DNA from: Planctomycetota bacterium
GTDB lineage: Bacteria > Planctomycetota > UBA1135 > UBA2386
Assembly (NCBI GenBank): GCA_046290465.1
Contig: JBKAGP010000001.1
Location: forward strand, 5,312,001-5,376,000
DNA length: 64,000 nucleotides
Direction of reading: 5' to 3'
Part shown: positions 1 through 64,000 of the stretch, one piece after another
Layout of the letters: each line of letters starts with the position of its first letter
How positions within the stretch are numbered: the stretch's first letter is position 1
Position numbers and translations under genes: made by a program
The notes under the pieces: model-generated
The model's database searches: none
The model's input: the letters and a program-made list of their open reading frames with translations, nothing else
Told to the model about the DNA's origin: nothing

Positions 1-2006
1 GCCAGCGCGTTGGCGACCCGCAGGTGGCGCGCGCCGTACTTGAGGCGCAGGCCCTCGATCAGTTCGCGCTGCAGCCGCTCGGCCTCGTCGAGCTGGCTGC
101 GTTCGATCTGGATCAGGACCCTGGTCTCGAGCGCCGAGAGCAGCGCGTCCTCGGTCTTCTGGTCGCCCTGCAGCAGCGCCGTCGCCCGTTCGACGTGCTC
201 CAGCGCCTCGTCGTAGCGACCCAGGTGGCGCGCGCAGTCGGCGAGCAACGCGTGGTCGCCGCCGCAGGTTGCGGCATCCGCACCGAGCGCGTCGCCGTGG
301 ATCTGCAGCGCCCGCAGGGCGGTCTTGCGCGCACCTTCGTGGTCGCCGCGATCGTGCTGCAGCCACGCCCATGCGCGCAGGCTGTCGGCGACCAGGCTGT
401 GCTGCCCGCCGAGTTCCTGTTCGCGCAGCTCGAGGGCGCGCTGCAGGTGCACCTCGGCCTTGTCCAGCAAACCGAGGTTGCGATACGCGGTGCCCACCGT
501 CGTGCGGATCGCCGCGGCGACGGTCGCATCGGTGTCGAGGGCCGGCGCGTCGCGGTCGAACTCGTCGAGCAGCTGCCGAACGGTCATGTCCGGCCGGCGC
601 GGCGCGTGCGGATCGGACGCGACCAGCATGCTCTGCATCAGGCCGGCGATCACGCCGGCACGTTCGGCCTGCAGCGCGACCTCGGTCTTCTCGGCGCGGA
701 CCTGGTCGAGCGCCGCCGCCGTGTCCCGCTCGGACGCGACCGCGCGGTCGAGCGCCAGCGACGTGGTCACGACGCCGGCGAGCAGCGCCACGAACACGAC
801 GGCGACCGCCGAGGCGAGGCCCCGGTGGCGGCGCAGGAACTTCCAGGCGCGATAGCCGGCGGTCGGCGGCCCGGCGTCGACCGGCTCGTCGTCGAGGTAG
901 CGGCGCACGTCCTCGGCGAGCGCCCGCGCCGTCGGATAGCGCCGCACGCGCTGCTTGTCGAGCGCGCGCATCGCGATCCAGTCGAGCTCGCCGCGGATCA
1001 CCCGGCCGAGGCGGGCCGGATCGGTGCGCCGGCTCTGCGCGACGACGCCGAGCCGTTCGCCGAGCGAACTGACCCGCGTGCTCGGCTTGGGCGGGTCGAC
1101 CTCGCGCACGTGGCGCAACATCTCGTCGTAGCCGTGCTGCAGCAGTTCTTGCGCGTCGAACGGCTTGGTGCCGGTCAGCAGCTCGTAGAGCACCACGCCG
1201 AGGCTGTAGACGTCGGCCCGCGTGTCGACGTCGAGGCCGCTCATCTCGGCCTGCTCGGGCGCCATGTATTCGGGCGTGCCGATCATCTGCCGGAACTGCG
1301 TGAACAGCGTGCGCTGGGTCAGCTCCTGCGTGGTCGCCTTGGCGACGCCGAAGTCGATCACCTTCGGAACCGGCACCCCGTCGTGCATCGTCACCAGGAT
1401 GTTCGACGGCTTCAGGTCCCGGTGGATGATGCCCTTCTGGTGGGCGTGCTGCACGGCGAGGCAGATCGACTGGAACAGCTCCAGTCGCGACGGCGTGTCG
1501 AGGTTGGCCTTGTCGCAGTACTCGGTGACCGGCATGCCGCGCACCAGCTCCATGACGAAGTAGGGCCGGCCCGAGCCGGTCGCGCCGCCGTCGAGCACCT
1601 TGGCGATGTTCGGGTGGTCCATCAGCGCCAGCGCCTGCCGCTCCGCCTCGAAGCGCGCGACGACCTGGCGGGTGTCCATGCCGAGCTTGATGATCTTCAC
1701 CGCGACGCGGCGACGGATCGGCTCCTGTTGCTCGGCCATCCAGACGACGCCGAAGCCGCCTTCGCCGATGCGTTCGAGCAGTCGGTAGCGATCGATCTGG
1801 TCGCCCTCCTGCTCGCCCGGCAGCTGCGGTGGCTCGGCCAGGAACTCGTCGGCTTCGTCGAACGCCGCGAGCAGCGAGCGCACCTCGTCGCGCACCGCGT
1901 GGTCGTCGCAGGCCTCCTCGAGGAAGCCCGTGCGTTCGTCGCGGTCGAGATCGAGGGCGCGCTGGAACAGGTCCTGCACCGTGTCGTTGCGGTCGGGGGA
2001 GACCAT
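1..2006 (-). CDS. Ser/Thr protein kinase with C-terminal TPR-like region (3' end beyond window edge)
   Basis: Manual minus-strand translation from ATG 2006 gives MVSPDRND...YRLLERIGEGGFGVVWMAEQQEPIRRRVAVKIIK...HQKGIIHRDLKPSNILV...KVIDFGVAK...GTPEYMAPEQAE...DVYSLG. It is absent from the ORF track because there is no stop inside the window. Confidence 0.93.
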   Translation of the reverse strand, partial: MVSPDRNDTVQDLFQRALDLDRDERTGFLEEACDDHAVRDEVRSLLAAFDEADEFLAEPPQLPGEQEGDQIDRYRLLERIGEGGFGVVWMAEQQEPIRRRVAVKIIKLGMDTRQVVARFEAERQALALMDHPNIAKVLDGGATGSGRPYFVMELVRGMPVTEYCDKANLDTPSRLELFQSICLAVQHAHQKGIIHRDLKPSNILVTMHDGVPVPKVIDFGVAKATTQELTQRTLFTQFRQMIGTPEYMAPEQAEMSGLDVDTRADVYSLGVVLYELLTGTKPFDAQELLQHGYDEMLRHVREVDPPKPSTRVSSLGERLGVVAQSRRTDPARLGRVIRGELDWIAMRALDKQRVRRYPTARALAEDVRRYLDDEPVDAGPPTAGYRAWKFLRRHRGLASAVAVVFVALLAGVVTTSLALDRAVASERDTAAALDQVRAEKTEVALQAERAGVIAGLMQSMLVASDPHAPRRPDMTVRQLLDEFDRDAPALDTDATVAAAIRTTVGTAYRNLGLLDKAEVHLQRALELREQELGGQHSLVADSLRAWAWLQHDRGDHEGARKTALRALQIHGDALGADAATCGGDHALLADCARHLGRYDEALEHVERATALLQGDQKTEDALLSALETRVLIQIERSQLDEAERLQRELIEGLRLKYGARHLRVANAL

Positions 2007-2086
2007 GGCAGCACGATAGGCGCAGGAACGCGCCGGCGCCGGCCAGGCTTTCGCCCGGCCAGCGAGATTGCCGCAAGTGGTTGCGG

Positions 2087-4405
2087 CTACTTGCCGAACG
2101 GCGTGCGCAGGCCGTGCGTGGCGAGAATTCCGGCGGGGTTGGCGCCGGTTTCGAGCACGAACCACTGCGTGAACAGCTCGAACGGGCCCATCGCGCTCGG
2201 GATCGCCAGCGTGATCTCGGCGTCGCCGACGTTGTCGGCATACATCAGCACGGTGCCGAGCAGGTTCGGCGCCGTCGGGTCGACCGACAGCACGCAGCCG
2301 GTCATGCCGAGGGAGTCGAGCGGCGCGTTCGCCGGCGCCAGCGACGCGCCGAAGATCACGAAGCGACCCGGCAGGGCGGTGTCGACGCGGAACGTCTCCC
2401 ACTCGCTGCCGATGTGCTGCGTGCCCTGGTGGCTGACGTTCGCGTTGGCGCAGTTGCTGCCGAGCAGCGTCGGCGGCGTCAGCGCGACGTAGTTCTGCCA
2501 CGTGGCCCAGATCGGCTGGGTCGCGCTGCCGTTGTCGACGCCGAAGGCCAGCGCGAAGCGGTTGCTGACCGGGTCGTAGCAGATGCCGCCGTCCTCGGGC
2601 GTGGAGCCGGCGACCGCCCACGCGGTGTTCTGCTCCGAGACCATGCCGTCGTAGCCGAGCTTGCTCGCCTGGACGGTGCCGGCGCCGTAGTCGCTCGTCA
2701 GCACGCTCCAGTGCGAACCCGAGTCGAGGTCGAACGCGCAGTCGGCGACCTGCATCGTGAACAGCGGCGTGGTGGCGAGCACCTGCGCCGGGTGCGGCAG
2801 GGTGCCGTTCTGGGCGCTGTGCTCCCAGTCGAGGCGGCGCGCGACGACCTCGTCACCCTGGATGTTCAGCGGCTTGTTCGCGGTGTTGTCGCGGCGGGCG
2901 TAGCTGACCAGGTAGCGGCCGTCGGCGCCGGCGACCTTCGGGCTGAGCTCGTGCTCGCTGCCGGTCGCGATGCTGCGCACGTTGCCGAGGTTGCCGAACG
3001 TCGCCTGGACCCGCTGGGCCAGCACGTTCCAGGTGCTCGACGAGGCGTTGCCGTGCAGCTGCCAGGCGACGACCCACGAGTATTCGATGCCGCCCTCGGC
3101 GGCCTGGTTGACCGACGGGTGCTCCTTGTCGGTGACGACGCTGCTGTTGCCGATGACGAACGTGCTGCCGTCGACCGCGCCGTTGAGGCCGCTCGAGACG
3201 TCGACGCGGAAGCCGACGATCTCGCTGTCCGCGACGTTGGCGAAGAACGGGTTCGACTCACGCTGGTAGACGATCAGCACGTGGTTGCCGATCGACATCG
3301 CGCGGCTGCCGCCGACGTCCGGCCGCCACTGGTGCGTCGCCGACGCGTACGGTGCCGAGCCGTAGTTGGTGTTGAACGACGCGCTGCTCTTGGCGTGCGT
3401 GTGCCAGCGCACGCGGCGCGTGTTGCTGACCGGGAACTCGCGGGTGAACGCGGCCACGACCTTGCCGGCGCCGCTGCCGCCGGTGCCGGCGAGCTGGCCC
3501 TCGGTCGCGCTCCAGGTGCTCTGCAGGTCGCTGAACACGACCGCGTTGGGGCCGGACAGGCTGGCCTGGTTGCGGGTAACGATCAGGTCGCGGTCGGTCG
3601 CCGACGAAGCGCGGGAGAACACCAGCCAGACGTTGCTGCTGCTCTGCTCGGCATCGACGAACAGGTCGACGTGCTCGACCTCGTTGCCGGTGTCGAGCAG
3701 CGAGTTGCCGAGCAGCGGGTCGACGACCAGCGGGAAGGCGGCGCGGTCGACGTCGGCGGCGCCGAGGCGCAGGCGCACGGTGCCGTCGCGCAGCGAGGTC
3801 GTCATCGGGAAGCGGCGGCCGTAGGCATCGATTGCGATCGCGACGCCGTAGCGCACGACCTCGCGGCCGTTGGCGTCGACGAAGGCGAGCGGGGCGTGCG
3901 CGGCGCCGCGGCGTGCCGAGGTGGTGGTGCCGGTGACGGCCCCGTCGATGACGAGGTCCCCGGACGCGTTCGGCCGCTGCGAGAACACGAACGTCTGCTC
4001 GAGGCCGTCGGTGCGCACGTCGTAGGCCTCGACGACGGTGCCGAAGTGGTACTCGTAGCGGAAGTCGCCGACCTGGTGCGGCTCGGGCAGCTGCTGCACG
4101 AGCTCCCGTTCGCCGACGCGCACGGAGGTCGTGCGCCAGTGCAGCGTCTCGTTGTGCGGGGCGGACGCGCCGAGCACCGGCACGAACGTCATGCCGTCGT
4201 GGAACGACACCTTGTAGTCGGGGCCCGCGGCCCAGATGCCGTAGTCGCCGCCGACGGGGTCGGGGTCGGCGCCGTGGATCGGGACCCGCAGGTCGGTGGC
4301 GACCGCCTGCGCGTTCGTGGTGGCGTCGCCGTTGGTCGGCGACTGCGCCGCCAGCGTGGCGGCTGCAGCGAGGATCGAGAAGAACGGAATCGAGCGGATG
4401 TTCAT
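2087..4405 (-). CDS. Secreted hypothetical protein (772 aa) with a conserved ~120-aa C-terminal domain
   Basis: Start chosen at MNIRSIPFFSILAAAATLAAQ (signal peptide). The body is beta-rich. The C-terminus LGMTGCVL...LAIP...LFTQ...NPAG resembles those of 36604..39111 and 39154..40878. Confidence 0.8.
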   Translation of the reverse strand: MNIRSIPFFSILAAAATLAAQSPTNGDATTNAQAVATDLRVPIHGADPDPVGGDYGIWAAGPDYKVSFHDGMTFVPVLGASAPHNETLHWRTTSVRVGERELVQQLPEPHQVGDFRYEYHFGTVVEAYDVRTDGLEQTFVFSQRPNASGDLVIDGAVTGTTTSARRGAAHAPLAFVDANGREVVRYGVAIAIDAYGRRFPMTTSLRDGTVRLRLGAADVDRAAFPLVVDPLLGNSLLDTGNEVEHVDLFVDAEQSSSNVWLVFSRASSATDRDLIVTRNQASLSGPNAVVFSDLQSTWSATEGQLAGTGGSGAGKVVAAFTREFPVSNTRRVRWHTHAKSSASFNTNYGSAPYASATHQWRPDVGGSRAMSIGNHVLIVYQRESNPFFANVADSEIVGFRVDVSSGLNGAVDGSTFVIGNSSVVTDKEHPSVNQAAEGGIEYSWVVAWQLHGNASSSTWNVLAQRVQATFGNLGNVRSIATGSEHELSPKVAGADGRYLVSYARRDNTANKPLNIQGDEVVARRLDWEHSAQNGTLPHPAQVLATTPLFTMQVADCAFDLDSGSHWSVLTSDYGAGTVQASKLGYDGMVSEQNTAWAVAGSTPEDGGICYDPVSNRFALAFGVDNGSATQPIWATWQNYVALTPPTLLGSNCANANVSHQGTQHIGSEWETFRVDTALPGRFVIFGASLAPANAPLDSLGMTGCVLSVDPTAPNLLGTVLMYADNVGDAEITLAIPSAMGPFELFTQWFVLETGANPAGILATHGLRTPFGK

Positions 4406-5250
4406 CGGACTGGCTCCTGAGTCGGTGGTGAGCGCGACGACGTCGACGTGACTTCGCCGCGCCGGCACAGGCGCACGGTTGGCCGACGACCGGCCAGGAG
4501 TTTTCGCGGCCAGGGCGATGCAGACGGGGTTGGCGGGCCTCGTCGCCGCCTTGCGCCAAGGGCCCCGATTCCGATTCCGTCCGTCCCGTTTCGTTGGCGT
4601 CCTGCGCCGGCAAGCAGCCAGCGGCTCGATCGCCGCGAGCAACGCGGCGGCTCGCAGGTAGCTTCGCTAGGAGCGCGTCCATGTAGTGGACGCGCTGCCA
4701 ACCGTGATCGCGGAAGCGGCGTGTACGCGTGCGGACGGGGCTTTGCCCTCTGGCAGCGTCCGGTCGGGTCCGGCTGCCACTCCGGCGGCTCGGTGCCCTC
4801 GAGGTGCGCGCGCATGCAGCCGTCGTAGAGGAACCGCCAACCGTGGTCCTTGCTGGCGAGTTCGTCCTCGGTGACGCGGCCGAACATGCGCTCGGTGAAG
4901 CGCAGCGTGGTGCCGGTCTCGGTCGCCTCGAGCTCGTACTTGCCGACCCACGTCAGCGGGCTGCCGTACGAGCCGGTCAACTCGATCAGCTTGTCCTTCT
5001 GCACGTGGATGACCGTGCCCCAGATCATGCCGTTGCCGCCGCCCGCGTCTTCGAACATCTGGCCGCCAGGGCGGGCGTCGAGCGTGATCTTCTGCGGGCC
5101 GGGGCCGGAGCACATGTAGAACATGCCGGGCCACCAGCGTGCGAGGTCGTCGGTCAGCGCCTGCCAGACCTGCTGCGGCGTGGCCTTCAGTTCGATCTCG
5201 AGCACGTAGTCGGCGACGGTGGCCGGAGAGAGCGGGTGGGTCTCGGTCAT
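4402..5250 (-). CDS. SRPBCC/AHSA1-domain protein with doubtful C-terminal extension
   Basis: MTETHPL...IELKATPQQVWQALTDDLARWW...GWRFLYDG is a typical SRPBCC pattern, downstream of an ArsR gene. The domain appears to end near 4755 but the frame stays open to 4402. Confidence 0.8.
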   Translation of the reverse strand: MTETHPLSPATVADYVLEIELKATPQQVWQALTDDLARWWPGMFYMCSGPGPQKITLDARPGGQMFEDAGGGNGMIWGTVIHVQKDKLIELTGSYGSPLTWVGKYELEATETGTTLRFTERMFGRVTEDELASKDHGWRFLYDGCMRAHLEGTEPPEWQPDPTGRCQRAKPRPHAYTPLPRSRLAARPLHGRAPSEATCEPPRCSRRSSRWLLAGAGRQRNGTDGIGIGALGARRRRGPPTPSASPWPRKLLAGRRPTVRLCRRGEVTSTSSRSPPTQEPVR

Positions 5251-5258
5251 GGTGGTTC

Positions 5259-5606
5259 TCAGGCGCGGTTGCGCGAACGGGTCTGCTTGCGTGGGGATTC
5301 GAGCTGCTGCTTCAGGTCGAGCATGCGGTCGGCGGCGGGCGCGTCGAAGCGGCGCAGCCAGCGGCGCTGGATCTTGCGCAGCGGCACGGGGTTGAGGTGG
5401 TTCATGCGTTCGCGGCCGCGGCGTTCGGCGACCACCAGCCCGGCGTCGACGAGCACCTTCAGGTGCTTCATCACCGAAAAGCGGGTGGTGTCGAAGTGCT
5501 CGCACAGTTCGCCCGTGGTGTGCGGGCGCTTGCGCAGCAGGTCGAGCACCGCCCTGCGGGTGGCGTCGGCCAGGGCCTTGAACACGAGATCGTCGTCGTC
5601 CGACAT
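5259..5606 (-). CDS. ArsR/SmtB family transcriptional regulator
   Basis: VFKALADATRRAVLDLL...TGELCEHFDTTRFSVMKHLKVLVDAGLV winged HTH; ArsR-SRPBCC gene pair. Confidence 0.92.
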   Translation of the reverse strand: MSDDDDLVFKALADATRRAVLDLLRKRPHTTGELCEHFDTTRFSVMKHLKVLVDAGLVVAERRGRERMNHLNPVPLRKIQRRWLRRFDAPAADRMLDLKQQLESPRKQTRSRNRA

Positions 5607-5643
5607 GTGACCACATGGTCACATATGGAGCCAGCCCAGTCAA
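5605..5643 (-). promoter_or_regulatory. Putative sigma70 promoter overlapped by a 9-2-9 palindromic ArsR operator
   Basis: Inverted repeat ATGTGACCA-CA-TGGTCACAT at 5605-5624. On the minus strand: TTGACT (5643-5638), 17 nt, GACCAT (5620-5615), 8 nt, ATG 5606. Confidence 0.7.
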
Positions 5644-5658
5644 GTGGTCGGGAGGGAG

Positions 5659-6270
5659 TCAGCGCAGCGCGGCGCGCACGCGCCGTCGCACCAGCGGCAG
5701 CACCTGTTGCTCGAACCAGCCGTTCTTGCGCAGCCAGATGTTGTTGCGCGGGCTCGGGTGGGGCAGCGGGGTGATGCGGTGCTTCGCGAACGCGCGGTGC
5801 GCGCGCACGGTTGCGGTCACGTCCGGCTTGCCGAGGTCGAGCCCGTCCACCCGCAGCGGCAGCCGGGACAGGTGCCACGCCATCGCGTAGCTGCCGATCA
5901 CGAACGTGCACGAAAGCTCGGGCAGGCGGTCGAGCAGCGGCTGGCGCCACGCCGGCGCGCACTCCGATCGCGGCGGCAGGTCGCCGCTGCGGCCGGTGCC
6001 GGGAAAGCAGAACCCCATCGGCAGGATGGCGATCCTCTCCGGATCGTAGAACGTGTCGCGGTCGACGCCGAGCCAGGCGCGCAGCCGCTCGCCGCTGGCG
6101 TCGTCGAACGGCACGCCCGACTCGTGCACCTTGCGGCCGGGAGCCTGGCCGGCGATCAGGATGCGGGCCTTGGGATCGAACTGCAGCACCGGGCGCACGC
6201 CGTGCTCGAGGTGTGCCGCGCACAGGTTGCACGCGCGCACGTCGCGCAGGAGCCTTTGGGTTGAGGTCAT
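5659..6270 (-). CDS. Uracil-DNA glycosylase family protein
   Basis: RACNLCAAHL...ILIAGQAPG...PFDDASGERLRAWLG...FCFPG...LPHPSPRN; ATGA overlap with the upstream glycosyltransferase stop. Confidence 0.88.
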   Translation of the reverse strand: MTSTQRLLRDVRACNLCAAHLEHGVRPVLQFDPKARILIAGQAPGRKVHESGVPFDDASGERLRAWLGVDRDTFYDPERIAILPMGFCFPGTGRSGDLPPRSECAPAWRQPLLDRLPELSCTFVIGSYAMAWHLSRLPLRVDGLDLGKPDVTATVRAHRAFAKHRITPLPHPSPRNNIWLRKNGWFEQQVLPLVRRRVRAALR

Positions 6271-8957
6271 CGTGTCGTCGGTGCGTCGGGGGCCGGACTG
6301 TCGGGGGCCGGTGCGTCGGCAGCCCTCGGGTCGGCAACCGGGGCCTCGGCAACCAGCGTCTCGGCAACCGGGGCGTTGGCCACCCGGGCGATGGCCTCGC
6401 GGATCGCCGGCACCGATCCGCCCTGCCGGAGCCAGCGGAACAGCAGCAGGTGGCGCGCGGCCATCGTCGCGCGTTCGGCGACCTCGGGCAGCCTCCGCGT
6501 GCTGCGCCCCAAGCCGAGCACGGCTTGCATGCTGGTCGCGAGGTCGTCGACGAACGCCTCGTCGACGTTGCCGACGAGTTGGTCCAGGTTGCCGGCGTCG
6601 AGTCCGAACATGCTCTCGAACGGGGGCGCGACCAGCCGGCCGTGGTCGGCGTGCAGCAGCAGCTGCTCGCGTGCCGCGCCGACGTCGCTGAGCACCATCG
6701 GCAGCCCGGCGCGCATGGCTTCGAAGACCGCGAGGCTGCAGCCCTCCCAGTACGACGGCAGGAAGAACGCATCGGCCATCTCGTAGCAGGCTTCCACATC
6801 GTCGCGGTGGCCGGCGAGCACGACCGCTTGCTCGAGTCCGAGTTTGCGGATGTCGGAGCGCACGGCCGCCGCGTGCATCGGGTTCATCTCGCTGCCGAGG
6901 CAGACGAGCCGGATGCCGGGTCGCTGCTCGCGGAGCTTCGCCAGCGCGCGCATGCCGGCGCGGTGCGCCTTGGCCGGCTGCAGCGACGCGACCTGCACGA
7001 ACACGAAGTCGTCGTCCGCGAAGCCGAACTCGTTGCGCAGGCGGGCGCGCGTGTCGGTCGGCAGGTCCGCGCGCGGCGCGATGCCGTTCTCGATGACGAG
7101 CATCTTCTGCACGTCGAGCTGCAGCCGCAGGTCCGCGTAGCCGAGCGCCTGCGCCGAGACGCACGCGTAGGCCGCGGTGTGGGGGTCGGCTTTGCGGTAG
7201 GCCTCGACCTGCTCCGGTTCGAACCAGACGTAGCTGTTGTGCACGACCTGCACGAACGGCACCCCGGCCGCGGCGGCCGCCGACGCGCCGAACGTGCTCG
7301 CGTGCGCGCTGACGACGTGCCAGCCGCCGTCGGCGAGCATGCGCGCGTACGAGGCGTCGTCCCGCGACGGCAGCGCGACGCGCTGCACGCCGGCAGGGAG
7401 ATGTCCGGTCGATCCGTCGAGGGCGAGCAGGCCGACGTCGCAGCCCTGCTCGAGCCAGCACGCCGCGAGATCCTCCGCGACCCGTTCGAGCCCGCCCTTG
7501 CCGAACGTGTCGAGCTGCAGCAACACGCGCAGCCGCTCCTCGCCCGGCATCGGCAGCGGCGTCGGCACCGCCCGCCGGAGCTGCTGCGGGTCCCGGGTCC
7601 TGCCGAAAAACGAGCGGTTCGAAGCGAATCGCCGTGCCAGCTGCAACGACCCTTCGTCACGTTCGCCGATGCACGCCGTGCGGGTGTGGACCGAAAGCCG
7701 GGCGGCGGTGTCGGCGTCGGCGGCGAACGCGAGCAGCGGCAGGTTTCGCAGCGCGAGGTGGGCGTCGTGGGCCTGGGTCGGCGTCTCGAACCAGCTGACG
7801 ACGGGCACGGGGCTGGGCTTCCCGGGCGCGGCGAGGCGCTCGGGCGGCGCGACGAGCATCGCCTTGCCGTCGACGGCGTCGGCGTCGTCCCCGAGCACGG
7901 CATCCTCGGGGCACTGCTGCTTGCACCACGCTGCCAGTTCGCCGTGCGCCAGCACCACGAACGCATCGGCAAACCACGCAGCGCGTTCGCGCTCGTACGC
8001 CATCAACACCTTCGCCCGCTCGGCGATCTTCAGCTCGCGCGCCCTGGCGCTCAGCGTGTTGTCGTGCACGCGGTACTGGTAGAGCACCTCGTCGGTGCCG
8101 AGGTGTTCGATGCGGAACAGCCGGTTGATCCGCATCCAGTAGTCGTAGTCCTCGAGGCCGAGCTCCGGGTTGTAGTCGCCGAGCAGCCGGCCGACCTGGC
8201 CGCGGTAGAGGAAGCACGCGCCGATGAAGTTGTCCTCGTAGCGGTTGAGGTCGTGCGTGCTGCGGTTGACGCGGACCACGGACAGGTTGCCCTTGTCGGT
8301 GCGGTCCATGACGCGGAACTCGCCGCCCTCGAGCAGCTGGCCCTGCTCGTCGATCAGCTCGTAGTCGGCGTAGACCATCGCGACCTCGGGCCGGTTCTGC
8401 AAGAACGTCACCAGCCGCGCGAGCTGGTCCCGGTGCATGCGGTTGTCGGCCGACGTCCACGTGAAGTACTCGCCGGTTGCGAACTCGAAGCCGGTGCTGA
8501 GCGCCTTCGGCAGGCCCTGGTTGGGCTGCGCCACGACGCGCACGCGCGGATCTTGCAGATAGGGGCGCACCGCCTCGTGCAGCCCGTCGCTGCTGCCGTC
8601 GTCGACGACGATCAGCTCGAACGACCCGTAGCTCTGTGCCAGCACGCTGTCGATCGCCTGGGCGACCATGTCGGCCTGCTGGTAGACCGGCAGCACCACG
8701 CTGACGTGTCCCGGTCGTTCGACGCCGGCGGCAGCGCCGACGTGCCGCACGTCGTCGCGCCGGAAGAACTCGTCCTTGCCGGTCCAGCGCAGCACGCGCT
8801 GCTGCCAGCGGTTGGGCAGCAGCTGGTAGATGCCCTTCTTGACGGCGCGCAGCCACGGCCCCGGGCCCTCGCGCATCTTGCGGATCGTGACCATCGCGAT
8901 CCACACGAACCGATCCCGGCGGCTGCCGAACGGAACGAGCTTGCGATAGAGACCCAT
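6267..8957 (-). CDS. Bifunctional glycosyltransferase (GT2 + GT4 domains)
   Basis: GT2 motifs VSVVLPVY...LIVVDDGSSD...WTSADN...EDYDYW; GT4 motifs GGLERV...FFLPSYWEGCSLAVFEAMRAGLP. Start at MGLYRK. Confidence 0.9.
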   Translation of the reverse strand: MGLYRKLVPFGSRRDRFVWIAMVTIRKMREGPGPWLRAVKKGIYQLLPNRWQQRVLRWTGKDEFFRRDDVRHVGAAAGVERPGHVSVVLPVYQQADMVAQAIDSVLAQSYGSFELIVVDDGSSDGLHEAVRPYLQDPRVRVVAQPNQGLPKALSTGFEFATGEYFTWTSADNRMHRDQLARLVTFLQNRPEVAMVYADYELIDEQGQLLEGGEFRVMDRTDKGNLSVVRVNRSTHDLNRYEDNFIGACFLYRGQVGRLLGDYNPELGLEDYDYWMRINRLFRIEHLGTDEVLYQYRVHDNTLSARARELKIAERAKVLMAYERERAAWFADAFVVLAHGELAAWCKQQCPEDAVLGDDADAVDGKAMLVAPPERLAAPGKPSPVPVVSWFETPTQAHDAHLALRNLPLLAFAADADTAARLSVHTRTACIGERDEGSLQLARRFASNRSFFGRTRDPQQLRRAVPTPLPMPGEERLRVLLQLDTFGKGGLERVAEDLAACWLEQGCDVGLLALDGSTGHLPAGVQRVALPSRDDASYARMLADGGWHVVSAHASTFGASAAAAAGVPFVQVVHNSYVWFEPEQVEAYRKADPHTAAYACVSAQALGYADLRLQLDVQKMLVIENGIAPRADLPTDTRARLRNEFGFADDDFVFVQVASLQPAKAHRAGMRALAKLREQRPGIRLVCLGSEMNPMHAAAVRSDIRKLGLEQAVVLAGHRDDVEACYEMADAFFLPSYWEGCSLAVFEAMRAGLPMVLSDVGAAREQLLLHADHGRLVAPPFESMFGLDAGNLDQLVGNVDEAFVDDLATSMQAVLGLGRSTRRLPEVAERATMAARHLLLFRWLRQGGSVPAIREAIARVANAPVAETLVAEAPVADPRAADAPAPDSPAPDAPTTR
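6277..6380. repeat. Degenerate 15-bp tandem repeat encoding the Pro/Ala-rich glycosyltransferase tail
   Basis: Units such as ggccggactgtcggg, ggccggtgcgtcggc, aaccggggcctcggc and aaccagcgtctcggc; the peptide is APVAETLVAEAPVADPRAADAPAPDSPAPDAP. Confidence 0.6.
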
Positions 8958-8983
8958 GCGCGCTGCACGATGGCGGCTCCGGG

Positions 8984-10393
8984 CTAGCCGCGCAACGCCG
9001 GGGCGTCTGCTTCGCGCAGGCGCTCGATCCACGCCGCGGACAGCAGCCATGCCGGCCCGACCCAGTGCAGCAGCAGGCGCGGCAGGCTCGAGCGCAGATG
9101 GTGCTGCAGGTCGTCCTCGGGCGACAGCACGAACGGCAGCGGCGTAGTGGCGATGCCCAGCAGCACGAAGGCCGCGAGCGGCGCGTCGTCGAGCGGCTTC
9201 TGGCGCAGGCGCGCGACCAGCCATGCGACCGGCGGCACCACCAGGGCCATGCCCAGACGCAGGCGGCCGACGCCGTGGTCGACGAGCGCGCCCAGATACG
9301 CGGGCAGGTTGGCGAGGCCGGACCAGACGTTCGAGGCCTGCCGCAGGTAGACGCCGAGCGCACTGTCGGCCGCGACCAGGTCGGCGAGCAGCGGCAGCGC
9401 GAGCAGTGCGAGCATCGGTACCACGAGGCCGATCGTCCATCGGGTCCGCACGGGGCGGGCCAGGCCATCGGTCCAGCGCAGCGCCAGCTGCGCGGCTGCG
9501 GCGAACGCGGCGAGCACGCCGAGCGGCAGCCAGTCGAGGTCTCGGTGCAGCAGCTCGGCGCGCACCGGCAGCCAGGTGATCGCGGCGAGCGCGAACGCGA
9601 CCCACGCGCTGCGCAGCAGGGCGCGATCGCCGTTGGCGAACGCGACGATCGCGGCACCGAGTCCGTAGAACAGGCCCTCCGGTTTGGTGACGACGGCGAG
9701 CCCGATCCCGAGACCGAACCACAGCGCGCTGCGCTGCAGCAGGCCGGCCGCGATGGTCGTGGTGGCGAGCAGCAGCGGCAGTTCGGCGTATCCGGAGTCG
9801 ACGGCGCCGCCCCCCGAGGTCAACAGCGCCGGCGTCAGCGCGACGGCGGCAGTGGCGCCGAGCCGCAGCAGCGGGTGCACGCCGCGGCGGTGCAGCGCGG
9901 CGGCGACCAGTGCGCACAGCACCAGGTACAGCAGCGGCAGCATCCCGCGCCCGAATCCCGGCGCCAGCCGGTCGGCCATCGCCACCAGCAGGGCCGGCAG
10001 CAGCGGGTAGTCGGGGCTGTGGTGGAACACGCCCTCAGCCGCGAAGAACGGCTGCTGCAGCGTCGCTTCCTCGGTCAGCCAGAACACCTTCGCGTCGAAC
10101 GACGCCGCGCCGTCCCAGTGCCGCGAAGGGGTCGCGAGCGCGCCGTAGGCGACGGCGGCGAACGCGATGGCGACCAGCGCGAGCAGCGACCAGCGCGCCC
10201 ACGGCGGCGCCGGCGTGCGTGCATGGGCGGGCCATGCCCGGTCTGGCAACGCTTGGGCCCCGCCGAGGCCGGCGCCGAGCGCGACCGGCAGCCACCAGTC
10301 CGGCACGCCGTCGCCGCGCAGCCAGAAGCTCGCACCGACCCAGAAGGTCGCGAGCCCCAGCAGCGTGCCGGCGACGAGGCGTTCGAGGTTCAT
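8984..10393 (-). CDS. Polytopic membrane protein, GT-C (ArnT/PMT-like) glycosyltransferase candidate
   Basis: Many TM segments; loop motif HWDGAASFDAK...HHSPDYPLL...GYAELP...TKPEG; lies in the glycan cluster. Start at MNLERL with ATGA overlap. Confidence 0.65.
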   Translation of the reverse strand: MNLERLVAGTLLGLATFWVGASFWLRGDGVPDWWLPVALGAGLGGAQALPDRAWPAHARTPAPPWARWSLLALVAIAFAAVAYGALATPSRHWDGAASFDAKVFWLTEEATLQQPFFAAEGVFHHSPDYPLLPALLVAMADRLAPGFGRGMLPLLYLVLCALVAAALHRRGVHPLLRLGATAAVALTPALLTSGGGAVDSGYAELPLLLATTTIAAGLLQRSALWFGLGIGLAVVTKPEGLFYGLGAAIVAFANGDRALLRSAWVAFALAAITWLPVRAELLHRDLDWLPLGVLAAFAAAAQLALRWTDGLARPVRTRWTIGLVVPMLALLALPLLADLVAADSALGVYLRQASNVWSGLANLPAYLGALVDHGVGRLRLGMALVVPPVAWLVARLRQKPLDDAPLAAFVLLGIATTPLPFVLSPEDDLQHHLRSSLPRLLLHWVGPAWLLSAAWIERLREADAPALRG

Positions 10394-10794
10394 CGGCCTT
10401 GCAGGATCAGTCCGTGGTCCTCGGTGCCCTGCGCGACGATGCGGCCGTGTGCGCCGGTCGCGATCGGCAACCCGGCGAATGTGCTCGCGTCGGCCGGCAC
10501 CAGCCGTTCGTCGACCAGCAGCCGCGGTGCGATCAGCGGCGCGACGAACTCGAGCGCGCCCTTCGCCGGCCAACGCCACAGCACGACGCAGCGTTCGGGC
10601 AGGTGGTCGCACAGCCACGCGATCTCGTCGGCGCCGCCGAGCCGGGCGCTGCCGAGCAGGAAGTGCGGCGCGCCCTGGTCGCGATAGGCCTCGACCTCTT
10701 CTACGCGGCGCAGCCAGACCTTGCCGGGCAGCCGGACGACGCCGAGCGCGAGGTGGGCGAGCAGCAGGCCCGTCAGGATCGCGCTGGCCTTCAC
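10390..10794 (-). CDS. Small membrane-anchored hypothetical protein
   Basis: GTG start overlapping the GT4 stop (GTGA) and stop overlapping the next start; N-terminal TM ASAILTGLLLAHLALGVV. Confidence 0.65.
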   Translation of the reverse strand: MKASAILTGLLLAHLALGVVRLPGKVWLRRVEEVEAYRDQGAPHFLLGSARLGGADEIAWLCDHLPERCVVLWRWPAKGALEFVAPLIAPRLLVDERLVPADASTFAGLPIATGAHGRIVAQGTEDHGLILQGR

Positions 10795-11888
10795 GCCGCA
10801 CCCTCGGCCAGAAGATCGTCGAGCCACTTCTCGATGCGGCCGTCGCTGCCGCGCACCGCGGCGGTCGCTGCGTCCCTGGCCAGCAGTTCGAGCACGCGCT
10901 GCTGCACGACCGGCGCGGTCGGCTCGACGAGGTGCAGACCCGGCGTGCCGCGGTACGGTGCGTAGGCCGGCAGATCGCTGGTGACGACCGGCAGGCCGCA
11001 GGCGAGCGCCTCCTGGATCACGACCGGAAAGCCCTCGTTGTGCGACGGCAGCGCAAACACGTCGGCCGCATGGTAGAGCGTCAGGATCTGCTCGCGCGGG
11101 CGCGGTTCGAGGCAGACCGCGCCGCGTTCGCGGATGCGTTGCCGGACCGCGTCCTCACCCGGCCCGCAGAACACCAGTTCGAACGACGGCTGCTGCGCGT
11201 CGAGCAGCACGTCGATGCCCTTGTGTGGCAGCAGGCGGCCGACGCTCAGCACGCGCGGCCGGTCGTCCCAGCCGAGCTCGGCGCGGGCCGCGCGCCGCTG
11301 CTCCGGCGTCGGTGGCTGGAACATCGCGACGTCGACCGGATTGGGCAGGAACCGCACCTTCGCGGGGTTCCCGCTCAGGCGCACCAGCAGGTCCTCGGCG
11401 TCGCGGTTGAGCGCGATCAGCTTGCGCGCGCAGCGGGTCGTGAAGCGGCCGACGGTTTCGACCAGCAGCCGCAGCGACCAGGTCGCGAGCCGCGACGGGT
11501 AGCGCAGCAGGCCGCTGTGCTCGGTCAGCAGGCAGCGTCGGCCGCGCATGCGCGCGAATAGCGCGGCGAACGGGGAGCCGACGAACACCATGCCGTGCAG
11601 GTGCACGAGGTCGGCGCGGCCGATCTCGCGCCACAGGTGCCAGAGGATCGACGGCGCGTAGAACGGGTAGCAGATGCCGAACCAGCGCTCGAGCAGGTGC
11701 AGCGACGGCACGCGCACGATGCGCAGCCGTTCGCCCTCGGTCGGCGCTCTGCCGTCGCCGGTGCCGTCGCTGGTGATCCAGACGACGTCGTGGCCCGCGT
11801 CCCGGAACGCCTCGGCCTCGAGCGCCACGACGTTCTCGACGCCGCCAATGTGCGGCGGGGCGACGTGGCTGAGCAGGAGGACGCGCAT
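10791..11888 (-). CDS. Glycosyltransferase family 4
   Basis: MRVLLLSHVAPPHIGGVE...VGRLLPHKG...LPSHNEGFPVVIQEALACGLP. Confidence 0.93.
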   Translation of the reverse strand: MRVLLLSHVAPPHIGGVENVVALEAEAFRDAGHDVVWITSDGTGDGRAPTEGERLRIVRVPSLHLLERWFGICYPFYAPSILWHLWREIGRADLVHLHGMVFVGSPFAALFARMRGRRCLLTEHSGLLRYPSRLATWSLRLLVETVGRFTTRCARKLIALNRDAEDLLVRLSGNPAKVRFLPNPVDVAMFQPPTPEQRRAARAELGWDDRPRVLSVGRLLPHKGIDVLLDAQQPSFELVFCGPGEDAVRQRIRERGAVCLEPRPREQILTLYHAADVFALPSHNEGFPVVIQEALACGLPVVTSDLPAYAPYRGTPGLHLVEPTAPVVQQRVLELLARDAATAAVRGSDGRIEKWLDDLLAEGAA

Positions 11889-11929
11889 CTGGCCACGATT
11901 CTGGCGGTGGCTTCGGCGAGCGCAACGGT

Positions 11930-14185
11930 ATGGTCGCCGGCGTGAACGAGATGGTGCTGGAGCGGGCGTCGTGGCGCGGGCACGCGCTGGGGGCCGCGGT
12001 CCTGGTGCTGCCGATGTGGCTGTGGGCCTGGTGGCAACTGGTGTTCCTGCCCGAGGACGTGCTGGTCACCAACGTGCTGGTCGACGACGCGCTCTACTTC
12101 GCGCTGCCGGCGCGCCACTGGTGGGAGGGGCACGGCTTCTCGTTCGACGGCGTCGAGCTGACCAACGGCGTGCAGACGCTGTGGGCGCTGGTGTGCATTG
12201 CGCTTGCCGGCGTGTTCTCGGAGCCGCTGTCGATGCTGCGCGCGATGGTCGGCCTGTCGGCGCTGTGCTGGCTGTTGGCTGGCGGCGGCCTGTTCGTGCT
12301 GCTGCGCCGGCGCTCGCTGCTGGCCGGCATGCTGGCCGCCGTCGGCTTCGCCTGGGCGGGCGTGCACGACCGCGTCGCGTTCCAGGGCATGGAGAACGGG
12401 CTGCACGCGCTGGTCGGTGTGCTGGTGCTGTTGGCCGGTGCGCGCGCGATCGGCCGCGCCTGGTCGCGGGGCGCGACCCTGCAGCTCGGCGTCGCGCTGG
12501 CGTTGTTCGGCCTGAGTCGGACCGAGGGCGTGCTGCTCGGTCCGATCGTGGCGGCGCCGATGGTGTTCGGCTGGCTCGGCGCGCCCGGCGGGCCGGGCCG
12601 GCGGCTCGGCACGGCGCTGTGGATGGCGCTGCCCGGCGTGGTCCTGGTCGGTGGTGCCTGCGCGCTGAGCCGGCTGTGGTTCGACAGCTTCCTGCCGATC
12701 AGCGGCAGCGTGAAGCAGTTCTACGAGGCTTCGTGGGGTGCCTACGACGATCCGGGCCACCACGCCGCCGGCCGCGGCGGGCCGTGGCGCATGGCCGCCT
12801 GGCACCTGCAGTTCGCGACCCGGCTGTCGATCGCGCCGCTGCGCGAGCACGTGCCGGCGCTGCTCGCGGACGTGACCCCGCTCGGCCATCGCCCGTTCCG
12901 CAACGCGATCTGGGTGCTGCTCGCAGTGGGCCTGGTGGCTGCCGTGGTGCGCATCGCGCGCGGCGCGCGACGTCGTGAGCCGGGCGAACGCGCGGTGCCG
13001 CCGCTGGCCGTGGTCTGGTGCTTCGTGGCCTACGCGGTCGTGCACGTCGTGCTGGTCGGGCTCACGCTGTCGCACTTCACCAGCTACGCGAAGTGGTACT
13101 TCGCCAGCGAGACGACGGCCGTCTGGCTGGTGCTGGCGCTGCTGGTGCCCGCCTCGTCGCGATGGGGATGGCGTGCCTGCATCGTCGCGGCCGGGTTGCT
13201 GTCGCTGGCCGGTGCGCTCGACGGCGGCAACGTCACGCACGACGTGCGCACCAATCAGTTCAAGCGGGCCGGGCAGTGGCTACAGGAGCACACGCCGCCC
13301 GGCACCGTCGTCGGCGCGCTCAGCTCCGGCCTCGTCGGCTGGTATGCGAGCGACCAGCACGTCGTCAACCTCGACGGCTTGATCAACAACCGTCGCTACC
13401 TCGACGACTTCTTGAAGCGGGACCGGTTCGGCGACTACTTCGCCGATCGCGGCATCACCTGGTTCGCCGACTACCAGCCGATCGCCGGCTGGCAGCACGG
13501 CATCTCGTGGCGCGGCAACGTGCCGGCCGCGCGGCTGGTGCCGCGGCGCTACTGGCGGATGCCGGACGAGCACGCCTACGTGATCTGGCAGATCCTGCCC
13601 GAGGGGTCGACGTTCGCGCTGCTCGGTGACGAAGGACCCGAGGTCCGCGACCGCTACGCCGAACTCGCGGTCGCGGCCGACGTGCACGGCCGCTTTCCGG
13701 TCGTGGCCGACGCCGATCTCGCCGCGGCGCTGGCCGAGCAGCCGCCTCGCTACGTGGCGCGATCGCTGGGCGACGGCGGCGGCAACCGCTGGCACGTGCT
13801 CGCGACCGCGGCCCAGCTCGACCGGATCGCGCTGCGTGCCGACCGCGTGCAGCCCGAACGTGGCGAACGGGTCCCCGCTGCGGCCGGGGTCGACGCGCTC
13901 GGCTACGACCTGCGCGACTTCCGTCGCAAAGAGCAGCGCTACCTGACGGTGACCGTGTTCTGGCTGCGAACCGACGGGGCGCTGGCGGACGCGCCGGAGC
14001 TGCGCGTCGCGGTCGGAGGCGAGTCGAAGGCGGTGGCGCTCGGCAGCACGCTCGGCGCGCGGCCGCTGGATCGCTGCGCCGTCGGCACCGTGGTGCCGGA
14101 GACGTTCGTGCTGGCGTTCGAGGGCGACGAGCCGCCGCGGGTCGGCGTCGGCCGACCCGACGACGTGCGCTGGTTCACGCGTTGA
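11930..14185 (+). CDS. Polytopic membrane protein, GT-C-like glycosyltransferase candidate with extracytoplasmic C-terminal domain
   Basis: VDDALYF acidic motif after TM1, TNG..., GMENGL, SRTEG, NLDGLIN and about 12 TMs. The true start may be GTG 11942. Confidence 0.7.
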   Translation: MVAGVNEMVLERASWRGHALGAAVLVLPMWLWAWWQLVFLPEDVLVTNVLVDDALYFALPARHWWEGHGFSFDGVELTNGVQTLWALVCIALAGVFSEPLSMLRAMVGLSALCWLLAGGGLFVLLRRRSLLAGMLAAVGFAWAGVHDRVAFQGMENGLHALVGVLVLLAGARAIGRAWSRGATLQLGVALALFGLSRTEGVLLGPIVAAPMVFGWLGAPGGPGRRLGTALWMALPGVVLVGGACALSRLWFDSFLPISGSVKQFYEASWGAYDDPGHHAAGRGGPWRMAAWHLQFATRLSIAPLREHVPALLADVTPLGHRPFRNAIWVLLAVGLVAAVVRIARGARRREPGERAVPPLAVVWCFVAYAVVHVVLVGLTLSHFTSYAKWYFASETTAVWLVLALLVPASSRWGWRACIVAAGLLSLAGALDGGNVTHDVRTNQFKRAGQWLQEHTPPGTVVGALSSGLVGWYASDQHVVNLDGLINNRRYLDDFLKRDRFGDYFADRGITWFADYQPIAGWQHGISWRGNVPAARLVPRRYWRMPDEHAYVIWQILPEGSTFALLGDEGPEVRDRYAELAVAADVHGRFPVVADADLAAALAEQPPRYVARSLGDGGGNRWHVLATAAQLDRIALRADRVQPERGERVPAAAGVDALGYDLRDFRRKEQRYLTVTVFWLRTDGALADAPELRVAVGGESKAVALGSTLGARPLDRCAVGTVVPETFVLAFEGDEPPRVGVGRPDDVRWFTR

Positions 14186-15278
14186 CGAACGCGCCGCAGA
14201 GCTCGGCGATCTTGTGCGCGGCGCGGCCGTCGCCGTACGGGTTCTCGACCTTGGCCATCGCCTGGTAGGCGTCGTCGTCGTCGAGCAGCTGGTTGGCCGC
14301 TGCCACGATCGCATCGCGGTCGGTGCCGACCAGCTTCGCCGCGCCGGCGGTGACGCCTTCGGGCCGTTCGGTGGTCGTGCGCAGCACCAGCACCGGCTTG
14401 CCGAGCGACGGCGCCTCCTCCTGCACGCCGCCCGAATCGGTCAGGATCAGGTCGCAGGCGCGCATCGCCGCGACCATGCGCGGGTAGTCGAGCGGCTCGA
14501 CCAGGTCGATCGCGGCGTGGTCGCCGAGCACGCGGTGGGCGGTGTCGCGCACGTTGGGGTTGGGGTGCACCGGGTAGAGCAGCTGCACGTCGCCGCGGTC
14601 GGCGACCGCGCGCAGCGCCTGGCAGACCGACTCGAACGGCGCGCCGAAGTTCTCGCGGCGGTGCGCGGTGACCAGCACCAGCTTCTTGCCCGCAGGCGGC
14701 GCGAACGGCGCCGCATCGACCCGTTCGGCGGCCCACAGCAGTGCGTCGATCACCGTGTTGCCGGTGACGTGCACGTCGTCGGTCAGGCCTTCCTTCGCGA
14801 GGTTGTCGGCCGAACCCTGGGTCGGCGCGAAGTGCAGCGCAGCCATCCGACCGACCAGCACCCGGTTCATCTCCTCGGGGAACGGGTTGTGCACGTTGCC
14901 CGTGCGCAGGCCGGCCTCGACGTGCCCGAACGGGACCTTGCGGTAGAAGCTCGCCAGCGCGGTGACCATCACCGTGGTCGTGTCGCCCTGCGCCAGCACC
15001 AGGTCCGGCGCCTCGTCGGCGAGCACCGGGTCCATCGCCGCGACCATGCGCGCGGTCAGGTCGGCGAGCGTCTGGTTCTGCCGCATCAGGTCGAGGTCGC
15101 GGTCGGGCTCGATGCCGAAGAACGCGTGGATCTGGTCGAGCATCTGGCGGTGCTGCGCGGTCGCGAGCACGCGCACGTCGGCCCACGGCTGGTCCTTCAG
15201 CGCGTGCACGACCGGGGCCATCTTGACCGCCTCCGGGCGGGTGCCGACGGCGACGAGGATGCGTTTCTGCTGCGTCAT
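14175..15278 (-). CDS. wecB: UDP-N-acetylglucosamine 2-epimerase (non-hydrolysing)
   Basis: GTRPEAVK, QGDTTT, HVEAGLRT, PFPEEMNR, HRREN, TDSGGVQEEAP and NPYGDG. Confidence 0.96.
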   Translation of the reverse strand: MTQQKRILVAVGTRPEAVKMAPVVHALKDQPWADVRVLATAQHRQMLDQIHAFFGIEPDRDLDLMRQNQTLADLTARMVAAMDPVLADEAPDLVLAQGDTTTVMVTALASFYRKVPFGHVEAGLRTGNVHNPFPEEMNRVLVGRMAALHFAPTQGSADNLAKEGLTDDVHVTGNTVIDALLWAAERVDAAPFAPPAGKKLVLVTAHRRENFGAPFESVCQALRAVADRGDVQLLYPVHPNPNVRDTAHRVLGDHAAIDLVEPLDYPRMVAAMRACDLILTDSGGVQEEAPSLGKPVLVLRTTTERPEGVTAGAAKLVGTDRDAIVAAANQLLDDDDAYQAMAKVENPYGDGRAAHKIAELCGAFVNA

Positions 15279-15324
15279 TCGGCGCGCCACGATGGGGGCA
15301 ACGTGCGGCCGAGGCAAGATCGGG

Positions 15325-17760
15325 TCAGTGCCGGAGCGAGATCTCGCGGATCGCCACCGTGCCGGCGCGACACGTCGCCGACAGGATCGCCTGGCGGGCC
15401 CGCCGCGGCGCGACGACCTCGACGGTGACGCGCCCGGTGCGCTGCCGCAGCGGCGTCACCAGCTGGTGCACGAAGCGGCCGCGGCGGTCGGCCCAGACCA
15501 GCATCAGCTGGCCTTCGCCGTCGGTCGTCGCCGCGTCGACGTCGACCGACAGCAGGTGTTCGCGTTCTGGCGTGATCTCGACCGTCTGGTTGCAGATCGC
15601 GCCTTCGGCGAGCGTCGCGAGGCCCTCGCCGAAGGTGACGTCGGCCGGGGCGTACCAGCGGGTCGGTTGGTCGAACCGCGGGGCCGCGAGCAGCTCTGTC
15701 GGTGCCCGGTGGCGCGGCAGCAGTTCGCGCACGTCGAGGTGCTCGATCCGCCGGACGCTGCGGGTCGCGCCGCGCAGAAGGCTCCGGCGGGCTTCGTCCT
15801 GCCAGGTGTCGGCGAGCACGACGTAGCGCACGTGCCGCGCGCCGAGCAGCGCACCGAACGCGTCGGCGTCCGCGGCGGCCGCGACGGCCGCATCGAAGCG
15901 GTGGTTGTACCAGTTGGGGAACAGCCCCTCCGCGTGCAGGCCGGCGACCATTGGCGCGGCGAAGAACGCGACGTCGTTGCCCTCGGGGTTGATGCCGTTG
16001 AGGGTCTGCACCACGTGGCGCATCGGCAGGTGGTGCGTCACGAACGCGTGGCGCTCGGCCTCGTCGGCAAGCACACGCCACTCGAGCTGGCCGTGGAAGG
16101 TGGCCGACGCGTAGAACGTCAGGTTGAGTCCGACGGCAGCCAGCGCCCCGATCCAGCCGACCGCGCTCGGCAGTCCCGTCGGGCGGGCGGCCAGCGCGCC
16201 GACCGCGGCCGCCGCCATCGCGAAGCTCGGCAGCACGTAGCGCAGGTAGGCGGTCTGGCGGAAGGTCAGGAACGCGATCGCGCCGCACAGCACCAGCAGC
16301 GTCACGCCCCGCCAGTGTCGCGTCAGCGCGAACACCAGCAGGGCCGGTGCGACCGCGAGCAGCCACTGGAAGCCGCCGGCGCCCGGCATGCCTTCGAGGA
16401 AGCGCGACGCGTCGAACGTGATCCGGTAGAGCACGTCCCAGGTCATACCCTTGTCGAACACGACCGGCGCCTCGAAGTTCTCGTGTGGGTAGTGCTCGGA
16501 GCGGAAGATGCCGTTGAAGAACGGGAACACCGGGTTGCCGGTGTAGAGCCACGCGCGCAGGTACGGCAGGCAGCCGATGCCGGCGAACAGCGCCCCACCC
16601 GTCAGCAGGCCGCCGATCGCGTCGGCGCGCAGCCAGCGACGGAACGCGGCGACGAACACCAGCGCCAGCACGGGCAGCGCCATGAACGTCACCGCCTTGG
16701 CGGCCATCGCGCCGCCGAGCAGGGCGCCGGCCAGCAGCAGGTTCTTGTTGGGTGAGCCTTCGGCCGTGGCGAGGCGCAGCGCGGCGAGCGTGCCGCCGAG
16801 CAGCAGCGACGACCAGATCGAGTCGACGAACAGGCTGCTGATCTCGCACATCGTCAGCGGCGTCGAGACCAGCACCAGCACCGCCAGCAGGGCGCTGCGC
16901 GGGCCGGCGCCGGCCCAGCGCGAAAGGGCGTGCACGGTGCGCGCCAGCAGCAGCAGCGCGGCGAAGTTGCACAGCCGGGCTGCGACCTCGCCGTCGAGCA
17001 GCACCGCGAGCGTGTAGAGCCAGTCGCCGAGCATCGGCATCACCGCCCACACGTAGTGCTCGACGTCAAACGGCCAGTGCTGGTGCCAGCGCACGTACTC
17101 GGGCACCAGCAGGTGCATCGCGAGCGCGTCGTGGCCGCGTTCGGGCATCATCGCCACGGCGAACAGCAGCAGCGCGACCGCGCCGATGGCGGCATGCAGC
17201 AGCGCGGTCGCGACCGGCGCTCGCTGCCGTTCGCCGGCCCAGGCCCAGGCCGCCTGCACGGTGCGGCCGGCGTGTCGCCAGCCGAGCAGCAGCGGCAGCA
17301 GCAACAGGCCGGTGGCGGTGCCGCGGTAGTGGATCGGCAGGTGCGCGGTCGCGCCGACGATCGTGCCGAAGACGGCGAGCCCGAGCAGCAGGCTCTCGAA
17401 CCCGTCGGCCTCGAGGCGGCGCGGCAGCAGCAGGCGGCCGGCGCAGCACGCCGACAGGAACAGCGCGACCACGGTGGCGAACGCCGCGAGCTGCCCGCAG
17501 GCCGCGGCCAGCAGCAGCATCGCGCCGGCGGTGGCGGGCAGCACGCCGAGGCGCATGCCACGTCCGGCCCGCAGCACGATCGGCAGCAGCGCGATCAGCA
17601 GCAGCGCGCCGAACAGGATCCCGAGCAGCGGCAGGTGGTCGCCGATCGGCGATGCGCCCGCCGGGATCGCCTGCACGCCGCGCACCGTCAACCAGCCGCC
17701 GCCCGCGACCGCGAGGGCCGCGGCGGTCGCGGCGAGCAGGTTGCTGCGGCGTGCCTCCAT
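15325..17760 (-). CDS. Polytopic membrane protein, GT-C (ArnT-like) candidate
   Basis: HDALAMHL motif, AAKAVT, TGNPVFPF and RYVLP; many TMs plus a soluble C-terminal beta domain. Confidence 0.7.
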   Translation of the reverse strand: MEARRSNLLAATAAALAVAGGGWLTVRGVQAIPAGASPIGDHLPLLGILFGALLLIALLPIVLRAGRGMRLGVLPATAGAMLLLAAACGQLAAFATVVALFLSACCAGRLLLPRRLEADGFESLLLGLAVFGTIVGATAHLPIHYRGTATGLLLLPLLLGWRHAGRTVQAAWAWAGERQRAPVATALLHAAIGAVALLLFAVAMMPERGHDALAMHLLVPEYVRWHQHWPFDVEHYVWAVMPMLGDWLYTLAVLLDGEVAARLCNFAALLLLARTVHALSRWAGAGPRSALLAVLVLVSTPLTMCEISSLFVDSIWSSLLLGGTLAALRLATAEGSPNKNLLLAGALLGGAMAAKAVTFMALPVLALVFVAAFRRWLRADAIGGLLTGGALFAGIGCLPYLRAWLYTGNPVFPFFNGIFRSEHYPHENFEAPVVFDKGMTWDVLYRITFDASRFLEGMPGAGGFQWLLAVAPALLVFALTRHWRGVTLLVLCGAIAFLTFRQTAYLRYVLPSFAMAAAAVGALAARPTGLPSAVGWIGALAAVGLNLTFYASATFHGQLEWRVLADEAERHAFVTHHLPMRHVVQTLNGINPEGNDVAFFAAPMVAGLHAEGLFPNWYNHRFDAAVAAAADADAFGALLGARHVRYVVLADTWQDEARRSLLRGATRSVRRIEHLDVRELLPRHRAPTELLAAPRFDQPTRWYAPADVTFGEGLATLAEGAICNQTVEITPEREHLLSVDVDAATTDGEGQLMLVWADRRGRFVHQLVTPLRQRTGRVTVEVVAPRRARQAILSATCRAGTVAIREISLRH

Positions 17761-18558
17761 CTACTTGCGCTTCTTCAGCACGACGTAGTGGTGCAGCGCG
17801 GTCCAGCGACCGATCGGCGCCAGCAGCCATTCGATCGCCTTCCAGATCGGGATCGTGAACGACGGCATCAATTGGCGGAAGTTCAGGCCGCCCGACAGCA
17901 GGTAGCGCGGGTAGTTGCGGATCCAGCGCTCCTCGACGATCTCGAGGTCGGGATGGCTGCGCAGGAACCGTTCGCGGTCGCGTCGGAACACGATCCACGA
18001 CAGCGCCTGGTTGGCGTTGTCCATCACGCTCGAATCCGACTCCCACTCGCGCTGGGTCCGGTCGAACGTCTCGCTGTCGAAGATGTCGCGGAAGAACCGC
18101 GCCGCCACCGGGCCGTGGTAGGGCTCGATCAGCACGCAGCCGCCGCCGGGCACCAGCACGCGTTCGAGTTCGCGGAAGAAGCGGTCGGGGTCGTGGAAGT
18201 GGTGGAAGCAGTGGATCCCGAAGATGGCGCGCACGGACGCGTCGGGCAGGTCCATGTCGTGCGCGTCGAGCACCATGTCGAGGTGCTCGGCCGGCATCAC
18301 GTCGGTCGTGACCAGCTCCGGATACAGGTCCTTGAAGCCGCTGACGCCGGCGCCGATCTCGACCTTGCTGCCCTCGCCCTCGAAGTGGCGGGCGTCCAGT
18401 TGCATCAGCTTGTGGTAGGTCTCGTCGAAGACCCCCTTGAGCATCGGCTTGCTTCTGAGGATGCGGCGGTGGGCGGGGATGCGGTCCTCCCCGTCGACGT
18501 CGACGCCCTGCAGCATCGGCTCCTGCAGCCAGTTCCGCGTTGCCTGGAAGAGTCCCAT
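17761..18558 (-). CDS. Class I SAM-dependent methyltransferase
   Basis: VEIGAGVS motif I, LDAHDMDLPD and HHF...ERVLVPGG. Confidence 0.88.
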   Translation of the reverse strand: MGLFQATRNWLQEPMLQGVDVDGEDRIPAHRRILRSKPMLKGVFDETYHKLMQLDARHFEGEGSKVEIGAGVSGFKDLYPELVTTDVMPAEHLDMVLDAHDMDLPDASVRAIFGIHCFHHFHDPDRFFRELERVLVPGGGCVLIEPYHGPVAARFFRDIFDSETFDRTQREWESDSSVMDNANQALSWIVFRRDRERFLRSHPDLEIVEERWIRNYPRYLLSGGLNFRQLMPSFTIPIWKAIEWLLAPIGRWTALHHYVVLKKRK

Positions 18559-18563
18559 TCGAG

Positions 18564-19433
18564 CTATTCGTGTGCCGGTACCAGCGCCCGCTGCACGACC
18601 TCGTCGAGCGTGCGTTCGGGCCGTGTGAACGCCGGATAATCGCTGACGTGCTGGTCTTCGGTGTTGGTCCGGTAGGCCTTCAGGCTCTCCGGGCTCACGC
18701 CGAATCGCAAGCCGAATAGGGCGAGCACGCGCACCGGCGGCAGCAGCACGGAGATCGGAATCGTCAGCATCGCCCGGCGCCTGCCGAGCCCGCGGGCGAT
18801 CGCCTGCAGCAGCGCGCGCAGCGACGGCCGTTCGGCGTAGCAGAGGTTGACCGCGGCGGGGGCGCGGTCCGTCGATGCGATCTCGAGCAGGCTCGCCGCG
18901 AGGTCGTCGCAGTCGATCAGCGGCACCGGCCGGTGGCCGCCGCCGGGCAGCGGCACGACCGGCAGGCGCCGGACCGAGGCGACCATGTCGGCGAACAGGC
19001 CGCCGCGGCCGGTGACCAGTCCCGGGCGCACGATCGTCAGGCCGTCGCCGACGAAGTCCTGCTCCAGCGTGAACTTCATCCGGCCGTAGGCGCTGGCGGC
19101 GTTGGGCACCGCCGAGAACGAGGACAGGAACAGCTGCCGCGGCACGCCCGCGGCCCGCGCCGCGAACAGGGCGGTGCGGGTGCCGGCCACGTTGTCCTGC
19201 TCGGCGTCGCGCGCGGCGCTGTAGGCGGCGTGCACGGCAAGGTCACAGCCGCGCAGGGCGTCCGCCGGCAACGGCCGATCGAGGCTCCACTCGATCGGTT
19301 GCACGCCGTCGAGCGCGGCCGGCAGGCGGTCCGCCGAACGGACCGTGCCGCGCACTTCGTGACCGGCGGCGAGCAGGGTGCGCACCAGCCGCGCGGCGAC
19401 GAAGCCGTTGACCCCGGTGACGAAGACCCTCAT
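18564..19433 (-). CDS. NAD-dependent epimerase/dehydratase (extended SDR)
   Basis: MRVFVTGVNGFVA Rossmann motif, SS, YGRMK (YxxxK) and VRPG; ATGA overlap with the GMC gene. Confidence 0.88.
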   Translation of the reverse strand: MRVFVTGVNGFVAARLVRTLLAAGHEVRGTVRSADRLPAALDGVQPIEWSLDRPLPADALRGCDLAVHAAYSAARDAEQDNVAGTRTALFAARAAGVPRQLFLSSFSAVPNAASAYGRMKFTLEQDFVGDGLTIVRPGLVTGRGGLFADMVASVRRLPVVPLPGGGHRPVPLIDCDDLAASLLEIASTDRAPAAVNLCYAERPSLRALLQAIARGLGRRRAMLTIPISVLLPPVRVLALFGLRFGVSPESLKAYRTNTEDQHVSDYPAFTRPERTLDEVVQRALVPAHE

Positions 19434-21010
19434 TCGACCAGCCCGTCGCGCACCCGGGCGCCGATGCGACGCGCGTTGGCCATGATGGTCAGCGTCAGGT
19501 TCTTGGAGGGCAGGCTCGGAAACGTCGCCGCGTCGGCGACGAACACCGGACCTTCGCCGCCGAGGCGGCCGTCGGCGTCGGTCTCGAACGGGCCCGGCGA
19601 GCTGCCGCGCATCGGCAGGCAGCCGGCGTAGTGGAAGCTGTTGCCAGCATCCGGGTACTTGCACAGCGACGGCCAGCCGAAGAAGCCGGCGCGCCGGAAC
19701 GCGCGGATCATCCGGCGCTCGAGGCGACCGAGCTGGCGGCCGCGGTAGACCAGACGGGTGCGGCCGTCGTCGAGCAGGCGCACGTGGTTCTCCGGACGCG
19801 CGTGGTCGGGGTAGAACAGCTGCACGACGCTCATCGCCGGCAGCAGATGCTTGAGCATCCGGATGTTGTCGCGCGCCGACAGCGGCAGGTCGAACAGCAG
19901 GTCGTTCCACAGCGTGGCGCTGACGCCGTAGAACGACGCGAAGATCGGCACCGGCTCCAGTTCGTCGCGGCAGACCACGGTCAGCTGCAGCGGCAGCGAC
20001 TCGCGCTCGAGGCCTCTGCCGATCAGGCGCAGGGTGACGAACGGAACGTACGAGATCGGGTTGTCGAGCAGCGGCAGGCGGGTCTCGCCGTCGCCGCGTG
20101 AACGCAGCACGATGCGCGCGGTGTTGAGCGCGCCGGCGGCCAGCACCAGGCGGCGGGCCCGCACGATCTGCACTTCGCCGGTCGCGACGTCGCGCGCGAA
20201 CACGCGCACGCCGTGCTCGTCGGTCTCGAAGCGCTCGACCAGCCGCCCGGTGCGGTGCTCGACGCGACCTTCGCGGACCAGTTCGGCGAGCGTGAACGCG
20301 GGGTTGTAGATCGACGGGATGTGCCCCTGGAAGAACTCGAGTCCCTGGTAGTCGTACGCCGGCCGGCCGCGATGGGCGCAGCTCAGCACCGCCATGCGCG
20401 GCGCGCCGATGTGGATGCCGTGGCGGTGGAAGTGCGCGCGGTGCCGGTCGTAGCGCCGGGCCAGCAGCTGGCCGAGTCGGTTCATCCGGTGCACCGGCTG
20501 GCAGTCGCGGGAGCTGCCGACGAACGGCGCCAGGTCGTCGTCGGTGCCGGTGATGCCGATGTGGCTGGTCAACGCGTCGTAGTGCACGGCGAGGTCGCCG
20601 GCGTCGATCGGGAAGTCGCGCAGCTCGTCGTCGGTGAAGCGATACGCGCCCGCCCCCCAGGCGTTGGCCAGGCCGCCGGTCGCGAAGCTCATCATCGGAT
20701 CGAAGCCGTCGACGTCGACGTTGCCGAGTTCGCGCCAGCGCTCGGTGACGTAGCGCATGCGCGGCCCCTTGAGCTTGGGGCTCAGGTAGTTGCGGTGCAC
20801 GTTGTGCAGGCTCTCGAAGCGTTCGCCGATCAGCGGTGCGAACAGGTCCTCGCCCGACTGCTTGAGGTCGTACTGGTTGCGCTGCAGTTCGCCGCCCTTC
20901 TGTGGTGGCGGCGTGCCGACGTCGAGCACGCAGACGCGCGCCCCGGCGAGCGACTCCGCCGCGAACACGCCGGCCGGGCCGGCGCCGACGACCACCGCGT
21001 CAAACGACAT
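19430..21010 (-). CDS. GMC-family FAD-dependent oxidoreductase
   Basis: VVVGAGPAG, GGLANAWGAG, VLAAGALNT, HYAG and VADAATFPSLPSKNLTLTIMANA. Confidence 0.9.
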   Translation of the reverse strand: MSFDAVVVGAGPAGVFAAESLAGARVCVLDVGTPPPQKGGELQRNQYDLKQSGEDLFAPLIGERFESLHNVHRNYLSPKLKGPRMRYVTERWRELGNVDVDGFDPMMSFATGGLANAWGAGAYRFTDDELRDFPIDAGDLAVHYDALTSHIGITGTDDDLAPFVGSSRDCQPVHRMNRLGQLLARRYDRHRAHFHRHGIHIGAPRMAVLSCAHRGRPAYDYQGLEFFQGHIPSIYNPAFTLAELVREGRVEHRTGRLVERFETDEHGVRVFARDVATGEVQIVRARRLVLAAGALNTARIVLRSRGDGETRLPLLDNPISYVPFVTLRLIGRGLERESLPLQLTVVCRDELEPVPIFASFYGVSATLWNDLLFDLPLSARDNIRMLKHLLPAMSVVQLFYPDHARPENHVRLLDDGRTRLVYRGRQLGRLERRMIRAFRRAGFFGWPSLCKYPDAGNSFHYAGCLPMRGSSPGPFETDADGRLGGEGPVFVADAATFPSLPSKNLTLTIMANARRIGARVRDGLVE

Positions 21011-21425
21011 GGTGCCGGCGGGCCTGGAAGCGACCCTTGAGGAGCTTGAACGCCGATCGGAACGGGGACCAGACCAGCACCGGCAGGCTGCTCCAGAACG
21101 AGCCTTCGTGGCGCACGAAGTGGCGGTAGTAGCGAGCCTCGATCTCGGCCAGGTAGAGCAGCGTGCGCAGCTTCTGCGTCAGTGGATTGGCGGGGTTCCG
21201 TCGACGCGCGTAGAACTCGATGGCTTCGGCGTCGAGCCGTCGCGCGACGATCCGTTCGACGTCGACGCCGCTGCGCAGTTCGAGGTGTTGGTGCGCCGCG
21301 ACGTAGCGGTCGGCGAGACGCTGCTCGATCGGCCCGCCGAACAGGTTGACGTGCAGCCAGTCCGCCTCGGCACGGAGGGATTCGGCGTCCGTGGGGTCAG
21401 CTGCAGCGCGTGGCGAATCGTTCAT
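21000..21425 (-). CDS. Hypothetical protein, first gene of the GMC module
   Basis: Coding-like composition; overlaps the GMC start by 11 nt. Confidence 0.65.
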   Translation of the reverse strand: MNDSPRAAADPTDAESLRAEADWLHVNLFGGPIEQRLADRYVAAHQHLELRSGVDVERIVARRLDAEAIEFYARRRNPANPLTQKLRTLLYLAEIEARYYRHFVRHEGSFWSSLPVLVWSPFRSAFKLLKGRFQARRHHVV

Positions 21426-21507
21426 CCGTAACCGCCCGCATGCTCCAGCATCGTGCGGCGGGAATCACGTTTCTTCCGTTCGGGGGCTCTGCTACCGTGC
21501 CGAACGC

Positions 21508-22599
21508 ATGCAGGACGGACCGGCCAGTGTGACGCAGGATGCCGGCGAAGCGACGGTCGCGCACATCGCGGTGGTCATTCCGATGTATCGCGCCGAGGCG
21601 CACATCGCCGACGTGATCCGCACGATCCCGACGTGGGTGCGCACGATCGTCGTCGTCGACGACTGCAGCCCCGACGACAGCTCGCGCGTCGTCGAAGAGC
21701 TCGCCGACCCGCGCGTCGCGCTGCTGCGGCACGAGCACAACCAGGGGGTCGGCGGCGCGACCCTGACGGGCTACCGCGAGGCCGCGCGACGGGGCGCCAC
21801 CGTGCTGGTCAAGATGGACGCCGACGGCCAGATGGATCCGGCCGGGCTGCCGGCGCTGACCGCGCCGATCCTGCGCGGCGTCGCGGACTACACCAAGGGC
21901 AACCGGTTCCTGCACGTTCGCGAGCTGCGCAGCATGCCGCTGCTGCGCCGCGTCGGGAACCTGGGGCTGTCGTTCATGACCAAGCTCGCGTCGGGCTACT
22001 GGCGCTGCTTCGACCCGACCAACGGCTACACCGCGATCCACGCCCGGGTCGTGTCGCTGCTCGACGAACGGCGGCTCGGCCGCCGCTACTTCTTCGAGAC
22101 CAGCATGCTGTTCGAGCTGGGCCTGCAGCGCGCGGTGGTCCGCGACGTGTTCCTGCCGGCACGCTACGGCGACGAGACCAGCAATCTGTCGGAGTGGAAG
22201 TCGCTGCTCGCGTTCCCGCCGCGACAGCTGCGCGGCTTCGTGCGACGGATCTGGACGCAGTACTTCATGCGCGACTTCGGCCTGATGCCGGTGTTCCTGG
22301 TCAGCGGGGTGCTGGCGACGTTGTTCGGGGTCGTGTTCGGCGCGTGGAACTGGTGGATCAGCTACACGACGGGAGAGCTCGCGACGACCGGCACGGTGAT
22401 GCTGTCGCTGCTGCCGATCATCGTCGGCGTGCAGCTGCTGCTGCAGGCGATCCTGCTCGACGTGCAGAGCGAGCCGCAGGCGCCCCTGCACGTCGACATG
22501 CAGGAGGACTCGCGCGCGTTCGCCAACTTCCTCGCCGACGTCGAGGACGCCCCGGTCCTCGACAAGCACAAGCCAGGCTCCCAGACCCAAGCCGGCTGA
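21508..22599 (+). CDS. GT2 glycosyltransferase, polyprenol-phosphate sugar synthase (DPM1/ArnC-like)
   Basis: IAVVIPMY...VVDDCSPD...NQGVGGA...KMDADGQMDP...KGNRF...DPTNGY, plus two C-terminal TMs. Confidence 0.9.
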   Translation: MQDGPASVTQDAGEATVAHIAVVIPMYRAEAHIADVIRTIPTWVRTIVVVDDCSPDDSSRVVEELADPRVALLRHEHNQGVGGATLTGYREAARRGATVLVKMDADGQMDPAGLPALTAPILRGVADYTKGNRFLHVRELRSMPLLRRVGNLGLSFMTKLASGYWRCFDPTNGYTAIHARVVSLLDERRLGRRYFFETSMLFELGLQRAVVRDVFLPARYGDETSNLSEWKSLLAFPPRQLRGFVRRIWTQYFMRDFGLMPVFLVSGVLATLFGVVFGAWNWWISYTTGELATTGTVMLSLLPIIVGVQLLLQAILLDVQSEPQAPLHVDMQEDSRAFANFLADVEDAPVLDKHKPGSQTQAG

Positions 22600-22611
22600 G
22601 TAGCGGTACCG

Positions 22612-23976
22612 CTACTCTCGCACGAACGTGTGGGGGCCGGTCTGGCGCAGCGTCAGCGCGGCGCTGGCGCCGTCCTGCTGGTCCTGGCCGAAGCCGGCGA
22701 ACGTCACGCTCACGCCCGGATGGCAGACCGGCACCTGCGCCCCCTTGCCGGTAGCCCACCAGGTGGCCTCGGTCGCATCGAGCACGAGCACGTGTCGGGC
22801 CCGATCGCTGGCCAACCCTTCGGCGAGCGCCTGGCCGAACGCGGCGCTGATGCGCGCGGAGCGCAGCGAGGGGGTGTCGGCGTCGGCCACGTCGGCGGTG
22901 CGCGCCAGCAGCGCGTGCAGCGCATGGGCGGCGACCAGCAGCGCGACGCACCGGTCGGTCCAGGCGCTGCGCCAGCGCCGCTGCACGGCGGCGACCAGGC
23001 TCGCGGCGAGCAGCGCGAGGCCCAGCACGGAGAAGTGCGCGTAGTAATCCTCGAGGAACGCCGGCCGCCTGGTGAACGCGAACAGGGCCGCCGCGGCGAT
23101 CCACAGCAGCATCGCGAAGCTGACCGCACGCAGCGCCGGGCGGCCGCCGAGCCACAGCGTGCCGGCCGCGAGCACGGGCGGCCCAAGCACCCACAGGTTG
23201 GAGATCGCATCGCCGTGGTCGATCGTCGGGTGCACGACCAGCACACTGTGCCGCAGCACCAGGCCCATGCGCAGCGGGTCCAGACCGAGCGTGGCGCCCG
23301 TCTCGCTGCCCTGCACGGTCGCGAGCCAGTAGACGGCATGCACGGTCCCGGTGGCGGCGAACGCCAGCAGGCGCCGCCGGTCCGCGCGTTCGATGGCATC
23401 GCCGGCGACGCGCTGCACGAGCAGCGTGCCGACGAACGCGGCTGCGAACACCACCGCGTGCTCCTTGCATAGCAGCGCGAAGCCGAAGCCGACCACCAGT
23501 GGCCAGATCCGTTCGCGGCGATCGGCGAGCGCGACCATCACGGCGCCGGTGCCGAGCGCGCACAGCGGATCGCCGACGCCGGCGATCCAGCCGAGCGGCA
23601 CCAGGTGCACCTCGCAGAGCCCGTAGACGGCGACGCCGAGGCTCGCTCCGAGCAGCGATCGGGTCCATCGGCAGAGCGCGACGAACCAGGTCGCGGTCGC
23701 CGCCGCGTGCAGCACCAGCATCGACAGGTGATGGCCGCGCGCGTCGAGGCCGAACAGCTGCACGTTCGTCCACGGAAACCACCAGGTCGGCAGCGGCCGC
23801 ACGTAGTCGGGCAACGAGCCGGCGAACATCGCGCGGTTCGGGAGCGGCTGCTCCAGCGCCTGCAGCAGCCAGAAGTCGTCCTGCGTGAACGCCGCGTCGC
23901 AGGTGCCGGAGAACGCGAGCGCCGCGACCGCGCCCCACAGGAGCGCGCCGATCCAGACGCTACGGCTGGCTGCCAT
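22612..23976 (-). CDS. Polytopic membrane protein, GT-C-like candidate
   Basis: QDDFWLL after TM1, YVRPL, LCKEH and multiple TMs. Confidence 0.65.
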   Translation of the reverse strand: MAASRSVWIGALLWGAVAALAFSGTCDAAFTQDDFWLLQALEQPLPNRAMFAGSLPDYVRPLPTWWFPWTNVQLFGLDARGHHLSMLVLHAAATATWFVALCRWTRSLLGASLGVAVYGLCEVHLVPLGWIAGVGDPLCALGTGAVMVALADRRERIWPLVVGFGFALLCKEHAVVFAAAFVGTLLVQRVAGDAIERADRRRLLAFAATGTVHAVYWLATVQGSETGATLGLDPLRMGLVLRHSVLVVHPTIDHGDAISNLWVLGPPVLAAGTLWLGGRPALRAVSFAMLLWIAAAALFAFTRRPAFLEDYYAHFSVLGLALLAASLVAAVQRRWRSAWTDRCVALLVAAHALHALLARTADVADADTPSLRSARISAAFGQALAEGLASDRARHVLVLDATEATWWATGKGAQVPVCHPGVSVTFAGFGQDQQDGASAALTLRQTGPHTFVRE

Positions 23977-25249
23977 CGGCCTGCCGCGCGACCGGCTCGA
24001 CCTCGATCTCGACCGGCAGGCCGAGCAGGCCGAAGACCTGGCGGTGCGACGACGCGTTGAACGTCAACGTGTTCTGCAGCAGGTGCAGCAACCGCGTCTC
24101 GCCGAACGGGTCGAGCGTGACCGCCGTGATCGTGATCGCGTAGCTGCCGGGGACCAGCAGCGGCATCGCGAACCGGTAGCGGATGTCGACCGCCTCGCCC
24201 TTCGCCGGCAGCGGGATCTGCACGTCGTCCGGCAGGTTGTTGGCGCCGGTGATCGCGATGCCGTGCACGTCGTCGAAGTGGAAGCCGACGATGATGCGGT
24301 CGGCGTCCTCCGCAAGCGTGTTGTTCTGCAGGCGCAGGTCGATCGTGCAGACGTCGCCGCCGGTGACGTGGTCGGTCGGGTCGCCGTCGGCGTCGAGCAG
24401 GCGGCAGCGCACGATCGTCGCCGCGCGCGAGCCCTGGTCGTCATCGGCCGCGATCGGCGCTTCCGAAGCAGCGGCCGTCGCCTTCGGCGTGACGTCGTAG
24501 AACAGGTGGTTGAGGTAGGCGTCCACGACCGGGCTCGGCTCGCCGACCTGCTCCAGCTTGCCGTCGTGGATCCACGCGACGCGGTTGCACAGGTGCTTGA
24601 GCGACATCGCATCGTGCGACACGTACAGCACCGCCACGCCCTGCTCCTGCATCTGGTGGAACCGATACATGCACTTGTGCCGGAACCGCGCGTCGCCGAC
24701 CGCGAGCGCCTCGTCGACGATGAACACCTCGGGGTCGAGGTTGGCGTAGACCGAAAACGACAGCCGCGCGAACATGCCCTGGCTGTAGGTCTTGACCGGG
24801 CGATCGATGAAGTCCCCGATGTCGGCGAACGACTCGATGCGCTCCATGCGCTCCTCCATCTGCTCGCGCGCGAGGCCGAGCATGGCGCCCGCGACGAAGA
24901 TGTTCTCGCGGCCGGTGAAGTCCATGTGGAAGCCGCTGCCGAGTTCGAGCAGCGCCGTGATCCGGCCGCGGCGCACGATCTCGCCGCGCGTCGGCTTGAG
25001 CGTGCCGGCGATCAGCTGCAGCAGGGTCGACTTGCCGGCGCCGTTGCGCCCGATGATGCCGAGGGTCTCGCCGCGTCGCACCTGCAGGTCGAGGTCCTGC
25101 AGCGCCCAGAACTCCGTGTAGTAGCGCTTGTCGCCGCGCGCGAAGAACTGACGCAGGCGGTCGATCGGCTTGCCGAACACCTGGTAGCACTTGCTCAGGC
25201 CCCGGGCCTCGAGCACGTAGTCCGATTCGCTCGCTGGTTCAGAGGACAT
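23960..25249 (-). CDS. wzt: Polysaccharide ABC exporter ATPase with C-terminal Wzt_C-like domain
   Basis: Walker A GRNGAGKST, PVKTYSQGM, Walker B IVDEALAVGD, VSHD and a ~170-aa beta C-terminal domain. Confidence 0.93.
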   Translation of the reverse strand: MSSEPASESDYVLEARGLSKCYQVFGKPIDRLRQFFARGDKRYYTEFWALQDLDLQVRRGETLGIIGRNGAGKSTLLQLIAGTLKPTRGEIVRRGRITALLELGSGFHMDFTGRENIFVAGAMLGLAREQMEERMERIESFADIGDFIDRPVKTYSQGMFARLSFSVYANLDPEVFIVDEALAVGDARFRHKCMYRFHQMQEQGVAVLYVSHDAMSLKHLCNRVAWIHDGKLEQVGEPSPVVDAYLNHLFYDVTPKATAAASEAPIAADDDQGSRAATIVRCRLLDADGDPTDHVTGGDVCTIDLRLQNNTLAEDADRIIVGFHFDDVHGIAITGANNLPDDVQIPLPAKGEAVDIRYRFAMPLLVPGSYAITITAVTLDPFGETRLLHLLQNTLTFNASSHRQVFGLLGLPVEIEVEPVARQADGSQP

Positions 25250-26075
25250 CGGCGAAGCCGTCCTCCACGCGGCGGAAGAACGCGTGCCCGAGCGACGTCG
25301 CGAGCACGGTCAGCACGACCAGCCCGCCGACCCAGATCGCGCCCGGCCCGGCACTGCCAGCGATCAGCGCGCGGCTGCTTTCCATGGCGACCGCCAGTGG
25401 GTTCAGCAGCACGAGCGTGCGCATCGACTCGTTCTGGATCTTGTCGACGCTCCAGACGATCGGGCTGAGGAAGAACATCAGCTGCAGCACGACGCGCGTC
25501 ACGTCCTGCACGTCGCGCACGTAGACGGCCAGCGACGCCAGCACCCAGCTGACGCCGAGACCGAGCAGCAGCACCGGCAGCAGCGCGACCGGAACCAGCA
25601 CGACGGTCCAGGCCGGCACGCCGACGAACAGCAGGTGCAGCAGCGCCAGCAGTGCGGTCGAGATCGCTGCGTTCAGTGCGGTCTGCAGCATCACCGGCCA
25701 CGGCAGCAGGTGCAGCGGGAACGCGACCTTGGTGACGTAGTTGGGTCGCGCGAGCACCAGCTGGGAGGCGCGGCCGACCGAGTCGGCGAACGCCTGGTAG
25801 ACGATCATCCCCGTGAACAGCTGGCTGACGAACGCCATGTCGGCGGTGCCGCCGGCGATGTTCAGGATGCCGCCGAACACGGCCGCGTAGACGGCGAGGC
25901 TCAGCAGCGGCTGCAGCACCAGCCACGCGACGCCGAGCATCGAGCCGTTGAACGCGGTGTGGATCTCTCGGCGCGACAGCTCTCGCAGCAGCTGGCGATG
26001 CCGCCAGGCGGAGGTGTAGGGGCGGAGGAAGAAGGACCGGATTGCGCGCACGCCGCCGCGAATCCTAGCCCGCAT
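25239..26075 (-). CDS. wzm: Polysaccharide ABC exporter permease
   Basis: GSMLGVAWLVLQPL, NYVTKVAFP, RDVQD, FFLSPIVW, NPL and FADVL; adjacent to wzt. The start may be GTG 26051. Confidence 0.93.
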   Translation of the reverse strand: MRARIRGGVRAIRSFFLRPYTSAWRHRQLLRELSRREIHTAFNGSMLGVAWLVLQPLLSLAVYAAVFGGILNIAGGTADMAFVSQLFTGMIVYQAFADSVGRASQLVLARPNYVTKVAFPLHLLPWPVMLQTALNAAISTALLALLHLLFVGVPAWTVVLVPVALLPVLLLGLGVSWVLASLAVYVRDVQDVTRVVLQLMFFLSPIVWSVDKIQNESMRTLVLLNPLAVAMESSRALIAGSAGPGAIWVGGLVVLTVLATSLGHAFFRRVEDGFADVL

Positions 26076-26109
26076 CCCGCCGCAGCACCACGCTGCGAAC
26101 GACCACCGC

Positions 26110-29100
26110 TCAGCCCGAGTTGCGCGAGCGGTACTCGTGCCGCTGCCACGGGCCCCACTTGGACTCGTAGTAGGCCTTGTTGCGCTCGAACAGGCGCCGG
26201 CGGGCCTCCTGGTCGATCTTGTCGAACGACGCCGACAGCTCGTGGTGGATGAACACGTCCTCGGCGCAGACGATCCGGCGGCCGATGCCGCGGACGCGCT
26301 GGCAGTAGTCGTCGTCCTCGAAGAAGCCCTGGCCGAAGTTCTCGTCGAGGCCGCCGACCTGGCGATAGACGTCGAACGGCATCGCTACGCAGAAGAAGGC
26401 CAGCACCGGGATGTCGAAGGTCTGGCCCGCGACCCTGCCGGTCAGCGCCCGCTGCTCGCCGAGCATCTCGTCGACCGACGTGTAGCTGGTCGCGATCTTG
26501 GCCTCGTTGCCGATGTTGTTGGTCACCGGGCCGATCAGGCCGACGTCGGGGTGGTCCTGCAGGTGGTGGTGCAGCGTCCAGGCCCAACCGGGCGTGACCA
26601 CCAGGTCGTTGTTGAGGATCACCAGCAGGTCGGGATCGTGGGTCGCGCCGGCCTCGAGGCCCTGGTTGCAGGCCGCGGCGAAGCCGAGGTTGTCGTCGTT
26701 GCGGATCACGCGCACCCGTGGGTGCTGCTCGATCTCGTCGAGCCAGGCGGGGGTGTCGTCCTGCGAGTCGTTGTCGACGACCACGACGTCGAGTTCGCAC
26801 GCCATCGGGTCGTCGAGCACCGAATGCACGCAGCGTCGCGTCAGCTCCAGACCGTTCCACGACACGACCACGACGCAGACCTTCGGGCGCGGGGCGGCCG
26901 CCACCGCCTCGAGCAGCGCCTCGGCGCGGTGCGCCCAGGTCTGGCGGCGCGCGAACGCCACGCGCTGGGCCATGGCGTCCGGATCGTGGGCGTCCGCCAG
27001 CGCGGCGCGCAGCGCCGTGGCGATGCCCTCGGCGTCTTCGCCGATGCGCACGAACGGCCGCACGTCGGTCTCGATCAGCTCCGGCATCGGCGTCGCCACC
27101 ACCGGCTTGCCGGCGGCGAGCGCCTCGTAGGCCTTGACCGGGTTGGTCGCCAGCGTCAGCTGGTTGATCACGAACGGGATCAGCAGCACGTCCATCAGCC
27201 GCAGGTGCTCGGGCAGCAGCGCGTAGGCCACCTCGCCGGTGAAGCGCACGTTGCGCACGTGCTGCAGGCGCTTCTGCACGCCGGCGGTGTCGTCGCCGAC
27301 CAGCAGGAAGTCGACCTCGGGCAGCGCCCTGGCGACGGCCTCGACCAGGTCGACGTCGAACCACGCCGCGATCGCGCCGAAGTAGCCGACGACCGGTCGC
27401 CGGCCGTCGGGCGGCGCCGCCGTCGCGGCCGCGAAGTCGTCCGGCGCGCAGGCGTTGCGCACCATGTGCACCGAGTCGTGCTGCGGCGCGATGTCGCGTT
27501 CGATGTGGTTGCTGGTGACGATCACCGCGTCGCTCTTGTGCAGCAGCCGCTGCTCGGCGCGCGGCAGGCCGGCTCCGGAGTCCTCGAAGCCGTGATGGTT
27601 GTCCATGCAGTCGTAGATGCGCAGGCACCGCGGCACCTGCTCGACCAGGTCGATCCAGCACGGGTGGTCGACCAGCGCGATGCAGGTCGAAAGCGACACG
27701 TCGCCGAGCAGCTTGCGCAGGCCGCCGATCAAGAACGCGCTGACGACCGGCGGCGGCACGTCCTCGTAGATCGAGGTCGGCCGGTTGGTGTGCAGGCGCA
27801 CCTGGTGGATGCGCGGCCGTTCGTGCACGACGTCGAGCTGGTAGCCGGGCTGGGTCGACGACTGGAAGGCCGGCGACAGGTAGAGCACGCGGTGGCCGCG
27901 CCGCGCCAGTTCGACGGCCAGGTGCTGCGGCCGCTGCGTGCGCAGGTGCCAGTCGATCACGCCGAACACGATCACGTCCGGCAGCGTCGCGTGCGGCGGC
28001 TCGACGTCGGCGACGTGCGGCGGCGCCGGGCGGTTGCGCCAGCGCTTCGCGGCGAGAAAGTCGGCGTATTCGCGCGAGTCCTTCAGGAGCGGCCGGAACA
28101 CCGCGAAGAACGCGACCTTCAGCGGCCAGCGCCAGCGGTCGGCGAGCTTGCTGCGCGCGCCGCGGTTGGCCAGCGCGATCAGCCCCTTGCGGACCACGCG
28201 GGCCGATGCGCCGGGCAGCCGCAGCGCCAGCCGCAGCGGGCCGGTCACGCGCCACGACAGGCTGTTCTGCATCGCCTCGAGGTCGTCGACGGCCTGCGAC
28301 GGTGCGGCGCGCAGCTGCGCGAGTTCGGCGTTGGCCTCGTCGAGCGCCGTGCGCGCCTCGTCGATCTCTTCGCGCCAGCAGGCGACCTGTTCGTTGGCCT
28401 GGTCGAGGCGTCGGCGCAACAGCGTCAACTGCTCGAGGGTGCCATCGCGCTGCGCGACCAGCTGGTCGGCGTAGCTCGACAGGCGCGCATCGGCCCAGGT
28501 CCGGAAGCGGTGCCAGGCCTCGCGCGCAGCCTCGCGCGTCGCGCGGTCGTCGGGGGCGTGCGGCGGCGCCGTCGGCGCATCGCGGCCCGCGATCACGACC
28601 TGGCGGTAGGTCGGCTCCAGGTGGTCGAAGCGCAGCAGCTGCTCGGCGAACCGGTCGCCCATCTCGCGCAGCAGCGGCGTGTGCTCGGCGCGGTCGAGCA
28701 GCACCACGTGCAGCGACAGCAGGTCCTGCAGCCACGGCGTGTGGCCGTTGCCGAAGCGCGCCACCTGCAGGCCGTCGCCGCGCAGCTGCTGCTCGACGTC
28801 ACCCAGCCGCGGCAGGCCGTAGAGTTCGTGTTCGTGCAGCCAGTCGTAGTCGCGGCCGTGCTTGGCGTGGTAGGCGAGGTGCACGATGTCGTCGGTGCGG
28901 CGGGCCTCGCCGACGTCGGCGAACGGCGCGGCGATGACGACGCCGAGCCGGCTCGCCCGGACCATCTGGGCGACGAACCGCTGGCGCGCCTCGGCCGGCA
29001 CGTGCTCGAGCACGTCGACGCAGACCACCACGTCGTAGCTGTCGTCGGGCACCGACGCGGCGTCGAGCGGCTTGCCGACGATGGTGCCGTTGCCGGTGTG

Positions 29101-29313
29101 CTCGCCGTCGCGCGCCTGCAGCAGCGGGTCGAGGTAGGACAGTTCGTGCTCGGGCAGGAACGAGCCCAGCAGCATCGACTCGCCGCAGCCGACGTCGAGC
29201 ACCGTGCCGCCGGCCGGCGCGAGCGCGCGTACGCCCTCGGCGGCTGCGGCATACCGGCTCCACTGGTCGAACAGGAAGCCTTGGGGAGGTGTGGGGCCGG
29301 GCTGGTCGGGCAT
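26110..29313 (-). CDS. Methyltransferase + coiled coil + GT4-like + GT2 multidomain glycan synthase
   Basis: N-terminal VLDVGCG...DVLEHVP; coiled coil ending SLSWRVTGPLR; QRPQHL...YDCMD...NPVKAYEALAAGKPVV; C-terminal VVDNDSQD...ILNND...FFEDDDY. Confidence 0.9.
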   Translation of the reverse strand: MPDQPGPTPPQGFLFDQWSRYAAAAEGVRALAPAGGTVLDVGCGESMLLGSFLPEHELSYLDPLLQARDGEHTGNGTIVGKPLDAASVPDDSYDVVVCVDVLEHVPAEARQRFVAQMVRASRLGVVIAAPFADVGEARRTDDIVHLAYHAKHGRDYDWLHEHELYGLPRLGDVEQQLRGDGLQVARFGNGHTPWLQDLLSLHVVLLDRAEHTPLLREMGDRFAEQLLRFDHLEPTYRQVVIAGRDAPTAPPHAPDDRATREAAREAWHRFRTWADARLSSYADQLVAQRDGTLEQLTLLRRRLDQANEQVACWREEIDEARTALDEANAELAQLRAAPSQAVDDLEAMQNSLSWRVTGPLRLALRLPGASARVVRKGLIALANRGARSKLADRWRWPLKVAFFAVFRPLLKDSREYADFLAAKRWRNRPAPPHVADVEPPHATLPDVIVFGVIDWHLRTQRPQHLAVELARRGHRVLYLSPAFQSSTQPGYQLDVVHERPRIHQVRLHTNRPTSIYEDVPPPVVSAFLIGGLRKLLGDVSLSTCIALVDHPCWIDLVEQVPRCLRIYDCMDNHHGFEDSGAGLPRAEQRLLHKSDAVIVTSNHIERDIAPQHDSVHMVRNACAPDDFAAATAAPPDGRRPVVGYFGAIAAWFDVDLVEAVARALPEVDFLLVGDDTAGVQKRLQHVRNVRFTGEVAYALLPEHLRLMDVLLIPFVINQLTLATNPVKAYEALAAGKPVVATPMPELIETDVRPFVRIGEDAEGIATALRAALADAHDPDAMAQRVAFARRQTWAHRAEALLEAVAAAPRPKVCVVVVSWNGLELTRRCVHSVLDDPMACELDVVVVDNDSQDDTPAWLDEIEQHPRVRVIRNDDNLGFAAACNQGLEAGATHDPDLLVILNNDLVVTPGWAWTLHHHLQDHPDVGLIGPVTNNIGNEAKIATSYTSVDEMLGEQRALTGRVAGQTFDIPVLAFFCVAMPFDVYRQVGGLDENFGQGFFEDDDYCQRVRGIGRRIVCAEDVFIHHELSASFDKIDQEARRRLFERNKAYYESKWGPWQRHEYRSRNSG

Positions 29314-29355
29314 CGGTGCGAGGGCGGCCCGGCGCAGCGCCGGGTGCCGCCTAGC

Positions 29356-30645
29356 CTACAGCGGGAACGCGCCGGTGTTGACGCCGCGCCCTTCGAGAGC
29401 CAGCACTTCCGCCAGCTGCTCCTTCTGCTGCTCGGTGACGCGGGCGTAGACGTCGGTGACCAGCGTCTCGTCCGCCGGCGGCCCTTCCTTCTCGGCGGCC
29501 GCGATCGCGTCGTTGACGCGCTGCGCGATGTCGTCCTTGAAGGCAGCCTCCTTGCCGTCGTCCCACAGCCCCTTCTTCTGCAGGTAGGTGCGGAAGCGGT
29601 CGACCGGGTCGCGCTGCTCCCACAGCTTGACCTCGGCCTCGTCGCGATACCGCGTCGGATCGTCGGACGAGCTGTGGCCGAGGCGGCGGTAGGTGACCGC
29701 CTCGATGAAGGTCGGCCCGTCGCCCTTGCGGGCGCGCGCGGCGGCCTCCCGGGTGACCGAATAGACCGCCAGCACGTCGTTGCCGTCGACGCGCACGTAG
29801 GGCATGCCGTAGGCCTTGCCCTTCTGCGCCAGCGTCTCCGACGCGCTCTGCTTGCTCAGTGGCACCGAGATCGCCCACTGGTTGTTCTGGCAGAACATGA
29901 TGCACGGGCTCTTGTAGACCGCCGCGAAGTTCATGCCGCAGTGGAAGTCGTTGGCGCTGGTGGCGCCGTCGCCCATGTAGCCGAGCACGACGATGTCGTC
30001 GCCCCGGATCTTCGCCGCCATCGCCGCGCCGGTGGCGTGGCTGATCTGCGTGCCGATCACCGACGACATGCCGTAGTAGTTGCCTTCCTTGACCGTGTAG
30101 TGGCACGGCATCTGGCGGCCCTTGCAGCGATCGGCGCCGTTGCCGATCAGCTGGTTGATCGCCTCGGTCAGCGACAGGCCGCGCATCATCGCGGCGGCCC
30201 CTTCGCGCAGCGCCGGAAAGATCCAGTCCCGCTGCTCGAGCGCGGCGACCGATCCGACGGTCGCAGCCTCCTGGCCGAGGATCGGGCCGTAGAAGCCGAT
30301 CCGGCCCTGGCGCTGCAGCATCAGCATGCGGCGGTCGAACTCACGGACCTGCACCATCTGCTCGTACAGGTAGAGCAGCGTCTCGTCGGCGAGGTTCGGG
30401 TCCTTGCCGGCGGCGACGCTGCCGTCGTCCTCGAGCACGCGCACCAGGCCCTGCGGCTTGGCGGGCCCGGCGGCGGGCGCTGCCTGCTTGCTGCCAGCAG
30501 GCCTTCCGGCTGCGGACCTTCCGGCTGCGGACCTTCCGGCTGTTGGCTTCGCGGCCGCAGGCTTCCGGGCCGCCGGTCGGGCGGCCGGGGCCTTGCGCGA
30601 CGTCGCCTTGCGCGTCGCCTTCTTGGCGGTCTTCTTCGCGGCCAT
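29356..30645 (-). CDS. 2-oxoacid dehydrogenase E1 alpha subunit (second copy) with Lys/Ala/Arg-rich N-terminal extension
   Basis: QRQGRIGFY, GRQMPCHY, GDGATS...NN ThDP motif and TYRRLGHSSSDDP; TGATG overlap with E2. Confidence 0.93.
   Translation of the reverse strand: MAAKKTAKKATRKATSRKAPAARPAARKPAAAKPTAGRSAAGRSAAGRPAGSKQAAPAAGPAKPQGLVRVLEDDGSVAAGKDPNLADETLLYLYEQMVQVREFDRRMLMLQRQGRIGFYGPILGQEAATVGSVAALEQRDWIFPALREGAAAMMRGLSLTEAINQLIGNGADRCKGRQMPCHYTVKEGNYYGMSSVIGTQISHATGAAMAAKIRGDDIVVLGYMGDGATSANDFHCGMNFAAVYKSPCIMFCQNNQWAISVPLSKQSASETLAQKGKAYGMPYVRVDGNDVLAVYSVTREAAARARKGDGPTFIEAVTYRRLGHSSSDDPTRYRDEAEVKLWEQRDPVDRFRTYLQKKGLWDDGKEAAFKDDIAQRVNDAIAAAEKEGPPADETLVTDVYARVTEQQKEQLAEVLALEGRGVNTGAFPL
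30502..30542. repeat. Perfect 15-bp tandem repeat (ccttccggctgcgga x ~2.7) in the E1 alpha N-terminal extension
   Basis: Read directly; encodes AGRSAAGRSAAGR. Confidence 0.8.
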
Positions 30646-31934
30646 CAGCCCAGCAGCATCCGGTACGGCTGCTCGAGGTGGTCCTTGACGACGTTCATCC
30701 AGTGCGCGCCGGTGGCGCCGTCGACCAGGCGGTGGTCGATCGACACCGACAGGTACATCTTCTTGCCGGGCACGCAGGCGCCGTCGCGGATCACCGGGGT
30801 GTCCTTGATGGCGTGCACGCCGCAGATCGCGACCTCGGGGAAGTTGATGACCGGCGTCGCGAACAGGCCGCCGATGTTGCCGGCGTTGGTGATCGTGAAG
30901 GTGCCGCCGGTCAGGTCGTCGACGGTGACCTTGCCTTCGCGCGTGCGCTTGGCGAGGTCCTGCAGCTCGGCGGCGAGCTCGCCGATCGACTTGCGGTCGA
31001 CGTCCTTGATGACCGGGACGATCAGGCCGCTGTCGGTGTCGGTCGCGATGCCGAAGTTGTAGTACTCCTTCACGACGAACTCGTTGGTGACCTCGTCGAG
31101 CGACGCGTTCATCGTCGGGTGCGCCTTCATCGCCGACACGATCGCCTTCATGATGAACGGCAGGTACGTGACGTTGACGCCCTTGTCCGCGTAGGCGGCC
31201 TTGGCCTCCTTGCGGATCTTGACGAGTTCGGTGACGTCGATGTCGTCGACGTAGGTGAAGTGCGTCGCGGTGTACTTCGACCGCGTCATCGCCTCGGCGA
31301 TCTTGCGGCGCAGGCCGCGGAACGGCGTGCGGGTCTCGGTGCGGCCTTCCGGGGCCGGCGGGATCGCGATCGGCTGGAACGCGTGGCCGCCGACCGAGGC
31401 GCCGCCGGCGGCAGCCGGGGTCGCGGTGCTCAGATCGTCGTTGGTGATCCGGCCGCGCGGGCCGGTCGGCGCAATCGTCGACAGGTCGATGCCCATCTCC
31501 CGTGCGCGGCGGCGGGTCGCCGGCGCGGCGAGCACCTTGCCCGGGCTCGACTGCACGAACGACGCCGGGGCTTGCGCGGCGGGGGCCGGCGCGGCGGCGG
31601 CGGCGGGCTTGGCCTCTTCCTTCGCGGGGGCCGGCGCGGCCTCCTCCTTGGCAGGCTTCGCCTCCTCCTTGGCCGGAGCGGCGGCACCGGCAGCGCCGGC
31701 GTCGATCACGGCGATCACCGAGCCGACCGGGACGACGTCGCCCTCGGCACACTTCAGCTCGGCGATCGAGCCGGTGAACGGCACCGTGATCGTCACGGTC
31801 GCCTTGTCCGTCATCACCTCGACGAACTCGTCCTCTTCCTTCACCGCCTGGCCGGCCGAGACCTTCCAGCTGACGATTTCGCCTTCCGCGATGCCCTCAC
31901 CGATGTCGGGCAGTTTGAATTCCTTGAGTGCCAT
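30645..31934 (-). CDS. Dihydrolipoamide acyltransferase E2
   Basis: Single lipoyl domain EVMTDKATV, peripheral subunit-binding domain AAPATRRRAREMGIDL...GPRGRI and catalytic DHRLVDG. Confidence 0.96.
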   Translation of the reverse strand: MALKEFKLPDIGEGIAEGEIVSWKVSAGQAVKEEDEFVEVMTDKATVTITVPFTGSIAELKCAEGDVVPVGSVIAVIDAGAAGAAAPAKEEAKPAKEEAAPAPAKEEAKPAAAAAPAPAAQAPASFVQSSPGKVLAAPATRRRAREMGIDLSTIAPTGPRGRITNDDLSTATPAAAGGASVGGHAFQPIAIPPAPEGRTETRTPFRGLRRKIAEAMTRSKYTATHFTYVDDIDVTELVKIRKEAKAAYADKGVNVTYLPFIMKAIVSAMKAHPTMNASLDEVTNEFVVKEYYNFGIATDTDSGLIVPVIKDVDRKSIGELAAELQDLAKRTREGKVTVDDLTGGTFTITNAGNIGGLFATPVINFPEVAICGVHAIKDTPVIRDGACVPGKKMYLSVSIDHRLVDGATGAHWMNVVKDHLEQPYRMLLG

Positions 31935-31973
31935 GATTGGGAGATTGGGTGGTGCTGTGCAGTGAGGGGTGGG

Positions 31974-32993
31974 TTACCAGACGAACGTCTTCTCGATGCC
32001 CGCAGCGACGCGCTTCGGATCGGGCATGTAGAGGTGTTCGAGGGAATAGGGGAACGGGGTGTCGAAGCCGGCGACGCGCACGATCGGGCCTTCCATGTAC
32101 TCGATGGCCTTCTCGGCGATGATCGCGCTCAGCTCGCCGCCGAAGCCGCCGGTCTTCGGCGCTTCGTAGACGATCACGACGCGGCCGGTCTTCTTGACCG
32201 ACTCGAGGATGGTCTGCTCGTCGAGCGGCACCAGCGTGCGCAGGTCGACGATCTCGACGCTGCGGCCTTGCTCTTCCTGGGCGAGATCGGCGGCCTTCTG
32301 GCAGACCGGCACCATCGCGCCGTAGCACAGCACGGTGACGTCGGTGCCCTCGCGCGCGATGCGCGCCTTGCCGAGTTCGACCGTGTGCTCGCCGAGCGGG
32401 ACCTCGTCCTTGGCGTGGCGGTAGATCGCCTTCGGCTCCAGGAACATGACCGGGTCCTCGTCGCGGATCGACGAGATCAGCAGGCCCTTGGCGTCGGCCG
32501 GCGTCGACGGGATCACGACCTTGAGGCCCGGCGTGTGGCAGAAGTACGCCTCGGCCGACTGGCTGTGGTAGTGGCCGCCGCGGATGCCGCCGCCATACGG
32601 CGAACGGATCACCATCGGGCACGTGTATTCGCCGCCGGAGCGGTACCGCATCTTGGCGGCCTCGCTGACGATCTGGTCGAAGCCCGGGTAGATGAAGTCG
32701 AGGAACTGGATCTCGGCGATCGGCCGCATGCCGTAGACGGCCATGCCGACGCCGGCGCCGAGGATGCCACACTCGCTGAGCGGCGTGTCGAAGCAGCGGT
32801 TCTCGCCGAACTCCTCGTAGAGGCCCATCGTCGTGCCGAACACGCCGCCCTTCTTGCCGACGTCTTCGCCGAAGACGACGACGCGGTCGTCGTTGGCCAT
32901 CTCGACGCGCATCGCGTCGTTGATCGCCTCGAGCATCGTCATGACCTTGGTGCCGGTCTTGCCTTCGCCCGCCTTGGTGTTGGTAGCAGTCAT
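31974..32993 (-). CDS. 2-oxoacid dehydrogenase E1 beta subunit
   Basis: GEDVGKKGGVF, DTPLSE, EIQFLDF, GGHYHSQS, DLRTLVPLD and RVAGFDTPFP. Confidence 0.96.
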   Translation of the reverse strand: MTATNTKAGEGKTGTKVMTMLEAINDAMRVEMANDDRVVVFGEDVGKKGGVFGTTMGLYEEFGENRCFDTPLSECGILGAGVGMAVYGMRPIAEIQFLDFIYPGFDQIVSEAAKMRYRSGGEYTCPMVIRSPYGGGIRGGHYHSQSAEAYFCHTPGLKVVIPSTPADAKGLLISSIRDEDPVMFLEPKAIYRHAKDEVPLGEHTVELGKARIAREGTDVTVLCYGAMVPVCQKAADLAQEEQGRSVEIVDLRTLVPLDEQTILESVKKTGRVVIVYEAPKTGGFGGELSAIIAEKAIEYMEGPIVRVAGFDTPFPYSLEHLYMPDPKRVAAGIEKTFVW

Positions 32994-33123
32994 GTTCTGT
33001 TGGGTGGGAGGGCGGGGTCGCGCCGCTCCAGGGTCAATGGTGTGTGGACTCGTGGATGTTGCTTCCCGCGGAGCGACGACCAGGATGATCTCTGGCCGAC
33101 TCGACCGCTCGCGGGCGATTCGG

Positions 33124-34236
33124 TCAGAGCGGGAAGTGGCCGACCTCGGCGCCGATGCCGCCCTTCTCGACGAGCTCGTGCAGGTACTTCTTCTGGTCCT
33201 TCAGCTGTTGCGTCGGGTTCATGTAGACGTCCTCGAACATCGTCTCGGGGCCGACCGGCGGCATCGCCTCGGCGACCTTGACGGCCGCGGCGATCTCCTC
33301 CTTGCTGCCCTCGACGCACTCCTTCTCGAAGTCCTCGCTCCAGAGCTTCTTGTGCTTGAGGTAGCGCTGGAAGCGCGCGATCGGGTCCTTCTTCTTCCAG
33401 GCCTCGAACTCCTTCTTGTCGCGGTAGCGGTCGGCGTCGTCGGACGACGAGTGCGAGGCGATCCGGTAGGTCACCGTCTCGATCAGCGTCGGGCCGTCGC
33501 CGCGGCGGGCGCGCTCGACCGCTTCCTTGGTGACGCGGTAGACGGCGAGGATGTCGTTGCCGTCGACGCGCACGCCCGGCATGCCGTAGGCGTCGGCCTT
33601 GATCGCCATCGACTCGCTCGCGGTCTGCTTGTCGTTGGGCACCGAGATCGCCCAGCCGTTGTTCTCGCAGACGAACACGACCGGCGCCTTGTAGACCGCG
33701 GCGAAGTTGAGGCCGCAGTGGAAGTCGTTGCTCGAGGTGCCGCCGTCGCCGCAGTAGGTCATGAAGACCGTGTCGTCGCCGCGGGCCCTGGCGGCCATGC
33801 CGGCGCCGGCGGCCTGGCTCAGCTGCGTGCCGATCGGCGAGCTGATCGAGACGAAGTTCGCCTGGCGGAAGCTGTAGTGCACCGGCATCTGGCGACCCTT
33901 GCTGGTGTCGCCCGAGTTGCCGAACCACTCGGCGATGATCTTCTCGTACGGGATGTCGCGCAGCAGCAGGATTCCCGGCTGGCGGTAGGCTGGGAACAGC
34001 CAGTCGCTGTCCTGCAGCGCGTAGGCGGTGCCGAGGTGCGAGGCCTCCTGCCCGGTCGACTGCAGGTAGAAGCCGATGCGGCCCTGACGCTGCAGCGCCA
34101 GGCCGCGGTCGTCGAGGGCGCGCGTGGCGCACATCAGCTTGTAGAGCCGCTTGAGCTCTTCCGGCGGCAGGTTCGGGTCCTTGCCCTTCTGTGCCTTGCC
34201 GTCCTTGTCGAGGATCGTCAGTAGTTCGAGACTCAT
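33124..34236 (-). CDS. 2-oxoacid dehydrogenase E1 alpha subunit (branched-chain/pyruvate type)
   Basis: QRQGRIGFY, GRQMPVHY, ISSPIGTQ, GDGGTS...NN and HSSSDD; ATGA overlap with lipA. Confidence 0.95.
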   Translation of the reverse strand: MSLELLTILDKDGKAQKGKDPNLPPEELKRLYKLMCATRALDDRGLALQRQGRIGFYLQSTGQEASHLGTAYALQDSDWLFPAYRQPGILLLRDIPYEKIIAEWFGNSGDTSKGRQMPVHYSFRQANFVSISSPIGTQLSQAAGAGMAARARGDDTVFMTYCGDGGTSSNDFHCGLNFAAVYKAPVVFVCENNGWAISVPNDKQTASESMAIKADAYGMPGVRVDGNDILAVYRVTKEAVERARRGDGPTLIETVTYRIASHSSSDDADRYRDKKEFEAWKKKDPIARFQRYLKHKKLWSEDFEKECVEGSKEEIAAAVKVAEAMPPVGPETMFEDVYMNPTQQLKDQKKYLHELVEKGGIGAEVGHFPL

Positions 34237-35225
34237 GATTCGTTTCCTTCGGCCAGCTTGGATGGTCGATCCTGCCTGGCTTCCTCCGCCTTGCGTTGGC
34301 GCAGCAGCCCTTCGATGTAGAACTCGGCCGCCTTGTAGCTGGACCGGACCAGCGGACCGGACGCGACGTAGAGGAAGCCCTTGGTCATCGCCCGTTGTTG
34401 CAGTGCCTGGAAGCGCGCCGGCGTGACGTGCTCGCGCACCGGCAGGTGCAGCATCGACGGACGCAGGTACTGGCCGAACGTCACCACGTCGACCTCGAAC
34501 TCGCGCAGGTCGTCCATCGCCTGATCCAGCTCGCGCTCGCTCTCGCCGAGGCCGAGCATCAGCGAACTCTTGGTCACGACGTCGGGGCGGATCCGCTTGG
34601 CCATGCGCAGCGTCTCGAGCGAGCCGAGGTAGCTGCAGCGGTGGTCGCGGACGCGCGCCGTCAGGCGCAGCACGGTCTCGATGTTGTGGGCGTAGACGTC
34701 GACGCCCGACTCGAGCACGGTGCGGATGCTCGACTCGCGGCGCTGCAGGTCCTCGCGCTGGGTTTTGTCGGTCGGCAGCCAGTCGCCGACCAGCGCCTCG
34801 ACCAGCATCTCCGGCGCGCGCCGCTTGATCGCGCGGATGGTGTCGGCGACGTGCTGCGCGCCGCCGTCCGGCAGGTCGTCGCGGTCGACCATCGTCAGCA
34901 CGACGTACTTGAGCCCCATCGCGACGCACGACTCGGCGACCTTCTCGGGCTCCTCGGCGTCGACCGGCACGCCCTTGCTGTGCGTCTTGACCGCGCAGAA
35001 GCGGCAGCCGCGGGTGCAGGTGTCGCCGAGCACCATGAACGTCGCCGTGCCGCCATCCCAGCACTCGCCCATGTTGGGGCAGCGCGCCTCCTCGCAGACC
35101 GTGTGCAGGCCGCGGTCGCGCAGGGTCTTGGTCAGACGCGCCACGGTCGGACCCGAGGGGATCGGGACCTTCAGCCAGTCGGGCTTCTGCCCGGGGGTGA
35201 TGCGCTTGCTGTGGATCGACGACAT
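34233..35225 (-). CDS. lipA: Lipoyl synthase
   Basis: KPDWLK, CEEARCPNMGEC, CTRGCRFC radical SAM motif, HNIETV, GQYLRP and RSSY. Confidence 0.97.
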   Translation of the reverse strand: MSSIHSKRITPGQKPDWLKVPIPSGPTVARLTKTLRDRGLHTVCEEARCPNMGECWDGGTATFMVLGDTCTRGCRFCAVKTHSKGVPVDAEEPEKVAESCVAMGLKYVVLTMVDRDDLPDGGAQHVADTIRAIKRRAPEMLVEALVGDWLPTDKTQREDLQRRESSIRTVLESGVDVYAHNIETVLRLTARVRDHRCSYLGSLETLRMAKRIRPDVVTKSSLMLGLGESERELDQAMDDLREFEVDVVTFGQYLRPSMLHLPVREHVTPARFQALQQRAMTKGFLYVASGPLVRSSYKAAEFYIEGLLRQRKAEEARQDRPSKLAEGNES

Positions 35226-35357
35226 TGCGGGGTTGCGCCGCAAGCCGCGGACACCGCGGCTGAAGGCCAGGGAGAGTAGGCAGCCACCCCGGGGAAGGCC
35301 AGTTAGATACCCGCAAGTATGCAACGTCGGATCGGGCGGTTGCGGCACGATCACGCC

Positions 35358-36422
35358 ATGCACAGCCGCCTTTGGGGCCCGCTCGGGACCCGCCTGTCGA
35401 CGCGCTTCGCGACCCTGCTGCTGCCGGTGCTGTTGGTCGCTCAGGATCCGGTGGAGTCGGATTCTCGGGCGGCTCCGGTGCCGGTCGTCGACCGCCTGGT
35501 GGCCGCGATGAAGGGCTGCCTGCGGGTGCCCGAGCCGACCACCAATGCGGTGCGCCGTGCCACGGGTGCGTCGCTGTTCGACGGCTCCTACGACTGGCAC
35601 TCCAACCTGTTCGCGCACTGGGCGCTGCTGGTGCACGCCCGCCGCAGCGGCGACGAAGAGCTGGCCCGCGGGGTGCTCGCGCCGTTGACGCCGGCGGCGC
35701 TGCAGCAAGAACGCGAACGGCTGGCCAAGGTGAGCCAGCGTCGGCGCGCGGTGTTCCCGTACGGCGAAGGCTGGCTGCTGCAGCTGCTGGACGAGCTCGA
35801 ACACCATCGCGAGGTCGCCGCGTCGACGCGGGCGTGGCGGCGGGAGATCGAACTCGAGGTGCTCGCATGGCTCGAGGCGCGGCCGTTCCCGGGCATCCCC
35901 GAGCAGCGGCGCAAGGGACCGTTCGCCGGCCGCAGGTTCCTCGGCTCGTATCGCTCGTGGGCGTGGAACTGGTACCAGCTGGCGCGCAGTGAGCCGATCG
36001 GCGAGGGCGTCGCGGCGCGGCTCGAGAAGCTGTTCGCCGACAAGCTGATGCCCAACGCGGCCGGCATGCTCGCGGAGCGCGAGCTGACCGTCTACGAGTT
36101 CCTCGACGTGCCGGCGATCGCGTTCCTGGTGCACGACGTCCGGCCGCTGCCGCAGGCGCCGAAGCTGCCGGAGATCGACACCGGACTGCCGCTGCCCGAC
36201 CAGGTGACGCTGCGCGACACGCACTCGCTCGGCAAGTGGATCTCGCGGCTGTGGCCGCTGGCGATCGCGGCGCGCACCGATCCGGCCGCGCGCGAACGGC
36301 TCGACCGGGAGCTGGCGCGCTACCTCGCGCGCGAGGACCTGTGGAACGGCGACTTCACGGTCATCCGCCACTGGATCCCGCAGTTCTTGTGGTTCGCGAT
36401 CCACCTCGCCGAGCCGAAGTAG
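35358..36422 (+). CDS. Exported DUF2891-like protein
   Basis: Signal-like N-terminus; FDGSYDWHS...[13 protein letters not shown] and HWIPQF resemble DUF2891 motifs. Confidence 0.65.
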
Positions 36423-36603
36423 CGCTGAGCGCGTCGGGCAGGGGCCTTGGACCGTCGGTGCCATCGATGGGCGGGGCCGCCTGTGGCCGTCGACGCCGGG
36501 CGTGGCCGGCTCCGGCGCGCCGCCAGCTGCGCGGTCGGGTCGTAATCTTGTGGCGGGTCCGGGCGCCGCGTGCCGCCTGCGACTCCAGAGCCACGAGATC
36601 CCC

Positions 36604-39111
36604 GTGTTCCATACCCGCACCTCCGTATTCTTCGCCCTCGCCATGCTGCTGGGGCTCGCCGCCGCGCTGCCGGCCCAGGTCGTGACCCTCTCGGGGGACG
36701 TCTACGACGGCCAGATCGGCCCGCTGCAGAACGACACCTTCCACTGCCAGAACATCCGCGTGCCGCCGGGGCAGACGCTGACGCTGTCGGGCGTCAACCT
36801 GAAGTTCCACGACAACCGGTCGTTCACGATCGAGGGCACGGTCGACGCCAGCCAGGGTGCGTTCCTGACCTCGGTGCACGACGACGCGGTCGGCGGTGAC
36901 ACCAACGGCAACGGCGCGGCGACGGTGGCGCAGGCGGGTGACTGGCAGGGCGTGCGGTTTCCGAGCGGTGCGACCGGCAGCTCGATCCTCAACGCGTCGA
37001 TCCGCCACGCCGGTCGCGGCGGCAGCCCGGCGCTGCGCATCAACAGCTCCTCGGTCGAGCTGTCGATGACCAACGCGGTGATCGGCGACTCCGACGGCGT
37101 CGGCGCCGAACTCGGCAACTCGCGGCCGATCTTCAACAACCTGCTGGTGGCCGACTGCGCCGGCGTCGCGATGACCGGCTCGTTCGTGATGCTCGACCGG
37201 GTCGTCAACTGCACGGCGTGGAACTGCGCGGGCGGCAACTACATCGAGCGGCGGACCGCGCCCGGCGGCCAGCCGCAGTGGCCGCTCAACGGGCCGGCGG
37301 CGCTGACGTTCGGGCCGCAACACACGCTGGGCGGCACCGGCGTGATGGTCGTCAACGGGGTCGTCAACGTGCCCGCGGGCAACCATCTGACGCTCGACCT
37401 TGGCCTCGACTGCAAGCTGACCGCGAACGGCGCGTTCCTGATCCGCGGCGGCTTCGAAGCGATCGGCACGCCAGCGGATCCGTCGGTGTTCACGTCGCTG
37501 CGCGACGACACGGTCGGCGGCGACACCAACCTCGACGGCGCGGCGACTTCGCCGGCGCCGGGCGACTGGCGTTCGCTGCGGTGTGACGCGGCGACCGGCG
37601 AGTTCGGCTTCGTCGACGCGGAGGTGCGCTATGCCGGCGGTTCGCTCAGCTTCGGCGGCGGGGTCCTGGTCGGCACCGGCCGCTGTGACGCGCAGCGGCT
37701 GACGGTGCGCGACACGCTCGGCTTCGGCATCGACTTCGGCGTGACCAACACGTCGAGCCCCAACCACTCGTCGGTCGTCGACTGCACGTTCGTCGACCTG
37801 ACCGACGCGGGCATCCACGACGCGCCGCTCGACGACCTGCCCGACCATCGCGGCAACCAGGCCGTCGGCACGACGCCGGCGGTCACGCAGGTGCTGCCGC
37901 TGCTGCGGCGCGACACCGTGGTCGGGCCGGCCAACCTGGTCGCCGGGGTCGCACACATCGCCGGTTCGGTCTCGGTGCCGTCGGGGCTGCGCCTGACGGT
38001 GCTCGACGGCAGCGCCTGGAAGTTCTTCAACGGCACGTCGATCACGACGCAGTCCGGCATCTTCGAACTGCTCGGCACGCCCGACGCGCCGATTGTGTTC
38101 ACGTCGCTGCTCGACGACACCGTCGGCGGTGACACCAACGGCGACGGTGCGGCGACCATGCCGGTGGCCGGCAACTGGACCGGCGTGCGCATGAACGGCT
38201 CGACCGCGTCGCGCGCCGTGCACTTCGACGTGCGCTACGCGACGACCGGGGTGCAGGTGCAGTCCTCGCAGGGCGTGCTGCGTGCGGCGCGCGCGCTGCG
38301 CTGCCGCGACGGCTTCTCGCTGTCGGCGCACCAGGGGCCGCTCGACAACCTGGTCGCCGCCGACTGCACCCGCGACGGCCTGCGGGTCTCCGGCAGCGGC
38401 TACGACGTGCGGCACGCGTCGGTCGCCGGCTGCGCCGACGCCGGCATCGACGCGACCGGCTTCTCCGGCGCAGTGCGCAACTCGATCGCGTGGAACAACG
38501 TCGGCGGCAACTTCGTCGGCATCACCGCGAGTTCGGTGTTCGACTCGTGCGGCGACTTCGCCGGCCAGAACGGCAACCTCGTCGCCAACCCGCAGTTCGC
38601 CGATCCGCTGGTGCTGACGCTGTCGGCGTCGTCGCCGTGCGTCGATGCGGCGGGTCTCGCCGCCGCGGTCCCGGTCGCGACCGACGTGGTCGGCAACTCG
38701 CGCGTCAGCGCACCCGGCTTCGGCCCGACGGCGCTGCCCGACATGGGCGCCTACGAGGTCGTCGGCTGTCGCCTGCTGGTCGATCGACCGGTGCCGCACG
38801 TCGGCGACACGATCACGTTCGGCCTGCTGCCCGGCAGCCCGGCCAACCACGGCCTCGGCTTCGTCGGCGCGGGCGTCGGCCACGTCGGCGGCCTGGCGCT
38901 GCTGCAGCCGTACGGGATCCTCAACACCGGCTTCCCGCAGCTGATCACGCTCGGCTTCGGGCCGAGCACGGCGGCGGTGCACTTCGCGGTGCCGCCCGAT
39001 CCGCTGCTCAACGGCTTCGAGATGTCGGTGCAGGGACTGCTGGTCCCGATCCCGTTCCCGGCGGGCGGCAGCCTGACCAACGTGGTCAGGCTGCGGGTGG
39101 TCGGGCCGTAG
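36604..39111 (+). CDS. Secreted parallel beta-helix repeat protein with three internal modules and conserved C-terminal domain
   Basis: GTG start with signal peptide [17 protein letters not shown]; three [12 protein letters not shown] repeats; ANPQF...SSPCVDA...DMGAYE motif. Confidence 0.8.
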
Positions 39112-39153
39112 GCGCGCCCGCAACCGGTTGCGTCCGGGATCGCAACGCCGGGC

Positions 39154-40878
39154 TCAGAACGAGCCCAGCGTGCCTTCGATGCCGTTGCTGGTGATCGCGC
39201 CGAACGTGTTGACCGCCGGGTTGCTGAACGTCGCGGCCTGCGTGAACAGCTTGGAGCCGATCAGCGCCGCCGGCGTCGCCGGGATCGCCAGGTTGTAGGC
39301 GTAGGTCGAGCCGGTCGGGAACCACGGGCCGAGCACCAGATCGAGGTTGGCGCGCAGCTCACAGCCGGGCATGCCGAGGAAGCCGAGGTCCGGGATCGCC
39401 GGGTCGGTCTCGCCCCAGATCGTCAGGCCGAACACTGTCGTCGCCGGGATGTCGACGACCTCGAGGTCCCAGCTGCTGCCGAGCACCGGGTTGGTGACCG
39501 AGTCGAGCGACAGCGGGATGATGTCGGTGCTGCCGGTGATCAGCGCCGGCGTGGCCGAGATGTCGACCGCGCCCGGGTCGGCGCTCGGGCCGGCCGGCGA
39601 GTAGCCGACGAGCCAGTCCTCGGGGTTGGCGAAGCCGACCGTGCCGAAGCGGATCGCCCAGTCGCCGGTGATGACGTTGTAGTCGATCTGGATGTAGCAC
39701 GGGTCCTGCGTGTTCCAGCCGTTGACCCCGTCGTAGGTGACGCGGGTCTGGCCGGTCGCGACGTCTTCCTCGTAGGTGACCGTGCCCGACTGGTCGGGCT
39801 GCAGGTCGGTCCACGTGTAGACCGCGCCCGACGGGTTGTTGAGCAGCTCGTTGACGTTCGGCGTGAAGCCGTTGCTGTTGCCGGCGCCCATCGCGAACCA
39901 GCCGTTGGAGCCGACCGACATGCCGAGCGTGCCGGCGGCCACCTGGCCGTCGTCGGGCAGCGTCAGCACGGTGCCGCCGGCCGGATCGATGCCGCCGACG
40001 GGCAGCGGGCCGGTGCCGGCCGCGGTCAGCACCAGGTAGCCGGCGCCGGTGTTGGTGCCGGTGATGTCGGTGTTGGTCAGGTCGAACGCCGCCGTGTCCA
40101 TCTGCTCGTAGAACGACGTGAACTCACGGATGCAGCCCTGGCCGATCACCTTGGTCGCCGCCTGCACGCCGAAGTTGCACGCGACGATCGCGTAGCCGCC
40201 GTTGGCGTTGGACTGGTTGCTGAACGTGATCTCGGAGACCGCGTCGCCGACGAACGCGCTGAGGTCGATGCGACCTTCGGTCAGCGACAGGTTCTGGTCG
40301 GGGCTGGCCTGGTCGGTGCCGCCAGTGCCCGGGTAGGCGCCCTGGAACCAGTCGGGGCCCGACAGGGTCGCGGTGGTGGTGGCGCCGGTCAGGAACGTCA
40401 CGGTCACGTCGAACGAGCCGCCGCCGTTGCTGATCTGGTAGAGGAAGCCGAGGCTCGAGCCCGGCGTGACGACGATCGGCGTCGCCAGCACGGTCTGCTG
40501 CGGGCCGGTCTGGTCGACGACCGGCAGCCACGACGGCTGGATACCGATGTTGTCGCCGTCCGGCGTCGGATCGAACGCCCAGATGCCGCCGGCGACCGCG
40601 TTGCGGTTGCCGAGGTGCACGATGTCGAGCACACCCGGCGTCGCGACCAGGCTGTAGTTGGCGAGCAGCGGATCGCTCGGGATGCCGGCCGAGAAGTCGA
40701 GCGCGCGGTCCGAGATCGAACGGAAGCCGTTCGGGTCGTCGGGCAGGCCGGCTTCGCCGGCGTGGATCATGCCGTTGAAGTTGTAGTTGAGCGGGACGGG
40801 AGTGCTCTGCGCGGTGGCCGCAACCGTGGTGACGGTTGCGCCGGCGAGCAGCGAGAGCGAACGAAGGAAGCGGGTCAT
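39154..40878 (-). CDS. Secreted hypothetical protein with conserved C-terminal domain
   Basis: Signal peptide MTRFLRSLSLLAGATVTTVAATAQ; WTDL nidogen-like segment; C-terminal LGMPGCEL...LAIP...LFTQ...TSNG. Confidence 0.82.
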   Translation of the reverse strand: MTRFLRSLSLLAGATVTTVAATAQSTPVPLNYNFNGMIHAGEAGLPDDPNGFRSISDRALDFSAGIPSDPLLANYSLVATPGVLDIVHLGNRNAVAGGIWAFDPTPDGDNIGIQPSWLPVVDQTGPQQTVLATPIVVTPGSSLGFLYQISNGGGSFDVTVTFLTGATTTATLSGPDWFQGAYPGTGGTDQASPDQNLSLTEGRIDLSAFVGDAVSEITFSNQSNANGGYAIVACNFGVQAATKVIGQGCIREFTSFYEQMDTAAFDLTNTDITGTNTGAGYLVLTAAGTGPLPVGGIDPAGGTVLTLPDDGQVAAGTLGMSVGSNGWFAMGAGNSNGFTPNVNELLNNPSGAVYTWTDLQPDQSGTVTYEEDVATGQTRVTYDGVNGWNTQDPCYIQIDYNVITGDWAIRFGTVGFANPEDWLVGYSPAGPSADPGAVDISATPALITGSTDIIPLSLDSVTNPVLGSSWDLEVVDIPATTVFGLTIWGETDPAIPDLGFLGMPGCELRANLDLVLGPWFPTGSTYAYNLAIPATPAALIGSKLFTQAATFSNPAVNTFGAITSNGIEGTLGSF

Positions 40879-41023
40879 GTCGGCACATCATCCATCGCGA
40901 CGCGCCCTGCGCACAAGCGTGCAATCCCCGGGCGATCTTGGGACAGACGGAGCGCCGCATCCGCGTCGGTCGCCGAGGCGGTAACACGTCCACGCCATCG
41001 GGCGGAACGTCCCGGTCGTTCGG

Positions 41024-43165
41024 CTACGACATCCGCCAGGCGTTCCAGAACGACAGCAGGCGGTTCTGCAGCCAGCCACCGAGCAGCTGCACGCGCGCCG
41101 GCAGCAGCACCCGCGCGGTCAGGCCCGAGCCGCGCGCGTCGAGCGGCACCGAGTCGACCTCGAGCATCACGTGCAGGTACGGCCGGTCGGCCGCCAGCAG
41201 CTCGCCGCTGGTCCGGGTCACGTAGAGGTCGCCGCCGCCGAGCATCGTCAGGGCCGGCGGCACCTCGAAGCGCGACGCCGACGCGCGGATCTCGCGCACC
41301 ACCGCGCGCACCGAACGGGTCGGATCGCAGCTCCAGCGCACCTCGGCCTCGCTGTCGACCTCGAGCCGCGCGCGCGACACATCTTCTTCGGTCAGCACCA
41401 TGCGCAGGTAGCGGTGGCCGCTGTGCACCTGGAACAGCTCCTCGCCCTGTTGCACGAACCGTCCCGGCAGACGGTCGTGCAGCGGGCTCGCGATGGTGCC
41501 GTCGGCGTCGGCGCTGAGGCTCAGCGAGTACTGCCGCGCCTCGAGCTCCTTGACGCTGGCGGTCAGGTACGAGATGCGCGCCTGGTGGATCGCCGCCTGG
41601 GTCGGATCGTCGAGCTCGATCGCGTCGAGGCCTTCGCGTTCGGCGTCGAGCTCGCCGACCAGGCGCTGGCGCCGCATCTCGAGTTCGGGGTTGTGCAACA
41701 CCGCCAGCTGGTCGCCGGCTTCGACGACGTCGCCGTTGTGCACCTCGAGCTGCTGCACGAAGCCGCCGGTCGGTGCGCGCACCGACTGCCGTTGCTGCGG
41801 GTCGAGCACACCCGGCGCGACGATGCTCCACGAGATCGGCACCATGCCGCCGAGCAGCGGCAGTAGCGTCAGCGTCGCCAGCGCGACCAGCCGCGCGCGG
41901 GTGCGGTAGTCGGCGGTGGCCTTGCCGTTCCACAGGTGGATGGTCAGCGCCAGCACCGGCTTCGCGATCAGCGCCCACGCGAACACCACGCCGAGGAACA
42001 TGCCGGCCGCCGGCCACTGGGTCATCATCAAGCCGGTCAGCAAGAACGCGAGGGTGACGCGGTAGACGAACGCGGCGGGGCCGTAGATGCCGTAGAGCAG
42101 CCGTTCGGACGCTGCGTAGCCGTCGGGTGCGCGCGCCTTGCCGAGCGCCACGCGGTTGGCCCAGCCGTTGAGGAACGACTGCGCGCGCTGCTGCAGGTTG
42201 AACACGCCGACCAGGTCGCTGAACAGGAAGTAGCCGTCGTACTTCATCAGCGGGTTGACGTTGAACAGGATCGTCACGACGCTCGCCAACGCGATCACGT
42301 TGAAGGCCAGGTCGTGCACGAAGCCCTCGGTCGTGCCGGCCCAGACCAAGGCCGCGATCGCCGCGACGAAGGTCTCGAAGTACATGCCGCCGAGCGCGAC
42401 GACCGCGCGCTGCCGGGCGCCGGGCAGCTTCCACGAGGCGCCGGCGTCGACGTACGCGCACGGCGTCATCATGATCATCTGCACGCCCATCTCCGGCACC
42501 GACGCGCCGAACCGCTTGGCGGCGTAGGCGTGGCCGAACTCGTGCAGCACCTTCAGGCCGATCAGCGCGAGCCACAGCACCGGCAGGTTGGCGAGGGCCA
42601 GCAGGTTGCCGGTCTCGGCGAACATCTCGTCGAACCGGCCGAGGCACTTCCAGCCGACCAGCCCGAGCAGCGACAGCCACAGCAGCAGGCCGGGCCAGCC
42701 GAACAGCCAGCCGGTGTAGCGCAGCGTGCGATCGAGGAACGCGTCCGGGTTGCCGACCGGGATGCGGTGGCTCATCAGCATGCGGTACCACGGCCCGCTG
42801 CCGCGCGCCTGCTTCTCCAGCATGCGCTGGTAGGTCTGGTCGCCGCCGCTGATCGGCAGGTGCAGCAGGCCGATGCCGTGCAGCCACAGCACGAACTTGT
42901 AGAAGCCCTGGCGATCGTCGTCGTCGTCGTCGAGCACGTCGTCGCGGACCAGCTGCGCGTAGCACTCCCCGAGCGTGCGGTGGCGGACGATCGCGGTCAG
43001 CACGCGGTAGTCGGCGCCCCGGAACGCGTGGTTCTGGAAGCTGACCGGGTCGTGCACGACGTAGCGCACGCCGCCGCGGGTCTGCTGGCGCGTGAAGTGC
43101 AGGTCGCTGCGCAGGCCGACCCGGAGCGGGCCCAGCACGCGTTCGGTTCTGCTGGTGTCCGTCAT
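41024..43165 (-). CDS. M50 site-2 zinc metalloprotease fused to HlyD-like membrane-fusion domain
   Basis: LHEFGH (HExxH), CAYVD, NVNPLMKYDG and multiple TMs; C-terminal VRAPTGGFV...GDVVEAGD lipoyl-half, coiled coil and GRFVQQGEELF. Confidence 0.9.
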   Translation of the reverse strand: MTDTSRTERVLGPLRVGLRSDLHFTRQQTRGGVRYVVHDPVSFQNHAFRGADYRVLTAIVRHRTLGECYAQLVRDDVLDDDDDDRQGFYKFVLWLHGIGLLHLPISGGDQTYQRMLEKQARGSGPWYRMLMSHRIPVGNPDAFLDRTLRYTGWLFGWPGLLLWLSLLGLVGWKCLGRFDEMFAETGNLLALANLPVLWLALIGLKVLHEFGHAYAAKRFGASVPEMGVQMIMMTPCAYVDAGASWKLPGARQRAVVALGGMYFETFVAAIAALVWAGTTEGFVHDLAFNVIALASVVTILFNVNPLMKYDGYFLFSDLVGVFNLQQRAQSFLNGWANRVALGKARAPDGYAASERLLYGIYGPAAFVYRVTLAFLLTGLMMTQWPAAGMFLGVVFAWALIAKPVLALTIHLWNGKATADYRTRARLVALATLTLLPLLGGMVPISWSIVAPGVLDPQQRQSVRAPTGGFVQQLEVHNGDVVEAGDQLAVLHNPELEMRRQRLVGELDAEREGLDAIELDDPTQAAIHQARISYLTASVKELEARQYSLSLSADADGTIASPLHDRLPGRFVQQGEELFQVHSGHRYLRMVLTEEDVSRARLEVDSEAEVRWSCDPTRSVRAVVREIRASASRFEVPPALTMLGGGDLYVTRTSGELLAADRPYLHVMLEVDSVPLDARGSGLTARVLLPARVQLLGGWLQNRLLSFWNAWRMS

Positions 43166-43167
43166 CG

Positions 43168-45036
43168 CTACAGCCAGAAGTTCAGGTGCAGCCAGTCGGT
43201 GATGCGGTGCGTCAGCACCCACCAGGCGCTGCGCGAGCCGGCGTCGATGCGCGCGGTGCCCTCCATGCCGGGCGGCAGCAGGCCGAGGTCGATCTCGACG
43301 TCGGCCTCGCCGAGGAACACGTTCTGTTCGTCGACGATCGTGCTCGACGGCGCGATCGCCAGGTTGTCGAGCTGGTAGCCGCGGTCGGGTTCGGCCGCCG
43401 GCGCGAACTCGGCGCGCACGCACTCGTTGGCGGCGAGCACCATGCGCTCGGGAATGCGCAGCTCGATCGACGCGCGGTCGTAGCGGGCCAGTTCGAACAG
43501 CGGCACGCCGAGTTCGAGGCGGCTGCCGAGGCGTTCGCGCAGGTCGCCGTCGAGGATCAGGCCGTCGTGCGGTGCGCGGATCTGCGCCTGGGCGATGCTG
43601 GCGTCGACGATCGCCAGCTGCGCTTCGAGGCTGCGCTTCTTGGCTTCGTTGACGCGCACCTGGCCGGCCTCCCGTTCGCCGACCGCCTGATCGATCAGCG
43701 CCGCCAGCGACTCGATCTCGGCGTTCAGCTCGGCGCGCTGCAGGAAGTCGTCGCTGGCGTCGATCGCGGCCAGCAGCTGGCCCTCCTGCACGCGGTCGCC
43801 CGGCCGCACGAACAGCTCGGCGAGCACGCCGGCGCGCGGGCAGGCGATCGTGCGCCGGTCGGTCGCCTTGACGGTGCACGGCACCGTGAACGTGTGGTGC
43901 AACGTGCCGAACGCGAGCCATCCGGCGAGCCCGAGCACGGCCGCGATCAGCGTCAGCGCGCGGGCCGGGCCGCGCGCGAACAGGCGCCGCACGTTTTGTC
44001 GCACCAGGTCGAGGGCGTGCTGCCGCAGGCTGCGGTTGGCGGTCAGCGACAGCGGCACCAGCGCGGCGTAGCCCGACAGCTCCTCCTGCATCAGCACGAC
44101 CTGGTCGCGCGTCAGCCGGGTGCCACCGCCCTGGCTCATCGAGACCACCGCGACGATGCGGTCCGTGAACCGCAGCGGCAGCGATGCGACCGCGTTGCCC
44201 TGGTGGCGCTGGCTCCACTGCGCGTGCAGCCGGCAGTCGTCCTCGTCCTCGCCCTCGCCCTCGCTGTCGCGGCCGCGGCAGACGATCGGTTCGCCGCGGT
44301 CGACGCATTCCTCCATCGCCGAACGGATCGCCAGCACGCCCGGGTTGGACGGCCGCACGTGGTCGACGCCGCTGATCGCGGCGACCTGCACGGCGCCGCG
44401 CTGCACGAAGCCGACGGCCGCCATCTCCAGGCCGTAGCGCGATCCGAGGTCGCCGAGAATCGCGTGCGCCAGGCGCATCGGGTGCTCGGCCTCCTCGGAC
44501 GGCCGCATCTCGCGCCGTTCGGCGCTGCGGCGGATGCTCGAGCCGCCCTGGTCGAACAGCAGCGAGACGTAGCCGAGGATGCCCTCGAGCTGCGCCATGA
44601 TCTGCAGGATGTGGGCGCGGTCGCACGGCGGCAGCACCAGCGCCGCACCGCCGGACGGCTCGGCGCCCTGGTCGTACATGACGACCGTCAGCAGCAGCAG
44701 CGCGTTGCCACCGGGCTTGAGCCGGACACAGCGCGCCTCCTCGCTGGAGACCGACTCCCACAGCGCCTGGTTGATGCGGTCGCGGTCGTCGGTGTCGATC
44801 TGGTCGTCGTCGCCGCTCCACTCCTCGGACAACACGTGCATGCCGAGGCGGGTGTGCACGACCGCGTAGAGGGCGCCGAGGCGCCGGCAGATGCGTTGCA
44901 GGGTCTCGGCCAGCGCGCGGTTGCCGGGGCGGTTGGCGAACAGCTCACGCAGTTCGCACTGCAGCGCGGTCAGGCTGGTCGCCGCGGCCGTCTTCTCGCT
45001 GGTCGCGACCTGGGTGTTGTCGTCGGGGGTGTGCAA
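43168..45036 (-). CDS. GAF-like domain + HlyD-family periplasmic adaptor
   Basis: AIRSAMEECVD...VASLPL GAF-like region, one TM, then IACPRAGVLAELFVRPGDRVQEGQLL, hairpin and IRAPHDG. Confidence 0.85.
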   Translation of the reverse strand: MHTPDDNTQVATSEKTAAATSLTALQCELRELFANRPGNRALAETLQRICRRLGALYAVVHTRLGMHVLSEEWSGDDDQIDTDDRDRINQALWESVSSEEARCVRLKPGGNALLLLTVVMYDQGAEPSGGAALVLPPCDRAHILQIMAQLEGILGYVSLLFDQGGSSIRRSAERREMRPSEEAEHPMRLAHAILGDLGSRYGLEMAAVGFVQRGAVQVAAISGVDHVRPSNPGVLAIRSAMEECVDRGEPIVCRGRDSEGEGEDEDDCRLHAQWSQRHQGNAVASLPLRFTDRIVAVVSMSQGGGTRLTRDQVVLMQEELSGYAALVPLSLTANRSLRQHALDLVRQNVRRLFARGPARALTLIAAVLGLAGWLAFGTLHHTFTVPCTVKATDRRTIACPRAGVLAELFVRPGDRVQEGQLLAAIDASDDFLQRAELNAEIESLAALIDQAVGEREAGQVRVNEAKKRSLEAQLAIVDASIAQAQIRAPHDGLILDGDLRERLGSRLELGVPLFELARYDRASIELRIPERMVLAANECVRAEFAPAAEPDRGYQLDNLAIAPSSTIVDEQNVFLGEADVEIDLGLLPPGMEGTARIDAGSRSAWWVLTHRITDWLHLNFWL

Positions 45037-45050
45037 CCGTTCCTCGGGTC

Positions 45051-45434
45051 TCAGCTCAGGTCGACGGGGTGGGCGAAGCGGAACCGCAGCTCGAACGACG
45101 TGTCGCTCAGCATCGTGCAGCGTTCGCAGACGGCCAGCGCCGGCGGCAGGTCGGTTGTGGCGCGGTCGAAGCGCAGCTGGAACACGCTGCCGACCATCAC
45201 CGGCTTCGGTGCGATGCCGGACAGGCCCTGGTCGCCGGTGTCGCCGGCCTGCAGCTCGGTCTCGGCGCCGTCTCGGTCGCAGGCGTTGGCCGCGTGCACC
45301 TCGACGCGCATCGGCCTGCCCGGCGCCTTGGCCTCGCGCAGTTCGGCGACGTTGGTCGTGCAGCGGACCTCGAGGTCGTCCAGCAGCGCGTCCTGGGTGT
45401 CGTTCATCTCCGGGTGGTTGTCGAACTGGTGCAT
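45051..45434 (-). CDS. Small PilZ-like beta-barrel protein (degenerate motifs)
   Basis: GAGGA RBS upstream; DTGDQGLS...PVMVGSVFQLRF...AVCERC...FELRFRF matches the PilZ strand pattern. Confidence 0.55.
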   Translation of the reverse strand: MHQFDNHPEMNDTQDALLDDLEVRCTTNVAELREAKAPGRPMRVEVHAANACDRDGAETELQAGDTGDQGLSGIAPKPVMVGSVFQLRFDRATTDLPPALAVCERCTMLSDTSFELRFRFAHPVDLS

Positions 45435-45442
45435 GGCGTTCC

Positions 45443-46297
45443 TCACTTGCCGGACGGCGCGCTCGGGTCGTAGGCCGGGGCCGGCTCGATCAGCATCTTG
45501 AGCCCGGTCTTCCAGTCGTGGTCGGGGTTGGCGATCGACGCGCGCACCATGAAGCTGTGGCTCGACGCGTTGGCCTTGGGCGACAAGAACGTCACTGTCG
45601 CGATGCGGGTGTCGGTCGGTCGACGCGCCGGCGCGACCAGCACCCGGGTGCCGACGCGGAACTCCTGCTGCTGCTGGATCGGGCACTCGAACTCGATCCA
45701 CAGCGGGTCGAGGCACATCACCTCGACGACCGGCACGAACTTCTCGACCGCTTCGCCGGCCTGCTTGTAGCGCGCGGTCACGACGCCGGCGAACGGGCTG
45801 TGCACGCTGCGCTGCGCCAGCCGTTCCTCGGCCTGCGCCAGCTGGTTGTGCGACTGCTTCTTGTCGAGCGTGGCCTGCTCGAGCGCCAGTTCGGCGAGCG
45901 CCAGCTCGTGCTCGTACTTCTGCACGTCGTGCTCGCTGCGGATGTCCTTCTCGAGCAGGTCGCGCATGCGTGCCGCCTGCTGCTGGCAGTGCTGCAGGCT
46001 GACACGGGCGCGCCGTTCGAACAGGTCCGAGTCGGCGAGGCGCCGCAGCCGCTCGACCTCGAGCTGCTCGAGCGTCGCGTTGAGGCGGAAGACGACGGTC
46101 TCTTCGGTCACCTTGTCGCCGGCCTGCACCGCCAGTTCGACCAGCTTGCCGGCCTGCTCGGGGGAGACCAGCGCGACCTTGCTCGGCACGGTGATGCCGA
46201 CCAGCGAACCCGGTGGCGCCACCTCGCGGCGGGAGCCCGATGCGCTGGCGAACACGGTCGCCAGGCCGAGCGCAGGGAGCAGCAGTTTGCAGGACAT
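45443..46297 (-). CDS. Efflux RND/HlyD-type periplasmic adaptor subunit
   Basis: Signal/anchor, SPEQAGKL...AGDKV, coiled hairpin, SPFAGVV...GEAVE and SPKANASSHSFMVR...NPDHDWKTG. Confidence 0.88.
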   Translation of the reverse strand: MSCKLLLPALGLATVFASASGSRREVAPPGSLVGITVPSKVALVSPEQAGKLVELAVQAGDKVTEETVVFRLNATLEQLEVERLRRLADSDLFERRARVSLQHCQQQAARMRDLLEKDIRSEHDVQKYEHELALAELALEQATLDKKQSHNQLAQAEERLAQRSVHSPFAGVVTARYKQAGEAVEKFVPVVEVMCLDPLWIEFECPIQQQQEFRVGTRVLVAPARRPTDTRIATVTFLSPKANASSHSFMVRASIANPDHDWKTGLKMLIEPAPAYDPSAPSGK

Positions 46298-46376
46298 CGT
46301 GCCAGGTCATCGGACTTGGGGGTGTCCCTGGTGCAGGGGAACGCCGCGCGCGCCGCCAGGCCCGATGGCACCGGCG

Positions 46377-49300
46377 CTACGAGTCGCGCTTCCTGCGGCC
46401 GGTCTGCGCGCCGAAGAACGCGAGCAGCGCCCCCCAGATGCGGCCGACGCCGCGCGCGCCCTGCTCCTCGTCGGTGTTGGCCCGTTCCTGCTGCGACTCG
46501 ACGTGCTCGTCGATCGACAGCGAGCGGCTGGTCATGCCGACCGGCTCGACCTGCACGGTGACCTCCTGCACGACGCGTTCGCCGCCGCTCCAGACCTCGA
46601 CCTCGAACACCAGCTCCTCTTCGACGAACAGCTCCGGGGTGCGGATCCGCAGCATGCCGTCGGCGCCGGACGCGTCGAGGTCGACCGGCGTGCCGGAGAC
46701 CTGGGTCCAGCGCGCGTCGGCCAGCTCGGCCGCGGTCGCCTCGGCCGCCGCGCGGGCGGTCAGCTCGATCGCGTCGCCGGCCTCGACCAGGACCAGGTCC
46801 GGCAGCTCGATGCGCGTGCCGGCGGCGGTTGCCGCCGCCGCGGGTTCCTCGAGCAGGTTGGCGTAGTAGCTGTCGAGCCCGGCCTCGGACGCGTCGCCGG
46901 TCAGGTTGGAGGACCGCAGCTCCTCGTCGCCCGCGGCCGTGTTGTCGCCGGCGTCGTCGCTGGTCGCGCCGGCGTCGGCGTCGAGCGTGACGCTGGCCAG
47001 GAGGCCGGGGGAACCGTCGTCGTCGCTGCGGTCGTCGAGGTCCAGCGAATTGCCGGCAGCGGTCGCGAGCATGTCGTCGAGCCGGTTGCTCGCGCTCGAC
47101 TGGATCGCCTCGCGGATGCGGTCGGCGGCCTCGTCGCGTTCGCTCGTTGCGGCATCGACGGTGTCGCCGCCCGAGGCATCGTCGGTGGTGGTCGGCGCGG
47201 GCTGCGGCGCCGGCGTCGCGGCGCTGGCGGTGGCCGCCTGCACCTGCACGTTGACGACCTGAATCGTCGCCCGGTCGCCGTCGAACACCTCGACCTGGAA
47301 CGTCAGCGTCGTGTCGACGTCGACCTCCGGCGCCTGGAAGCGCAGCTGCGGCTGGTCGTTGGCCGGCATGCGCGCGGTCGGGCCGCCGACCTGCGTCCAG
47401 CGGAACCGCAGCGGGTCGCCGTCCGGATCGGCCGCGTTGGCCTGGATCACGCCCGGCGCGCCGGAGGCGAGGTCGGGCACGCCGTCGATCGTCACCTGCG
47501 GGCCGACGTTGGGCGCGACCACGACCGTCACGGTGTCGAACGCCTGGTTGGTGCCGTCGTCGACCCCGGCCACGAACGTCAACACGGTGCCCTCGGGCAG
47601 GTCGGGCGCGGTGAACGTCGGCGCGCCGCTGTCGCCGTCCTGCAGGTCGACCGACGGCCCGCCGATCTGGCGCCATTGGTAGCTGAGCGTGCCGTTCTCC
47701 GGGTCGCTGGCGCGGGCCCGGAGCTGCACGTCCTGGTTGCGTCGCACCACCTGGTCGTCGCCGGCGTCGATGCGCGGCGCGTCGTCGTCGGCCTGGATGC
47801 CGAACGTGACCAGATCGGTCGAGCTGTTGACGCCGTCGCTGACGGTCAGTTCGAACTGCACGATCGTATTGCGCATCGACTCCGGCGCGCGGAAGCGCGT
47901 GGTCGCGCTGTCGGCGTCTTCGAGCTGCACCGTCGGCCCCTGCACCTGACGCCACGAGTAGGTCAGCCCCTGGCCCTCGGGGTCGGTGCCCGAGCCGCGC
48001 AGCACGACGACGTCGCCCTCTTCGACGGTCGCGTTGCTGCCGGCGTCGGCGGTCGGGGCGTCGTCGTCGCCGCCGACGGTGATCTCGACGGTGTCGACGC
48101 TCGACACGTTGGTGCCGTCGGAGACCGTCAGCTCGAACGTCAGGCTGCTGCTCGAGGTCGTTTCGGGCGCCGTGAACGTCGGCTGGGCGGCGTTGGCGTC
48201 GCTGAGCGTGACGGTCGGCCCGCCGGTCTGCACCCACGTGTAGGTCAGCCCCTGGCCTTCGGGATCGCTGCTGCCGAGCCCGTTCAGCGTGACGACGTCG
48301 CCCTCGTCGACGCTCTGGTCGGCGCCCGCGTGCGAGCTCGGCGCGTCGTTGTCGGCGTTGACCGTGACGGTCACGGTGTCGACGCTCGAGACGTTGGTGC
48401 CGTCGCTGACGGTCAGCTCGAACCCGACGCTGGTGTTGCTGATCCCTTCGGGCGCCGTGAAGGTCGGCTGCGCCGCGTTGGCGTCGTCGAGGGTCACGGT
48501 CGGACCGCTGACCTGCGTCCACGTGTAGGTCAGGCTCTGGCCCTCGGGGTCCGTGCTGCCCAGCCCCGTCAACGTGACGACGTCGCCCTCGTCGACGATC
48601 TGGTCGGTGCCGGCGTCGGCGGTCGGGGCGTCGTCGTCGGCGTTGACGGTGACGACGACCCGGTCGGTGGTGAAGTTCTCGCCGTCGCTGACGGTCAGCT
48701 CGAACTCGAGCGACGAGTTGACCAGGCCTTCGGGCGCTGCGAACGTCGGCGCCGACGTGGTCGCGTCGTTGAGCGTGACGCTCGGGCCGCTGACCTGGGT
48801 CCAGTAGTACTTCAGCTCGTCGCCGTCGGCGTCGAAGCTGGCGCCGCCGTCGAGCGTGACCTCGGTGCCCTCGGAGACCACCTGGTTGGCGCCGGCGTCG
48901 GCGACCGGCGCGCTGCCGGTGTCGCTGTCAGCCACGGCAGCGGCCGCCATGTCGCTGAATTGGATCGACGCGATGCCGGTGTAGTTGATGACGAAGGACG
49001 TATCCTTGTCGATGCTGACCGTGATCGTCTTGCCGCTGATCACGGCGTCGGTCGAGGCGTAATTGGACAGGTCGATCGTGTCGGTGCCGCGGTTGCCGGC
49101 GACGGTGTACTCGGCGCCGGCCTGCGGGTTGGAGAACACGAACGTGTCGTCGCCGGCGCTGCCCTCGACGCGCTCGAAGCCCAGGATCGTGTCGGTCCCG
49201 GCGGCGCCGGTGTCCTGGGGGTTGCCGTCGGTCAGGTCGACCGTGACCCCGCCGTCGAAGCCCACGTAGCTGAGCGTGTCTGTGCCCGCGCCACCGTCGA

Positions 49301-49739
49301 GGCGGTCGTCGCCGGCGCTCGCGTAGACCATGTCGTCCCCGCCCCCGGCGTCGATGAGGTCGTCGCCGCCGCTGCCGACGATCGTGTCGGCATTGTCGGA
49401 GCCGGTCACGCCTTCGATGTTCTGCAGGGTGTCGCGGCCCGCCGAGCCCGTAACCGTGCCGGCCCCGAGGTCGACCAGTACCGTGCCGCCAGCGCTGGAG
49501 TAGTCGACGATGTCGATCCCGTCGCCGCCGTCGAGCACGTCGTTGCCGTCGGCGCCGACCAGCACGTCGTTGCCGCCGAGGCCGGCAAGGTTGTCGTGTC
49601 CGTCGGTGCCGGTCACCGTCTCGTCGCCGTCGGTGCCGGTGATCCACGTCGCCGACAGCAGGATGCGCGGCTCGACGGTCTCTCCGCCGAGCGTCGGCTT
49701 GTCGTTCTTCTTTGGCGTCTGGTCGTCTTGCTTCGTCAC
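46377..49739 (-). CDS. LEPRxLL-leader exoprotein with RTX Ca2+-binding repeats and PKD/REJ-like Ig domains
   Basis: GTG start with GAGGA RBS; VEPRILLSATW; GGNDVLVGADGNDVLDGGDGID nonapeptides; APxADAG...WTQVSGP...PTFTAP repeats; C-terminal hydrophobic and basic tail. Confidence 0.88.
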   Translation of the reverse strand: MTKQDDQTPKKNDKPTLGGETVEPRILLSATWITGTDGDETVTGTDGHDNLAGLGGNDVLVGADGNDVLDGGDGIDIVDYSSAGGTVLVDLGAGTVTGSAGRDTLQNIEGVTGSDNADTIVGSGGDDLIDAGGGDDMVYASAGDDRLDGGAGTDTLSYVGFDGGVTVDLTDGNPQDTGAAGTDTILGFERVEGSAGDDTFVFSNPQAGAEYTVAGNRGTDTIDLSNYASTDAVISGKTITVSIDKDTSFVINYTGIASIQFSDMAAAAVADSDTGSAPVADAGANQVVSEGTEVTLDGGASFDADGDELKYYWTQVSGPSVTLNDATTSAPTFAAPEGLVNSSLEFELTVSDGENFTTDRVVVTVNADDDAPTADAGTDQIVDEGDVVTLTGLGSTDPEGQSLTYTWTQVSGPTVTLDDANAAQPTFTAPEGISNTSVGFELTVSDGTNVSSVDTVTVTVNADNDAPSSHAGADQSVDEGDVVTLNGLGSSDPEGQGLTYTWVQTGGPTVTLSDANAAQPTFTAPETTSSSSLTFELTVSDGTNVSSVDTVEITVGGDDDAPTADAGSNATVEEGDVVVLRGSGTDPEGQGLTYSWRQVQGPTVQLEDADSATTRFRAPESMRNTIVQFELTVSDGVNSSTDLVTFGIQADDDAPRIDAGDDQVVRRNQDVQLRARASDPENGTLSYQWRQIGGPSVDLQDGDSGAPTFTAPDLPEGTVLTFVAGVDDGTNQAFDTVTVVVAPNVGPQVTIDGVPDLASGAPGVIQANAADPDGDPLRFRWTQVGGPTARMPANDQPQLRFQAPEVDVDTTLTFQVEVFDGDRATIQVVNVQVQAATASAATPAPQPAPTTTDDASGGDTVDAATSERDEAADRIREAIQSSASNRLDDMLATAAGNSLDLDDRSDDDGSPGLLASVTLDADAGATSDDAGDNTAAGDEELRSSNLTGDASEAGLDSYYANLLEEPAAAATAAGTRIELPDLVLVEAGDAIELTARAAAEATAAELADARWTQVSGTPVDLDASGADGMLRIRTPELFVEEELVFEVEVWSGGERVVQEVTVQVEPVGMTSRSLSIDEHVESQQERANTDEEQGARGVGRIWGALLAFFGAQTGRRKRDS
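47240..48912 (-). repeat. Six tandem ~93-aa PKD/REJ-like domain repeats
   Basis: Units begin APVADAG, APTADAG, APSSHAG, APTADAG, APRIDAG and GPQVTIDG; near-identical DNA in units 2-4 (DPEGQ-LTY-W, FELTVSDG). Confidence 0.8.
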
Positions 49740-49753
49740 GGTCGGTCCTCGGT

Positions 49754-52450
<2,697 letters not shown>

Positions 52451-52458
52451 CTTGAGGT

Positions 52459-53436
52459 TCAACGCCTGGCCCTCCGTCGCTGCAGCTCCGGCAGCGCCGA
52501 GCCGAGGCTGCGCGACAGCGGCGCCAGCGCGCTCTCGGCGCACGGTTCGCTCAGCGGTCGGCCCTGCAGCTGGTTGCAGGCCTTGCGCAGGGCGACGTCA
52601 CGGTGTTCGCGCACCGGTCGCAGCGACTGGATACGCAGGTTGCGGTCCAAGGCCCAGCGCAGCGCGTGGCGTTCGATGTCGCGGGTGCCCTCGGTCCAGG
52701 CGACGCAGCCGAGGAACGTGTTGCCGCTGTCGTAGGCGTACAGCACCCTGGTCTGCAGCGTCTGGTGCACGCCGCCGCGATCGAGTTCGACCGGCGCGGT
52801 GCGGCTGGTGAAGCGGGCCGCGGCCGGGAACAGGTCGAAGCCGGTGGCCCGGTCGTGCAGCTTCTCGATGTCGTCGCGCCAGACGGTGTCGAGCACCGCC
52901 AGCGTCTTGGCGGCCGAGCGCAGGGTCGTGCGTTCGAGCGCGCCGAGGTCGGCCTTGCGCGGCTCGCCGCGGTGGCGGGCCAGCAGCTTGACGAGGTCCT
53001 GGAAGTCGGCGCTGGTGAGGTCGTCCGCGAACCGGCCGCGCTCGAGCGACTTGATGTTGCGGTTGCGGCCGCGCAGGTAGCGGAAGCCGACGATCCGGCG
53101 GTCGAGCGTGACGTGCCAGGCGACCTCGGTCAGGCCCCAGTCGGCCTCCTCGGTGCGGCGGTAGACCAGGCCGACCGGGCGGCGGCCGCGGAACGCGACC
53201 AGCAGCGTGTGCTCGCCGAGTTCGTCGAAGTGCACCTTGAACGGCAGCAGCCGCTCGATGCGCGCGCGCGCCTCGAGGCCGACGTCGCGCTCGATGCAGC
53301 GGTAGGCGTCGGCCTCGGGGAACGCGCGGAACACGATGCGTTGCATCTGCTCGCGCTCGCGCTTGCTCTGGGCGGGCAGCGCGGTCGCGGTCGCCACCAG
53401 CGCGGCCGTGGCGGCGGCCGCGAGCGTGCGGGCCAT
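52459..53436 (-). CDS. Exported protein with two FMN-binding-domain-like modules
   Basis: Signal peptide ATALPAQ; repeated (A/L)FPxA...AxxxxxxxGxV...Wxxxxxxx(I) pattern resembling RnfG/FMN_bind folds; no SGAT motif. Confidence 0.5.
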   Translation of the reverse strand: MARTLAAAATAALVATATALPAQSKREREQMQRIVFRAFPEADAYRCIERDVGLEARARIERLLPFKVHFDELGEHTLLVAFRGRRPVGLVYRRTEEADWGLTEVAWHVTLDRRIVGFRYLRGRNRNIKSLERGRFADDLTSADFQDLVKLLARHRGEPRKADLGALERTTLRSAAKTLAVLDTVWRDDIEKLHDRATGFDLFPAAARFTSRTAPVELDRGGVHQTLQTRVLYAYDSGNTFLGCVAWTEGTRDIERHALRWALDRNLRIQSLRPVREHRDVALRKACNQLQGRPLSEPCAESALAPLSRSLGSALPELQRRRARR

Positions 53437-53515
53437 CTGACGAGTGAACGAAACCAAGGTATTTCCCTGGCTTCGAATCGGTTTGTGGCCGGAGCAGGTT
53501 TAGCCGGCCCGGGCG

Positions 53516-54286
53516 TCAGTTCGGGACGTTGTCGGACCCGTCGGTGGCAGCGGCGTCGTGCCGTCGTCCGTCCCGGATCCAGACACCGTCGACCAGCAGC
53601 TCGTGCGGTCGGTAGTCGGCCTTGTAGTGCATCGTTGCGGCACCCTCGACCCAGAAGCCGAGGTAGTAGTGCGGCACGCCGCGGCGCGCGGCCTCGGCGA
53701 TCTCGACCAGCACCGAGTGCACGCCGATGCTGCGGTGGCGTTCGTCCGGATCGAAGAAGTGGTAGACCGACGACCACGAGCGCGAGCTGCAGTCGAGCAG
53801 GCTGACGCCGACCAGCCGTGCGTCGACGAAGTAGCGCGCTTCGAGCGTGTCGACGACGCGGTCGTAGAACGAGGCGCGGAACTCGTGCTCTTCGTCGCTC
53901 TGGGGCGTGCCCGGATGCTGTGCATGCAGGTAGCGGCGGTACAGCTCGAACGACGCGGAGGTGAACTCCGGGACGCCGAAGCGCACCGTCACGTCGCGGT
54001 TGCGACGCAGCACGCGGCGCTGGCTGCGGCTCGGCCGGAACGTGTCGGTCGCGACCCGCAGCGGCACGCAGCGGCGACAGTCGGGACAGTCCATCGCGTA
54101 GAAGATCTGGCCGCTGCGGCGATAGCCGCGGTCCATCAGATCGTGGTAGAGCTCCGGTGGCAGCGTCTCCGCCGCAAAGCCGTACTGGCGCGCGCTGCGC
54201 CCCGGCAGGTAGGGGCAGTCGTAGAGCGGCGTGCGCGGCAGCTCCTGCCGTTCGAGCCAGCTCAGGAAGGCGCCGTCGTCGTGCAT
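53516..54286 (-). CDS. bpt: Asp/Glu leucyltransferase (bacterial ATE1 homologue)
   Basis: CPYLPG, GYRRSG, CPDCRRCVPLR, SRSQRR, SSVYHFFDP, YLGFWV and MHYKADYRP. Confidence 0.9.
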   Translation of the reverse strand: MHDDGAFLSWLERQELPRTPLYDCPYLPGRSARQYGFAAETLPPELYHDLMDRGYRRSGQIFYAMDCPDCRRCVPLRVATDTFRPSRSQRRVLRRNRDVTVRFGVPEFTSASFELYRRYLHAQHPGTPQSDEEHEFRASFYDRVVDTLEARYFVDARLVGVSLLDCSSRSWSSVYHFFDPDERHRSIGVHSVLVEIAEAARRGVPHYYLGFWVEGAATMHYKADYRPHELLVDGVWIRDGRRHDAAATDGSDNVPN

Positions 54287-54362
54287 CGGCGGCCACGGTA
54301 ACCGACGTTTCTTTGCACTGTGCGTTTGTCGCCGGCTCGCGTTGACGTTCTGCTAGTGCGCG

Positions 54363-56186
<1,824 letters not shown>

Positions 56187-56246
56187 CGCCGTTGCGCGCG
56201 TCGGCCCCCTTGCCGTGTCCGGGCCGGCGCGCAGAATGGAGCCGCC

Positions 56247-58193
56247 TTGAAGGAACGTCGCTACGTGCTGGCCGGCGCGCTCGTCGCGCTCGCGCTGCTC
56301 TTCCTGCTGCTGTGGTGGGGTGAGGGCGAGCCCGGCCGGCCACCCGCCGAGGAGCCGGACGCGCAGGCGGCGAGCCGTGCGCAGCCGCCGCCACCGGCGC
56401 CGCGGCCGCTGGCGGCCGAGCGCGAGGCGCTGGCGATCGAGCGGGTCGAGGACGAGCCGGAGCCGAGCGAAGAGCTGGCGCCGGACGAACTCGACCATCC
56501 GTTCGCGTTCCGGCTGCGGCTCAACCTGCGCGGCCGCTTCGGCGTGCCGGTCGCGGACGCGACCGTGTTCGTCGCGCCCGAGCAGTGCGGCTTCACGCGT
56601 TGGCCGGAGCCGTCGACGGGGCGCGGCCAGGTCGACCTGCGCTGGCGAGGCCGTCGGCGCACGATGGTGGTGACCGTCGCGGTGCTCGCGCACGGCGTGT
56701 TGCAGCCGATGCGACGCGTCGAACTCGAGCACGACGTGCCGCGCCAGCTGGCGCTCGGCGTGCGCTCGATGCAGCAGTCGGTGACCGCGCGGGCCAGGGT
56801 CGCGAGCCGTCGCGACCAGGACGTCGAACGCGACGCACGGCTCGTGCGGCGCGAGCGCGAACGGGTCAAGCAGGGGCGCATGGAGCGGCTCGACGAACTC
56901 GACATCCTGTGCGGCCGATCGATGCTGATGTTCGGGGCGTTCCGGTGCGTCGAGTGCCACGAGCCCGGCCGGGTCGGCGGCTACCGGGCGCTGTCGTCGG
57001 CCGGAGCGATGCGCACCGGGCTGCATCCGCACGCGGTGTTCCAGGACCTCGGGGCCCACCAGCGCGACGAGCGCGGCGTCGAACGCGAGCGGCGCAAGCT
57101 GGCGCGGCAGCTGGTCGCACAGGTGCAGCAGGAGTCGTCGGATCGCCGCGGCGGCACGCCGCGCGGTGGCTACGTGGTCGGCGTCGTGACCGACCTCGAG
57201 GGCCGGCCGGTCGAAGGCGTGCCGGTCGCCAGCGTCGACGAGCACGGCGAGCTGGTCCGCTCGACGCTCAGCGAAGAGGGCGGCCGGTTCCGCCTCGGCC
57301 CGTTCGAGACCGGACCCGTCAGCGTGATCGCGGCCGGCGGCCGCGCCGGCTTCGCGGCGACGCGGCTCTCGGTCGTCGCCGGGCAGAAGACCGAGTGGAC
57401 ACCGGAGCTGCGGCGGTTCCGGACCGTCGCCGGCACGGTGCGGGACGACCGGCGTCGGCCGCTCGAAGGCTGGTTCGTCGAACTGTCGCGCGACGAGGGC
57501 GAATGGGCGGCGGTCGCCCAGACCGATCGCGAAGGCGCGTTCGCGGTGCACGGCGTGCCCGGCACGGTGGTCACGTCGGTGTGGCCGCGCGACGCCGCGC
57601 GCGGCATGCCGGTGATCTACGGCACCGCGGCGATGGTCGACGCGCAGGAACTCGAACTGATGCTGCACCGCGACGTGCCGACGCGTGCCCGGCTGCGCGC
57701 ACACGTCGGCGTGCCGGCGGCGCTGCAGGGGGCGCGCGTCGACGCGCGGGTGCTGCAGGTCGAGACCGGGGTGGTCTCTCGCCTCGCTCCGGTCGGCCAC
57801 GAGGACGCGTTCGAGCTGCGGCTGCTGCCGCCCGGTGCCTACCGGCTGCAGGTCGGCGCCACCGGTGCCGGCTGGGTCGAGACCGGCGACGTCGTGGTCG
57901 ACGGTCGCGGCCTGTGGGACGTCGGCCGCATCGAGTTGCCGCGGCCGGGCCGCGTGCAGGTGCGCTGCGTCGGTGGCCTCGAGCCGCTGCGCGAAGGCCA
58001 GTTCTCGTTCTACCGCCGCACCGACGACTGCGACGTGCTCAGCCGCCATCGGCTCGTCGACGACGCGTTCGAACTGCCGCCGGGCGAGCACGTGCTGGTC
58101 TGGAACGACGGTGGTCGGCGCCGCGCGGTCGGCTTCGAGATCGTCGCGGGCGGCGTCGCCACCGTGGTGCTCGCAGCCGCTCGTTCGCGCTGA
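56247..58193 (+). CDS. Membrane-anchored carboxypeptidase-regulatory-like domain protein with CxxCH motif
   Basis: N-terminal TM; GVVTDLEGRPVEG...GRFRL and GTVRDDRRRPLEG...GAF repeats; CVECH at 56946-56960. Confidence 0.75.
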   Translation: MKERRYVLAGALVALALLFLLLWWGEGEPGRPPAEEPDAQAASRAQPPPPAPRPLAAEREALAIERVEDEPEPSEELAPDELDHPFAFRLRLNLRGRFGVPVADATVFVAPEQCGFTRWPEPSTGRGQVDLRWRGRRRTMVVTVAVLAHGVLQPMRRVELEHDVPRQLALGVRSMQQSVTARARVASRRDQDVERDARLVRRERERVKQGRMERLDELDILCGRSMLMFGAFRCVECHEPGRVGGYRALSSAGAMRTGLHPHAVFQDLGAHQRDERGVERERRKLARQLVAQVQQESSDRRGGTPRGGYVVGVVTDLEGRPVEGVPVASVDEHGELVRSTLSEEGGRFRLGPFETGPVSVIAAGGRAGFAATRLSVVAGQKTEWTPELRRFRTVAGTVRDDRRRPLEGWFVELSRDEGEWAAVAQTDREGAFAVHGVPGTVVTSVWPRDAARGMPVIYGTAAMVDAQELELMLHRDVPTRARLRAHVGVPAALQGARVDARVLQVETGVVSRLAPVGHEDAFELRLLPPGAYRLQVGATGAGWVETGDVVVDGRGLWDVGRIELPRPGRVQVRCVGGLEPLREGQFSFYRRTDDCDVLSRHRLVDDAFELPPGEHVLVWNDGGRRRAVGFEIVAGGVATVVLAAARSR

Positions 58194-58205
58194 GCCCGGC
58201 GAGCC

Positions 58206-58835
58206 TCAGCGCCGGTCGTCCGGCGGCGCAAGCACGAACCAGACCGCCTCGTAGAAGCTGCGCGCACCACGGAAGCCCGGCGCGCTGCCCGAGAACCACG
58301 GTGACTCCCAGTTGGCCGTCGTCGACACGCCGAAGAACGGCCGGATCAACCAGCACGTCTGGCCGCCGACGAGCAGCGACGCGAGCAGCCACGACGCGAC
58401 CAGCATGCGCCGCTGCGACCTGGTCGCGACCGCTTCGCCGAGCGCGTGGGTGCAGCGGTAGACGGTCAGGCCGCCGCACAGCGCGATCGCGACCACGTTG
58501 AAGCCGAGGAACGCCGGGAAGCCGCCGAGGTCGCGTTCGGTCTGCGGTTCCATCGTCAGCGACAGGAACGCCACGACCATCCCGAGCGACGCCAGCAGCC
58601 GCGCCGTGTCGCGGAACACCTCGAGCACGATCCGCTGCACGTCGAGGAAGCGCAGCGCCGCGCCGAGGAAGCGCGCCAGCACGAAGTAGCACAGCGCGCA
58701 GATCGTCGACGTCGACAGGATCAGCAGCGGGAACTTTATGAGGTTGCGGATCGCGTAGACCCAGCTGTTGCTCAGCCCGATGCTGAAGCCGTAGGCGGCC
58801 GAGGCCGCGACCAGCAACAGCACGGTCCGCTTCAC
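58206..58835 (-). CDS. Integral membrane protein, paralogue of the upstream gene
   Basis: GTG start overlapping the upstream stop; about five TMs; KFPLL and GGQTCWLIRPFFG motifs. Confidence 0.7.
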   Translation of the reverse strand: MKRTVLLLVAASAAYGFSIGLSNSWVYAIRNLIKFPLLILSTSTICALCYFVLARFLGAALRFLDVQRIVLEVFRDTARLLASLGMVVAFLSLTMEPQTERDLGGFPAFLGFNVVAIALCGGLTVYRCTHALGEAVATRSQRRMLVASWLLASLLVGGQTCWLIRPFFGVSTTANWESPWFSGSAPGFRGARSFYEAVWFVLAPPDDRR

Positions 58836-59551
58836 TCGAACATCCCGAGCGTGCTCGCCATCCGATAGCTGAGGAACACCAGCAGGATCTGCCAGCCGAC
58901 CCACAGCGCCCAGTTGTCGCGCAGGACGCGGAAGTCGGCGTCGACGAACAGGCAGCGGTTGAGGTGGCTCAGCGCCAGCAGCAGCGAGAACACCAGCAGC
59001 GTCACGCGCGTCGCGACCCCGCCGAGGCCGCCGTCGTCCGGCATGGTGACCTCGAGGAACCAGTAGATCGGCGCGAACCCGAAGGTGAACAGCGCCGCGG
59101 CCGCCGGGATCACCAGTGCGATCGCGAGGTTCTGCGACCAGTGCAGCTTGATGCCGAGGTAGCTGCCGAAGATCAGCAGCGACGGCACGCACAGCAGCAC
59201 CGAGCCGAGGAACAGCAGCGCGACGTGGCCGACCTTGCCCCAACCGTCGACGAGCCCGTACGGGATCGCGAACAGCGCGCTGCAGGCCAGCAGCGTCGCG
59301 ACCAGCGCGCGCAGGTCGCGGCCGGTCTTGAGGTTCTCGACCAGTCGGCGGCGCTCGCCGAGCACGACGTCGAGCATCCGGTACGGCCGCCGCAGCGACG
59401 CCGACAGCTCGGCGTGCGCGAACGGTTCTGCCGGCGGTTGCGCCGGTCGCTCGGGCCTCGTCCGCGACCGCGCCGGGGCGGCCTGTTGCAGCTTGTCGTC
59501 GTCGCCTGGCGTCGGAGTCGGCGGGGGAGTCGGCGGCGTGTCTTCTTCCAT
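58832..59551 (-). CDS. Integral membrane protein (Yip1-like topology)
   Basis: Pro-rich N-terminus and about five TMs; YG...FLGSVLLCVPSL...FAPIYWF. Confidence 0.72.
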   Translation of the reverse strand: MEEDTPPTPPPTPTPGDDDKLQQAAPARSRTRPERPAQPPAEPFAHAELSASLRRPYRMLDVVLGERRRLVENLKTGRDLRALVATLLACSALFAIPYGLVDGWGKVGHVALLFLGSVLLCVPSLLIFGSYLGIKLHWSQNLAIALVIPAAAALFTFGFAPIYWFLEVTMPDDGGLGGVATRVTLLVFSLLLALSHLNRCLFVDADFRVLRDNWALWVGWQILLVFLSYRMASTLGMFE

Positions 59552-59653
59552 GGCTGGCTTTGCAGGACAAAGTAGGGGCCGGATGACACGATGTCCACCG
59601 GCTCGCTAACAGGCCGCGGTCCGCGGTCGTCCCATCGTGCGGAGGCAACTCGA

Positions 59654-60229
59654 ATGCACAAGACCCTGACCACCGGGCTCTCTGCCCTGTTCGCCGCGCT
59701 GCTGGCCGGCCCGATGTTCCGCCCGACCGCCGACAGCGCGCCGCAACCGCCGCTGCTGCCGGGCCCCGGCGGCGTCGCCGCTGCGGTGACGACGTTCCTG
59801 GAGCGCCTCGACCAGGGCGCCGGCGTCCGCCCCCTGCTCGACGTCAGCGCGCACGATCTCGAGTTCGTGTTCGACGACGGCGCGATGAAGCAGGCCGGCA
59901 AGGGCGATGCGCGGGTGCCGTCGTTCCAGGAGCTGGGGCCGCGGGGTCCGTTCGCCGCCCGCACGACCGCGCAGTTCGCCGCGCAGCTCGGCAAGCTGGT
60001 CGCGACCGACGCCGGCGCCAGCCGCAAGGTGACGACGACCGTCGACCGCATCCGCGCCAACTGCCAGTCCGAGGCCTGCTCGCTCGCGACGGTCGAGTTC
60101 ACCCGCCGCTACGAAGTCGACGGCGCCGAGCCGGTCGAGCACCAGCTGCGCGCCACCGCGCTGTTGCGCTGGGAGCGCAACGAGCTGGGCGACTTCCGCA
60201 TCTACCACTGGCACGCGTCGCGGCGGTAG
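59654..60229 (+). CDS. Exported NTF2/SnoaL-like protein
   Basis: GGAGG RBS at 59641; signal-like N-terminus; C-terminal LRATALLR...FRIYHWHAS pattern. Confidence 0.65.
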   Translation: MHKTLTTGLSALFAALLAGPMFRPTADSAPQPPLLPGPGGVAAAVTTFLERLDQGAGVRPLLDVSAHDLEFVFDDGAMKQAGKGDARVPSFQELGPRGPFAARTTAQFAAQLGKLVATDAGASRKVTTTVDRIRANCQSEACSLATVEFTRRYEVDGAEPVEHQLRATALLRWERNELGDFRIYHWHASRR

Positions 60230-60337
60230 GTGGCAGGCCGGGCGCGGCCGCGCCGGCGGCCCCACCGCTGTCATCGGCGCCGGTTTTTCCGAGAATCCGG
60301 GCGCACTGTCGCGCCCGCTCGGCAGAAGCCGTCGACG

Positions 60338-63300
60338 ATGACCCGCTCGCACGAGAACCGATGCTTCCGCCGCTTCCAGCAGACGCGAGATCCGCGCCTG
60401 CTCGGCAAGGTGTTCGACGCGACCGCGCCAGAACTGCTGCGCGTCGCGGGACACCTGAGCAACGGCGATCGCGAGCTGACGCAGGACGCGCTGCAGGCGA
60501 CGTTCCTGACCGCGATCGAGCAGGCCGACCGCTACGACGCCGAGCGCGACGTGCGGCCGTGGCTGCTCGGGATCCTGGCCAACCACGTCCGGAAGGAACG
60601 CCGAACCGCTGACAAGGGGCGGGGCGTGGACGTGGCCGAGGTCGGGCTCGCGGCGGGGGACTCGCCGGTCGCCGAGGTGCAGCGGGCCGAGTTCGGCACC
60701 GCGGCGCGCACGGCGATGAAGCGGCTGCCGTCGCCGTTCCGGGAGGCGATCGTGCTGCACCTGCAGCACGGCCTGACCGCGAACGAGATCGGCGAGGCGC
60801 TCGGCCGTCCTGCGGGAACCGTTCGGACCCAGCTGGTGCGCGGCATGGAGAGGCTGCGCACGCTGTTGCCCGCGGGGTTCACCGCGGCGGCGCTCGGCAT
60901 GGTGCTGACGCCGGGTCCGATCCTGGCGGCGGTGCGGGCCAACGTGCTCGCGTCGCTGCCGGCGGTGGCCACTGCGGGCGGGGCGTCGTCGCTGGTTCTC
61001 TCGGGATGGAGGCTCTACGCGATGACGGCTGCGGTGATGACGTTGGTTCTTTCGTATCTGTTGGCGGTGCTGTCGGCGGATCCGCCGGCGGTGCCCGGCG
61101 AGGTGGCGCGGGCACAGGACGGCGTGCCGGTGGCGGCACGTGCCGCGGTCGCGAGCGAACGCGAACTCGTCGAAGGTCGCGGACCGGCGGCGGCGGAGCA
61201 GCCCGAGCAACAGCGGCCTGCCGCCGGCGAGGACCTGCAGCGCGTCGCGCTCAAGCTGGTCTACCACGACGGCAAGCCGGCCGCGTTCGCGCAGGTGGCG
61301 CTGCGCGTCAACGGCATGATGAAGCGCTGGGACGCCGACGCGCGCGGCCGCATCGAACTCAACCTGCCGTGGCCGGGCTTCTACAACCTGTTCGTCGTCG
61401 GCACCCACATCCAGAAGCCGTTGATCTGGTTCGACGGCCTGCGGCGGCCGCGCGTGGTCAAGGAACGCATCGTGCTCGAAGCGGGCATGACGCTCGACCT
61501 GCGGGTCGTCGACGAGCAGGGCGACCCGGTGCCGGGCGCGCACGTCGAGAGTTCGCACGGCTTCGCGTTCGAGGGCACGATGCTGACCACGGTCGGCCGC
61601 GCCGACGGGCAGGGGCGCTACGTGCACGACCACGTCGGCACGCGCGGGCAGCTGCGGGTCTGGGCGGACGGCTTCCTGCCGAGTCGCATCGTCGACGCCA
61701 ACGGCAAGGTCGGCGAACGCTGCGAGCGCACGATCACGCTGCGGTCCGGTGCGCACGCGGCGCGCGGCGTCGTGGTCGACGAGGCCGGACGGGTCCTGGC
61801 CGGCGCGCGACTGGCGCTGGTGCAGCTCGGCGCGCTGCCCGACGAACCGCTGATGTTCGCCGCCGACGCCGCGGGGGCGTTCCGGCTGGCGACGCTGCGC
61901 ACCGGCCGCCACGCGCTGGTCGGCGTGCACGACGACGGCACGTTGCGCCGCGGGCTGGTCCGGTTCGAGCACCACGGCAAGGGCGACGTCGACGTCGAGC
62001 TGGTGCTGTCGCGCGGCGCGCGGGTCGTCGGCAGGCTGGTCGACGCCAACGGGGTCGCGCTCGCCGGCACCAACGTGGTGGCGCGCGATCGCCCCGAGGC
62101 GATCCGCAAGCTGCCGTTCCTCGAGACCTGGACGCGAACGCAGCGAGACGGGACGTTCGTGCTGTCGTCGCTGGTGCCCGGCGGCTACGAGCTCGAGAGC
62201 GAGCACGTGCCGTCGCAGCTGGTGACGCTGCGCGAGGGCGAGGAGTATCGCTGGGACGCGGCGCGCGTGGGGCTCGAGACGATCTCGCTGCGGCTGCTCG
62301 ACGCGCTCGGCAACCCGCTGGAAGGCTGGATGGTGCACGAGCTGTATCCGGACAGCGATGCGCCGTCGCGGGGCACGATCACCGGTGCCGACGGCCGCTT
62401 CCACGAGCACCACTCGGGCTGGCAGCACCCGGCCGGCACGTTCCGTCGCTACGCGCTGCACCGCCCGCTGGGCAGGAGCGAGGAGAAGTGGCGCGACCAC
62501 AGCCGACTGCCCAACTACCTGACGCCGCCGCTGCGCGTCGGGGTCGAGCACGAGATCCGCGTGCCGGACGCGGCGCGCACGGTGCACGTCGTCACCGGCG
62601 AGGTCGTCGACGCCAACGGCGTCGGGGTCGGCGGCGCCAAGGTGTCGTTCTACTCGGGCTACGGCAACGTGGTCTCGGTCGCGGTCGAGACCGGCGCGGA
62701 CGGCACGTTCCGCCGTGAGGGCATGCCGCCGGGTCGCTACCGGGTCGCGGTGCAGGCGGCCGGCAAGCCGTGGCGTTCGTTCCGCAACCTGGACGTGCGC
62801 GGTGCTGCGACCTGCTCGCTCGGTCGGCTCGAGGTCGGGGACGTCGGCGTGATCGTGGTCGACGTCACCGGTGCTGGCGGCGACGACGGGCTGCGTCTGC
62901 GGCTCGTCGACGAGCGCGGCGACACCCACCGTCTGCGCCGCCAACAGGACGGCACGTGGCGGTCGCGCAGCCTGTTCTTCGGCGACTACGAACTGCAGGG
63001 CTGGAGCGGCACGCTGTGGTTGGCGCCGTCGGCGATCTCGCTGCGCCGGTCGGAGCAGCGCGCCGAGGCGGTGTTCGTCGCGCACCGCGCCTCGACGATC
63101 GAGGTCGAGCTGCCGCACGACCATCCGCGCAACAGCAGCGCCTGGATCGCCGACCTGGTCGCGACGCGCGGCGGCAAGCGGGTGTTCGACCTGCGCGTCC
63201 GGCACCGCTTCCGCGGCGTCTACCGGCAGCGCTTCACGATCGAAGTGCCGCTGCCGCCCGGGCAGCTGCAGCTGGAGTTCGAGGGATGGCTCGGGCGCAA

Positions 63301-63364
63301 GGGCCGCGCGACGGTGACGGTGCCGCCGACCGGGGGCGGGCGATTCGCGGTGCGGATCGAGTGA
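60338..63364 (+). CDS. ECF sigma-70 factor fused via TM segments to carboxypeptidase-regulatory-like repeats
   Basis: Sigma2 QDALQATFL...RPWLLGILAN; sigma4 LPSPFREAIVLH...EIGEALGRPAGTVRTQL; hydrophobic segments; repeated VVDxxGxPVxGA...DGxF units. Confidence 0.9.
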   Translation: MTRSHENRCFRRFQQTRDPRLLGKVFDATAPELLRVAGHLSNGDRELTQDALQATFLTAIEQADRYDAERDVRPWLLGILANHVRKERRTADKGRGVDVAEVGLAAGDSPVAEVQRAEFGTAARTAMKRLPSPFREAIVLHLQHGLTANEIGEALGRPAGTVRTQLVRGMERLRTLLPAGFTAAALGMVLTPGPILAAVRANVLASLPAVATAGGASSLVLSGWRLYAMTAAVMTLVLSYLLAVLSADPPAVPGEVARAQDGVPVAARAAVASERELVEGRGPAAAEQPEQQRPAAGEDLQRVALKLVYHDGKPAAFAQVALRVNGMMKRWDADARGRIELNLPWPGFYNLFVVGTHIQKPLIWFDGLRRPRVVKERIVLEAGMTLDLRVVDEQGDPVPGAHVESSHGFAFEGTMLTTVGRADGQGRYVHDHVGTRGQLRVWADGFLPSRIVDANGKVGERCERTITLRSGAHAARGVVVDEAGRVLAGARLALVQLGALPDEPLMFAADAAGAFRLATLRTGRHALVGVHDDGTLRRGLVRFEHHGKGDVDVELVLSRGARVVGRLVDANGVALAGTNVVARDRPEAIRKLPFLETWTRTQRDGTFVLSSLVPGGYELESEHVPSQLVTLREGEEYRWDAARVGLETISLRLLDALGNPLEGWMVHELYPDSDAPSRGTITGADGRFHEHHSGWQHPAGTFRRYALHRPLGRSEEKWRDHSRLPNYLTPPLRVGVEHEIRVPDAARTVHVVTGEVVDANGVGVGGAKVSFYSGYGNVVSVAVETGADGTFRREGMPPGRYRVAVQAAGKPWRSFRNLDVRGAATCSLGRLEVGDVGVIVVDVTGAGGDDGLRLRLVDERGDTHRLRRQQDGTWRSRSLFFGDYELQGWSGTLWLAPSAISLRRSEQRAEAVFVAHRASTIEVELPHDHPRNSSAWIADLVATRGGKRVFDLRVRHRFRGVYRQRFTIEVPLPPGQLQLEFEGWLGRKGRATVTVPPTGGGRFAVRIE

Positions 63365-63415
63365 AGCCCGGCGCTGCCGGTTCCGGTCGGCGCGTCGATG
63401 GTGTCAGATGGGGCG

Positions 63416-63979
63416 ATGAGCTCCACCGACAAGGCGCTGCAGACGCAGCTCGCGAACATCGAGGCGCGCACCGGGAAGACGCTGAAGCAGCTGTTCGCGG
63501 TGCTCAAGAAGGCCGGGCTCGAGAAGCACGGCGAGATGGTCAAGATGCTCAAGGAGGATCTCGGCATGGGCCACGGCGACGCCAACACGCTGGTGCACAC
63601 GTGGCGCAAGCAGAGCGAGGCGCCGACGGCGGCTGCAGGCGACGACCCGCTCGACGCGATCTACACCGGCAAGAAGGCGGAGCTGCGCCCGCTGCACGAG
63701 GCCGTGATGAAGAAGGTCGAGAAGTTCGGGGCCTTCGAGGTCGCGCCCAAGAAGGGCTACGTCAGCCTGCGCCGCAAGAAGCAGTTCGCGATGGTGGGCC
63801 CGGGCACCAAGGGCCGGCTCGAGATCGGCGTCAACCTGAAGGACGCCGAGGGCGACGAACGGTTCGTCGCGCAGAAGGCCGGCGGCATGTGCCAGTTCAA
63901 GGTGTGGCTGACCGAGACCGGCGAGGTCGACAAGGAACTGGTCGCGTTCCTGAAGCGCGCGTTCGAGGCGGCGGAGTAG
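63416..63979 (+). CDS. DUF4287/DUF5655-like protein
   Basis: NIEARTGK...KHGEMVKMLK...GMGHGDAN; PKKGYVSLRRKKQFA...EVDKELVAFLKRAF. Confidence 0.8.
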   Translation: MSSTDKALQTQLANIEARTGKTLKQLFAVLKKAGLEKHGEMVKMLKEDLGMGHGDANTLVHTWRKQSEAPTAAAGDDPLDAIYTGKKAELRPLHEAVMKKVEKFGAFEVAPKKGYVSLRRKKQFAMVGPGTKGRLEIGVNLKDAEGDERFVAQKAGGMCQFKVWLTETGEVDKELVAFLKRAFEAAE

Positions 63980-64000
63980 CGCTCCTGCCTACGCCAGCAG

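Follow-up and report, generated by a model that had tools for sequence, protein, structure and literature searches.

Classical type I secretion runs through HlyB-HlyD-TolC, or through LapBCE for giant RTX adhesins, and its cargo carries RTX repeats near a C-terminal secretion signal and leaves the cell with the help of one adaptor. Peptidase-containing ABC transporters (PCATs) serve peptides with double-glycine leaders and use a C39 cysteine protease, and Alg44-type proteins (PilZ-TM-MFP) act in polysaccharide secretion. Some of the largest bacterial proteins are LEPR-XLL proteins, with observed open frames reaching 11,600 residues, and the group has no recognised export signal.

The closest described locus was found by genome comparison in Planctomycetes, Verrucomicrobia and Proteobacteria, and combines SecA_DEAD, Peptidase_M50/HlyD, GAF/HlyD and HlyD proteins, with or without an OEP (Kamneva, Poudel and Ward, PLoS One 2015; PMC4452313). 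The M50 protein was proposed as a candidate inner-membrane component in the relevant sections of that paper, which mention neither LEPR-XLL nor RRE; PilZ occurs nowhere in it, and since its sole use of the word “substrate” is generic, the paper names no cargo (PMC4452313). A preliminary description of the locus examined here knew of no mechanistic characterisation of such M50/HlyD gene sets, and the literature searched yielded none, the module itself having been described in 2015 (PMC4452313).

Here we describe a related five-gene cluster in a 64,000-nucleotide stretch of DNA from a Planctomycetota bacterium (the window). From its sequences, from synteny and from structure models, we give a little better than an even chance to the reading that the cluster encodes a dedicated envelope-spanning machine that would recognise, probably trim and export the adjacent LEPR-XLL protein N-terminus first, doing without an ABC transporter and, in this lineage, without a SecA paralogue as well.

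Organisation of the gene cluster

The GC3 frame plot and the list of open reading frames (ORFs) place five tightly spaced genes, all on the minus strand, at 41024-49739, with gaps of 79, 8, 14 and 2 nt from the cargo gene to the M50-HlyD gene (Table 1). The preliminary description had given five co-oriented genes within the same limits, and Pfam and NCBIfam matches agree with its naming of an RTX/PKD exoprotein, a stand-alone HlyD/RND adaptor and a GAF-HlyD fusion. The HEFGH and NPLMKYDG motifs that it had found intact in M50-HlyD are both present, and 92 homologues show no variation at H208, E209, H212, N304, P305 and D310. Its naming of the small protein as PilZ-like stands in part. The protein itself has no family match in Pfam or NCBIfam, PF07238 included, and the name is carried by homologues in 26 loci, the three tested of which match PF07238 at 1e-10 to 1e-11. 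Most homologues retain the two c-di-GMP motifs, RxxxR and D/NxSxxG, but both have degenerated in the window protein and in those of loci L003 and L005-L007; the window protein appears to be PilZ-derived and is probably not a c-di-GMP binder. What the first reading missed is a further N-terminal domain on M50-HlyD, predicted to be RRE-like.

Table 1. Positions in the window of the cluster genes, the adjoining kinase gene and their domains and motifs
Feature	Position	Strand	Basis
Hybrid histidine kinase, two receiver domains	49754..52543	-	Pfam HisKA, HATPase_c, Response_reg x2
LEPR-XLL/RTX/PKD exoprotein, 1120 aa, presumed cargo	46377..49739	-	GC3 frame, Pfam, NCBIfam
LEPR-XLL leader motif VEPRILLSATW, aa 22-32	49644..49676	-	alignment of 18 leaders
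RTX calcium-binding repeats, about aa 34-190, immediately after leader	49170..49640	-	HemolysinCabind, NCBIfam
Conserved C-terminal tail RIWGALLAFFGAQTGRRKRDS, amphipathic stretch and basic end	46380..46442	-	tail-motif comparison
Stand-alone HlyD/MFP adaptor HlyD1, 284 aa	45443..46297	-	TIGR01730 RND_mfp
Small PilZ-like protein, 127 aa	45051..45434	-	homologues only
GAF-HlyD, 622 aa	43168..45036	-	Pfam GAF 3.4e-6, HlyD_3, Biotin_lipoyl_2
GAF domain of GAF-HlyD, aa 191-320	44077-44466	-	Pfam GAF
RRE-M50-HlyD fusion, 713 aa	41024..43165	-	Pfam/NCBIfam and AlphaFold2 model
RRE-like domain of M50-HlyD	42851-43165	-	predicted fold
M50 membrane domain of M50-HlyD	41846-42748	-	Peptidase_M50
HEFGH, aa 208-212 of M50-HlyD	42530-42544	-	motif
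NPLMKYDG, aa 304-311 of M50-HlyD	42233-42256	-	motif
Periplasmic adaptor part of M50-HlyD	41027-41839	-	HlyD_D23, structure match

The exoprotein gene begins with GTG, with GAGGA 8 nt upstream, and its product matches HemolysinCabind (3.2e-13) and the K319L-like PKD family (2.1e-88, six stretches) in Pfam. Against the LEPR-XLL profile NF012209 it scores 15.8 bits in hmmscan, below the cut-off of 17, and 19.7 bits in a six-frame genome search, where it is the only match above the cut-off in the host genome. The leader motif is preceded by a Lys-rich stretch, and its E23 and R25 are invariant across the 18 aligned leaders (window and 17 others). No hydrophobic signal-peptide core is present in the window leader, where the motif is followed by ILLSATWITGTDGDE, and inspection of the cargo sequence revealed no further recognisable export signal. 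Four HemolysinCabind stretches start at aa 34 and NCBIfam RTX-type matches cover aa 30-188, with repeats of the GGxGxD type; RTX repeats also lie directly after the leader in four related loci (L003, L013, L023 and L049).

HlyD1 matches RND_mfp (2.2e-33; 115.6 bits against a cut-off of 94.9) and HlyD_D23 (3e-17), and has a signal-like hydrophobic stretch at its N-terminus. GAF-HlyD consists of a cytoplasmic sensor region and a periplasmic adaptor, with a single TM helix near aa 360 between them. The hybrid histidine kinase gene, 14 nt upstream of the cargo gene, is kept in that position in five close loci (L003-L007) and is likely a regulator limited to the sub-clade of the window.

The M50-HlyD protein and its predicted leader-binding domain

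M50-HlyD matches Peptidase_M50 (PF02163; 1.1e-6, 28.6 bits against a cut-off of 27.2), daptide_HExxH (2.9e-31), YydH/LiaK (2.4e-7) and HlyD_D23, and it carries intact M50 zinc and catalytic motifs, making it a predicted protease. The AlphaFold2 model of the protein has a pLDDT of 87.6. Its adaptor part resembles MacA/MexA (E 7.5e-11), with AcrA and EmrA also matched, and the adaptor profile matches include LipC and HlyD chains.

The N-terminal domain has no sequence family match in Pfam or NCBIfam. Its model (pLDDT 84) contains strands at residues 23-29, 32-39 and 44-48, followed by three helices, and best matches the lasso B1 protein with leader (6jx3_B; Z 9.2, rmsd 2.5, 85/85 aligned). TbiB1 comes second (Z 9.1), then TigE, PqqD, MibB, ThcOx, the PbtF RRE, LynD and NisB, and RRE proteins dominate the list of structure matches; Foldseek also places 6jx3_B first, at an E-value of 4.3e-3 that lies above 0.001. 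The model thus suggests an RRE-like domain, the fold by which RiPP enzymes bind leader peptides. A predicted complex of M50-HlyD residues 1-445 with leader residues 1-60 scored 0.55, against 0.00 for the best control. Of the 157 solved complexes, 116 attain the mark on this scale, as do 2 of the 215 mismatches, and scores of 0.60 or less belong to just 18 of the solved complexes, plus both mismatches above the mark. The runs share at least 62% of contacts, with a partner pLDDT of at least 44. Together, the RRE-like fold and the complex score weakly suggest that M50-HlyD may recognise the leader.

Site-2 proteases normally cut membrane-embedded segments, and cleavage of the window leader by the M50 domain is disfavoured by this preference and by the lack of a hydrophobic core. 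Among RiPP systems, M50 proteases are known to remove leader peptides, and one of them, EpeP, is believed to combine cleavage with export (PMC10885120).

Conservation of the cassette and its link to LEPR-XLL proteins

Our neighbourhood survey covered 80 related loci, with M50-HlyD present in 76, GAF-HlyD in 70 and a stand-alone HlyD in 40. GAF-HlyD is directly upstream of M50-HlyD in 70 loci, and ORF calls gave no HlyD1 in 16 of the 42 loci having full flanks. A PilZ-type gene occurs in 26 loci (27 with L017), and the tree groups all 24 PilZ rows in one clade of 33 rows with a support of 100. Judged from the sequences, the five genes are a conserved unit. A LEPR-type N-terminus is found on a long ORF in 17 loci by regular expression (18 with L008), a count in which many other large neighbour ORFs are cut at the 5′ end.

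LEPR-XLL proteins and the M50-HlyD gene co-occur across genomes. In a sample of 201 Planctomycetota genomes, 56 encode M50-HlyD and 34 have a LEPR-XLL match above the cut-off; both are encoded in 31 of these 34, spread over 18 families, and LEPR-XLL appears in just 3 of the 145 genomes without M50-HlyD, all three marginal. The host genome holds one gene of each kind, and the two are adjacent. GAF-HlyD and LEPR proteins, both of which the preliminary description had suggested seeking near M50-HlyD, are thus associated with it (70/80 loci and 31/34 genomes, respectively). Since 25 of the 56 M50-HlyD genomes have no LEPR-XLL match, the cassette may serve other cargo too.

Across the 80 loci, both cargo termini co-vary with the type of cassette. 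Of the 26 PilZ-type loci, 16 carry the C-terminal tail motif, versus 1 of the 54 others, and the tail of the window cargo is the only one of its kind found in the host genome. At the other end, SecA-type loci such as L051, L058 and L038 have an Ala-rich hydrophobic stretch after the LEPR motif, much like the core of a signal peptide.

This co-variation bears on whether the cassette exports the large protein at all. It could instead serve leader-peptide processing, peptide export or signalling in the manner of regulated intramembrane proteolysis, clipping off the N-terminal peptide and perhaps exporting it, with the large protein reaching the surface otherwise or staying cell-bound. RiPP leader peptidases have the same RRE-M50 architecture, the GAF, PilZ and hybrid kinase components suggest signalling, and the 25 genomes with no LEPR-XLL match fit as well. 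However, a trans-envelope duct is suggested by the three MFP-type adaptors and by the TolC gene of 15 of the 80 loci, the cargo shows no recognisable signal for export apart from its leader, and both its termini match the cassette type; we find a role other than export of the large protein decidedly improbable and retain the export of LEPR-XLL cargo as the preferred reading.

The missing pump

Family scans found no ABC ATPase, RND pump or TolC in or beside the cluster, as the preliminary description had stated. The five cluster genes and five flanking ORFs have no ABC family match in Pfam or NCBIfam, and the 29 window ORFs scanned contain no RND or OEP family match and a single ABC system, a Wzm/Wzt glycan exporter at 23960-26384. 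HlyB, whose absence had been expected to extend to homologous loci, is indeed missing there: among the 80 loci, two show an ABC motif triad, in each case that of an Opp/Dpp-like importer two genes away. The TolC and SecA-like genes that the preliminary description had also proposed to look for do occur in the wider family. An OEP/TolC gene lies in 15 of the 80 loci, among them one locus of the PilZ clade (L017), and a truncated SecA-like ATPase adjoins M50-HlyD in 24. The wider family is therefore not motor-less. These paralogues keep intact Walker A and DEAD motifs in 23 of 24 cases, align in their best stretch with P-loop_SecA, a profile of 205 positions, over positions 1-101 or 1-102, and match no other SecA domain.

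The PilZ-type loci differ, in that all 26 lack a secondary SecA. The host genome has one canonical SecA and no paralogue, and about 21 OEP matches, roughly 11 genes, all outside the window. Canonical SecA alone was found in genomes G000, G001, G003 and G004, and every short SecA in G002 and G005 lies beside an extra M50-HlyD copy of its own; the PilZ-type copies have none. The window locus encodes no motor and no obvious protein-conducting channel, and appears to represent a planctomycete sub-variant with a PilZ-type gene, RTX repeats behind the leader, a conserved cargo tail and no SecA paralogue.

It is possible that the cargo takes a two-step route, passing through SecYEG with housekeeping SecA here and the SecA paralogue elsewhere, so that M50 is a leader or anchor peptidase only and the adaptors and TolC move a periplasmic intermediate. 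This route fits the SecA-like ATPase, with its preprotein-binding domain, that adjoins M50-HlyD in 24 of 80 loci, the hydrophobic stretch after the LEPR motif in SecA-type loci, which would act like a signal peptide, and the canonical SecA kept in the host genome, which would supply the drive. Yet the window leader has no such core after its motif, and the paralogues match just the half-length P-loop_SecA stretch. The RRE domain, moreover, is most simply cytoplasmic, capturing cargo ahead of translocation, and Kamneva et al. hold the SecA paralogue to be an ATPase only, incapable of forming a pore (PMC4452313). We regard the two-step route as rather unlikely.

The lack of any ATPase in the locus and of a SecA paralogue in the genome, with the degenerate PilZ motifs in the window's clade, could also mark the PilZ-type cassette as a decaying, non-working remnant of a SecA-type system that has lost its motor and TolC. 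We give this almost no credence: the 33-row clade keeps its genes full-length, the catalytic residues are invariant in the 92 homologues, the reading frames are open with a strong GC3 bias, and the cargo retains its conserved N- and C-terminal motifs. Identities down to 31-40% among M50-HlyD proteins further indicate long-term purifying selection, which argues against decay.

A proposed route of export

Leader-guided, ABC-less export by a working cassette is a plausible reading. The preliminary description had proposed the M50 domain as a stand-in for the ABC at the inner membrane, the three adaptors as a heteromeric conduit and cleavage of the leader during export; its reading is supported in part, by the conserved gene set, the lack of an ABC transporter, the link to LEPR-XLL proteins and the possible recognition of the leader, and the three proposed steps stay putative. 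The cytoplasmic RRE domain would bind the LExLEPRILLSATW leader and the M50 domain would clip it at the inner membrane, while HlyD1, GAF-HlyD and M50-HlyD would contribute their adaptor domains to a periplasmic duct that leads to a TolC-family channel with its gene elsewhere. Once outside the cell, the RTX repeats behind the leader would fold with calcium and act as a ratchet on the emerging chain. On the cytoplasmic side, gating or assistance may come from the GAF region and from the PilZ-like protein, and the latter may recognise the conserved tail at the C-terminus of the cargo. Candidates for energy and pore in the window variant are housekeeping SecA, the proton-motive force and the calcium ratchet.

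A bolder version, unlikely in our view, has the PilZ-type cassette secreting protein self-sufficiently, without any ATPase of its own, be it an ABC transporter or a SecA paralogue. The LEPR leader at the N-terminus would be captured and clipped by the RRE-M50-adaptor protein, the membrane parts of M50 and GAF-HlyD would oligomerise into the inner-membrane passage, calcium-driven RTX folding outside would pull the chain through the adaptor-TolC duct, and the PilZ-derived protein would read the C-terminal tail, gating release or keeping the cargo tethered. If true, such a route would be a counterpart of classical type I secretion and of LapA retention, and would deserve a secretion-system type of its own.

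Such a machine, in which leader binding, intramembrane proteolysis and three periplasmic adaptors are coupled and the motor is either derived from SecA or absent, would be a way of its own to secrete proteins across envelopes of the Gram-negative type. The motor-less PilZ variant is its sharpest test case for what drives translocation, for whether an M50 protein can belong to a protein-conducting passage and for whether export runs N-first with an RTX ratchet.

Comparison with known secretion systems

With type I secretion the window set shares MFP-type adaptors (MacA/MexA/HlyD-like) and an RTX cargo with no Sec signal, and the TolC genes of the 15 related loci match its TolC dependence. It differs in having no ABC transporter, three adaptor-bearing proteins instead of one, and a metalloprotease fused to an adaptor. 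The conserved signal is N-terminal, with the RTX block right after the leader, and the C-terminal tail is a clade-specific motif different from the type I secretion signal. Like a PCAT, the proposed machine would recognise the leader and remove it with a protease within the exporter, but that protease is a zinc M50 intramembrane enzyme, there is no ABC domain, and the cargo has more than 1000 residues instead of being a peptide.

The HExxH membrane domain of the daptide protease (NF041824) and of YydH/EpeP/LiaK (NF058609) aligns with M50-HlyD, where the M50 domain is preceded by a predicted RRE-like fold. M50-HlyD nevertheless scores far below the cut-offs of these peptidases (109 against 300 bits for daptide, 30.7 against 225 bits for YydH/LiaK), and it has a C-terminal MFP fusion, a giant non-RiPP cargo, and GAF and PilZ partners. 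The window machine would extend RiPP-style leader recognition to large proteins. In Alg44, as in the window set, a cytoplasmic domain of second-messenger type is coupled to a periplasmic MFP-like secretion domain; in the window, however, PilZ is a separate small protein, GAF is the adaptor-fused sensor and the cargo is a protein.

The locus of Kamneva et al. (2015), as described in the relevant sections of their paper, is the nearest relative, with M50-like, GAF and plain HlyD proteins side by side and no ABC transporter. The window departs from it in having no secondary SecA in locus or genome, no OEP in the locus and an added PilZ-type gene. The core module was already known (Kamneva et al., 2015), and the additions made here are the predicted RRE-like N-terminal domain on M50-HlyD and the PilZ-type sub-variant.

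Gene content of the cluster

The window has a G+C content of ~71% and long spurious ORFs are plentiful, so gene frames were picked with a codon-position G+C plot, one frame per segment, which placed all genes between 39.1 and 54.3 kb on the minus strand. This plot, together with the ORFs and Pfam and NCBIfam searches, confirmed the five co-oriented genes of the preliminary description (see table below), which are separated, in order, by gaps of 79, 8, 14 and 2 nt. Their products contain RTX repeats, six K319L-type PKD domains, three HlyD/MFP (HlyD-type adaptor) regions, one GAF domain and an M50 domain. The small third protein has no Pfam or NCBIfam match of its own, and homologues of it from other planctomycete loci have Pfam matches to PilZ. 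The cluster and its immediate surroundings are free of ABC, RND and TolC genes, again as first described; the sole ABC transporter among the scanned ORFs of the window is a Wzm/Wzt glycan exporter ∼15 kb away, and the roughly 11 TolC-family genes of the same genome are all outside the window.

Features of the window discussed in the text, in order of position
Feature	Position	Strand	Description
Polysaccharide cluster	10791-29355		GT4 and GT2 glycosyltransferases, UDP-GlcNAc 2-epimerase, 1081-aa methyltransferase-GT fusion
Wzm/Wzt exporter	23960-26384		part of the polysaccharide cluster
Secreted-type protein	36502-39111	+	869 aa; choice-of-anchor Q domain; just downstream of the cassette
Secreted-type protein	39154-40878	-	574 aa; no family match; just downstream of the cassette
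M50-HlyD	43165-41024	-	713 aa; fifth in transcription order
GAF-HlyD	45036-43168	-	622 aa; fourth
Small protein (PilZ-like through its homologues)	45434-45051	-	127 aa; third
HlyD1	46297-45443	-	284 aa; second
Exoprotein	49739-46377	-	1120 aa; first
Protein with signal-peptide-like start	52459-53457	-	332 aa; no family match; upstream of the hybrid kinase
Arginyl-tRNA-protein transferase (ATE)	53516-54286	-	NF002346, 1.9e-65; upstream of the cluster
Sigma-70 fusion protein	60230-63364	+	1044 aa; sigma-70 regions 2 and 4 joined to CarboxypepD_reg/Big-like domains

The gene of a hybrid histidine kinase stops 14 nt before the exoprotein start, and its conservation at this upstream position is confined to the sub-clade of the window. 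Homologues of the 332-aa protein hold the same place in two related loci (L003 and L007; tblastn 227 and 142 bits), and this protein may therefore belong to the regulatory part of the cluster in this sub-clade. The 574-aa and 869-aa proteins were dropped as members of the system because neither has a homologue in the 80 related loci described below. The ATE gene is probably unrelated to the cassette, the polysaccharide cluster is unrelated, and the sigma-70 protein is an unusual fusion.

Conservation in related loci

One genome per species was scanned, yielding at least 548 relatives of M50-HlyD, of which 80 loci (numbered with the prefix L) were kept with flanks of up to 10 kb. M50-HlyD has hundreds of full-length relatives, with a near-constant length of ∼710-730 aa, and most come from Planctomycetota metagenome bins. 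The HEFGH and NPLMKYDG motifs, reported as intact in the preliminary description, are both present in M50-HlyD, and their key residues are invariant across 92 homologues. Most PilZ-type homologues of the small protein retain RxxxR and DxSxxG, both of which are lost in the window and in the four loci closest to it. That the cluster is a decaying remnant is, in our view, highly improbable.

Genes in the related loci were called with a simple GC3/length caller and their products clustered; the caller failed near some genes (e.g., in L004, L006, L007 and L053), so all family counts are lower bounds. The M50-HlyD family was called in 76 of the 80 loci, GAF-HlyD directly upstream of it in 70, stand-alone HlyD in 40, the small PilZ-type protein in 26, a ∼660-aa family in 24 and a ∼650-aa family in 15. 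By Pfam, the ∼660-aa family is a truncated SecA with the SecA_DEAD domain, the preprotein cross-linking domain and half of the P-loop domain, and 23 of its 24 members keep the GEGKT and DEAD motifs, while the ∼650-aa family is TolC/OEP. The 42 loci with full flanks gave, also as lower bounds, 38 GAF-HlyD, 26 HlyD1-like ORFs, 16 SecA-like, 15 PilZ and 10 TolC. A six-frame search for the ABC triad (Walker A, signature and Walker B) found it in only 2/80 loci, both times in Opp/Dpp-like genes two genes off.

The PilZ-type variant

PilZ-type and SecA-like genes never occur in one locus: 26 of the 80 loci have PilZ only, 16 SecA only, 8 SecA with TolC, 7 TolC only and 23 none of these, where one locus counted as TolC-only (L017) carries a PilZ ORF. 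In a fast maximum-likelihood tree built from 73 M50-HlyD rows and midpoint-rooted for drawing only, the 24 PilZ rows all sit within a single planctomycete clade (33 rows, support 100), and 20 SecA rows sit within a different one (24 rows, support 97). Among 25 small ORFs tested from SecA-type loci were two DUF3467 proteins and one PilZ (L017); the others were unrelated or blank. The two DUF3467 genes (L065:7373-7777 and L071:7672-8085) lie just upstream of GAF-HlyD, which is the slot of the PilZ-type gene in planctomycete loci.

The genome of the window encodes a single, canonical SecA. Five complete genomes carry a PilZ-type locus: three of them have canonical SecA only, and in the remaining two each additional short SecA adjoins its own extra M50-HlyD copy, not the PilZ-type copy. 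Because short SecAs are either absent or found only beside these extra copies, the PilZ-type cassette is, judged by gene content, devoid of a dedicated ATPase.

The exoprotein as presumed cargo

At the N-terminus of the exoprotein, a Lys-rich stretch precedes VEPRILLSATW (aa 22-32), and there is no hydrophobic signal core. In a six-frame search of its genome the exoprotein is the only match above cut-off to the LEPR-XLL family (NCBIfam NF012209; 19.7 bits, against 15.8 bits in hmmscan, which is below the cut-off of 17), and M50-HlyD is likewise single-copy. The same N-terminal motif was found by pattern on long ORFs adjoining the cassette in 17/80 loci, and by eye in one more (L008), after chance matches of the regular expression (further ORFs in L013, and those in L019, L040, L057 and L063) had been removed by eye from 21 flagged loci; many other large neighbours of the cassette run off the locus at the 5′ end. 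The loci with such ORFs span Planctomycetota, Verrucomicrobiota and one Ramlibacter genome.

The link extends to whole genomes. Across 201 sampled Planctomycetota genomes, M50-HlyD occurs in 56 and LEPR-XLL above cut-off in 34, and 31 of these 34, from 18 families, have both. Genomes lacking M50-HlyD gave a LEPR match in just 3 of 145 cases, all of them marginal (E 0.004-0.036). By Fisher's exact test, the link has p ∼8e-18, a significance that is overstated since related genomes are not independent, and counting against the link, 25 genomes of this sample with M50-HlyD had no LEPR match. Three genomes (G006, G055 and G106) hold 10-17 LEPR proteins for one M50-HlyD match, so several cargoes may share a single machine.

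In an alignment of 18 leaders, those of three Verrucomicrobiota SecA-type loci (L051, L058 and L038) continue from the LEPR motif into an Ala-rich hydrophobic stretch like a signal-peptide core, whereas PilZ-type leaders run straight from the motif into acidic RTX repeats, from which it appears that the two cassette types may read different leader architectures. A Sec-dependent two-step route for the exoprotein is in our judgement unlikely.

The C-terminal tail of the exoprotein is conserved, amphipathic and basic at its end (IWGALLAFFGAQTGRRKRDS in the window, ..LWGLxRGxGG.. in relatives). This tail is present in 16/26 PilZ loci and 1/54 others, the exception (L028) falling within the PilZ clade, and in the genome of the window it is borne by the exoprotein alone.

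Predicted structure of M50-HlyD

The AlphaFold2 model of M50-HlyD, built with 92 homologues, is confident (pLDDT 87.6) and has four parts: an N-terminal domain of three strands and three helices; a membrane domain that is helical and contains the HExxH helix as well as a beta-hairpin; a lipoyl/beta-barrel adaptor, whose helical hairpin has arms of ∼25 residues; and a C-terminal helix. The adaptor part resembles MacA, MexA, AcrA and EmrA, and a PDB sequence search returned adaptors and a marginal match to mjS2P (3b4r, E 0.008). Since Foldseek on the whole model gave adaptor matches only, the N-domain was modelled alone (pLDDT 84). Its best VIA-align match is a lasso-peptide B1 protein with its leader (6jx3_B; Z 9.2, rmsd 2.5, 85/85 residues), followed by TbiB1 (Z 9.1), with further matches to TigE, PqqD, MibB, ThcOx, TbtB, the PbtF RRE, LynD and NisB; Foldseek ranked the same proteins on top with weak E-values (best 4.3e-3). 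The N-domain, aa 1-105, is thus predicted to have the fold of a RiPP recognition element (RRE). This fits with the membrane domain, which by NCBIfam is similar to daptide and YydH/LiaK leader peptidases, and with the dual role suggested for the M50 protease EpeP, which, according to a review (PMC10885120), is thought both to cleave and to export its peptide. That the cassette is a module for processing, peptide export or signalling that does not carry the large protein seems to us quite unlikely.

A complex of M50-HlyD 1-445 with residues 1-60 of the cargo was predicted with a score of 0.55, against 0.00 for the best control, with at least 62% of contacts agreeing between runs and a partner pLDDT of at least 44. 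In calibration, the mark was reached by 116 of 157 solved complexes and 2 of 215 mismatches, and scores of 0.60 or lower comprised only 18 of the 157 solved complexes plus both passing mismatches. The prediction weakly suggests that M50-HlyD contacts the leader.

Proposed mechanism and relation to known systems

The analysis shows that the gene set is conserved, which domains it encodes and that its catalytic motifs are intact, along with a predicted RRE fold and a link between cassette and cargo across genomes. We somewhat favor the view that the cassette, guided by the leader, exports the neighbouring protein across the envelope and matures it. The leader of the exoprotein would be bound and cleaved, the three adaptor types would build a periplasmic duct, and a TolC encoded elsewhere in the genome would serve as the outer channel. 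The PilZ-derived protein may act at the C-terminus of the cargo. In the window, RTX repeats lie directly behind the leader (aa 34-190), an arrangement shared with L003, L013, L023 and L049 and the reverse of that in classical type I cargo; this order argues for passage N-terminus first, perhaps with a calcium ratchet. The ratchet principle for RTX proteins comes from work on CyaA. The system matters for understanding the exit of giant leader-tagged proteins from cells, and the PilZ-type variant is the purest case in which to ask about its energy source.

Kamneva, Poudel and Ward (PLoS One, 2015; PMC4452313) had already published the core module, which they found by genome comparison as a secondary SecA_DEAD protein, M50-like/HlyD, GAF/HlyD, HlyD and sometimes OEP, with no ABC transporter. 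The authors proposed the SecA_DEAD protein as the source of ATPase activity and the M50 protein as a possible pore; the sections consulted name no cargo and report no experiment. For the SecA type, the article names genes in Methylobacterium extorquens AM1. A giant-gene preprint (10.1101/2023.11.21.568195) was set aside as a prior description, as the sections consulted use SecA_DEAD in another context, and a literature search outside subscription journals found no functional or experimental study of the module. The preliminary idea of ABC-less export largely agrees with the evidence, except that the wider family does have a motor, the SecA paralogue. To the published module, the window adds a planctomycete sub-variant without the SecA motor, with a PilZ-derived protein and with a cargo marked at both ends.
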